In this document: in pieces, positions 1 through 27,394 of the stretch
Layout: the number at the start of each line of letters is the position of its first letter
Numbering within the stretch: position 1 is the first letter of the stretch
IMG/VR virus record: IMGVR_UViG_3300036760_000193
Location: 1-27,394 of that record
Reading direction: 5' to 3' (one strand)
Source of the DNA: a virus
Taxonomy: Duplodnaviria; Heunggongvirae; Uroviricota; Caudoviricetes
Length of the DNA stretch: 27,394 bases
Translations under genes and position numbers: made by a program
Notes under the pieces: model-generated
What the model was told of the DNA's origin: nothing
What the model saw: only the letters and a program-made list of their open reading frames with translations
Database searches by the model: none

Positions 1-234
1 GTTGAGGCGGTAGTAAAATTTCTGGCGTTGAAGGTAACGCTTACGGCCAGGAGATTGAAAGGACTGGCGTTCCTTAAGCTCATTCATGAGACCTTCCTTC
101 ATGATGATTTTCTTGAATTGCGATAGTGCCTTTTCAAGACACTTATCGCGTTCCTCTTTGCTATCGCCTGTATAGCGTACAAACACTTGTAATGATCCTG
201 ACCGTTGGTTGTTATTTTCGTAAAACTCTGACAC
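1..234 (-). CDS. rpsU: Ribosomal protein bS21 homolog (3' end truncated by window edge)
   Basis: Not in ORF track. GTG at 234 with AAGGAG 7 nt upstream; open to base 1: MSEFYENNNQRSGSLQVFVRYTGDSKEERDKCLEKALSQFKKIIMKEGLMNELKERQSFQSPGRKRYLQRQKFYYRLN. Matches the bS21 pattern VR..E..LEKALRRFKK...EG...ELK.R..Y.KP..KR. Confidence 0.8.
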   Translation of the reverse strand, partial: MSEFYENNNQRSGSLQVFVRYTGDSKEERDKCLEKALSQFKKIIMKEGLMNELKERQSFQSPGRKRYLQRQKFYYRLN

Positions 235-945
235 TTATATTCTCCTTAGTAGTTTCGTAAAGACTCGCTGAATTTCTATTAGTTGACACAAATCTATTGG
301 GCTGGGGACTTCCTGGAAACGAGGCTCTGTTAGGATGATCTTCGCTTCCCCGACTTCTACATCTTTGACGGAAACAATGGTAAAATAGTGGGTTTCTTCT
401 TTGTTAGCGTCAATTTGGAAGTCGATCTGGAATACAAGGGGGCTGCGAATTTGCCACAGTTTGAAGGAATCTTCTTTTCTTATCAGCGCGAAGGATTCTT
501 TGAAGAGGATAGGTAGAATCAGCCCTGTCATATTCCCATAAATGCCATCAGTCTCGTTCTTCCGTTCTGCCTTGAAGGTGCCGCTGTGTTCATACCGCTC
601 TTTGGTTTCCACGTCGAAAACTTTAATGTACCCATACACTGTGCCCAAATCAAAAAGGGTTGTTCCTGTCCAAGTGCTGCCAGGCATGATAGTATAATTG
701 GGGTTGGGGACAGTTAGGATGTTTGGTTGGCAGGTGCATGATCCATACACTCCGCCACAGATGCTACAGTTTAATAGGAATGTATTTCCACTTGAAGCAA
801 CCCCTGTATTTATGGTGGATAAGTATGCGCTCGAATTGCTTGTCAAAGTGACTTTGTTACACCCACAGACGGTTAAATCTTGTCCACAAACACTACATTG
901 AAGGAATGTAGAAAGGGGTCTGTAGGAAGTATAATTACTGTTCAC
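235..945 (-). CDS. Hypothetical protein with two N-terminal CxxC-x5-CxC motifs
   Basis: 236 aa ORF coupled to thyX; CSVCGQDLTVCGC and CSICGGVYGSCTC. Confidence 0.7.
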   Translation of the reverse strand: MNSNYTSYRPLSTFLQCSVCGQDLTVCGCNKVTLTSNSSAYLSTINTGVASSGNTFLLNCSICGGVYGSCTCQPNILTVPNPNYTIMPGSTWTGTTLFDLGTVYGYIKVFDVETKERYEHSGTFKAERKNETDGIYGNMTGLILPILFKESFALIRKEDSFKLWQIRSPLVFQIDFQIDANKEETHYFTIVSVKDVEVGEAKIILTEPRFQEVPSPIDLCQLIEIQRVFTKLLRRI

Positions 946-1615
946 GTTTGAATTCCTTTTTAATGAAAGCTTCTGCCGTCCAGGGCATATAATCTACAAA
1001 GAAGTCTAGGATTGTCAAGGCGTATTGCCGTATTTCCCATTGCGCGTGATCGTCACAGCGCAATTTTAAGAAGTTCATAAGTGCCCGTGCGTTCACTGTC
1101 CAATAGAACTCTGTGTACATGGATTGTGGGAGGATCATTCTGGCCTGTTCTTTTGCCACGCCCTGATCCAAAAGCTTTTTGTAGAAACCATAGATAGCTC
1201 TGTGGAAGTTCTCGAATTTGACGTAAAGCTCATTGGATTGCTGTTCTGGTAGGTTCTCGTACTTGTAGTTTTTCTCTTTCTGGGTACGGAAGTTGGATGG
1301 GATATAAAAATCATCTTGTACGACGGTGTAGCGGCCAGATACTTCATTGTAAGAAGACCAGCGGTGTCTGAACCATTGTCGCGCCACGAAGATTGGGCAT
1401 TTTATATGAAATCTAAAATTCACATGTTCAAAGGGGGTTTCGTGGTTGTTGTTCATCAAGAAACTGATAAGACGTTTGTCTTTCTCGTCCCCTTTTACAG
1501 TGCCACGATAGGAGACTCTGGCCGCTTGCGCGACTGTTAAATCATCTCCATCTACACTGTCTAGATGAACGAATCCTGAGTTTAAGACTTTACGCTGCTT
1601 GAATTGGTGCGTCAT
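935..1615 (-). CDS. thyX: Flavin-dependent thymidylate synthase ThyX
   Basis: ThyX signature RHRWSSYNEVSGRY; also AARVSY, HETPFEH, EQARMILP, NARALMNFLKLR, HAQWEIR. Confidence 0.97.
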   Translation of the reverse strand: MTHQFKQRKVLNSGFVHLDSVDGDDLTVAQAARVSYRGTVKGDEKDKRLISFLMNNNHETPFEHVNFRFHIKCPIFVARQWFRHRWSSYNEVSGRYTVVQDDFYIPSNFRTQKEKNYKYENLPEQQSNELYVKFENFHRAIYGFYKKLLDQGVAKEQARMILPQSMYTEFYWTVNARALMNFLKLRCDDHAQWEIRQYALTILDFFVDYMPWTAEAFIKKEFKREQ

Positions 1616-2792
1616 ATTTTGTCTTCTCGTCTATTACCAATAGCCGATCATACTCATACGGCTTTGGAGATTGAATTTTCTTAAAGTAATCCTCAACGAT
1701 ATCCGCTGGAACTATTCTTTCTCGACCTGCATTTCTTGCTTGAATTATATCTAACGGTAAATCAAAAACAACGATGGACACCCAAGCTCCGTGGTGTCGT
1801 GCCGTTTCTATTAATCTCTTGCGGAGTCTACGCGATACGCTGGTAGCATCCCAAATTGTATTTATTCTATGTTCCATGTTCTTACGCAACTGATGGAAGC
1901 AATTGTCATAAGCTTCTTGGTTACGCGACATGTCCATCATAGTTCCACATAGTTTAAGACGTTCTTCATCCATACTAATGTATGGTACATGTGGATACAA
2001 AGTTTTTACATGGGTAGTTTTGCCTGATCCAGGCGCACCAACCAAAATCATTAGTTCAAATGGAGGTTTTGACATAAGTCTAACACATTCCGCCATCTTT
2101 TTCTCGTCTGTCTCTTTCATGTTTCCGAATAGAACTTTCCATCGCGCCAAATTGTAGGCATGTTGAGGGATTCCTTTGTTGTTAGGAAGTTCATAATACG
2201 TGTCCCAAATGCCCAAGTCGATACAACGTTGCTTGAATGAGTCTAGATACCCTAGCGCGGTCTCTGCCGATTCACCTATGCGTCCAGTGAAGTCCGCTAC
2301 TTCAACGTGATAGACTTGCTCCGTATTAACTTCCAGAGACAGTCGCTTAAATCGGAGATCATCGCTGCCATCCTTAGCCATTCGCTTTGGATGACCATGA
2401 TATTCTACAAGACTCAAAATCCACTCTCTACGAGCGTACCCAAACATTGGAAAATGTTTTCTTAGGAATTCCCTTGCTTTCCAGACTCCAACACCCTCAT
2501 GGCCGTGCGCGGGACACTTACCATCAGCAGAAACAACAGTTGTTTCAGGTTTTCCAAAATCATGTAAAAGACCACCAAGATAAGTGCTTATACCGTCGTC
2601 TTTATTTTCCATTTGTACAGCAATCTCACGGGCTTTTTCCATAACCATGTCTGTATGAATAAGAACATTGCCCTCAGAGTGCCACTTCTTACTCTGTGGT
2701 GTATTTTCCAACTCAACAAACTCAGGGAACTGATCTTTGTACTCGAACAGATTCACTGGTTCTAGATTTAAGATTTTCTCTTGAAAACTCAT
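1590..2792 (-). CDS. HD-domain phosphohydrolase fused to AAA_33/polynucleotide-kinase-like P-loop domain
   Basis: PQSKKWHSEGNVLIHT, LLHDFGKP, HGHEGVG, YHGHP (HD); GAPGSGKTT Walker A, WDATS, RNAGRER.VP (PNK-like). Confidence 0.88.
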   Translation of the reverse strand: MSFQEKILNLEPVNLFEYKDQFPEFVELENTPQSKKWHSEGNVLIHTDMVMEKAREIAVQMENKDDGISTYLGGLLHDFGKPETTVVSADGKCPAHGHEGVGVWKAREFLRKHFPMFGYARREWILSLVEYHGHPKRMAKDGSDDLRFKRLSLEVNTEQVYHVEVADFTGRIGESAETALGYLDSFKQRCIDLGIWDTYYELPNNKGIPQHAYNLARWKVLFGNMKETDEKKMAECVRLMSKPPFELMILVGAPGSGKTTHVKTLYPHVPYISMDEERLKLCGTMMDMSRNQEAYDNCFHQLRKNMEHRINTIWDATSVSRRLRKRLIETARHHGAWVSIVVFDLPLDIIQARNAGRERIVPADIVEDYFKKIQSPKPYEYDRLLVIDEKTKYDAPIQAA

Positions 2793-3241
2793 GAGAAGAT
2801 ATCCTTTTGTAATTTTGCCATACGTTCCTGTGTTTTTTTCATCGCTTCTTCAAATGACTTAATTGAATACGCGATTTTTAATGCACCTAAAAATCTTGTG
2901 AATGCCCCGTACAGAGAAAAGAGCAATAACACGCCCAACAAAATAAACTCAAGTTGCGTCGTAGCGTAGATTGACGCCAACCCGAATCCCAAGGCCATCA
3001 CACCAAATCCAAACATTTTCAACGTCATTCCAAGCACCAGAGTTTTATTTTGCTCCGCTACTTGTTTGACTACTTCCAATGGCATAGAAGATAGAGTACG
3101 TGCCAGGTGACTATATTCTTTAATCTTCTCTTCTCGCGCCATCATCTTGTGCGCCTCGGAACCTTTAGGATAAAGCTCATAAAGCTTCTGCTTTACTCTT
3201 AACGGGTCGATCCGATATAGGTGCTTCTTTTCATCTTTCAT
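2789..3241 (-). CDS. Hypothetical membrane protein (2 TM)
   Basis: 150 aa, two hydrophobic segments, ATGA overlaps. Confidence 0.7.
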   Translation of the reverse strand: MKDEKKHLYRIDPLRVKQKLYELYPKGSEAHKMMAREEKIKEYSHLARTLSSMPLEVVKQVAEQNKTLVLGMTLKMFGFGVMALGFGLASIYATTQLEFILLGVLLLFSLYGAFTRFLGALKIAYSIKSFEEAMKKTQERMAKLQKDIFS

Positions 3242-3435
3242 TTCAATCCCAATAGTTGGCCGTAAAAACAGTCATGGCACAGCCAAATATGACCATAAAC
3301 AACCTTAGTTGGCCGACTGACATCCGCCTTAGACCAATGGTTCTTACGAGTAAGTATACCACATCTTTCGCAAAAACGCAAGCGAATATATCCTTTTCGG
3401 ATGTCATTAAACCAACGTACTAGCTTCTTTTTCAT
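3238..3435 (-). CDS. Hypothetical protein, CxxC...CxxC zinc-binding
   Basis: 65 aa; CERC and CHDC; ATGA coupling on both sides. Confidence 0.65.
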   Translation of the reverse strand: MKKKLVRWFNDIRKGYIRLRFCERCGILTRKNHWSKADVSRPTKVVYGHIWLCHDCFYGQLLGLK

Positions 3436-3986
3436 TTCTTCTTTGCGCGTCGTTTTTTAGCTTTCGACCCAATAGCGGTTTCCGCATTGCGAATGGCGGC
3501 ATCAAAGTATTTTTTATGATCTTCATACTCTTTTAACCACTTTCTCTTAATCAAACGAATAGCACTTCCCAGGTCTTCTACAACATTAGCGACTTCGATA
3601 TTGCTCCAGCCTATTAGTTCACCTCTCTTGCGGCGTGGGGCTATCATAATGACAGGGATACCTATTTTTTCAGCGTACACCATCTCTCTCCATGTTCCGT
3701 CTGAGGGGGTGTCACCTGTCAAAACCAATAATGCGTCACAACGTCTGATTAACCACTTGTCCTGAACAACGAAAGCCTTCATCGTCTTCAAAGGAAATTT
3801 AAGGCCAATTTTTGCGGCTTTGCCTTTTTTCCAAAGTCCTTGTTCTGCGGCAGCGGGGTCTACGGCGAATATACTAGCCTTGGCAAACAAGTCGGTGGCA
3901 AGTTCTCTCTCTTCTCGAACCTGCTCTGCGACTCTACCGGCCATTGATCCACTTAAGTAGATTCTAAACATTTTCTTCATCCTCAC
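3432..3986 (-). CDS. Nucleoside 2-deoxyribosyltransferase-like protein
   Basis: IYLSGSMAG, D...IRRCDALLV, SDGTWREMVYAEKIGIPVI fit the NDT/Rcl-like fold. Confidence 0.7.
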   Translation of the reverse strand: MRMKKMFRIYLSGSMAGRVAEQVREERELATDLFAKASIFAVDPAAAEQGLWKKGKAAKIGLKFPLKTMKAFVVQDKWLIRRCDALLVLTGDTPSDGTWREMVYAEKIGIPVIMIAPRRKRGELIGWSNIEVANVVEDLGSAIRLIKRKWLKEYEDHKKYFDAAIRNAETAIGSKAKKRRAKKK

Positions 3987-4269
3987 TTTTCTTAGCTTTG
4001 ATGATTTTACAGTTGAAATGCTCTGTCAACACTGCACGGACATCACCTTTGTTCTTCTCTATTTCAAACCCAGCGATGTCACCATCATCTTTCATACTTC
4101 TTAGAAGTTCATGGACTTCATTCTCCGTAAGAACACGCCCAAGCTTTTCTTCTTGGATTCCTTTCTTCACAAAGAAACCCTCTAGCTCGTCGGCGTTAGC
4201 GAATGCCCAAACTCCTGTTATTTCTTTCTTTTCGTTACTCTGTTCCATTAGTTGCCTTCCATGCTTCAT
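3964..4269 (-). CDS. Hypothetical protein
   Basis: 101 aa ORF in operon; true start may be internal. Confidence 0.6.
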   Translation of the reverse strand: MKHGRQLMEQSNEKKEITGVWAFANADELEGFFVKKGIQEEKLGRVLTENEVHELLRSMKDDGDIAGFEIEKNKGDVRAVLTEHFNCKIIKAKKSEDEENV

Positions 4270-5029
4270 ATGCTCTCACTATCTCTTTCACCAACGGGTG
4301 TCTTACAACATCTTCATCAGTGAAAAAGAAAAACTTCAAACCTTTCAATTCACCAATGATATCTTTAAGCTTTAGCAATCCACTCAATTTTTTCTTGGGG
4401 AGGTCGATCTGCGTTATGTCGCCAGTGACCACTACTTTGCTTCCGTTTCCCATGCGTGTCAAGAACATTTCTAACTGTTCCATTGTTGTATTTTGAGCTT
4501 CATCTAGAATTATGAAAGCATCCTCTAATGTGCGACCTCTCATATAAGCCAGTGGAGCTACTTCGATTGTTTTCATTCTCATAAGCTCATCCGCTCTATC
4601 GGGGCCAACCATGTAAAATAACGCATCATAAATAGGTCTGAGATACGGGCTAATCTTCTCTTCCAAATCTCCTGGAAGATATCCAAGTTTCTCACCAGCC
4701 TCAACCGCAGGTCGCGTGATTATAATTCTCGATACGCTTCCATCTTTCAAGGCTTGCAGAGCCATTGCAACAGGTAGAAAAGTTTTACCAGTTCCAGCAG
4801 GCCCTATACAGATCGTCAGATCATTATTTCTAATTGTTTCAATGTACTCTTTCTGACGATCTGACCTAGCTTTAATCCATTCCTCTGTATCAGAAACGTA
4901 AGCTACATCAGGTCTTTCTCTTAAAATTTGCGAATCTGCTTTCTTTGTTACTACTTTATCCGTTTCATATGCAACTACTGACTGCTGTTCTGGGTATCTT
5001 CTATTCTTTCGCCTTTTGTGATGACGCAT
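4235..5029 (-). CDS. phoH: PhoH-like ATPase
   Basis: GPAGTGKT, RIIITRPAVEAGEKLGYLPGD, IEVAPLAYMRGRT, ILDEAQN, GDITQIDL, DVVRHPLV. Confidence 0.97.
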   Translation of the reverse strand: MRHHKRRKNRRYPEQQSVVAYETDKVVTKKADSQILRERPDVAYVSDTEEWIKARSDRQKEYIETIRNNDLTICIGPAGTGKTFLPVAMALQALKDGSVSRIIITRPAVEAGEKLGYLPGDLEEKISPYLRPIYDALFYMVGPDRADELMRMKTIEVAPLAYMRGRTLEDAFIILDEAQNTTMEQLEMFLTRMGNGSKVVVTGDITQIDLPKKKLSGLLKLKDIIGELKGLKFFFFTDEDVVRHPLVKEIVRAYEAWKATNGTE

Positions 5030-5279
5030 CAGGTGCGCTCCTTTTATTTAACAACTTTTGTAGAAGGGACTTCTTTTTCGTATTTAGCGTTGGAACCTTC
5101 TCTTTCAACTCAGCATTTTGTTGAAGATTCTTATACGCTGACACTATTAAAGACTGTAACTGCTCACCCGTTACGTTGGGGTACAATCTACAAAGAGTGA
5201 CTATTTCAAGGAGCGGGATATGAAAAACACCGTCTATACTTTTCACGCCTTTCAAAATGTAATGCTCATTTGGCTCCAT
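5001..5279 (-). CDS. Hypothetical protein
   Basis: 92 aa ORF coupled to phoH. Confidence 0.6.
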   Translation of the reverse strand: MEPNEHYILKGVKSIDGVFHIPLLEIVTLCRLYPNVTGEQLQSLIVSAYKNLQQNAELKEKVPTLNTKKKSLLQKLLNKRSAPDASSQKAKE

Positions 5280-5317
5280 AGAGTCTTCTTATATTATACG
5301 CTCTGGATTATAAGACA

Positions 5318-5734
5318 TTACTTCCCAGCAAAAGGTACAGCGGGTGCAGCAGGTGCAGGGGCTGGAGTTGCAACAGGAGCCGAGGTAGGCGTGGCAGCTG
5401 GTGCAGGAGTTGTATCAAGAACTTTTGTCTCTAACCCAGGTGTTGGTACAATTTTCTTGGGGTCGAGGACATCAGTTTTTGTGTCCAGAATCGGCGGAAT
5501 AACAGGAACTGCGGGTGCTGGAATAATAGGTGCATCAACTTTTGGTGGAACTACAGCATCTGGTACTAGAGAGGGAGCTATTGGCTCTTTAGCAACTGGG
5601 ATAGCTGGTGCAGCGGGAGTAGGCGCAGCGGGAGTAGGCGCAGGTGCTCTTGCTGCATCTTCTTTGTTAACTAAGTCCTCTAGCCAGGGGGCTACGGGTT
5701 GGTACTTCAACGGATCATTTTTGTCTGTAGGCAT
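5318..5734 (-). CDS. Pro/Ala-rich low-complexity protein
   Basis: 138 aa with APAPTPAAP repeats; AGGAG upstream of ATG. Confidence 0.7.
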   Translation of the reverse strand: MPTDKNDPLKYQPVAPWLEDLVNKEDAARAPAPTPAAPTPAAPAIPVAKEPIAPSLVPDAVVPPKVDAPIIPAPAVPVIPPILDTKTDVLDPKKIVPTPGLETKVLDTTPAPAATPTSAPVATPAPAPAAPAVPFAGK

Positions 5735-5749
5735 TTTGTTTCTCCTTAA

Positions 5750-6127
5750 TTAGAAAATGTCGCCATTTTCTTCTTTCTTTTTAATTTCATACGGTATACC
5801 GTGAAAAGCCATAAATACATCAAAGGCAAGTTCCGAAGCAGTGAAAAGGTCTAACAGATCGAACTTCTTCGCTTCATCACAGGTACAATCTTCCATCTTT
5901 CCGGCTGCAATCAACTCTTCCTCAACTTTTTTGAGGAATGCTGATCCAGCAGCATCACGAACAAACTCTTTCTTCAAATAATGAATTGTTGTCCATCTTG
6001 GACTCTCATTCCAACGCCGCATTAATTCAGCATAAACAATAAAACAAAGATCACCCACAGCATCAGCTTCTTTGAAGCCAAGTTCTATGATTCTTTTTCT
6101 GATCTCTTCAATTACGAATGGTGACAT
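5750..6127 (-). CDS. Hypothetical protein
   Basis: 125 aa ORF with RBS, in operon. Confidence 0.7.
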   Translation of the reverse strand: MSPFVIEEIRKRIIELGFKEADAVGDLCFIVYAELMRRWNESPRWTTIHYLKKEFVRDAAGSAFLKKVEEELIAAGKMEDCTCDEAKKFDLLDLFTASELAFDVFMAFHGIPYEIKKKEENGDIF

Positions 6128-6129
6128 AT

Positions 6130-6339
6130 TTACCTCGGAAAATTACCGTCTATTAAACGTCCGTATGCGTCAAAAATCTCATAACTACCTTTGAGTGCTT
6201 TGGAACGGTCTTGCCCCTCTAACATCAGAGTGTCGTAACTTGAATGAGGCACGATTTCTAAAACCATCCCTGCTTTATCTCTAATACACAGCAGATAAAA
6301 TTTATTCCGCGTTTTCGTCTTCTTCGTTTTTCGGCTCAT
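6130..6339 (-). CDS. Hypothetical protein
   Basis: 69 aa ORF in operon. Confidence 0.55.
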   Translation of the reverse strand: MSRKTKKTKTRNKFYLLCIRDKAGMVLEIVPHSSYDTLMLEGQDRSKALKGSYEIFDAYGRLIDGNFPR

Positions 6340-6574
6340 CTGGTCTATCCCAAACTAATATTGTGATGTCTTCCATGATACTAGCCGTTATCATATAGGT
6401 TGATAAAAAAACAAAGGTTCCCAATAGCATAACTGCTGTATTGTGAAGAAATATTCCTGCGAATTGAGCTACAATTCCCGCCCAACGTACATGACTGCGA
6501 ATGAACTTTAATGTTCTCACTCTCTTTTGTATCTCCTCTTGGAGCTTCCGTTGTGGGGGGGTTAATTCTTCCAT
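6302..6574 (-). CDS. Hypothetical membrane protein
   Basis: Start moved to MEELTPPQ (6574), 1 nt after the upstream stop; two hydrophobic segments. Confidence 0.6.
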   Translation of the reverse strand: MEELTPPQRKLQEEIQKRVRTLKFIRSHVRWAGIVAQFAGIFLHNTAVMLLGTFVFLSTYMITASIMEDITILVWDRPDEPKNEEDENAE

Positions 6575-6575
6575 G

Positions 6576-6737
6576 TTAAGCTCCAGTGCCGCTATCTTCT
6601 GGTTCAACGCATTCAGCGGGGCAGTCTGTAATGATACAACGGAAAAATGAGGCGGCTCCGTCGAAATCAAAGAACTCGAACCTGTGCTCATGTCCTAACT
6701 TTTGCATAATTTCCTCCAGGATTTTTAGTGATGGCAT
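6576..6737 (-). CDS. Small hypothetical protein
   Basis: Start moved to MPSLKILEE (6737) with GGAG upstream. Confidence 0.5.
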   Translation of the reverse strand: MPSLKILEEIMQKLGHEHRFEFFDFDGAASFFRCIITDCPAECVEPEDSGTGA

Positions 6738-6741
6738 AAAA

Positions 6742-7137
6742 TTATTTCTCCCCACGATGGTAATTACCCTCAAATGCGTGTCTAATCTCATGGGCAACTA
6801 CTTCGGGGCTACGAACAGAGTAAACGATATGGGTCTTAGATTCCTTGTCGTATAAATAAAATCCTAGCAGGTTAGGTTCCTCAGTTTTATAAATCTCTTT
6901 GTACTTTTTCCTAACTTCGTCGGCGTTCATTAAATAAATAAGCATTGGAGTTGGCTTCCTAACTTCTTTCGTAATGACATCTTTAATGGATTCTTGATAT
7001 GTAGGTAAATCATTATAGATGTCTTCTGAAACTGGAAACGCAGCAATCACTGGATAGTTCATCCATCGAAAAATATGTGGCAACATCAGGGCTTGCCCTA
7101 CAATGATACCAATTAAAAATGCGCGAAGTCTTGTCAT
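6742..7137 (-). CDS. Secreted/membrane-anchored protein with HExxH metallopeptidase motif
   Basis: Start moved to MTRLRAF (7137); N-terminal hydrophobic helix; VVAHEIRHAFEG. Confidence 0.65.
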   Translation of the reverse strand: MTRLRAFLIGIIVGQALMLPHIFRWMNYPVIAAFPVSEDIYNDLPTYQESIKDVITKEVRKPTPMLIYLMNADEVRKKYKEIYKTEEPNLLGFYLYDKESKTHIVYSVRSPEVVAHEIRHAFEGNYHRGEK

Positions 7138-7171
7138 ATCTATCTTATTATACGAAAAAACCAGACATTTC

Positions 7172-7906
7172 TTAAGAAGCCAACCAAATTTCCCAATTAA
7201 ACGTGTCGAACTGTGGATAGTAAAAATCAAACTTGGTTGCATTATAGACGCATTTGTAACTGAACCCAAATTTATAACGGAGCCACAACCAAAGCAACCG
7301 TCCAGATCGTCCATTGCCGTCAATAAATGGATGAATGAACTCATAGGCCAAATGGGTTTGCCAAATTTCATCTTCAGTAGGGTTTTTCATAGCATTCACT
7401 TTGTCACACCATTTTTGTAACAGAGGACGTATACCTGCGGGAGGTGGGCAAAGCCTCCCACCAACTCGAACCCAATCCCGCCGGATGCCAAGATACCACG
7501 GTGGTAGAAGCCCCTTCATCAAATTTCTATGAAGGCGAACTACCATGTCGATATTCAAATCTTTTTTATAATTTTTAAGAGTGTAATTCAGGGCACTGAC
7601 CTGCCCAGCAATTTCTGGAGCTTCATGTTGTTTCTTCAACCACCCCATGACGGCGGCAGGAAAGGGTATGTCGATAGCTTCAATACCGTTTGACTCAGTT
7701 ATAAATTCTGCTGCCTGGTCATCGCGGATCAATGTGCTAGGATCAAATTTCTTGCGAGGTTTTGGCTTATTGTATTTTTCCTGACATTCCACGTTTTCGT
7801 GAAAATGAAGTGTTTTCCCTGTCTTACTGATAACAGAGACAGGCCGAAGTCCTGTTGGTATTGTCTTTCGACATCCGTCACAAACTATACCGCCCATTTT
7901 TTTCAT
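7172..7906 (-). CDS. Fic-domain protein (putative AMP-transferase)
   Basis: Canonical Fic motif HPFIDGNGRSGR; VVRLHRNLM; IRRDWVRVG; N-terminal CDGC...HFH..C segment. Confidence 0.92.
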   Translation of the reverse strand: MKKMGGIVCDGCRKTIPTGLRPVSVISKTGKTLHFHENVECQEKYNKPKPRKKFDPSTLIRDDQAAEFITESNGIEAIDIPFPAAVMGWLKKQHEAPEIAGQVSALNYTLKNYKKDLNIDMVVRLHRNLMKGLLPPWYLGIRRDWVRVGGRLCPPPAGIRPLLQKWCDKVNAMKNPTEDEIWQTHLAYEFIHPFIDGNGRSGRLLWLWLRYKFGFSYKCVYNATKFDFYYPQFDTFNWEIWLAS

Positions 7907-8307
7907 TCGATTTCCCTCCGTTCCTTTTCCCAGGTTTCAAACTCATCCTTTGTCATGCCATAGGTTTCAGCAAAAGACCAATCTCGTTCAAGCGTATCTA
8001 CTTGATCTTTAAGCATGTCCATCATAATATTCCCAGCATAGGTATTAGCTGTGTGGATGTGAACGATTTTAGGGCGCAACTCTCTCGCCATTGCCAAAAT
8101 GTAAAAAACTACAGGCATATAGGTTTCGTTGCTCGTATGTTGCATCATCCCCATACCACGTAAACTTTCTACCTGGCAACAAATATCATGGTCGATGGAT
8201 ATTTCATCCACTGGAAAAGTGGCAAGTACCCTTATAGCTTTAGTGTTGGTACGTGCCAATTCCCACCCGTCGGGGCACCTGCGTATATCGTCTACAAATA
8301 ATTTCAT
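7903..8307 (-). CDS. Cyclic-phosphate-processing receiver-like domain protein
   Basis: MKLFVDDIRRCPDGW...ISIDHD...HTAN..G..M pattern of the REC-like family linked to RNA repair loci. Confidence 0.75.
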   Translation of the reverse strand: MKLFVDDIRRCPDGWELARTNTKAIRVLATFPVDEISIDHDICCQVESLRGMGMMQHTSNETYMPVVFYILAMARELRPKIVHIHTANTYAGNIMMDMLKDQVDTLERDWSFAETYGMTKDEFETWEKERREIE

Positions 8308-8906
8308 GATCCACTCCTGATTTGTCTTAATGTCTCTACAACTTCTAATTCTGAAATCGGCTTAAATCCCCACTGATCCACTCCTACATTTATCATCCCG
8401 TTTCTACGATCTTTCCATTTCTTTATCTTCCAGGCTGTATGAACGTGACCACACAGAAGCCAAGTGTGTCCATCATCCTTTGGCTGTCCTTGATCCTTCA
8501 TAACTTCATGATGTGCGTCTGGATCATCATGATCTTCAATATAGGGGTCAAACTCAATGTATGGGTATGGATAGTGAGACAACCAAAACTTCTCCCCGTT
8601 AATTTCGATCTGCAAATTATCGTGGGTTTCGTTAAATCCAACGTTCTTCATCACATTCTTATTTTTATCGTGATTCCCCTTAGTCAGAATCTTGTATCCA
8701 TTAAGCTGACTCAGAAGCTCTTTCATAACCTCTTGCTTCTTAAAAGCAAAATCACCAAGATGATAAATAGTATCGTCTGGTTTCACAATAGCATTCCAGT
8801 TGGCGATCATGGTTTTATCCATTTCGTCAGCCGTTTGAAACGGCCTATTACAATATTTAATTATATTCGCATGTCCGAAATGTGTGTCACTTGTGAAGTA
8901 TCTCAC
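8304..8906 (-). CDS. Calcineurin-like metallophosphoesterase
   Basis: SDTHFGH, HLGDFA, KGNHD, LSHYP, CGHVH, INVGVD motifs. Confidence 0.93.
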   Translation of the reverse strand: MRYFTSDTHFGHANIIKYCNRPFQTADEMDKTMIANWNAIVKPDDTIYHLGDFAFKKQEVMKELLSQLNGYKILTKGNHDKNKNVMKNVGFNETHDNLQIEINGEKFWLSHYPYPYIEFDPYIEDHDDPDAHHEVMKDQGQPKDDGHTWLLCGHVHTAWKIKKWKDRRNGMINVGVDQWGFKPISELEVVETLRQIRSGS

Positions 8907-9092
8907 TCAATCTCCAAACTCTCTAAGCACCCTACGCGCATTTTCCAATTCTTGTACCATATTTGGGCCACTGTAAGGAAACCCGTGATTATGAGACATG
9001 AGACAAAGTGAGTCCAAATATGGGATCATCAATTCCAATTTGATTACCAACTCCTCTAGAGCGTCTTTAAGTTTTTGTTCATTATCTGTCAT
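8907..9092 (-). CDS. Hypothetical protein
   Basis: 61 aa, abuts phosphoesterase start. Confidence 0.6.
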   Translation of the reverse strand: MTDNEQKLKDALEELVIKLELMIPYLDSLCLMSHNHGFPYSGPNMVQELENARRVLREFGD

Positions 9093-9346
9093 ATTACTTC
9101 CTCCACTTTAGCTTTCGGGATTTTTCGTTTCCAAGTTCTTAAGACCATGTTAATCCCTTTCCGCGCCATGTCTACCTGACCATATAACGGGGAATAAATT
9201 ATCTCATCAGCACAGTGAAGTGCCCCGTTTCTTTCTGCATCTGCCTTTAATAGTCGCTGCACCGACTCAAGGACATTTGCTGCCTTTTCTAACTCTCTAA
9301 CGTAGTTTTCAATCTCAATACGTTGCTTATCTTCTTTCTTGTTCAT
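9089..9346 (-). CDS. Hypothetical protein
   Basis: 85 aa, ATGA overlaps. Confidence 0.6.
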   Translation of the reverse strand: MNKKEDKQRIEIENYVRELEKAANVLESVQRLLKADAERNGALHCADEIIYSPLYGQVDMARKGINMVLRTWKRKIPKAKVEEVI

Positions 9347-10464
9347 ATCTTTGTCTCTCCAGACACTCCTTCTCTCACCCCAATTAGATCGTACACTTTT
9401 TTGTCGTTTAATGGCTTACTATCAAGGAGAGAGAACATAAAATTTTTCAAATCAGATGGAACATTAGAATTAACCCACAGCGCAAAATCCTTGCGGGACT
9501 CTTTTGGAGCTTGATTAAATTTCTCATAACACTCATTAACCAAAAGTGTTCGCTGTTTCTGAAAATTCTCTATTTCAGACTCTACTTCGACACGGTATTC
9601 TTCTGGAGCCAAGGTGATAAGTTCCTTGGCTTGCCCAAGTCCCAAAGCTTCTAGAATGGATTTCCTAGACAACCTTGAAATGAACCTGTGGGCTGCAAGA
9701 TAATTGCTGCCTTTAATCTTGACCAAGCGGTCGGCAAATTTCAATACGTAACCCTCTTCCAAAACAGACAAATCTTTCACATTATCCAGTAGAGAATCTA
9801 GAGAACTGAATTGATAAGTTTTTGGAGAGAAGACACCCAATTCCTTAGCCAGCTTTTCGACTTCTGCGCTTCCCAATAATTCATTGGAATAACGATGACG
9901 AACTCCAATAAGATACAACCCTTCTGGGTAGCCTTTCTTTTTGTAATCAATTACGATTTGGAACTTAGAACTGATAAGCTCAAACATCAACGTGTATTTC
10001 GTTACAAATTCTTCGTTTTTCAAAGACTCTGGCATAATGGATGTAGCATATATTCCGTGATCTGAAGACATAGAACCTTTGGTTGTTAATCGGAATTGAT
10101 TTGGAACTCGTTCTTTGTAGAGAGTTAACATAGACCCATCTAGCTTTTCTGTCACTTCAAAAGCTCCAAGTTTTTCCAAAACTTCATATTTCGTTTCAGG
10201 CAGTTCATCTAGATTGAAGAACTTATCAAAGGGATGAGCAATAACTTCGTTGCCGTCAAGAATTAATCCTCGACACATGCGGTTAAAGGGGTTCCATTTT
10301 TTATCGAATTGTACTTCATTAGAATAATGAAGCATTATAGTGGTGGGAGTGAATGGAGAACAAGCGATTTTGACGCCGCTGCGTTCACATTCTGCTAATA
10401 GATTGTCATGCCACTTTAAGTCTGCGGCGGCAAGATAATGTTCTGGTGTATCGTATTGACTCAT
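9343..10464 (-). CDS. T4 Rnl1-like RNA ligase
   Basis: CRGLIL, HPFDKFFNLDE, motif I TEKLDGS, MFEL, EEGYV, LVKIKG. Confidence 0.93.
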   Translation of the reverse strand: MSQYDTPEHYLAAADLKWHDNLLAECERSGVKIACSPFTPTTIMLHYSNEVQFDKKWNPFNRMCRGLILDGNEVIAHPFDKFFNLDELPETKYEVLEKLGAFEVTEKLDGSMLTLYKERVPNQFRLTTKGSMSSDHGIYATSIMPESLKNEEFVTKYTLMFELISSKFQIVIDYKKKGYPEGLYLIGVRHRYSNELLGSAEVEKLAKELGVFSPKTYQFSSLDSLLDNVKDLSVLEEGYVLKFADRLVKIKGSNYLAAHRFISRLSRKSILEALGLGQAKELITLAPEEYRVEVESEIENFQKQRTLLVNECYEKFNQAPKESRKDFALWVNSNVPSDLKNFMFSLLDSKPLNDKKVYDLIGVREGVSGETKI

Positions 10465-10931
10465 AGTGTTTTCTTAGCTTCGTCTCGTCTTTCGTGTATG
10501 CTCTCTAACAGGTCGATAAATTCCAAACTGTTCATGTCTTCTGGAGCTAATGCTCTTAAAAGAGTATGCACTTCGTCTCCACTCAATTCTACAACTGCCC
10601 GTTTGTACCCATCCAACAACTTCAACAAAACTTTCTCTCTCAATGGTTTACTGTCTACATTTATAAATTGCCTCAGCAATCCATAAGGCAAAACTGGGTT
10701 CCGCAACAAATAACTCTTGATGTATACAGCGTACTGGTCTTCTCTCAAAGCGATTCTTTCCAAAACTGAAATTGGAGTGTTTCTATTCTCAGCCACTCTT
10801 GCAACAACATGTGGGTCTTCATAACGAGACAATCTCTCCAACTCCAATGGGTCTTTGGAATCAGTAGCTTGATTCACAATCCAAAAGTCAGAGACTGGCG
10901 GTATGTCACTCATTGAAACGTAAGGGAACAT
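10461..10931 (-). CDS. Helical-repeat (LRV/HEAT-like) protein
   Basis: LERLSRYEDPHVVARVAENRNTPISVLERIA...NPVLP repeat pattern. Confidence 0.65.
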   Translation of the reverse strand: MFPYVSMSDIPPVSDFWIVNQATDSKDPLELERLSRYEDPHVVARVAENRNTPISVLERIALREDQYAVYIKSYLLRNPVLPYGLLRQFINVDSKPLREKVLLKLLDGYKRAVVELSGDEVHTLLRALAPEDMNSLEFIDLLESIHERRDEAKKTL

Positions 10932-10935
10932 AAAT

Positions 10936-11010
10936 TGGTAGCGGGTGACAGAATCGGACTGTCATTTATGGCTTATGAAACCACCGTGTTAGCCATTACA
11001 CCAACCCGCC
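10936..11010 (-). tRNA. tRNA-Met(CAT), probably elongator
   Basis: GGCGGGT/ACCCGCT acceptor, loop TTCATAA, T-loop TCCGATT, encoded CCA. Confidence 0.88.
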
Positions 11011-11111
11011 AAAATTTAGGGACTTTCCATCCCTCTGCTAGGATCACGCACGACTAGCTGGTGCTCCAGGATTTATGAAGTTTGTGTGTAGCTCTCAGCC
11101 TGGCTCTTAAA

Positions 11112-11187
11112 TGGTTGCGGGAGATGGACTCGAACCACCCGTCTCCGGCTTATGAGGCCGACGAGATAACCCCTTCTCTATCCCGCG
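11112..11187 (-). tRNA. tRNA-fMet(CAT), initiator type
   Basis: C1.A72 mismatch, CGCGGG 5' end, A11-U24, loop CTCATAA, CCA. Confidence 0.9.
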
Positions 11188-11192
11188 AAAAC

Positions 11193-11555
11193 TTATCGAA
11201 CGTAGGAATTAGTGTGCTTCAACCAAGCGTGAAAATCAAAAGAAAACTCAGGGAAATCCAAACGTGCCTGATTAAACAATGCTTCTGATAGTCTCAATTG
11301 TTGTGTAGTATCCACAGTCGCGTCTAATCTGTAATAGCCGAATTTCTCTTTGCTGTAAACATCTGTGACACCATGATCTTTCAAGATTGTTTCGATTTTT
11401 TCCAGAATCGTGTATCCTGCTTTATGAATCTCATGTCCACAGTCTTCACAAGTATACCCTTGCTTACCTTTCCATAAATAAATCCAAAATCTATCCTGCG
11501 TTATCGTCTTGCATACTAGACACTTGTCACGTTTTACAGTCGTTTGCTTGCTCAT
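11193..11555 (-). CDS. Hypothetical protein with CxxC...CxxC
   Basis: 120 aa; AAAGGAG RBS. Confidence 0.7.
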   Translation of the reverse strand: MSKQTTVKRDKCLVCKTITQDRFWIYLWKGKQGYTCEDCGHEIHKAGYTILEKIETILKDHGVTDVYSKEKFGYYRLDATVDTTQQLRLSEALFNQARLDFPEFSFDFHAWLKHTNSYVR

Positions 11556-11665
11556 GGAAGACTCCTTTCCCTTTTTCTTTTTGTTAATTTCTTTTTGTTA
11601 ATAGGACTCTATTAACGATTTTACGAAATTTTTCGAGTTATAAAAAGTTTATTTTTGTTACAAAT

Positions 11666-11751
11666 TGGAGCACAGGAAGGGAATCGAACCCCCGACGGTC
11701 TTACGACCAATGCGTTTGCAGCGCACCCCCTTACCATTCGGGCACCTGTGC
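11666..11751 (-). tRNA. tRNA-Cys(GCA) with long variable arm
   Basis: GCACAGG/CCTGTGC, loop CTGCAAA, U73, CCA, V-arm GGTC-GTAA-GACC. Confidence 0.88.
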
Positions 11752-11799
11752 GTCTAAGACTCCAGGCTTTTTTTAAGCTTGCGTAAAGCTTTATCAAGC

Positions 11800-12318
11800 T
11801 TATAGTGGAGGAATCTCTTTATGCTCTTCTTTCTTAGAAGGTTCTCGTTTATTATCAGCTTGATTACTACTTTCTTTACTGGCATCGTGGCTCTCCTGTT
11901 CTGTTTCTTCAAATTCCATTTCGGTCTCGACCTCAGTTACAATATCGTCTCTCAAGTCCCGAAGTTGCTTTTTAATTCGATTAGCTTTCTCTAAGTGCTG
12001 CATACGCTTTTCGCGTTCTGTCTTTTTCTTGTTGTTCTTATACGCCAACAAAGCCAAACCTTGTCCCAGGACACAGCCCTGAATATAAAAAAAGTATGGA
12101 ATGATGGCATCCCAAGAAATATGCCCCTCTTCTACACCCTTCCAAAAGAGGGAGAAAGTAATTAAGTACACCACGCCGTCCAGCATCCGATTCATTTCAG
12201 CGAAGATCATGGTTTGACCCACCTTCAATCTGACTGAAACTAAGTTTTCGTATTCCTGGAGTGCGTACTCAACTACACCGATTCCAAATAAGACTAATGA
12301 CCACCAATACCAAACCAC
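11800..12318 (-). CDS. Hypothetical membrane protein with acidic C-terminal tail
   Basis: GTG start with GAGGTG RBS; about 3 hydrophobic segments. Confidence 0.7.
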   Translation of the reverse strand: MVWYWWSLVLFGIGVVEYALQEYENLVSVRLKVGQTMIFAEMNRMLDGVVYLITFSLFWKGVEEGHISWDAIIPYFFYIQGCVLGQGLALLAYKNNKKKTEREKRMQHLEKANRIKKQLRDLRDDIVTEVETEMEFEETEQESHDASKESSNQADNKREPSKKEEHKEIPPL

Positions 12319-12334
12319 AGGGCACCTCTAAAAA

Positions 12335-12631
12335 TCACATTGCCCCCCGACAATACGGCTCTTTGTACTCTTTTATTTTACCATCTTCATACTGATAACT
12401 TCTGAACCAATGCTCATAAGAAATCTGAGCTTCTTTGACCCCATACTTAAAAGGAATGTGTATACTCTGATCGTTAGGTAGAATAATGTCCATGTATGCC
12501 TGATCTGCGTTCACAAACACCTGCTCCGCCACGTATCGGGCTTGCATTACACATTGGTCATCATAAATATGAACATCAAGAAGATTCGACGACAAGACGA
12601 GGACTGTCAACAGCTTACTTAACGTTTGCAT
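12335..12631 (-). CDS. Hypothetical protein (possible signal peptide)
   Basis: 98 aa; hydrophobic N-terminus. Confidence 0.6.
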   Translation of the reverse strand: MQTLSKLLTVLVLSSNLLDVHIYDDQCVMQARYVAEQVFVNADQAYMDIILPNDQSIHIPFKYGVKEAQISYEHWFRSYQYEDGKIKEYKEPYCRGAM

Positions 12632-12956
12632 AAGCGATCACCATTGAGAACCACATGATTTTGCACAAAGCGTGTAGCGATTGATCGACAACCATTCCGT
12701 ACCACCCATGAGTTTTTCCGTAATCAATAACCCAATGAGAGATACCTTCAAGGATACCAATAAAAACTGATCCCGTCGCCAGGGCTACCAAACTAGCGTG
12801 AACAAACGCATGTGCAGTAAGCCAGTAGTACCACGGCACAATCTTCTGCAAAGGGCTTTCACTGGTGTAATACTTCTCTCGCCCCATTGTGTCCGTTTGA
12901 AACACATAATCGCCAAAGGCATGTGCGGCGAATAACCAAAACAATAGGGCGATCAT
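12615..12956 (-). CDS. DUF3307-like membrane protein
   Basis: AHAFGDYVFQT, LTAHAFVH, SHWVIDYGK, VDQSLH; start moved to 12956 (ATGA overlap). Confidence 0.8.
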   Translation of the reverse strand: MIALLFWLFAAHAFGDYVFQTDTMGREKYYTSESPLQKIVPWYYWLTAHAFVHASLVALATGSVFIGILEGISHWVIDYGKTHGWYGMVVDQSLHALCKIMWFSMVIAYANVK

Positions 12957-13141
12957 GATGGCATCCGTCCTGAATAAATTGTATGATCCACTTCCATTCC
13001 GCATCCCGCACAGCGCGTGATAGGAATTCTCAAGCCGTCCTCATGCTCCAACTGCACCACACCCTCTGCGCTTCCGCAAAGACATGGGTCAATCGTGATG
13101 GTTGCCTTATTCGTTTTCCGCTTGTCCGTTTTCAGCTTCAT
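12953..13141 (-). CDS. Small Cys-containing hypothetical protein
   Basis: 62 aa; CLC...CAGC. Confidence 0.5.
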   Translation of the reverse strand: MKLKTDKRKTNKATITIDPCLCGSAEGVVQLEHEDGLRIPITRCAGCGMEVDHTIYSGRMPS

Positions 13142-13532
13142 GGCCTTCCTCCAATCGTGTCTTTGCTGTTGGATCGTAAAAAGCGTCTTCTAAAAATTTG
13201 AATAAGTCTGCTTGTTCTTTTTCTAATGTTTTGGAAACCTTCTGCCCCGATAGCTTCAAATCCTGCAAAATCCTTAACCCACGCACGACCACTGAAATTG
13301 GTATAAACAAACCGTTAATGCGATAATGAATCACTCCGTCTTCCATCATTGTCAGAGAACCCATTCTGGAACTCACGGGACTCAATGAGTCCGCCAAGTC
13401 GCGCTCCAATGTCTCAATCCGATCCAGAAGAAATTTAACATCATCCAGCGTATTTTCTAATGTCGTATGACTTAAAGATTTCCGCTTTATCGCGTCTCGC
13501 CAAAGGTGCTTTACTTCTTGTGCTTTATCCAT
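13107..13532 (-). CDS. Hypothetical protein
   Basis: 141 aa ORF in operon. Confidence 0.65.
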   Translation of the reverse strand: MDKAQEVKHLWRDAIKRKSLSHTTLENTLDDVKFLLDRIETLERDLADSLSPVSSRMGSLTMMEDGVIHYRINGLFIPISVVVRGLRILQDLKLSGQKVSKTLEKEQADLFKFLEDAFYDPTAKTRLEEGHEAENGQAENE

Positions 13533-13644
13533 AAATTCTCACAATGAAATCCAAGACCCAGGTGTGGCACATCACAAAAATCTTAACGTACCAGTACCCT
13601 GCGAAAGCTACAAACAAAGTTAGAAATGGGTCTTCTTGGATCAT
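13525..13644 (-). CDS. Small membrane peptide (39 aa), probably leaderless
   Basis: MIQEDPFLTLFVAFAGYWYVKIFVMCHTWVLDFIVRIYG; ATG 5 nt after a TATAAT box; below ORF-track cutoff. Confidence 0.5.
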   Translation of the reverse strand: MIQEDPFLTLFVAFAGYWYVKIFVMCHTWVLDFIVRIYG

Positions 13645-13649
13645 ACCTA

Positions 13650-13678
13650 ATTATACACCTAAAACGGTGAAAAGTCAA
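13650..13678 (-). promoter_or_regulatory. sigma70-type promoter
   Basis: TTGACT-17 nt-TATAAT with TG extension. Confidence 0.85.
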
Positions 13679-13699
13679 GGGGAATTTAATGCTTGATTA

Positions 13700-13864
13700 T
13701 CAATTGTTTTCGTTGTCTTTTTGGTCGGCAACGGGGGCTTTTTGTTTAGGACAGGCGGGACAATAATAAAACTTCATGCCAGAACCAGGGATTACAATTA
13801 ATCCTTCTTCGTTCCCACACTTCGGGCAAACATGAATAGTTTTGAGAATTTTATGCTCCGACAT
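13700..13864 (-). CDS. Small zinc-ribbon protein
   Basis: MSEHKILKT..CPKC...CPAC; GGAGG RBS before 13864. Confidence 0.6.
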   Translation of the reverse strand: MSEHKILKTIHVCPKCGNEEGLIVIPGSGMKFYYCPACPKQKAPVADQKDNENN

Positions 13865-13912
13865 TACCCCTCCTATAATGCACGTAATTGACATATACGT
13901 CAATTGTCTGCA

Positions 13913-14077
13913 TTATGCGTCTGAAATATCTATATCAAAATTGGAATCTGGAATAAAGACGATCTCTTTATCTTCCTTTACTCCGCGCTTTTGGATTCCT
14001 CTTTTTTGCAGCTTTCCGGTCTTCTCTAATCTCTTCTCTTCCTCTTTCTTCTTTTGCCCATCTTTTCGCTGTGCCAT
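13913..14077 (-). CDS. Small charged protein (54 aa) overlapping the upstream ORF
   Basis: AAGGAG 7 nt before ATG; MAQRKDGQKKKEEEKRLEKTGKLQKRGIQKRGVKEDKEIVFIPDSNFDIDISDA. Confidence 0.5.
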   Translation of the reverse strand: MAQRKDGQKKKEEEKRLEKTGKLQKRGIQKRGVKEDKEIVFIPDSNFDIDISDA

Positions 14078-14279
14078 GTCGTTTTCTCCTTAGAACAAGT
14101 TCATATTCTGGAACGTCTCTATTTGATGTGTGAAAGTCATCTGGAAAGTATGTGTCTCTAGTATTGGAAAGACGTTTATCTGTGTCACTATAAAACATCA
14201 CGCCCTCATGAAGACCATACCTATAAACATACGGATGGCCGAAGCCAATTATGTACTCTTTTTTGAATTTCTTTGCCAT
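13968..14279 (-). CDS. Hypothetical protein, probably leaderless
   Basis: 103 aa; ATG 5 nt after the -10 box of a consensus promoter. Confidence 0.6.
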   Translation of the reverse strand: MAKKFKKEYIIGFGHPYVYRYGLHEGVMFYSDTDKRLSNTRDTYFPDDFHTSNRDVPEYELVLRRKRHGTAKRWAKEERGREEIREDRKAAKKRNPKARSKGR

Positions 14280-14284
14280 ATTCT

Positions 14285-14313
14285 ATTATACGCACTCCTT
14301 GTTAGTTTGTCAA
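14285..14313 (-). promoter_or_regulatory. sigma70-type promoter
   Basis: Perfect TTGACA-17 nt-TATAAT. Confidence 0.9.
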
Positions 14314-14319
14314 TGGAAA

Positions 14320-14395
14320 TGGTAGCCCCAACGGGAGTTGAACCCGTATCACAACCTTGAGAGAGTTGTATCCTAGTCCGTTGGAAGATGAGGCT
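14320..14395 (-). tRNA. tRNA-Glu(CTC)
   Basis: AGCCTCA/TGGGGCT, loop CTCTCAA, TTCAACT, CCA. Confidence 0.88.
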
Positions 14396-14870
14396 AAAAC
14401 GGGTCGCAAATAGTCCAGGTGACGCCTGGGTGTTTCAGAAGCTCAGCTTTGATGAGCATTTCGGTTTGGCTCCACGGGACATTAAACAATCCCGAATTAA
14501 ATTTGTTAGAATAAATCTTATGCTCTTTCAAAATCTCTGATTTCTCTAAAAACTCAAAAAAGGAAACCAAGGCTTTTTGGGTGCTGACCAAAATCTTATC
14601 TTGGGAGTCAACATATTTCCCGTATCCAATGCTAGTAAATAGGCACCCCATTACCTTATCTGCCCCGTTCGTTGGATAGATCACAGCGGTTCCTACCAAT
14701 TTCTTTCCAAGCCTTTTACAATTTTCACTATACAGCCTTACCGCACTTGGAAAACGTTGATGGAATTCCTTTGCAATACCAGACCCCATTACACCACAAC
14801 AGTTTGTGGCATGAACAAGAATTGCATTGCCTTCAATATCAAATAAACTTTTCTTTTCGTAAGTAATCAT
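14394..14870 (-). CDS. Macrodomain protein (Poa1p/TARG1-like ADP-ribose processing)
   Basis: Start MITYEKKSLF at 14870; VHATNCCGVMGSGIAKEF, CLFTS.GYG, NSGLFNVPW. Confidence 0.88.
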   Translation of the reverse strand: MITYEKKSLFDIEGNAILVHATNCCGVMGSGIAKEFHQRFPSAVRLYSENCKRLGKKLVGTAVIYPTNGADKVMGCLFTSIGYGKYVDSQDKILVSTQKALVSFFEFLEKSEILKEHKIYSNKFNSGLFNVPWSQTEMLIKAELLKHPGVTWTICDPF

Positions 14871-14874
14871 AAAA

Positions 14875-14948
14875 TGGCTGGGGTAGAAAGAATTGAACTC
14901 TCTCCTACGGTTTTGGAGACCGTCGTGCTGCCGTAACACTTTACCCCA
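14875..14948 (-). tRNA. tRNA-Trp(CCA)
   Basis: TGGGGTA/TACCCCA, loop CTCCAAA, G73, CCA. Confidence 0.92.
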
Positions 14949-14952
14949 AAAT

Positions 14953-15024
14953 TGGTGGGCTTTGTAGATTCGCACTACATTTCTCCCGCTAATTGGGAGC
15001 GACCTAGAGTTAGTCGATCAGCCC
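14953..15024 (-). ncRNA. tRNA-like cloverleaf with non-canonical arms
   Basis: GGGCT/AGCCC, CGAC/GTCG, CTCCC/GGGAG, TGTAG/CTACA stems; ends ACCA. Confidence 0.55.
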
Positions 15025-15080
15025 GAAAAGTAACCCACCGATTTGAGCATTGTAAAGAGGCTTGGCAGGTATTGTTAAAT

Positions 15081-15155
15081 TGGTGCCCTCAGAGAGTTTC
15101 GATCTCTCTTCTCATGGTTGAAAGCCATGAATCCTAGCCAGTAGACGATGAGGGC
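15081..15155 (-). tRNA. tRNA-Glu(TTC)
   Basis: GCCCTCA/TGAGGGC, loop CTTTCAA, T-loop ATCGAAA, CCA. Confidence 0.9.
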
Positions 15156-15229
15156 TGGAGCGGGTAGGGAGAATCGGACTCCCATCTAAACATTGGCAAT
15201 GTCTCGTACTACCACTGTACGATACCCGC
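15156..15229 (-). tRNA. tRNA-Gly(GCC)
   Basis: GCGGGTA/TACCCGC, loop TTGCCAA, U73, CCA. Confidence 0.92.
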
Positions 15230-15301
15230 AGCGGGTAGCGAGAGTTGAACTCGCTCCTGGTGGTTGGAAACCACTCATGCAGCCGTTAACACCTTACCCG
15301 C
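15230..15301 (-). tRNA. tRNA-Gly(TCC), no encoded CCA
   Basis: GCGGGTA/TACCCGC, loop TTTCCAA, U73 abutting next tRNA. Confidence 0.9.
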
Positions 15302-15306
15302 AAAAT

Positions 15307-15400
15307 TGGCGGAGAGCAGAGGACTTGAACCCCAACCGGAGGATCACTCCGATCTATCTGTTTTCAAAACAGTAGCCAGACCATTCCAGCATTACTCTCC
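15307..15400 (-). tRNA. tRNA-Ser(TGA), 8/4 allo-tRNA-like fold
   Basis: 8-bp acceptor GGAGAGTA/TGCTCTCC, 4-bp T-stem, 6-bp D-stem with tetraloop, long V-arm, G73, CCA. Confidence 0.85.
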
Positions 15401-15401
15401 A

Positions 15402-15472
15402 AGCCCATACCAGAAGTCGAATCTGGATTTTCCGTTTACGAAACGGGTGTTCTACCATTGAACTATACGGGC
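15402..15472 (-). tRNA. tRNA-Thr(CGT), no CCA
   Basis: GCCCGTA/TATGGGC, loop TTCGTAA. Confidence 0.9.
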
Positions 15473-15474
15473 AC

Positions 15475-15545
15475 AGCCGCAAACAAGAATCGGACTTGTA
15501 TTTCATCATTACCAATGACGTGTACTCCCATTGTACTATTGCGGC
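15475..15545 (-). tRNA. tRNA-Thr(GGT), no CCA
   Basis: GCCGCAA/TTGCGGC, loop TTGGTAA, T-loop TCCGATT. Confidence 0.9.
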
Positions 15546-15547
15546 GA

Positions 15548-15619
15548 AGCCGACAGAGGGATTTGAACCCCCAACCTGCTGTTTACAAAACAGCTGCTCT
15601 GCCATTGAGCTATGTCGGC
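15548..15619 (-). tRNA. tRNA-Thr(TGT), no CCA
   Basis: GCCGACA/TGTCGGC, loop TTTGTAA. Confidence 0.92.
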
Positions 15620-15620
15620 A

Positions 15621-15698
15621 TGGTGGGTACGGAAGGACTCGAACCTTCAAGAACTCGCTTTTGAAACGAGTATGTCTGCCAATTGCAATCACGTACCC
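15621..15698 (-). tRNA. tRNA-Leu(CAA), short variable loop
   Basis: GGGTACG/CGTACCC, loop TTCAAAA, Leu-type D-loop, A73, CCA. Confidence 0.88.
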
Positions 15699-15773
15699 TG
15701 GTGACAAGAAGAGGACTCGAACCTCCAACCGGTCGGATGTAAACCGACTGCTCCGCCATTGAGCTACCTTGCC
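15699..15773 (-). tRNA. tRNA-Val(TAC)
   Basis: GGCAAGG/TCTTGTC, loop TTTACAT, CCA. Confidence 0.92.
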
Positions 15774-15775
15774 AT

Positions 15776-15885
15776 TATACGCTTTACCGTATAAACTACT
15801 TTTATACGCTTTCGCGTATATTCCCGTTCGGGAATAAATTATCAAAAAAGCCACTTATAATTTCAAATATTCCCGTTCGGGAATA
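15776..15885. repeat. Four 18-bp palindromes (2x TATACG-N6-CGTATA, 2x TATTCCCGTTCGGGAATA)
   Basis: At 15776-15793, 15803-15820, 15819-15836 and 15868-15885. Confidence 0.9.
15838..15866 (-). promoter_or_regulatory. Internal promoter bracketed by palindromes
   Basis: TTGAAA-17 nt-GATAAT lying between the two TATTCCCG palindromes. Confidence 0.6.
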
Positions 15886-15890
15886 AAATC

Positions 15891-15964
15891 TGGTGGGTTC
15901 AGAGAGACTTGAACTCTCATTAATCGGGTAAGAACCGATTATTCTGCCTTTGAATTATGAACCC
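15891..15964 (-). tRNA. tRNA-Lys(CTT)
   Basis: GGGTTCA/TGAACCC, loop TTCTTAC, CCA. Confidence 0.92.
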
Positions 15965-16040
15965 TGGCACCCTCGGTGAGATTCGAACTCACATCACGCT
16001 CCTTAGAAGGGAGGTATCTGTCCAGTTGAACTACAAGGGT
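15965..16040 (-). tRNA. tRNA-Arg(TCT)
   Basis: ACCCTTG/CGAGGGT, loop CTTCTAA, CCA. Confidence 0.92.
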
Positions 16041-16041
16041 A

Positions 16042-16113
16042 TGCCCTGACTGAGACTCGAACTCAGACATCCCGCTTAGGATGCGGGTGCTCTTCCAATT
16101 TAGCTATCAGGGC
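16042..16113 (-). tRNA. tRNA-Arg(CCT), no CCA
   Basis: GCCCTGA/TCAGGGC, loop ATCCTAA. Confidence 0.9.
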
Positions 16114-16260
16114 TTCTTCTTTCACTGCGTAAAGTCTTCGTCCAGAACATCCTATGCTCCAAACTTTTCTGCATACAATGCAACTCATCCACCGATGGTA
16201 TGGTTTAGAGTCGAACACGTTAAACTTGTTCTCGCAATCACACAATATTTTATCACTCAT
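16063..16260 (-). CDS. Small Cys-rich protein whose 3' end runs into tRNA-Arg(CCT)
   Basis: CDC...CIVC; fills the gap between two Arg tRNA pairs. Confidence 0.5.
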   Translation of the reverse strand: MSDKILCDCENKFNVFDSKPYHRWMSCIVCRKVWSIGCSGRRLYAVKEEALIAKLEEHPHPKRDV

Positions 16261-16264
16261 AAAA

Positions 16265-16339
16265 TGGTGCCCTCGGTTGGAATCGAACCAACATCATCTC
16301 TTTCGTAGAGAGACATCCTATCCGTTGAACGACGAAGGC
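16265..16339 (-). tRNA. tRNA-Arg(ACG)
   Basis: GCCTTCG/CGAGGGC, loop CTACGAA, CCA. Confidence 0.9.
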
Positions 16340-16341
16340 TA

Positions 16342-16414
16342 AGCCCCAAGCAAGACTCGAACTTGCAACCGTCTGGTTCGAAGCCAGACACTCTTCCAAT
16401 TGAGCTATTGGGGC
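16342..16414 (-). tRNA. tRNA-Arg(TCG), no CCA
   Basis: GCCCCAA/TTGGGGC, loop CTTCGAA. Confidence 0.9.
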
Positions 16415-16489
16415 GGCTCCGCACGTTGGACTCGAACCAACATAGTTCCGGTTAACAGCCGGACTCCTTACCAATTAGGATAATGCGGA
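16415..16489 (-). tRNA. tRNA-Asn(GTT), ends in CC
   Basis: TCCGCAT/GTGCGGA, loop CTGTTAA, G73-CC then the next tRNA. Confidence 0.92.
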
Positions 16490-16490
16490 A

Positions 16491-16580
16491 TGGTGCGTTG
16501 AGTAGGATTCGAACCTACAATGCCCCTTAACGGAGTCCTGGTTTACAGCCAGGTGGTTTCAACCATTTACCTATCAACGC
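16491..16580 (-). tRNA. tRNA-Tyr(GTA)
   Basis: GCGTTGA/TCAACGC, loop CTGTAAA, long V-arm, A73, CCA. Confidence 0.92.
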
Positions 16581-16581
16581 T

Positions 16582-16658
16582 TGGTGCGAACGGAGAGATT
16601 CGAACTCTCACTAAGTCGCTCTTAAGGCGACCGACTCTGCCAGTTGGTCTACGTTCGC
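16582..16658 (-). tRNA. tRNA-Leu(TAA), short variable loop
   Basis: GCGAACG/CGTTCGC, loop CTTAAGA, V=TTAGT, CCA. Confidence 0.9.
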
Positions 16659-16733
16659 TGGTGCCAACGGTCGGAATTGAACCGACTGCCTCCTCGTCTT
16701 CAGCGAGGCACTCTACCGATGAGTTACGTTGGC
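16659..16733 (-). tRNA. tRNA-Phe(GAA)
   Basis: GCCAACG/CGTTGGC, loop CTGAAGA, CCA. Confidence 0.93.
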
Positions 16734-16823
16734 GGCGGAGACCACTGATCCCGACTCAGAACCACATTTTCTGTGATCGCTCGGTTTAGCAAACCGGCCT
16801 GGCTCCCCGCCAGTTTAGTCTCC
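16734..16823 (-). tRNA. tRNA-Ser(GCT), 8/4 allo-tRNA-like fold, ends in CC
   Basis: GGAGACTA/TGGTCTCC 8 bp; T-arm CTGA-GTCGGGA-TCAG; D-stem CTGGC/GCCAG; loop TTGCTAA; long V-arm; G73. Confidence 0.8.
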
Positions 16824-17009
16824 AACTTTTACTGCTACAATATCTTTGTTAAGCTCACAATCTTTTTCAGAACATCCCATACCACGGGAACTATAACAGA
16901 TCACATGAAAGCGGCTTCCATTAGCATAGATGTGCTCTACTGTTCCGTCTTTCTTTTGAAATACGGGCAATGCTTCCCACTCATTAAAAATGCTGATGTA
17001 TCTTGCCAT
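16815..17009 (-). CDS. Small hypothetical protein
   Basis: 64 aa; AAGGA RBS; stop lies inside tRNA-Ser(GCT). Confidence 0.6.
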   Translation of the reverse strand: MARYISIFNEWEALPVFQKKDGTVEHIYANGSRFHVICYSSRGMGCSEKDCELNKDIVAVKVGD

Positions 17010-17010
17010 T

Positions 17011-17616
17011 TTACTTTTCCTTTTTCAATTCAGTATCCCAGTAGCATGAATCAATAACTTTCTGCCATGCCGTTCTGATTGGCATATGTGGAGGGAACTC
17101 TATAAATGTCATCGCTCCTTTCCACGCAGGTCTACTTGGTTTCGCCAAAAGGTGCATATTAGCTTCTTCTGGTGTCCTGTCTTTCTTTCTTGAGTTACAC
17201 TCGATGCAAGCTGTAACGATATTTGTCCAATCTGTTTTTCCACCGCGAGACCTTGGAATTACATGATCCAAATTCAAATCTGCACTGTGAAACTTGTTAC
17301 CACAGTAAGCGCATTTGTGACCATAGTGCTGATAGATGTTGCGCCTTGAAAACTTCACTTCTCTCTTAGGTAGCCTGTCAAATTTATTTAAGCGAATGAT
17401 ATCTGGAACAGCAATCTTAACCCGTGGTGAATTCACAAACCCATTTGGACTGTCTTTCATGGCTGCTGAAAGCTCTGCCCAACTCTCAAAATTATAGTTG
17501 ACGTATTGGTCATCCAAAGCTTCTGCTAGACCTTGGTACATGAGAGACACAGCTTTCTTCCAATCCACAATTTGGATTGCATAGTAATTTCTGTTTAGCA
17601 CCAAGACATCATTCAT
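17011..17616 (-). CDS. HNH endonuclease (McrA-like/HNH_5 family)
   Basis: VLVLNRNY, FSRRNIY...CAYCG, LNLDHVIPRSRGG, WTNIVTACIECNSRKKDRTPEEA; GAGGTG RBS. Confidence 0.93.
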   Translation of the reverse strand: MNDVLVLNRNYYAIQIVDWKKAVSLMYQGLAEALDDQYVNYNFESWAELSAAMKDSPNGFVNSPRVKIAVPDIIRLNKFDRLPKREVKFSRRNIYQHYGHKCAYCGNKFHSADLNLDHVIPRSRGGKTDWTNIVTACIECNSRKKDRTPEEANMHLLAKPSRPAWKGAMTFIEFPPHMPIRTAWQKVIDSCYWDTELKKEK

Positions 17617-17625
17617 ATCTCACCT

Positions 17626-17690
17626 CATTATCACGTTTATTATCACATTATCACGTTTATTATCACATTATCACGTTTATTATCACATTA
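17626..17690. repeat. 20-bp tandem repeat, 3.25 perfect copies
   Basis: (CATTATCACGTTTATTATCA)x3 + CATTA immediately upstream of the HNH RBS. Confidence 0.95.
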
Positions 17691-17735
17691 CCCAATTCAT
17701 TACCTAGTTCCACGAATTGTTACCTAATTCAAATT

Positions 17736-17810
17736 TGGGGCGATGGACGGGGATTGAACCCGCTTCTCTGGCTTCACAAACCAGCACTTTACCATTAAGC
17801 TACCAACGCC
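17736..17810 (-). tRNA. tRNA-His(GTG)
   Basis: Encoded G-1 and C73, loop TTGTGAA, CCA. Confidence 0.93.
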
Positions 17811-17852
17811 ATTCCATCCGCACCCGATGGGCACGAATGGAGTGCTACAAAT

Positions 17853-17916
17853 ATTAATGATCGTTTATAGTCTACCATACTTTCGTTCTTTTGTCAAGAT
17901 ATAAATGATCGTTTAT
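17853..17916. promoter_or_regulatory. Pair of near-palindromic operators AT(T/A)AATGATCGTTTAT
   Basis: 16-mers at 17853-17868 and 17901-17916 flanking a promoter. Confidence 0.7.
17869..17897 (-). promoter_or_regulatory. sigma70-type promoter for the His-onward tRNA block
   Basis: TTGACA-17 nt-TAGACT. Confidence 0.8.
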
Positions 17917-17922
17917 GAAAAT

Positions 17923-17998
17923 TGGTGGGTTCGGTGGGCAACGATCCCACAACCTTCCGGTTAAAAGCCGGCTGCTCCGCCAATTGAGCTACAAACCC
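17923..17998 (-). tRNA. tRNA-Lys(TTT), aberrant T-loop
   Basis: GGGTTTG/CGAACCC, loop CTTTTAA, T-loop ATCGTTG, CCA. Confidence 0.9.
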
Positions 17999-18049
17999 TA
18001 CGAGGAAGTTTTATTTAACGGTGTTTCGTCCCCTCACTCCACCCCAAAC

Positions 18050-18166
18050 TTATTTCCAGTCAATCTTACCAGTTTCAAGAACCTTGGACACTTCATTTCT
18101 GTTCAGATACCCAATCCAGAAACCCGCCCAATATCCCGCAACCAGTCCAACAAGTAACAACAACAT
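18050..18166 (-). CDS. Small single-pass membrane peptide (38 aa)
   Basis: AAAGGAG RBS; MLLLLVGLVAGYWAGFWIGYLNRNEVSKVLETGKIDWK. Confidence 0.65.
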   Translation of the reverse strand: MLLLLVGLVAGYWAGFWIGYLNRNEVSKVLETGKIDWK

Positions 18167-18187
18167 GTTATTCTCCTTTACTACAAA

Positions 18188-18263
18188 TGGTCTGAGTGAC
18201 AGGAATTGAACCTGCTGCCTCCCAGTTCCAAGCCGGGCCGTCTACCGATGACATTACACTCAG
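18188..18263 (-). tRNA. tRNA-Pro(TGG)
   Basis: CTGAGTG/CACTCAG, loop CTTGGAA, CCA. Confidence 0.92.
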
Positions 18264-18266
18264 GTA

Positions 18267-18337
18267 CTCCCTCGTAAGGACTCGAACCTCAATGACCAGA
18301 TTCAGAGTCTGGCATCTTGCCATTAGATGACAAGGGA
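18267..18337 (-). tRNA. tRNA-Gln(CTG), no CCA
   Basis: TCCCTTG/CGAGGGA (U1-A72), loop CTCTGAA, G73. Confidence 0.92.
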
Positions 18338-18739
18338 ATTTTTCTTTCTACTATTACGTCCTGCAAAAGTTTCTGTTTGACTATGACAATTGGGGCAAAG
18401 CAATCTTAGGTTTTCAATACGTTGATCGTTCTTTTTTCCATTAATGTGATCTAATTGCAAAGATAACAATTTATCTAACCAAGTTTTGATACCACAAATA
18501 TAACATTCTGGTTTTAACAATCTCACCTCAATCAATCTCTTTTTCAAATTACGCCTATTGACAGGTCTGTCTTGAACCAATAATTCTTCTAAAGGTATTC
18601 TATTATCTTTAGTTGTAATTCGTTTTGCCAAAATAGCTTTATACCAAGTTTGTCGTGCCATACCAAAATAACGAATCGTTTCCATAGCACTGTGACTTAA
18701 TTCGTAATAAGCTCTTACTTTTTTCCAATCATATTTCAT
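18323..18739 (-). CDS. HNH homing-endonuclease-like protein
   Basis: Start MKYDWKK (18739); ECYICG, LQLDHINGKKND.RIENLRLLCPNCHSQT. Confidence 0.9.
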   Translation of the reverse strand: MKYDWKKVRAYYELSHSAMETIRYFGMARQTWYKAILAKRITTKDNRIPLEELLVQDRPVNRRNLKKRLIEVRLLKPECYICGIKTWLDKLLSLQLDHINGKKNDQRIENLRLLCPNCHSQTETFAGRNSRKKNSLVI

Positions 18740-18743
18740 AAAA

Positions 18744-18819
18744 TGGTTCGAGAGATACGATTCGGACGTATATCTTCCTCGTTCAAAGCGAGGCGAGTTA
18801 CCAATTACTCTACTCTCGA
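18744..18819 (-). tRNA. tRNA-Gln(TTG)
   Basis: TCGAGAG/CTCTCGA, loop CTTTGAA, T-loop TCCGAAT, A73, CCA. Confidence 0.88.
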
Positions 18820-18871
18820 AATACACGCCCAAATTGCGCTCCGTGTGTGACCGTTCTGCGTGGCGTGTTTG

Positions 18872-19183
18872 TTATAAAGCATTCATTGAATAATAGCTGC
18901 GAACTGCTTCTTCAAATGATTTCTCAACCTTCTTTGCATCTTCTTCAAATTCATCATAAGCGACCAAGACATCTACAAACCAAAATTTATCATAATCCAA
19001 AAATCTACAGTATCCACCTGTTGCCCAAAAGTCTGTTACTTCTTTTGGTGGGTTCCACCACCCGTGCATATTAGTGAACGCCCCCTGTACTGGCGTCACC
19101 TTCTCTGGGAGTGAGAAAAACCCAATTCCCTTTGATCGTCTCTTGCACCAACCCAGGTACAATTTTTTCAGTTTGTGAAACAT
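18872..19183 (-). CDS. Hypothetical protein
   Basis: 103 aa between tRNA genes. Confidence 0.65.
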   Translation of the reverse strand: MFHKLKKLYLGWCKRRSKGIGFFSLPEKVTPVQGAFTNMHGWWNPPKEVTDFWATGGYCRFLDYDKFWFVDVLVAYDEFEEDAKKVEKSFEEAVRSYYSMNAL

Positions 19184-19187
19184 AAAT

Positions 19188-19280
19188 TGGTAGACTCACT
19201 CGGATTCGAACCGAGATACCGCCCTCATCTAGGGCTTAACCAGGTATAAGCTGGACGCACTGCCGTTGTGCTATGAGTCC
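19188..19280 (-). tRNA. tRNA-Ile(TAT) with long variable arm
   Basis: GGACTCA/TGAGTCT, loop CTTATAC, V-arm GCCCT-AGATG-AGGGC, A73, CCA. Confidence 0.85.
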
Positions 19281-19283
19281 AAA

Positions 19284-19354
19284 TCGACACGGGAAGAATC
19301 GGACTTCCATTAGGCAGTTATCAACCGCCCGTTCTGCCATTGAACTACATGTCG
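19284..19354 (-). tRNA. tRNA-Ile(GAT), no CCA
   Basis: CGACATG/CGTGTCG, loop TTGATAA, T-loop TCCGATT. Confidence 0.9.
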
Positions 19355-19428
19355 TGGCGGAGTATACGGGTAACGCTCCCGTGCTGTCAGCTTGACAAGC
19401 TGGTATGCTACTATTACATCAATACTCC
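19355..19428 (-). tRNA. tRNA-Asp(GTC), aberrant D and T loops
   Basis: GGAGTAT/ATACTCC, loop TTGTCAA, G73, CCA; D-loop AATAGTA, T-loop AGCGTTA. Confidence 0.88.
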
Positions 19429-19574
19429 AAATTGTGCCTGACAATCGGGAGCACTCCGGCTCCATTCCCCTGTGTTCATGGGGTCAACTGCAAGGACTTA
19501 CCTTGAATTCTTTTTGCGGTCGGGGATTGCAACCCCGAAATGCTTAGGGAACGCCGCGCTAAAGAACTAGAAAT

Positions 19575-19651
19575 TGGTGGGCATAGAAAGACTCGAACTT
19601 TCAAAATTCCGTTTCTAAAACGGACGTGTCTGCCAATTGCACCATATGCCC
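19575..19651 (-). tRNA. tRNA-Leu(TAG), short variable loop
   Basis: GGGCATA/TATGCCC, loop TTTAGAA, V=ATTTT, CCA. Confidence 0.9.
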
Positions 19652-19654
19652 TTG

Positions 19655-19744
19655 TGAATAAGATTGGATTTGAACCAATAATTTACCACCATTATCACTG
19701 AACACCCGTGTTGGTGATAGCGTCTGCCATTCCGCCACTTATCC
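19655..19744 (-). ncRNA. Leu-type tRNA body with no canonical anticodon loop
   Basis: GGATAAG/CTTATTC, Leu D-arm GCGGAATGGCAGACGC, canonical T-arm, 15-nt anticodon insert. Confidence 0.7.
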
Positions 19745-19820
19745 TGGTGGAGATGACAGGATTCGAACCTGCTACCCCCTCGTTGCAAACGAGGTGCTCT
19801 CCCAATTGAGCTACATCCCC
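19745..19820 (-). tRNA. tRNA-Ala(TGC)
   Basis: G3.U70, loop TTTGCAA, fully canonical, CCA. Confidence 0.96.
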
Positions 19821-19829
19821 AGATACTAC

Positions 19830-19858
19830 ATTATACATCATTTTCTACAAAAAGTCAA
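19830..19858 (-). promoter_or_regulatory. Main promoter of the tRNA array
   Basis: TTGACT-17 nt-TATAAT with TG extension; tRNA-Ala starts 10 nt downstream. Confidence 0.88.
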
Positions 19859-19861
19859 CTG

Positions 19862-19905
19862 AAAATAAAAAGACCGATTCTCGCTTGATTCGGGAACCGG
19901 TCTTT
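19862..19905 (-). terminator. Intrinsic terminator insulating the tRNA promoter
   Basis: AAAGACCG...CGGTCTTT hairpin followed by TTATTTT on the minus strand, directly before the -35. Confidence 0.75.
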
Positions 19906-19938
19906 GTTTTATATTTGTCTTTGAAACCGACGTTCCCT

Positions 19939-20148
19939 TTATTCTTCTCCTGGCTTTTTGCCTTGAGCGGCTGTATTGAGACCCAGAGGAGATAAAATAT
20001 ACCCTACGCGCTCTCTATCACTAGAGACCGTGCTAAACGGCATATTTATATGCGACCATTGTTTTAGGTTCACTTTCTTTCTCCACTTTTTAGTCTCGTA
20101 CAACCCGAAAATAAAGGGTATGTAAAAGTTATAATAATGTACGACCAT
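19939..20148 (-). CDS. Hypothetical protein (uncertain)
   Basis: 69 aa, no clear RBS. Confidence 0.35.
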   Translation of the reverse strand: MVVHYYNFYIPFIFGLYETKKWRKKVNLKQWSHINMPFSTVSSDRERVGYILSPLGLNTAAQGKKPGEE

Positions 20149-20179
20149 ACTACACTAACATTCGAAAATATTATACGTT

Positions 20180-20542
20180 TCAGACTTTGAAATCGCCTTC
20201 TGTTTTTTGCCTGTGTTCCTCAATCAACTCCACGGCTCTCAACAAATCTGTTCCAATGTTCTCAAATCTCACAGCCAGGCACTCTAGAAATGGCAACTCC
20301 CCGCGCTTCGGACTGGGCACCCACCTATGAACTCCATTAATGATCCTGACATAGGTGTCCTCTTTGTCTTTTTCTTTTGCCCTGAATACCATCCCAACAA
20401 AAATCTTAGGGTTCTCTTTCAACTTCGTGTACAAAAAATTGTATGGGGATACTGACACCCGCCAGCCGCCCCCTGCGTCAAAATTTGTATCGGCAACAAC
20501 TGCTTTAAGGATTATCGGTTCTTCCAGTGTCAGAATACTCAT
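20180..20542 (-). CDS. Hypothetical protein
   Basis: 120 aa with GGGAG RBS. Confidence 0.65.
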   Translation of the reverse strand: MSILTLEEPIILKAVVADTNFDAGGGWRVSVSPYNFLYTKLKENPKIFVGMVFRAKEKDKEDTYVRIINGVHRWVPSPKRGELPFLECLAVRFENIGTDLLRAVELIEEHRQKTEGDFKV

Positions 20543-20789
20543 CTGGTTTCTCCCGTAAACAATCTACTTCTTCAAGCATCGCACATAGTTCCAACACCGA
20601 CATTCTCTCCCCAATGATAGACTTCAAGGATTCTACAACAAACTGTCGGTCTTTATTATTGTACATATAATCCATGAGAATGTCAACAACAAAATTTCTA
20701 TCAATCCTTGGTTCCCCTTCTTCGGTATTATCCAATAGGCGAGGTCCAAGTACCTCGTCAAGAACTTTATGAATCCTCTCAAGCGTCAT
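20505..20789 (-). CDS. Hypothetical protein
   Basis: Start moved to MTLERIHK (20789), coupled to upstream stop. Confidence 0.6.
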   Translation of the reverse strand: MTLERIHKVLDEVLGPRLLDNTEEGEPRIDRNFVVDILMDYMYNNKDRQFVVESLKSIIGERMSVLELCAMLEEVDCLREKPDEYSDTGRTDNP

Positions 20790-21174
20790 TTTTAATAGCC
20801 TTCCTAACGGCACGGGCTTTCTCAAGCACCGCTGCCTTCTTTGCTTTGTCTTCATCAGACAAAACTTTCTTCCTGAACAATTTAAGAACCTGCAAGGCCA
20901 CTTGTGTATCTGTATCAGGAATCAAAAACACTGTGGCGTCATCTGCATCCTGTAAAACTTTCCAGGTGTGCTGCCGCCTTACCTTCGCGGCAATCTTAGA
21001 ACCTGTCACTGCTATGGCGATCTGCGAAACATTGTGTGGATATGCGTACCCATATTTTCCGCGCAACTCCAAATACCGCCACTTCTCTTGGGTCTTACTT
21101 GGCATTGTTTCCGCCTTATAAGCGTCATCAACAAATATCTTGAACTTACGACCATACTTGGCCTCGAAGTCCAT
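20779..21174 (-). CDS. Hypothetical protein
   Basis: AGGAGG RBS before MDFEAKY (21174). Confidence 0.7.
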   Translation of the reverse strand: MDFEAKYGRKFKIFVDDAYKAETMPSKTQEKWRYLELRGKYGYAYPHNVSQIAIAVTGSKIAAKVRRQHTWKVLQDADDATVFLIPDTDTQVALQVLKLFRKKVLSDEDKAKKAAVLEKARAVRKAIKNDA

Positions 21175-21187
21175 AATGTGTACCTCC

Positions 21188-21394
21188 TTATGCTGCTTGT
21201 TGCAATTCCTCTGCGATCTCAAAGATTTTTCCGAACTCGTTAGTTAACAAGTCGCGGGTCGGCTGACCATCTTTGACGATAAACATAGCTGGAGCGTACT
21301 CTTCCGACTCTTGCAGTACAACAATACTTCCTTTCTCGTACACGTCTCTATCAATCGTTAACTTCTGCTTCATCACTGCTCTGAACGTTTTCAT
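21188..21394 (-). CDS. Hypothetical protein
   Basis: 68 aa in operon. Confidence 0.6.
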   Translation of the reverse strand: MKTFRAVMKQKLTIDRDVYEKGSIVVLQESEEYAPAMFIVKDGQPTRDLLTNEFGKIFEIAEELQQAA

Positions 21395-21683
21395 GGAAGC
21401 CCCCTGTATTAACTTGATCTATTTCGACTTTACCATCTTCTTGTACTCGATGCCTCTGGACAATGACTCCAGTGTTTCCTGGTAAATCAGAGGCGGATAC
21501 CCGCCCATTCTCTATTGCTTCTTTCTTTGTTAAAAATTCCTTGGCGTTACTAAACCCAGCTTCCCACACTGCATGATGCACACCATTTGTAATGAATCCA
21601 ACATTGCTCAGGTACAACCTCATTCCGTAAGTCGTCCATGCTGACACAATGAAGAATTCTTTGGCGTACTTTTTACGAGGCAT
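21351..21683 (-). CDS. Hypothetical protein
   Basis: Start moved to MPRKKYAK (21683). Confidence 0.55.
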   Translation of the reverse strand: MPRKKYAKEFFIVSAWTTYGMRLYLSNVGFITNGVHHAVWEAGFSNAKEFLTKKEAIENGRVSASDLPGNTGVIVQRHRVQEDGKVEIDQVNTGGFHENVQSSDEAEVND

Positions 21684-22092
21684 CTTTCTCCCGTGGCTTC
21701 TCCACGATTCGTTGAGACTTCTCATTCCGTTGATAGTAATTGATGTACTCTCCACCAACTTCCCCCGTGATACCATCAGTCAAGTAAACAGCTTTCTCTG
21801 TCTTTGGACTGCCTTCATATTCAAATCTGCCGTCCATTTCTCTCAGAACATAGACCTTGCGTCCGAAGTCTCGCGCCAAAGCTTTCAAAGTCTCTTCGGC
21901 CTCCGTTATATCAAAGTCCCCATACCACACTTTCCCATAGCCTTCCACGACAATGTTGGAATTCCACACAACAAAGTGCGTACCCAACTTGCTCTTTGGC
22001 GCACGTTTGGAACCAGATAGCATCACCCCAGCCCAACCAAGGTGTTTACCCACAATCTCAAGTTGCTGCTGACGATTAAGTTCTACAGCCAT
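21673..22092 (-). CDS. Hypothetical protein
   Basis: 139 aa; AGGAGG RBS; first gene after a promoter. Confidence 0.75.
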   Translation of the reverse strand: MAVELNRQQQLEIVGKHLGWAGVMLSGSKRAPKSKLGTHFVVWNSNIVVEGYGKVWYGDFDITEAEETLKALARDFGRKVYVLREMDGRFEYEGSPKTEKAVYLTDGITGEVGGEYINYYQRNEKSQRIVEKPREKDAS

Positions 22093-22121
22093 GACATCCT
22101 CCTATTGTAATTCTACCCTAC

Positions 22122-22150
22122 AGTATACCATGAATTCGCCGCCGTGTCAA
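22122..22150 (-). promoter_or_regulatory. sigma70-type promoter
   Basis: TTGACA-17 nt-TATACT. Confidence 0.85.
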
Positions 22151-22276
22151 GGGCTAGTTTCTAAAAAAGGCTGTGTAAAATACAGTATAAATCGTCAGTT
22201 TTGACGATTTAAGCGTCCTTACCCTCTTTATTACCCTCTTTTGACGAGTTACCCCTTTTGCGTATTTTATAAAGAG

Positions 22277-22307
22277 ACTCCCTCTTCGAGGGGGTCAAAG
22301 AGGGAGT
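22277..22307 (-). terminator. Probable terminator hairpin
   Basis: ACTCCCTCTT/AAGAGGGAGT 10-bp inverted repeat followed by CTCTTTAT, downstream of the 22333 stop. Confidence 0.55.
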
Positions 22308-22332
22308 TGGTTATTGCGACCGAGCAACCAAA

Positions 22333-22611
22333 TTAAACGGATGCTGTCTCTGACTCAACTGGCTTTACGAACTTCACTTGCCGTTGGTCATTCTTTTCCA
22401 ACTTGAATCCTCGATCCACCAAAACAAACATTCTCGAACGAATGTTATTGATGAGAGTCGCCAAGGTGAATTTACTCCCCGTTGGGGTTGTTAACTGTGC
22501 TTCAAGGAATAGGGCTATCTCTCTGACAGTGCGACCACCTTCTAACAGCAAGGGGTCGATTGCAGAGGAAAGAATACCATCCCGTCCACGTTTTCCTGAT
22601 TTTGTACCCAT
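22333..22611 (-). CDS. Hypothetical protein (possible helical DNA-binding)
   Basis: Start moved to MGTKSGK (22611): GGAGG RBS and a promoter just upstream. Confidence 0.65.
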   Translation of the reverse strand: MGTKSGKRGRDGILSSAIDPLLLEGGRTVREIALFLEAQLTTPTGSKFTLATLINNIRSRMFVLVDRGFKLEKNDQRQVKFVKPVESETASV

Positions 22612-22630
22612 TTTACTTTTCCTCCATTCT

Positions 22631-22659
22631 ATTATACATCTTTTATTTGTCTTCGTCAA
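22631..22659 (-). promoter_or_regulatory. sigma70-type promoter inside the 3' end of the upstream ORF
   Basis: TTGACG-17 nt-TATAAT with TG extension. Confidence 0.8.
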
Positions 22660-23329
22660 TCTCTTTGTTTCTTTCATCTGTTTTGTCGAATAGGTCTTTG
22701 GCTTCTTCTTCTCCGAAAAGCTTCTTCATATCTTCTTTGGCTTTATCTGTAAACTCTACTTTAAGGGGCTTACTGCCGTTGGCTACCCACTCCAGATACT
22801 GTTTCGTCTCGTCATCCATCGACTTTTGGCTTTGGACAAATAACCTAAGCTCAATCTCTTTCTCATAAAAGTCTGCCCCCAACTTATCCTTCAAATGCTT
22901 TCGAGCAGCATGAAAATAGTGTCTGGAGTCCAAATACTCATCATGATACCAGTAGGTTTTCCAATCGTCACCACCAGACACATCCTGCCATAGTTCTTCT
23001 GGTTGTCCAATATCTCTGTTGACTTTATTGTCAAAATCAAAATTAGATTGTGAACAGATTCCAAATCCCAACGGCAACCAATGCCCCCATTGGTCAGACA
23101 CATCCACATCATCCCAACCCATTTTATCACTGTGGTACGCCATGCTTGACAGCTTTATAAATTTAGTGCGCTTGAATCGCCATTTCCAAGTTCTCAGAAG
23201 AACCCACTCTTCAACGCTGTATCGAACATCAATCCAAGCAAGAGCCAACTTGAGTTTAAGATCGTACCACTTTGTCAATGTAGTTTGTTTAATAGCTTTC
23301 AGAATTTGGCGTTTACCTTTGGGTCCCAT
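22643..23329 (-). CDS. Hypothetical protein (Trp/Asp-rich)
   Basis: 228 aa ORF in operon. Confidence 0.7.
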   Translation of the reverse strand: MGPKGKRQILKAIKQTTLTKWYDLKLKLALAWIDVRYSVEEWVLLRTWKWRFKRTKFIKLSSMAYHSDKMGWDDVDVSDQWGHWLPLGFGICSQSNFDFDNKVNRDIGQPEELWQDVSGGDDWKTYWYHDEYLDSRHYFHAARKHLKDKLGADFYEKEIELRLFVQSQKSMDDETKQYLEWVANGSKPLKVEFTDKAKEDMKKLFGEEEAKDLFDKTDERNKEIDEDK

Positions 23330-23711
23330 TTCTTTTCTCCGTTACAATTTCGTTAAGTGAAGCTACAAAATCCAATATGTTTACAGGCAGGAACGTAAAC
23401 GTGTAAGTATGCGTCCTCCCATCTCCCAACTCTGTCTCTCTTACAAATGATTTCATAATCCCAGGAAATGTGTGTGTCTTGGTCTGAATCAAAAATGGTT
23501 GCCCAACCTGAAAGGTATAACCATTGAAAAATTCATCTTTTATTCTTATGTAATGAACCCAATACTTCATATGCTCTTCATGACTGCCGTATTGGGACTG
23601 CCCCCATAAGTAATCCACCCTCAGTTCACACCAAGTCTTTTCCCCACCAAAAGTTCGCTTTGCAATGGGGTCGTACAACTCAACGTCTGTCAATGTTATT
23701 TCGTTCGACAT
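23313..23711 (-). CDS. Hypothetical protein
   Basis: 132 aa ORF in operon. Confidence 0.7.
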   Translation of the reverse strand: MSNEITLTDVELYDPIAKRTFGGEKTWCELRVDYLWGQSQYGSHEEHMKYWVHYIRIKDEFFNGYTFQVGQPFLIQTKTHTFPGIMKSFVRETELGDGRTHTYTFTFLPVNILDFVASLNEIVTEKRNGTQR

Positions 23712-23714
23712 GTA

Positions 23715-24017
23715 TCAAACTTTTGGGGCTTTAGATTCTGGGTCGTTCAAGTCTATTTTCTGATACACTTTTATTCCCAATACACACAACTTAGGATCAA
23801 CTCCAAATGCAGCCTCCAACCAATCGTGGTGCGTTATGTAGGTGATGTTAGCTGCTATCTCACGTCCTGTATACTTTTTTCCATCCCATTCTCGCAAATA
23901 TAAAACAGACCAAAGACGATAAGGTTCTTTCCAAAAATCTTGGGAACGGACTTCGTAAGTTTTAATACCATCCCAAATAGCTTGGAACGCTGCTGGCAAA
24001 GTCTTAGATTCTTCCAT
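23715..24017 (-). CDS. ASCH/DUF3850-like protein
   Basis: KTLPAAFQAIWDGIKTYEVR..D...LYLREWDG.KYTGREI...ITYI. Confidence 0.8.
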   Translation of the reverse strand: MEESKTLPAAFQAIWDGIKTYEVRSQDFWKEPYRLWSVLYLREWDGKKYTGREIAANITYITHHDWLEAAFGVDPKLCVLGIKVYQKIDLNDPESKAPKV

Positions 24018-24229
24018 TATTTGTCCCCGTCTTCTTCTTTTTCTTCTTCAATCGTTGTCCACATAAACGGTACATAGGCTTTCCGACCATCAGATAAGGT
24101 TAACTGCCAAGTTGACCCCGATGCCCCCAAGGTAACATCAAGAACATGTTTGTAAGTAATATCAGCACCAAATGGCACTTTAATTTTCACCAAAAATAAT
24201 AATACCAATAGCATCATCCATTTCTTCAT
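24017..24229 (-). CDS. Small secreted/membrane protein
   Basis: 70 aa; hydrophobic N-terminus. Confidence 0.6.
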   Translation of the reverse strand: MKKWMMLLVLLFLVKIKVPFGADITYKHVLDVTLGASGSTWQLTLSDGRKAYVPFMWTTIEEEKEEDGDK

Positions 24230-24384
24230 TTTCTTTTTTTCTCCTCTTGTATCGCCTCAATCAAAAGGGCAATCTCCGTTTCTAGTCTATGGATCATATC
24301 AAATGCTTCTTGAACACGATATTTAATTCCTGATTTTAACTTCTCTATTTCTCGAAGTCGTTTTAGCAGGTCTTTGTCTTTCAC
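24226..24384 (-). CDS. Small helical protein (52 aa)
   Basis: GTG start overlapping the upstream TGA and stop overlapping the next ATG; MKDKDLLKRLREIEKLKSG... Confidence 0.55.
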   Translation of the reverse strand: MKDKDLLKRLREIEKLKSGIKYRVQEAFDMIHRLETEIALLIEAIQEEKKRK

Positions 24385-24965
24385 ACTGGCACCTTAAGCT
24401 TAGAACGTATAGCACACACCACATCTGTTGCATCGTCTAAGGCGTCATGGGAAACGGGTTGGCGTCCAGTCAGACGGTTGATCTCGCTCTGCGTAGGGAC
24501 ATATCCGAAATCCTGTAGGTAAAGGGAACCAATGTCAATTACTCGATGACTAATCCACCCGTCATTTGCGGAGGTTATGAACCCATTTCTCCGCAAAGAA
24601 GCAATATCAAAATCTTTAACGTTCTTCCCAGCGAAAGTAATAGACTTGCCAGATGGGTCGTAATGGCTTCGTAAAAACTCATGGAAAACGTTTCTTGCTT
24701 GTTCCGTGGCTAGAATCAGGTGATTACTCTTGGCCTTAGCTGCATAGGCGATCTCTTTGAAAATCCAAGCGTTCATGGATATAGCAACTGGGTCAAGCTG
24801 TCCGTGGTAGACTTCATTGGAATTATCTACGAGAAACGATATTCTTTCCAGCCCGTCAATGGGGGTCACGCCATCATCATAAATCATGGCGACTTGAAGC
24901 ACTTGGTCATATTCCATTAAACCAGTTGTCTCAATGTCAAGGGCGATGTAGGGTTTTATGTCCAT
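24381..24965 (-). CDS. DEDDh 3'-5' exonuclease (DnaQ/oligoribonuclease-like)
   Basis: ALDIETTGL (ExoI), AGKNVKDFD (ExoII), SHDALDDA (ExoIII). Confidence 0.88.
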   Translation of the reverse strand: MDIKPYIALDIETTGLMEYDQVLQVAMIYDDGVTPIDGLERISFLVDNSNEVYHGQLDPVAISMNAWIFKEIAYAAKAKSNHLILATEQARNVFHEFLRSHYDPSGKSITFAGKNVKDFDIASLRRNGFITSANDGWISHRVIDIGSLYLQDFGYVPTQSEINRLTGRQPVSHDALDDATDVVCAIRSKLKVPV

Positions 24966-24970
24966 ATCTT

Positions 24971-24999
24971 ATTGTACGTTATAATTTGATGAAAGTAAA
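24971..24999 (-). promoter_or_regulatory. Probable promoter for a leaderless exonuclease mRNA
   Basis: TTTACT-17 nt-TACAAT, ATG 5 nt later, no SD. Confidence 0.6.
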
Positions 25000-25005
25000 G
25001 TAGTT

Positions 25006-25299
25006 TTATACTTCGTCGTTCCAAGGCTCGTCGTCCAAGGCGTCGAATCCTGCGTCCAGGTCTTCATGTAAATTCTTCTCAAATAGCTCATTATCAACGA
25101 AATACTTTCCAATACGCCTGAGCAACCAATACGGCACTCCCGTCTTTACAGGTGCATTTGTAATTTCCGTGGCCGCACAGTTCCAACACTCATGCAACCA
25201 TTCTTCATTGGGGTTGGTTGATTCCTTGTTGGTCATGTCCATCCAATTCCAACAAACCCACATTGATTTGCAGCGTTTACACCGTCTGATTAAATTCAT
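25006..25299 (-). CDS. Hypothetical zinc-binding protein
   Basis: CKRC...HECWNC. Confidence 0.6.
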   Translation of the reverse strand: MNLIRRCKRCKSMWVCWNWMDMTNKESTNPNEEWLHECWNCAATEITNAPVKTGVPYWLLRRIGKYFVDNELFEKNLHEDLDAGFDALDDEPWNDEV

Positions 25300-25625
25300 T
25301 TTTCACTCCCGATAATAATAAAGTAATGGTCGTCTGGTTTCACATTGAAAAACACCAAAGCATCTGGCCGTACCACATAGTACACTTCTTTCGTGTCCTG
25401 GCCGTCTGTAAACCCATCGGGATACAATTTATCTTTGCCACGCCCGATGACCACAATGATTTCTTTATATGTGGATAGATCGGCCTCTACAAAATTCCTA
25501 TGGCTGAAATCTCCCTTATACTGCCTCTCAACAAGAGTCTCCCCAGGATGTTCCCCGTGGATACGCGCTGTCGGGTCACACCCAAACAAAACAAACAATG
25601 GCAAAAGTAACAGCTTGTTTCTCAT
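25296..25625 (-). CDS. Putative lipoprotein
   Basis: MRNKLLLLPLFVLFGC lipobox-like signal. Confidence 0.65.
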   Translation of the reverse strand: MRNKLLLLPLFVLFGCDPTARIHGEHPGETLVERQYKGDFSHRNFVEADLSTYKEIIVVIGRGKDKLYPDGFTDGQDTKEVYYVVRPDALVFFNVKPDDHYFIIIGSEK

Positions 25626-25981
25626 AACTCGTCTCCTTCTGGAAAGAATTGCTTTCTAAAAAACTCAAGAGTCTCAATGGCGTCAAGTTGACTTTGCTCT
25701 ACACCTGGCAACCTCATGATTACATCCATGTACTCATCACTATTGTCCTTGATCGTCTTGCCTTTGAAAAATAGATCGTACACGTCGTCTACACTGCTAT
25801 TGCCGATACTAAAACTAATTGAACTGCCGCTTGACCTCCACATACCAGTATCTGTGTCATTTGTAAAAGACAAAGCAGGAACGGCTAACTCCTCACCGAA
25901 ATCTACTCCAATTATGACACTACCCGCTTCTGAAAATGTTTTAGTTCCCCCGACACTAATCTCTGTGTCGTTTTCGTTCAT
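25622..25981 (-). CDS. Hypothetical protein
   Basis: 119 aa; contains PALSFTNDTDTGMWRS. Confidence 0.6.
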   Translation of the reverse strand: MNENDTEISVGGTKTFSEAGSVIIGVDFGEELAVPALSFTNDTDTGMWRSSGSSISFSIGNSSVDDVYDLFFKGKTIKDNSDEYMDVIMRLPGVEQSQLDAIETLEFFRKQFFPEGDEL

Positions 25982-26153
25982 TGTCTAAATCATCCCTCAA
26001 CTGTTTGATCTCTTTGTCTTTATCAATTAGTTCTTTCAACAACCATTCCACCAACCACCGACCGAGCGTAATGTGAGACATGTAGGCTGGCGTTTGTCTT
26101 AAAAGCTCCCGAACTTCATCCGGCGTACTCATTTGCCTTATCGTCGATTTCAA
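25956..26153 (-). CDS. Small coiled-coil hypothetical protein
   Basis: 65 aa; true start may be 26132. Confidence 0.5.
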   Translation of the reverse strand: MKSTIRQMSTPDEVRELLRQTPAYMSHITLGRWLVEWLLKELIDKDKEIKQLRDDLDNERKRHRD

Positions 26154-26334
26154 CGAGAATGTTGAGTCGCGCCCTTTGGCTTATCTGATGAAAATTAAAA
26201 ATGGTCTCAAAGTCTTCTTCCGTGAATTCCACCAACAGATTCGACAAGCCCTGTATAATATCTGCCTTCGCCCAGCAATAATGGCAGGGTTTGTTGCCAC
26301 TCCTATTTGGTGAACAGTAGCAAACCTCTATCAT
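26116..26334 (-). CDS. Hypothetical protein
   Basis: 72 aa; CYC...CHYC; ATGA overlap. Confidence 0.55.
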   Translation of the reverse strand: MIEVCYCSPNRSGNKPCHYCWAKADIIQGLSNLLVEFTEEDFETIFNFHQISQRARLNILVEIDDKANEYAG

Positions 26335-26834
26335 ATAACCTGCCCTGGGAATTTTACCAAGTTGGCAAACTCATGCTCAAAAATAAATCGGTTGCGCTTC
26401 AAAATATTTGATTGGGTGTAGTGAAGCTTATTCACCGCTTCATCAAACGTTGCCCATATAAATCTGTCCATTTCTGGAAACATGTTGCCGTCCTTATCCA
26501 GAACGAGCTTACCTTCTTTGTCAGTTACAAAACTGAGGCACTTTGGTTCTTTGTCTATCGCCACATCGACAAAATGGGCAAACGCCACAAGAGATTTCTT
26601 ATTGTGAACGTAAGTTTCTGCCCCTAAAAAAATTTCATAGCCTGGGTAGTCTGTAATCATCAAACCTGTTTCTTCTAAGAACTCCCGCGCCATCGTTGTG
26701 TGGTAGGTCTCGTCGCCGTCCCTCTTGCCTTTCGGAATACTCCAGAAGCCAGTGCCATCAGCAGAGTGAGTAGGATGCCCAATCAAAATTCGTTTGTTCT
26801 TGTCAATCAAAAACACACCAACTGAAATGACCAT
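26331..26834 (-). CDS. Nudix hydrolase
   Basis: Nudix box GKRDGDETYHTTMAREFLEETGL preceded by WSIPK; AAAGGAGG RBS before 26834. Confidence 0.9.
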   Translation of the reverse strand: MVISVGVFLIDKNKRILIGHPTHSADGTGFWSIPKGKRDGDETYHTTMAREFLEETGLMITDYPGYEIFLGAETYVHNKKSLVAFAHFVDVAIDKEPKCLSFVTDKEGKLVLDKDGNMFPEMDRFIWATFDEAVNKLHYTQSNILKRNRFIFEHEFANLVKFPGQVI

Positions 26835-26890
26835 GTGACCTCCTTTAAGTAAGACCGTGGGGAGAGTCGAACTCCCCACGATCTCGAAAC

Positions 26891-27394
26891 TTATTTCACC
26901 AATTTAAGAACTTCTTGCAGAGCCGCATCAGTACGAGCCGTGGAAAGAGCCACGCCGCCTTTGAAGTCATGCGTAAGGTACTCTGTGATGCCATTGTAGA
27001 GTGCCCACGCGCTAGGCGTACCGTCCTGGCCTTTGCCAGCGATCCAGTAACCAAGAACCTGATCGGTTCTACGTTGTCCTACCAGTTGCTCCACCAATTT
27101 ACGCGCCACATCTTTGTCAACTACAGTGTTCGCCAAGCTATTGAACGTCTCATTGCATCCCAGGAACATCTGCCGATAATTCTCACTCTTGGAGCCGAAC
27201 GATTCCAACGCTTCATAGATGTTGGCATTATGACGCCCAGCGAAGCCAATGGACTCTTTTGACGGAGCCGACAGGCCGTTGGTGCATCGCAAACGCCAGA
27301 GACCATAGGTCGCACGAATTTTGCTGGTTCCGTCTAACGTCGATTGCAGTGTCAGACGGGCGTTAACAATGTCTCCAACTTGGCGAGTTTTCAC
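26891..27394 (-). CDS. DUF932/DUF945-like protein (5' truncated by window edge)
   Basis: LQSTLDGTSKI...LWRLRCTNG and SAWALYNGITEYLTH patterns. Confidence 0.7.
   Translation of the reverse strand: MKTRQVGDIVNARLTLQSTLDGTSKIRATYGLWRLRCTNGLSAPSKESIGFAGRHNANIYEALESFGSKSENYRQMFLGCNETFNSLANTVVDKDVARKLVEQLVGQRRTDQVLGYWIAGKGQDGTPSAWALYNGITEYLTHDFKGGVALSTARTDAALQEVLKLVK

Follow-up and report, generated by a model that had tools for sequence, protein, structure and literature searches.

The stretch of DNA analyzed here (the window, 27,394 bp; bases 1–27394 of a 193,203-bp viral source record) begins inside a gene whose product is almost certainly a genuine phage homolog of ribosomal protein bS21. The gene lies on the minus strand, where its open reading frame (ORF) is opened by a GTG codon at window positions 234–232 and continues without a stop down to window base 1, leaving the ORF 3′-open at the window edge with 78 of its codons inside the window. 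The sole sequencing run that contained the stretch was a sediment DNA metagenome, from which the record probably comes. The neighboring features are given below with the evidence for each; coordinates are those of the window unless the record is named, and handles beginning with L denote loci in this record or in related contigs.

1–234, continuing at record 193076–192903, minus strand: 5′ part (codons 1–78 of 135) of the bS21 gene (ORF list, joined translation, PF01165 match at E 6e-8, homologs)
241–248, minus strand: Shine–Dalgarno (SD) sequence of bS21, TAAGGAGA, in which AAGGAG ends 7 nt before the GTG (sequence)
235–945, minus strand: gene x, 236 aa, no known family (orthologs precede bS21 in L004, L007, L008 and L024, with 36–71% identity)
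935–1615, minus strand: ThyX thymidylate synthase (PF02511, E 2e-62; position kept in L003, L008, L010 and L024)
1590–2792, minus strand: HD phosphohydrolase and polynucleotide-kinase-like (AAA_33) protein (Pfam HD and AAA_33, PHROG polynucleotide kinase; syntenic in relatives)
4235–5029, minus strand: PhoH-like ATPase, the upstream end of the conserved block (PF02562, E 1e-90; syntenic in L003, L008, L010 and L024)
10936–19820, minus strand: array of 33 tRNA genes (ARAGORN)
Record 192476–192988 (L002 900–1412), minus strand: peptide deformylase, with its ATG at L002 1412

The original prediction had described an SD-led GTG ORF at positions 1–234 that the ORF track had missed. The analysis confirmed this ORF, on the minus strand and with the SD spacing listed above; it is absent from the ORF track because the cut that made the linear record falls within the gene. 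The first 127 bases of the window are identical to record positions 193077–193203, a terminal repeat of the kind that marks an assembly as circular or circularly permuted. Because the bS21 gene spans this repeat, gene calling on the linear record necessarily splits the gene or loses it. When the frame is read over the junction it resumes at record position 193076 and ends at a stop codon at 192903 (L002 1500–1327), yielding a joined gene of 135 codons and a product of 135 aa with a pI of 10.1, whose 55-residue C-terminal extension is coded beyond the window edge at the other end of the record. The join is not an artifact of the record ends, because contiguous homologs of 122–155 aa align end to end with both halves of the joined protein.

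Identity as bS21 is carried by profile matches, predicted fold and selection. The 78 window-encoded residues, within which the core, the pre-strand extension and the insertion quoted in the original prediction are all found, scored 32.7 bits against Pfam PF01165 (Ribosomal_S21; cut-off 27, E 6e-8) and matched PHROG 21469, ‘ribosomal protein S21’, at E 9e-7; the PF01165 score in the genome search was 33.4 bits. PF01165 was also matched by 52 of 52 aligned relatives, with a best E of 4e-19. When a profile of the close family was compared with PDB sequences, all 37 matches at E ≤0.01 were bS21, bS21m or bS21c, the best being the Borreliella protein (E 6e-8).

The AlphaFold2 (AF2) model of the phage protein (mean pLDDT 81) places helices at residues 26–47, 49–57 and 62–77. 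In an exhaustive structural scan of 48,161 representative chains, run independently of Foldseek, bS21 proteins occupied ranks 1–14 (Z 3.7–5.0), among them those of E. coli (4ybb_AU, Z 4.9, rmsd 2.3 Å over 56/56 residues), Borreliella burgdorferi (8fmw_U, Z 4.8) and Flavobacterium johnsoniae (7jil_z, Z 4.2), and the chains below rank 14 were unrelated helical ones with Z ≤3.5. The top five Foldseek matches in the PDB were all mitochondrial bS21m, with TM of ~0.6 and E values of only 0.5–1.3. These modest absolute scores (Z ~5 in the scan) reflect the shortness of the protein, ~60 residues, and its helical make-up; the ranking is specific for bS21 although the scores themselves are small. Both the family profile and the predicted structure thus bore out the claim of bS21 homology.

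Residue R56 of the phage protein aligns with the Arg that precedes the E-F/Y-Y-E-K-P block of PDB bS21 sequences. Its conservation across the family is at least 90%, and it is the equivalent of R35 of E. coli bS21, a residue that contacts uS11 (preprint 10.64898/2026.08.26.747336). Comparison with the L003 ortholog gave pN 0.055 and pS 0.86 for the core, which is under strong purifying selection. For the C-terminal tail dN/dS was 0.38, and the overlapping deformylase frame may account for some of the constraint seen in the last 28 codons; the N-terminal extension, at 0.71, is only loosely constrained.

The phage protein shares its family and predicted fold with canonical bacterial bS21 (E. coli 4YBB chain AU, Borreliella 8FMW chain U) and with mitochondrial bS21m (human 3J9M/6RW4 chain Q), and the uS11-contacting arginine is common to it and canonical bS21. 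It differs from them in length: canonical bS21 proteins have 52–71 residues and mitochondrial ones 86–87, whereas the phage protein has 135, adding to the canonical form ~15 residues at the N-terminus, 7–8 in the strand-to-helix loop and ~55 at the C-terminus. The RLY ending of E. coli-type bS21 is absent. The protein is basic yet about twice the usual size, small size being typical of the bS21 family without defining it, and it is less basic than E. coli bS21, whose pI exceeds 12 (preprint 10.64898/2026.08.26.747336).

Model residues 15–78 superpose on residues 2–57 of E. coli bS21 (64 residues on 56), which leaves the extension of ~15 residues ahead of the first strand and the insertion between strand and helix 1. 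Both of these additions had been pointed out in the original prediction; they are real and conserved in relatives, and the quoted Y-T-G-D-S-K-E-E segment partly lengthens helix 1. In a full-length model of P0001, an 82%-identical homolog, the C-terminal helix extends from residue 62 to ~102, with confident pLDDT to ~90, and the helix of the phage protein is accordingly predicted to be ~20 residues longer than the canonical one. Beyond the helix, the P0001 model continues into a basic tail rich in Asn and Pro, modeled with low confidence, whose last residues are a conserved T-P-V-H-R. The stretch following the SPG (=KPS) motif has a strongly basic composition (pI 10.4). In alignment, Y75 falls on Tyr54 of F. 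johnsoniae bS21, and most relatives carry Y, H or W at this position, with the caveat that the alignment was made against position 54 of chains of 63–64 aa (9i5v_9 and 7jil_z) and, given an F-Y-Y run, could be off by one residue.

The extensions are evidently translated, because codon 1 is the sole start-capable codon ahead of the core in both L007 and L010. An internal start at the GTG of codon 17 was considered and rejected: it has no SD, and neither L007 nor L010 has an internal start-capable codon before the core.

The start of bS21 is built into the end of gene x. The last codons of gene x, CTA AGG AGA ATA TAA (Leu-Arg-Arg-Ile-stop), form the bS21 SD, and the TAA (237–235) abuts the bS21 GTG in the same frame. 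The string AGGAG(A/G)ATATAA-GTG has the same layout in four loci, those of this phage, L003, L007 and L008, and the ...LLRRI C-terminus of gene x is conserved in orthologs. This arrangement suggests that translation of bS21 is coupled to that of gene x by termination–reinitiation. Of eight bS21 loci, five start with GTG, one with TTG and the two most distant with ATG, so that the start is non-ATG in 6/8 compared with 4/72 of the other called genes on the relatives’ contigs, where ATG opens 68/72. No promoter- or terminator-like sites above chance were found flanking bS21. Gene x itself has a Cys-rich N-terminal half, with two CxxC...CxC groups, and a conserved C-terminal half; it had no match among Pfam, PHROG and the ESM Atlas, and its ortholog stands ahead of bS21 in all cases.

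At its other end, bS21 runs into the peptide deformylase gene. The two genes overlap by 86 nt in this phage, deformylase opening at an ATG (L002 1412) within the bS21 tail in the +1 frame; this is one extreme among the loci, and a gap of 27 nt is the other.

The gene order PhoH–DUF4406–x–HD/kinase–ThyX–x–bS21–peptide deformylase recurs in L003, L004, L007, L008, L009, L010, L023 and L024, eight independent contigs from several studies, over which bS21 identity falls from 82% to about 38%. In the bS21 tree the rows from these contigs fall within one 25-row clade (SH-aLRT 90), and the long-tailed forms make up a nine-row subclade (SH-aLRT 92); the tree (57 rows, 85 columns, three starred branches) is poorly resolved, lacks named host and phage bS21 sequences, and serves for grouping only. 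We conclude that the gene is phage-borne and old, and that it has passed down vertically within a lineage of large, uncultured myoviruses.

Close relatives are few. A word-indexed search of 5.8 billion proteins returned seven, and an exhaustive search of 1.84 billion cluster representatives only 50 at E ≤1e-3, with long-tailed forms of 122–155 aa recurring in nine cluster representatives. A tblastn search with a 135-aa homolog found no match in 50,697 GenBank phage records. Canonical bacterial bS21, used as the query against GenBank phages, matched no more than 19 records; most of these were prophage edges or fragments lacking annotation, and they gave no useful phage outgroup. A pattern scan of IMG/VR found no relative, and one of 185,579 GTDB species genomes found only an ordinary 57-aa bacterial bS21 beside RNase PH. 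A search for longer proteins, such as a bS21–deformylase fusion, found only bS21 proteins of 139–140 aa. The nearest neighbors in the ESM Atlas were three viral clusters annotated ‘Ribosomal protein S21 domain-containing’ (109–121 aa, 51–56 members each, 91–100% Viruses), the best of which was also the top structural neighbor and covered query residues 11–96 at TM 0.50/0.55. These clusters are leads only (feature score 0.86–0.88) and are shorter than the 122–155-aa forms of this lineage, but the existence of long viral S21 clusters indicates that extended viral bS21 is a recurring type.

The record as a whole is a myovirus genome, encoding a portal protein, large terminase, tail sheath, family A DNA polymerase (PolA), DnaB-type helicase and ribonucleotide reductase (RNR). 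Essentially all of its ~258 ORFs, bS21 included, lie on one strand; terminase and portal are at record positions 164.9–168.4 kb, ~25 kb from bS21. The best GenBank match of the terminase was Bacillus phage G, at only 28% identity, which points to a deep-branching myovirus lineage, and PolA was ~30% identical to SPO1-like phages. Searches with PhoH, TerL and PolA for a host returned only distant matches, too weak to name one.

Signals in the DNA give some indication of the type of host. SD use by phage genes, on which the original prediction had relied, is pronounced: an SD match of at least 4 nt precedes 60% of first start codons, compared with 9% of control positions. The promoter-like pattern TTGACA-N16–18-TAnnnT is 8-fold enriched in the intergenic DNA of the record, and the Bacteroidota motif TAnnTTTG is depleted. 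Together, the strong SDs and the TTGACA/TAnnnT enrichment point to an SD-using bacterium with sigma70-type promoters, and judged from these sequence signals a Bacteroidota host is unlikely. The intergenic DNA is also enriched for GTATAAT and TAAGGAG.

Other genes of the phage concern translation as well. ARAGORN called 34 tRNA genes genome-wide, 33 of them within the window; the original prediction of a complete tRNA set is nearly right, but no tRNA was called for Asp or Ser. One 94-nt tRNA gene was called as Phe(AAA), and another, at 19654–19744, has a four-base ‘anticodon’. A methionine aminopeptidase gene (PF00557, E 7e-47) lies at record 103857–104537 on the minus strand (L026). With the deformylase, the phage thus has both N-terminal processing enzymes. 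Beside the tRNA array, all on the minus strand, are the HD/polynucleotide-kinase-like protein (1590–2792), a phosphoesterase (8304–8906) and an Rnl1-type RNA ligase (9343–10464). By its domains the HD/AAA_33 protein looks like an RNA-repair enzyme, and kinase, phosphoesterase and ligase together look like a tRNA-repair set.

In bacteria, bS21 is a late-assembling, readily exchanging protein that lies beside uS11 and the anti-SD tail of 16S rRNA. The phage protein probably acts as a ribosome-bound bS21 substitute; identity as bS21 and ribosome-bound action, taken together, are likewise a probable combination. Phage-encoded bS21 is established (PMC6375957, PMC7162821, PMC9723584), and the bS21 of a pelagiphage enters E. 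coli 70S ribosomes (PMC6375957). From the conserved core and this precedent we infer that, after infection, the phage protein would take the place of bS21 on the 30S platform of host ribosomes. Ribosome binding would fall to the conserved core, and the N-terminal peptide, the longer loop, the ~20-residue helix extension and the basic, disordered tail could add contacts to rRNA or mRNA near the SD/anti-SD helix. Such contacts could keep initiation on, or bias it towards, the strongly SD-led phage messages; that the protein does confer selectivity for phage mRNAs is, in our judgment, doubtful. The retuning of host initiation between SD-led and leaderless mRNAs that the original prediction put forward is a conjecture. 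Deformylase, methionine aminopeptidase, the 34 tRNAs and the putative RNA-repair enzymes would support a high rate of phage protein synthesis, with bS21 itself probably translated by coupling to gene x from its conserved GTG/TTG start with a strong SD.

Incorporation into the ribosome need not mean stimulation, because the one published assay of a phage bS21 found ribosomes with the pelagiphage protein to have ~5% of wild-type activity in vitro (PMC6375957). The same result favors the best surviving alternative, which we consider unlikely: that a bS21-derived protein has changed its job and, while still docking on RNA or the 30S platform, works as a decoy or inhibitor that blocks host initiation or locks ribosomes, or else binds some other RNA. 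The doubled length, added segments and lower pI relative to canonical bS21 would fit such a protein, as would the extraribosomal RNA partners documented for bS21 (OLE RNP, PMC12054373), and the weak GTG/TTG start, kept across most loci, suggests that it is important for dosage to be low or controlled. However, the whole core, including the uS11-contacting arginine, is under the strong purifying selection expected for normal docking, a general block of SD-dependent initiation would hurt a phage whose own genes are strongly SD-led, and the nearby deformylase, methionine aminopeptidase and tRNAs point to a boost of translation rather than a stop.

A more far-reaching form of the ribosome-bound substitute reading is that the extended protein is a lineage-specific, ribosome-reprogramming subunit. 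Helix and tail would then reach the SD/anti-SD helix, the mRNA exit side or the 30S head, phage messages with an extended SD (UAAGGAG; UAAGGAGG) would be preferred, and the coupled GTG and the deformylase overlap would tie the dosages of both proteins to the initiation state. We regard this full scheme as distinctly improbable; in a variant of it, the host might lack bS21 and the phage might supply the protein.

Much the same evidence on the host bears on the mechanism proposed for freshwater bS21 phages, in which a Bacteroidota-type bS21 sequesters the anti-SD (PMC9723584). The aromatic Y75, aligned with Tyr54 of F. johnsoniae bS21 (PMC7797042, PMC9723584), is the feature that speaks for it here. 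The part of the phage protein that follows SPG is strongly basic, however, whereas the Bacteroidota C-terminal domain is distinctly less so (PMC7797042); the share of phage genes with an SD (60%, versus 9% at control positions), the 8-fold intergenic enrichment of TTGACA-N17-TAnnnT and the depletion of TAnnTTTG run against it; and the bS21 gene is not a reverse-strand gene inside a head-gene block. With a host that appears to use SDs and sigma70-type promoters, anti-SD sequestration is disfavored, and on these sequence features it is largely refuted and to our minds very improbable. The notion that there is no functional phage gene here but a chance ORF, host contamination or a record-end joining artifact draws on the ORF being split by the record ends and uncalled, and on the handful of close homologs in 5.8 billion proteins, and it has a negligible chance of being right: synteny and selection refute it, given that eight independent contigs carry full-length, contiguous orthologs within the shared phage gene order and that the core is under strong purifying selection, and it also conflicts with a record that is a 193-kb myovirus genome (portal, terminase, sheath, polymerase) and a C-terminal half, from the other record end, that aligns with the tails of homologs.

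The phage protein can be set beside the viral systems already described. The viral bS21 of Mizuno et al. (2019) (PMC6375957; pelagiphage HTVC008M) likewise comes from a large (>130 kb) myovirus genome and is under purifying selection, and the action proposed for it, exchange into the host 30S subunit, is the same. In contrast to that protein, the one described here is 135 aa long, with extra N-terminal residues, an inserted loop segment and an elongated C-terminal helix followed by a tail, its gene is fixed beside and overlapping peptide deformylase, and its habitat is sediment. Chen et al. (2022) (PMC9723584) described freshwater Bacteroidetes phages in which bS21 belongs to the conserved core genes of a large-phage clade, as it does here; those phages and this lineage also share an aromatic residue at the Tyr54-equivalent position and C-termini that diverge between clades and are conserved within them. 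The clades of Chen et al. carry bS21 in reverse orientation within a block of terminase, major capsid and portal genes, whereas here it is co-directional within the PhoH–ThyX–deformylase block, and the strong SDs and sigma70-type promoters of the present phage set it further apart from theirs.

Relative to these systems, the double-length bS21 architecture is new, as are the lineage-wide pairing of bS21 with deformylase, the conserved non-AUG, coupled start of bS21 and the occurrence of a phage bS21 in an SD-using, non-Bacteroidota setting. Phage bS21 is, to our knowledge, the commonest viral ribosomal protein, and we know of nobody who has shown its benefit to the phage. The lineage offers a natural variant in which a conserved docking core is set apart from three add-on segments. 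The separable core and tail, the link to deformylase and the non-AUG start make it well suited to asking whether a viral bS21 replaces the host protein or alters the choice of mRNAs. If the gene is merely another copy of bS21, its description still corrects the annotation of a gene split by record ends and of a deformylase start miscalled in relatives.

That start is miscalled in L003 and L008. The conserved N-terminal block of deformylase begins ahead of the bS21 stop. In both loci (L003 6476–6835, L008 6536–6898) the called start is set after that stop, and the resulting products, of 119–120 aa, begin downstream of the conserved N-terminal L-x-I-R-L-Y-T-D block.

Follow-up and report, generated by a model that had tools for sequence, protein, structure and literature searches.

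The tRNA-Ser(UGA) gene at 15307..15400 on the minus strand of the window (the whole 27,394-nt stretch of viral DNA that was analysed) raises the question of whether its 94-nt product is an ordinary 7/5 class II tRNA-Ser or an 8/4 cloverleaf, and of what such a molecule does for the phage that encodes it. With RNA position i corresponding to window position 15401 - i, the gene reads GGAGAGUA-AU-GCUGGA-AUGG-UCUGGC-UACUGU-UUUGAAA-ACAG(A)UA-GAUCGGAG-UGAUC-CUCCGGUU-GGGG-UUCAAGU-CCUC-UGCUCUCC-G-CCA, the CCA being encoded. The minimum free energy (MFE) structure is a cloverleaf with an 8-bp acceptor stem, a 6-bp D stem, an 8-bp variable (V) stem, a 4-bp T stem, G73 and CCA. At -35.6 kcal/mol (z = -3.0), it was more stable than every one of 200 shuffled sequences. 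This fold is identical to the 8/4 cloverleaf described in an earlier sequence-only reading of this DNA, from which the 6-bp anticodon stem with bulged A44, the G.U pair closing the V stem and the G.U pair in the T stem were absent.

All parts lie on the minus strand. The 5' acceptor strand GGAGAGUA (RNA 1-8; 15393..15400), in which A8 pairs with U83, is supported by the eighth-pair counts in relatives reported below, and the 3' acceptor strand UGCUCUCC with the discriminator G73 (15310..15318) by the sequence, the MFE fold and the relatives. A 2-nt linker, AU, leads to the D arm (RNA 11-26; 15375..15390), whose 6-bp stem GCUGGA/UCUGGC and AUGG tetraloop appear in the MFE fold, the stem also covarying in the family; the D-loop GG is followed by U. 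The anticodon arm (RNA 27-46; 15355..15374) has a 6-bp stem with bulged A44 and the loop UUUGAAA, as placed by the tRNA-Sec model alignment and the RNAalifold consensus. Its loop has the normal 7 nt with the flanks U33 and A37, and the family alignment column identifies the anticodon as UGA (RNA 35-37; 15364..15366), preceded by U, followed by A and matching the UCN serine codons. The variable arm (RNA 47-67; 15334..15354) consists of an 8-bp stem and the loop UGAUC according to the MFE fold and the relatives, and its closing pair G47.U67 directly abuts the T stem. The T arm (RNA 68-82; 15319..15333), supported by the MFE fold, the relatives and RNAalifold, has the 4-bp stem GGGG/CCUC with one G.U pair and the loop UUCAAGU. 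A 9/3 fold was ruled out because its ninth pair would be A.C.

Folding energy alone did not decide between 8/4 and 7/5: pair 8:83 had a probability of 0.86 in the folding ensemble, and loss of A8-U83 (8/4 versus 7/(4+U.U)) costs ~1 kcal/mol. We therefore collected relatives for comparison. An IMG/VR scan for Ser(UGA) genes with the same acceptor ends and position 8 left free gave 117 matches, 84 of which were plain 7/5 tRNAs with U8. A second IMG/VR scan that barred T at position 8 returned a subfamily with the features of Ser(UGA), and a covariance model (R1) built from four non-U8 scan sequences was run over the fetched loci; two further scans covered metagenome contigs and bacterial genome contigs. 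The search for phage 8/4 serine tRNAs that the sequence-only reading had called for was thereby carried out and gave 93 matches; the 66 distinct ones lie on viral, bacterial or metagenome contigs. Ser(UGA) itself scored 86.7 bits with R1.

Among these 66 relatives, the eighth acceptor pair (8:66') was A-U in 32, G-C in 30, C-G in 2 and unpaired in 2. The 49:65 pair, which a 7/5 fold needs, was unpairable in 55 (U.C or U.U in 52, A.C in 3) and pairable in 11, and position 49 was instead engaged in the closing pair of the V stem, as G.U in 53/66 and C-G in 6/66. Compensatory changes were found in all five helices, with 96% of cells paired and a covariation score of 0.79, compared with 0.20 after shuffling and at most 0.14 with the partners slid. 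All six D-stem pairs varied on both sides across the family, which bears out the earlier description of a Sec-like D arm, and the V-stem pairs covaried as well. The outer two anticodon-stem pairs were weaker than the other stems (paired in 54/66 and 49/66 relatives). G1-C72 was present in 65/66, G2-C71 and A3-U70 in 66/66 and G73 in 62/66. The anticodon column read UGA in 30 relatives, CGA in 12, GCU in 12, GGA in 10 and AGA in 1, with one ambiguously aligned, so that 65/66 carried a serine anticodon. The serine identity marks and the UGA anticodon of the earlier reading are thus upheld across the family.

Patterns that excluded T at position 8 had been used to gather the first 30 UGA relatives, and for 26 to 31 of these the pattern also fixed U at position 49. 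Since both positions were constrained in the UGA scans, the 36 distinct non-UGA relatives, found by the covariance model alone, were analysed apart, which removes the pattern bias for the eighth pair. In this unconstrained subset, 8:66' was paired in 35/36 (18 G-C, 17 A-U) and 49:65 was pairable in 0/36. The covariance-model alignments were fitted to the 8/4 model; RNAalifold, applied to an independent MAFFT alignment of 20 members, gave the same 8/4 cloverleaf, with alignment pair 8:84 being G-C in 10, A-U in 9 and C-G in 1. Two other MAFFT alignments (A1 and A2), in which the D and T arms were partly misplaced, were left out of the counts.

An ordinary 7/5 class II tRNA-Ser would leave A8 unpaired, put a U.U mismatch atop a 5-bp T stem and make the eighth pair accidental. 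Both folds keep 12 stacked pairs with the small computed difference given above, and most phage Ser(UGA) genes with this acceptor sequence are indeed 7/5 with U8 in the unbiased scan (84/117). On the other hand, the near-universal U8 is missing from this gene, position 8 covaries with its partner through A-U, G-C and C-G, 49:65 is unpairable in 55/66 relatives and in 36/36 of the unconstrained ones, position 49 is used in a conserved V-stem closing pair, and RNAalifold returned the 8/4 form unprompted. Given the covariation of the eighth pair, the unpairable 49:65 and the RNAalifold consensus, we rejected the 7/5 reading as highly improbable; the 8/4 fold predicted for this gene is settled by sequence comparison and not by folding alone.

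A second 8/4 tRNA of this phage, Ser(GCU), lies at 16734..16823 on the minus strand and was identified from its sequence, its fold (-37.1 kcal/mol) and a covariance model. Its 8-bp acceptor stem ends in A8-U and is followed by an AA linker and a D stem of 5 bp; the anticodon stem has 6 bp, with the bulged A placed as in Ser(UGA), the V stem abuts a 4-bp T stem, the T loop is GUCGGGA and the 3' end is G73-CC. A covariance model built without Ser(GCU) recovered it at 49.5 bits (E ~1e-11), and strong R1 matches across the whole phage genome were limited to Ser(UGA) and Ser(GCU). As Ser(GCU) also has the 8/4 form, 8/4 is the standard form of the serine tRNAs of this phage and not a one-off. Its T loop GUCGGGA (window 16749-16755, minus strand) recurs in three 8/4 serine isoacceptors on another phage contig (L143:2048-2133, 1459-1543 and 2137-2221), and the allied loops AUCGAGA (5) and AUCGGGA (1) occur elsewhere in the 8/4 Ser family; from these sequences, GUCGGGA looks like a conserved T-loop variant (R54...R58) rather than a product of decay.

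Both serine tRNAs are poorly served by standard tools. ARAGORN called the Ser(UGA) gene tRNA-Phe(aaa); we rejected this call, since an AAA anticodon would require a loop without U33 and does not fall in the anticodon column of the family alignment. The Rfam tRNA model RF00005 did not report Ser(UGA) at its gathering score, and Rfam reported nothing for it at curated thresholds; the tRNA-Sec model RF01852 reached 40.9 bits, short of its gathering score (47), and aligned the anticodon stem as 6 bp plus a bulged A. Ser(GCU) was undetected by both ARAGORN and Rfam. Through the Phe miscall and the missed Ser(GCU), the serine tRNAs vanish from automatic annotation, which would describe a phage without a serine tRNA and with a nonsensical extra Phe, although the actual decoding set is complete.

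The window covers the opening 27 kb of a virus record of 193,203 bp, which has direct terminal repeats, a CheckV completeness of 100% and 40.8% G+C. The tRNA array occupies one strand from 10.9 to 19.8 kb, and within it 1 nt separates Ser(UGA) from Thr(CGU) upstream and 5 nt from Gly(UCC) downstream. By combining ARAGORN, Rfam and our own covariance model, we counted ~36 tRNA genes that cover all 20 amino acids, with a U34 tRNA for every four-codon box and Ser(UGA) and Ser(GCU) as the only serine tRNAs. The earlier statement that Ser(UGA) is the sole reader of UCN codons in an otherwise complete set was upheld by the ARAGORN, Rfam and R1 gene list. UCN codons make up 68% of the serine codons in 218 long ORFs (2,577 codons). 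No phage SerRS was found with PF00587 or TIGR00414. An Rnl1-type RNA ligase gene (phrog_562; window 9343-10464, minus strand) flanks the array, an HNH endonuclease gene (window 17011-17616, minus strand) lies within it, and a CCA-adding-enzyme family gene (PF01743; genome 41529-41900, minus strand) is found 22 kb away; judged by family assignment, the three would amount to a toolkit for tRNA repair and maturation. Inside the array, between tRNA-Glu(UUC) and tRNA-Trp, a strong abiF RNA match (RF03085; window 15033-15069, minus strand) scored 53.2 bits against a gathering score of 37. A gene for the Abi_2/AbiF protein (PF07751) is absent from the phage, and the orphan abiF RNA might counter a host AbiF abortive-infection system by mimicking its antitoxin.

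Several other members of the array have unusual forms. The three tRNAs with the Leu anticodons CAA, UAA and UAG (15621-15698, 16582-16658 and 19575-19651, all minus strand) are 77-78 nt long with A73, a Leu-like D loop and a variable region of just 4-5 nt, and are class-I-shaped without a long arm. A tRNA with the anticodon UAU (Ile AUA; 19188-19280, minus strand; 92-93 nt) has a 7/5 body, U8, A73 and a long variable arm with the stem GCCCU/AGGGC, a combination that also occurs at L253:348-439 and L259:388-479, on metagenome contigs with 8/4 Ser tRNAs. The tRNA-Cys(GCA) (11666-11751, minus strand) has U73, a 7/5 body and a long variable arm, GGUC-GUAA-GACC, which is unusual for tRNA-Cys. The tRNA-Asp(GUC) (19355-19428, minus strand), with G73 and the T loop AGCGUUA, scored 48.7 bits in Rfam and was missed by ARAGORN. 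A tRNA look-alike without an anticodon is also present in the array.

Serine is marked for bacterial SerRS by a long variable arm, G73, G2-C71 and A3-U70. According to Mukai et al. (2017, Nucleic Acids Res 45:2776, PMC5389517), SerRS requires the long V arm and the discriminator base and accepts 7/5, 8/5, 9/4, 8/4 and even 9/3 forms; in E. coli, 8/4 and 9/3 allo-tRNAs folded, underwent processing and aminoacylation and were delivered by EF-Tu, and serine-type 8/4 allo-tRNAs were serylated and used by the ribosomes. With its fold, family membership, anticodon and genomic setting established, Ser(UGA) is very probably a functional phage serine tRNA of the published (8/4) tRNA-Ser type that is charged by the host and decodes UCN. 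Its processing, serylation and use on the ribosome are predicted by analogy, from the identity marks and the published 8/4 tRNAs. As 8 + 4 = 12, the 8-bp acceptor and 4-bp T stem keep the normal length of the stacked helix that is measured by RNase P, the CCA enzyme and EF-Tu; position 8 is paired in place of the usual U8-A14 contact, and the D arm is long with a tetraloop as in tRNA-Sec. Host enzymes would process the transcript, and host SerRS would charge it by recognising the long variable arm and G73 together with three invariant pairs, G1-C72, G2-C71 and A3-U70. During infection, U34 would then read the UCN box and, together with Ser(GCU) for the AGY codons, supply all of the serine decoding of the phage set. 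The serine anticodons found throughout the family tie this body to serine, unlike that of the mistranslating allo-tRNAs. RNA data sets containing the locus were not found among public runs, and its DNA was detected only in a sediment metagenome, its probable source, and in one freshwater run (a small share of words).

Two other roles were weighed against that of a serine adaptor. Ser(UGA) might serve mainly as a decoy or shield against host defences that cleave or modify tRNAs, or be a regulatory or decaying tRNA-like gene, a suggestion prompted by the orphan abiF RNA, the anticodon-less look-alike and the Rnl1-type tRNA-repair ligase, which hint at a conflict over tRNAs, and by published work that links some 8/4 allo-tRNA relatives, themselves inactive, to toxin-antitoxin systems (PMC5389517; PMC7609411). 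We regard this as unlikely given that all stems are intact and held by compensatory change, the anticodon loop is canonical on both the U33 and A37 sides, the anticodon fits the serine body in essentially all family members and the one serine gap in an otherwise complete decoding set is closed by this gene; a decoy role and decoding are, moreover, compatible. A broader reading, that the 8/4 Ser tRNAs, the three Leu tRNAs that have lost their long arm and the Cys and UAU tRNAs that have gained one represent a deliberate redesign that hides the phage's own decoding set from host tRNA-targeting defences while leaving it chargeable by host synthetases, with the abiF RNA, the ligase and the look-alike as other arms of the same conflict, is speculative and would probably prove wrong. 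Alternatively, Ser(UGA) could carry a non-serine amino acid or enter the selenocysteine pathway and so recode UCN, in keeping with the tRNA-Sec-like body that scores 40.9 bits with RF01852 and with the alanine charging published for allo-tRNAs with G3:U70. However, its acceptor/T helix has 12 bp and not the 13 bp of tRNA-Sec, its anticodon is UGA and not UCA, the score is below the Rfam gathering score, its third acceptor pair is A3-U70 and not G3:U70, and G73 with the long V arm forms a serine signature cognate to the anticodon, which makes recoding very improbable. The serine adaptor is accordingly the role that we favour.

We then considered how widely this tRNA and its family are distributed. 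Near and distant BLAST searches of the array and the tRNA against 50,697 phage records gave no full-length relative of Ser(UGA), with only its 3' 27 nt matched, at 96% identity to a Gordonia phage tRNA-Ser, and exact IMG/VR scans with the 5' 26-mer and the 3' 27-mer gave no match. The closest relative found was ~64% identical, so that conservation holds for the family and not for an orthologue. A search for relatives through the neighbouring Rnl1 ligase gave 14 loci (best protein identity 47%), none of which was syntenic, and no 8/4 tRNA was found in these loci or in five whole records; these loci do not bear on the clade of the phage itself. On many carrier contigs, 8/4 serine isoacceptors stand next to each other in groups of two to four (e.g. 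L143, L257, L240, L241, L256 and L259). A strict pattern applied to one genome per species matched five genomes among 185,579 species, with carriers in Verrucomicrobiota, Myxococcota, a candidate-phyla-radiation (CPR) lineage and a Flavobacteriaceae MAG, and strong matches were found in 2/101 genomes sampled from the phylum of one carrier. Two carrier chromosomes showed ordinary chromosomal neighbours plus a transposase and were not clearly prophage. From these scattered bacterial carriers and the frequent phage contigs, the 8/4 Ser family looks mobile and phage-enriched; the five species-level genomes belong to scattered lineages from which the host of the phage is not deducible.

Serine-only 8/4 cassettes of two to four isoacceptors were also observed in bacterial MAG chromosomes from Puniceicoccaceae, Limisphaerales and Polyangia (L235:6120-6391, L237:7688-7866 and L238:5344-6374), with ordinary genes around them and an IS4/5 transposase near one. 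Adjoining 8/4 Ser tRNAs on another contig, a tRNA with the Tyr anticodon GUA (L201:9545-9631, minus strand) has A73, a perfect 8-bp acceptor stem GGAUAGUA/UACUAUCC and a 4-bp T stem, and on this sequence may be an 8/4 tRNA-Tyr. A separate group of non-U8 Ser tRNAs from phages is 7/5 with a linker of 3 nt: C8-A9-A10 precedes a 4-bp D stem, and the T stem has the normal 5 bp (e.g. L036:3489-3575, L138:3439-3523 and L047:621-705). This group is unlike both the canonical and the 8/4 forms.

The known architecture of tRNAs is unchanged by these results, whose main consequence is for annotation. They add the hidden partner Ser(GCU), a covariation table for the eighth pair and a warning about automatic annotation, and describe a family that occurs often on phage contigs from the environment and sporadically in the genomes of bacteria. 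The comparative support for 8/4 consists of an eighth pair that swaps among A-U, G-C and C-G in 66 sequences with five serine anticodons; tabulated support of this kind was not found in the available portions of the literature on 8/4 tRNAs.

Among known systems, bacterial tRNA-Sec (RF01852) shares with Ser(UGA) the 8-bp acceptor, the 6-bp D stem with a 4-nt loop, the 6-bp anticodon stem, the long V arm, G73 and charging by SerRS, the last being predicted for Ser(UGA). It differs in its 13-bp acceptor/T helix (8/5 or 9/4) and UCA anticodon, and with 12 bp (8/4), UGA and 40.9 bits against 47, Ser(UGA) falls outside tRNA-Sec. With canonical class II tRNA-Ser (7/5), which most phage tRNA arrays carry, it has in common the GGAGA.../...UCUCC-G acceptor, the long V arm, G73, the anticodon loop and the UUCAAGU T loop. 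Canonical tRNA-Ser, however, has U8, a large D loop on a stem of 3 to 4 bp and a T stem of 5 bp, whereas Ser(UGA) has A8 paired with U83 and would have U.U at 49:65, which sets it apart from this class too.

The closest likeness is to the (8/4) tRNA-Ser already reported by Mukai et al. from bacteriophages, proteobacteria and rumen Clostridia (PMC5389517), judged by the features described in that article. Common to both are the 8-bp acceptor and 4-bp T stem, the long V arm, the long Sec-like D stem with a tetraloop, an anticodon stem lengthened beyond 5 bp, G73, a serine anticodon and a place in a phage tRNA cluster; in the class definition given there, G73 (or U73) is the serine identity mark, and Y20 was used to place 8/4 tRNA-Ser among the allo-tRNAs. 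In the alpha-proteobacterial phages of that study, 8/4 tRNA-Ser adjoins an 8/4 tRNA-His without G-1, whereas the tRNA-His of the present phage (window 17736-17809) is canonical 7/5 with G-1:C73. The (8/4) allo-tRNAs of the Silvibacterium bohemicum allo-tRNA(GAG) type have the same cloverleaf and serine marks and were shown to be processed, serylated and used in translation in E. coli. Allo-tRNAs mostly carry non-serine anticodons and are mistranslating or inactive, whereas the anticodon of Ser(UGA) is cognate and no recoding is therefore expected. As phage (8/4) tRNA-Ser had been reported in 2017, the shape of Ser(UGA) is not new; in sum, it is a well-supported further example of the published 8/4 phage tRNA-Ser and no new type of molecule.

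Follow-up and report, generated by a model that had tools for sequence, protein, structure and literature searches.

In most bacteria, AUA is unique among sense codons in that it can be read only once the tRNA has undergone an essential modification. For alternatives to this lysidine route, the bottleneck is the recognition of the wobble base by the synthetase. One such alternative is the tRNA-Ile2 of Mycoplasma mobile, in which a gene-encoded UAU anticodon reads AUA without lysidine on an isoleucine-type body with A73 (Taniguchi 2013, PMC3575796). This tRNA is class I, with a short variable loop (4-5 nt), and M. mobile has solved the UAU problem through a changed IleRS (Arg865); with E. coli IleRS, by comparison, the charging of a tRNA-Ile2 that bears UAU reaches 1.1% of the level seen with the lysidine (LAU) form (PMC3575796).

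The combination of a UAU anticodon with a long variable arm is also known, from the nematode nev-tRNA-Ile(UAU) (PMC3333845, PMC4300185) and from the allo-tRNAs (Mukai 2017, PMC5389517), but in these the body is of Leu or Ser type and the amino acid attached is leucine or serine. The allo-tRNAs in addition have an acceptor branch of 12 bp arranged as 8/4 or 9/3, G73 or U73, and a long D stem closed by a tetraloop (PMC5389517). More generally, class II tRNAs (Leu, Ser, Tyr, Sec) carry an extra helix between the anticodon and T arms that is sometimes read by the synthetase, being an identity element for SerRS and TyrRS; it is the length and orientation of this arm that matter, not the sequence of its loop.

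Hairpins that display a cognate anticodon and are recognised by the anticodon-binding domain of a synthetase exist outside tRNA, as in the E. coli thrS operator, where an anticodon-arm mimic is bound by the synthetase. Similarly, GlyRS binds an anticodon-arm mimic on the poliovirus IRES (PMC3384309). Both of these are regulatory mRNA elements, whereas the phage hairpin described here, if it is such a mimic, would be part of a tRNA and function in charging.

A tRNA-Ile(UAU) with a second anticodon-like arm

The window, that is, the whole 27,394-nt stretch that was analysed, comprises the first 27 kb of a complete phage genome. The tRNA gene of interest and its parts are as follows.

19188..19280, minus strand: whole tRNA gene, 93 nt, anticodon UAU (ARAGORN tRNA-Ile(tat); Rfam; minimum-free-energy cloverleaf)
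19188-19190, minus strand: encoded CCA
19191, minus strand: discriminator A73
19239..19255, minus strand: arm 1 (decoding anticodon arm), with 4 bp, one U.U pair and the loop CUUAUAC
19246-19248, minus strand: anticodon UAU, within arm 1
19236..19238, minus strand: 5' linker UAA, from arm 1 to arm 2
19221..19235, minus strand: arm 2 (the 'variable arm'), GCCC/GGGC stem with a closing U-A pair, 7-nt loop UAGAUGA
19227-19229, minus strand: GAU at the centre of the arm 2 loop
19216..19220, minus strand: 3' linker GGUAU, of the length of a class-I variable loop
19284..19354, minus strand: neighbouring ordinary class-I tRNA-Ile(GAU), lacking an encoded CCA, 3 nt upstream of the UAU tRNA

This gene is a real tRNA of isoleucine type for the codon AUA. 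Rfam model RF00005 matches positions 19191-19280 over its full length (1-71) with 53 bits (gathering score 29; E 2.3e-9), and the minimum-free-energy fold is exactly the five-arm cloverleaf. The acceptor stem has 7 bp and begins with a G1.U72 pair, the D arm consists of a 4-bp stem and a 7-nt loop with GG, the anticodon loop has both U33 and A37, and the T arm combines a 5-bp stem with the loop UUCGAAU. An 8/4 or 9/3 fold was ruled out by inspection and by the covariation of the 7/5 helices. The first-pass annotation, made from the sequence of the window, had called a tRNA-Ile(UAU) with a 23-nt variable region, which ARAGORN and Rfam (53 bits) bear out, and its anticodon loop CTTATAC, its A73 and its V-region (TAA-GCCCT-AGATG-AGGGC-GGTAT) are all recovered when the minus strand is read. 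It had also described all stems as intact; they do form in the minimum-free-energy cloverleaf, but the anticodon-stem pair 27-43 is U.U, and as this is the only exception the description was otherwise correct.

What had been overlooked is the GAU at the centre of the extra hairpin loop. The 23-nt variable region reads UAA / GCCCU-AGAUG-AGGGC / GGUAU, and its GAU occupies the same place as the anticodon in a true anticodon loop. The triplet displayed by arm 2 is thus the ordinary isoleucine anticodon, that of the major tRNA-Ile.

The combination of features sets this tRNA apart from the described systems. It shares the gene-encoded UAU, A73 and isoleucine-type body with the M. mobile tRNA, but differs in its 23-nt variable region with a GAU hairpin of 15-17 nt and in depending on the IleRS of the host. 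Compared with class II tRNAs, the phage molecules conserve the GAU of the loop and one stem pair, have a 3' linker of 5-6 nt and retain a class-I D arm; the 3-bp D stem and large D loop of a Leu or Ser class II body, and the G73 expected for Ser, are all absent from the tRNA of the window. Unlike an allo-tRNA, it has a 7/5 acceptor branch with both stems covarying, A73, and a D arm with a 4-bp stem and 7-nt loop. A full-text search of the literature found no description of a GAU-bearing variable arm or of a two-anticodon tRNA, and we found no published name for the two-arm phage tRNA-Ile, with its UAU arm and GAU hairpin.

The phage and its tRNA array

The virus record is complete, with 193,203 bp, direct terminal repeats and a G+C content of 40.8%, and nearly all genes of the phage lie on the minus strand. 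ARAGORN predicts 33 tRNA genes in the window, and Rfam finds the same genes and one more. Genes for PhoH, ThyX, a Fic protein and an HNH endonuclease flank the array, and a megablast search of the array against cultured phages returned a match to an HNH gene only. Three further genes adjoin the array.

1590-2792, minus strand: protein with an HD domain and a P-loop kinase
8304-8906, minus strand: calcineurin-like phosphoesterase
9343-10464, minus strand: Rnl1-type RNA ligase

Together, the HD-kinase, the phosphoesterase and the Rnl1-type ligase are consistent with a tRNA repair module. Inside the array, between tRNA-Trp and tRNA-Glu, lies an abiF RNA motif (RF03085; 15033-15069, minus strand), matched with 53.2 bits against a gathering score of 37.

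Several other tRNAs of the array are unusual as well. The three tRNA-Leu genes, CAA, UAA and UAG (15621-15698, 16582-16658 and 19575-19651, all on the minus strand), measure only 77-78 nt with CCA; their variable loop is 4-5 nt, the usual long arm is absent and the large Leu-like D loop is retained. Leu(UAA) genes of a similar type, 75 nt long, are present in other phage loci. The tRNA-Phe(aaa) that ARAGORN predicts at 15307-15400 (minus strand) is a misfold: with the anticodon stem moved by one register, the pairing improves and the anticodon becomes UGA (Ser), and the Rfam score of the gene is Sec-like (40.9 bits). A further tRNA with anticodon GUC (Asp) at 19358-19428 (minus strand; Rfam, 48.7 bits) is missed by ARAGORN and has an odd T loop, AGCGUUA, and a D loop without GG.

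A long variable arm is also present in the tRNA-Cys(GCA) at 11666-11751 (minus strand; U73), with the stem GGUC/GACC and the loop GUAA. Second anticodons as a general habit of the phage were considered and rejected, as this loop is GUAA and not GCA. The mismatch between the tRNA-Cys arm loop and its own anticodon indicates that the second-anticodon design is specific to the UAU tRNA.

A widespread phage family

The UAU tRNA of the window belongs to a large and widespread phage family. We scanned IMG/VR for the loop CUUAUAC followed by a long gap and a T loop, leaving the arm itself unconstrained, and obtained 60 distinct long UAU tRNAs (sample 1), every one of which has a hairpin with the loop NNGAUNN (60/60). 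The commonest arm 2 loop is CAGAUUA, the window's UAGAUGA comes second (6/60), and a few members carry CUGAUAA, the exact loop of the ordinary tRNA-Ile(GAU). A second scan with the loop CUUAUAA gave 94 candidate UAU tRNAs (sample 2), with the GAU hairpin in 71 and absent from 23. Among these 23, 13 have a different, 'rewired D-arm' architecture and a few combine the UAU anticodon with Leu- or Ser-like class II bodies (L347 and L401 among them). Another one, L349 (IMGVR_UViG_3300021091_000193), shows GAC in place of GAU at the centre of the loop of its variable-region hairpin. With 71 of 94 carrying the hairpin and 23 lacking it, the GAU hairpin is the dominant, yet not the sole, design among UAU tRNAs with a long variable region. 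Class-I UAU tRNAs are found in phages too.

The GAU hairpin is tied to the UAU anticodon. When phages were scanned in the reverse direction, with the loop motif CAGAUUA and a T loop, 109 of 110 long tRNAs had the anticodon UAU, and so did eight further uncalled genes with a compact D arm. In a control on the same loci, Leu, Ser and Tyr tRNAs almost never had AGAU in their variable arms. The same pattern run over 185,579 bacterial and archaeal genomes was dominated by chance matches, with 108 of 120 lying outside any tRNA, but the true hairpin cases were UAU in 5/5 (Ruegeria, a Rhodobacteraceae MAG, two Pyrinomonadaceae MAGs and one other). Four Ser/Sec matches in that scan were rejected, the motif being in the stem of the arm and not in its loop.

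A blastn search of cultured phages with the window's UAU tRNA gave no match, and the same search with a commoner family member matched Lactobacillus phages. The gene is unannotated in one cultured carrier, Lactobacillus phage LpeD, and annotated as 'tRNA-Ile' in another, Levilactobacillus phage ENFP1.

A sub-family with the GAU hairpin has a single base after the acceptor stem, a compact D arm with a 4-bp stem and a tetraloop, and an anticodon stem of 6-7 bp (L107, L113, L116, L039, L061, L062, L067 and L076; also L129, L130, L141, L153, L155, L160 and L178). These molecules are reminiscent of allo-tRNA or tRNA-Sec, several of them are missed by ARAGORN, and they may overlap with the UAU allo-tRNAs of Mukai 2017. 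Their D arm, a stem plus tetraloop, is unlike that of the window's tRNA.

Selection on the second arm

We aligned 43 family members, the window included, and examined covariation in the five helices. Standard pairs occupy 97.2% of the cells and compensatory changes occur in all five helices; none of 500 shuffles reaches the observed values, and no slid register comes close. Helix 3 (arm 1) covaries within the family, and helix 4 (arm 2) is 97% paired, with compensatory changes at 4/4 pairs, of which 30'-40' and 28'-42' covary through 4-5 pair types (primes denote positions of arm 2).

One pair of arm 2 behaves differently. C29'-G41', also present in the window, is retained in 58/60 members of sample 1 and 55/71 of sample 2, while the corresponding C-G at 29-41 of arm 1 is found in 25/60 and 9/71, i.e. 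in 13-42%. For comparison, other phage tRNAs have C-G at 29-41 in 10% of cases, and class-I Ile(GAU) tRNAs in 59%. A38' is found in about 75-83%. These observations show selection on arm 2, acting on the sequence of its loop and on one of its stem pairs. The resemblance to an anticodon arm is nevertheless incomplete: A predominates at 33' and U or G at 37', so that the loop of arm 2 has neither the U-turn base nor a possible t6A37.

Arm 1 is joined to the D stem by the canonical single base, and arm 2 to the T stem by a link of canonical length; across the family the arms are separated by a 5' linker of 0 to 12 nt (mostly 2-6), and the 3' linker, counted after a 4-bp stem, is 5-6 nt in 54/60 and 70/71. 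When arm 1 is deleted in silico, ARAGORN recognises a class-I tRNA-Ile(GAU) in 47 of 61 molecules, the window's among them, and when arm 2 is deleted it recognises a tRNA-Ile(UAU) in all 61.

The body itself is isoleucine-like. A73 is invariant (43/43), C4-G69 is present in 35/43 and U12-A23 in 38/43; the tRNA of the window has A73 and C4-G69, with U12-A23 inverted to A12-U23. The acceptor, D and T arms are nearest to those of CAU tRNAs (of Met or Ile2 type), which provide 22/60 of the best matches against a background of 8%, and the nearest neighbours are not Leu, Ser or Tyr tRNAs.

The meaning of AUA in the phage genome

AUA accounts for 872 of the 3,513 isoleucine codons of the phage (24.8%). 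To assess how these codons are used, we aligned the DNA polymerase and the class II ribonucleotide reductase, each against some 105 homologues of mostly 30-57% identity. At the 26 AUA sites in the two proteins the homologues have I, L and V at frequencies of 0.30, 0.21 and 0.09, a profile indistinguishable from that of 79 AUU/AUC sites (p = 0.49 for I). AUA sites differ from Leu sites, where I stands at 0.10 and L at 0.44 (p about 7e-4), from Ser sites (p = 2e-6) and from Met sites. They thus behave as Ile sites, which indicates that the genome is written for AUA as isoleucine, and this argues against a tRNA that inserts leucine or serine. Neither a class Ia synthetase (IleRS included) nor a TilS-type protein was found in the complete phage genome.

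The earlier proposal of a TilS-independent AUA decoder fits these results: the UAU is encoded in the gene and accompanied by U33 and A37, the complete genome lacks TilS and IleRS, and a codon that makes up a quarter of isoleucine codons falls at isoleucine-like positions.

A proposed division: one arm for the ribosome and one for IleRS

We propose that the two arms serve different partners, the UAU arm reading AUA on the ribosome and the GAU arm recruiting IleRS, a reading to which we give a probability of roughly 0.45. Arm 1, with a UAU anticodon that TilS does not modify, would read AUA, and the product would be a functional isoleucine tRNA. Arm 2 would take the place of the variable loop as a hairpin of anticodon-arm size, presenting GAU on a stem with the IleRS determinant pair C29-G41. 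As the IleRS of the host presumably accepts U34 tRNAs poorly, it may use arm 2 as a recognition element of the anticodon type. Slightly more tentative is the form that this division of labour would take, with IleRS reading the GAU hairpin, probably in an alternative conformer, and the ribosome reading the UAU arm; in one possible conformer, arm 2 instead of arm 1 would be stacked under the D stem. The outcome would be an AUA decoder for the phage that needs neither TilS nor an adapted IleRS, and the phage family would have solved the problem of poor UAU charging on the side of the tRNA.

The absence of a phage IleRS or TilS, together with the roughly 100-fold worse charging of UAU tRNA by the E. 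coli enzyme, would create a need for such an element. Moreover, besides the anticodon, the determinants of E. coli IleRS are C29-G41, A38, A73, C4-G69 and U12-A23 (PMC9976931).

Several observations weigh against recruitment of IleRS by the GAU arm. The main difficulty is geometric: in a normal class II tRNA the variable arm is directed away from the site at which class Ia synthetases bind the anticodon, so that the tRNA would have to rearrange before IleRS could contact the GAU loop. Arm 2 has neither the U-turn nor t6A37, of which the latter is a strong determinant for the E. coli enzyme; the tRNA of the window has A12-U23; about one quarter of the long-region UAU tRNAs in sample 2 do without the GAU hairpin; and phages also have class-I UAU tRNAs. 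In addition, the cultured carriers infect lactobacilli, whose IleRS is suggested to recognise UAU, to judge from the title of Uesugi 2022 as cited in PMC11571807.

Possible other partners for the hairpin

A possible, though in our view less likely, alternative is that isoleucine is charged through the body and the UAU arm, while the GAU hairpin serves another partner. The hairpin is clearly selected, and the partner may be drawn from a list of candidates: a modification enzyme, an anticodon nuclease specific for tRNA-Ile against which the hairpin would act as decoy or shield, a processing or stability signal, or an element that stabilises the fold. The imperfections of arm 2 as a mimic of an IleRS substrate, A33' and a non-A at 37', are in keeping with this alternative. 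So is the genomic setting, as the RNA-repair module (Rnl1-type ligase, HD-kinase and phosphoesterase) and the abiF motif in the tRNA array make a conflict over tRNA plausible in this phage. A decoy or a stability role, however, does not account for a hairpin found almost exclusively on UAU tRNAs, and leaves the retention of C29'-G41' and A38' unexplained.

Much less probable is that the arm tunes decoding so that UAU reads AUA and not AUG, as the first-pass annotation had suggested. Unmodified UAU does misread AUG on E. coli ribosomes (PMC3575796), and some safeguard would therefore be useful. We find no support for this role in the arm itself, since no sequence feature links it to the decoding centre, and the invariant GAU loop, A38' and C29'-G41' are determinants of a synthetase type, not ribosome contacts, and point to the charging enzyme.

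The other suggestion made earlier, that a synthetase that reads variable arms (LeuRS or SerRS) charges the tRNA and AUA is mistranslated, appears very improbable. It has precedents in the nev-tRNAs (PMC3333845) and in the allo-tRNAs, among which UAU is a predominant anticodon (PMC5389517); the variable region is indeed long, and A73 would be compatible with LeuRS. Yet A73 excludes a bacterial SerRS identity, which requires G73, and the 7/5 cloverleaf with its 4-bp D stem and 7-nt D loop is of class-I type. The closest bodies are those of CAU tRNAs, the Leu tRNAs that the phage itself encodes, at 77-78 nt, have no long arm, and the 26 AUA sites resemble AUU/AUC sites (p = 0.49) and not Leu (p = 7e-4) or Ser (p = 2e-6) sites.

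Finally, tandem arms resemble a duplication, and L104 and L112 even keep the canonical CUGAUAA loop together with an AGGUC linker, but a non-functional or non-translational relic of anticodon-arm duplication is very improbable given compensatory changes in all helices, A73 and an encoded CCA kept across very divergent sequences, and family members that sit in complete phage tRNA arrays.

Implications

Gene finders and annotators at present label the genes of this family as plain tRNA-Ile or miss them. Even if the hairpin has a partner other than IleRS, a fifth arm that is strongly conserved and widespread on a single tRNA species needs to be explained. If the GAU hairpin is indeed read by IleRS, the two-arm molecule would be the first natural tRNA with a separate anticodon mimic as an identity element, and would provide a new principle for tRNA identity that could be used in engineering orthogonal or codon-reassigned tRNAs. 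For the phages themselves, the two-arm tRNA would then be a portable AUA decoder, independent of both lysidine synthesis and synthetase adaptation, and would explain how AT-rich phages supply AUA decoding across hosts.
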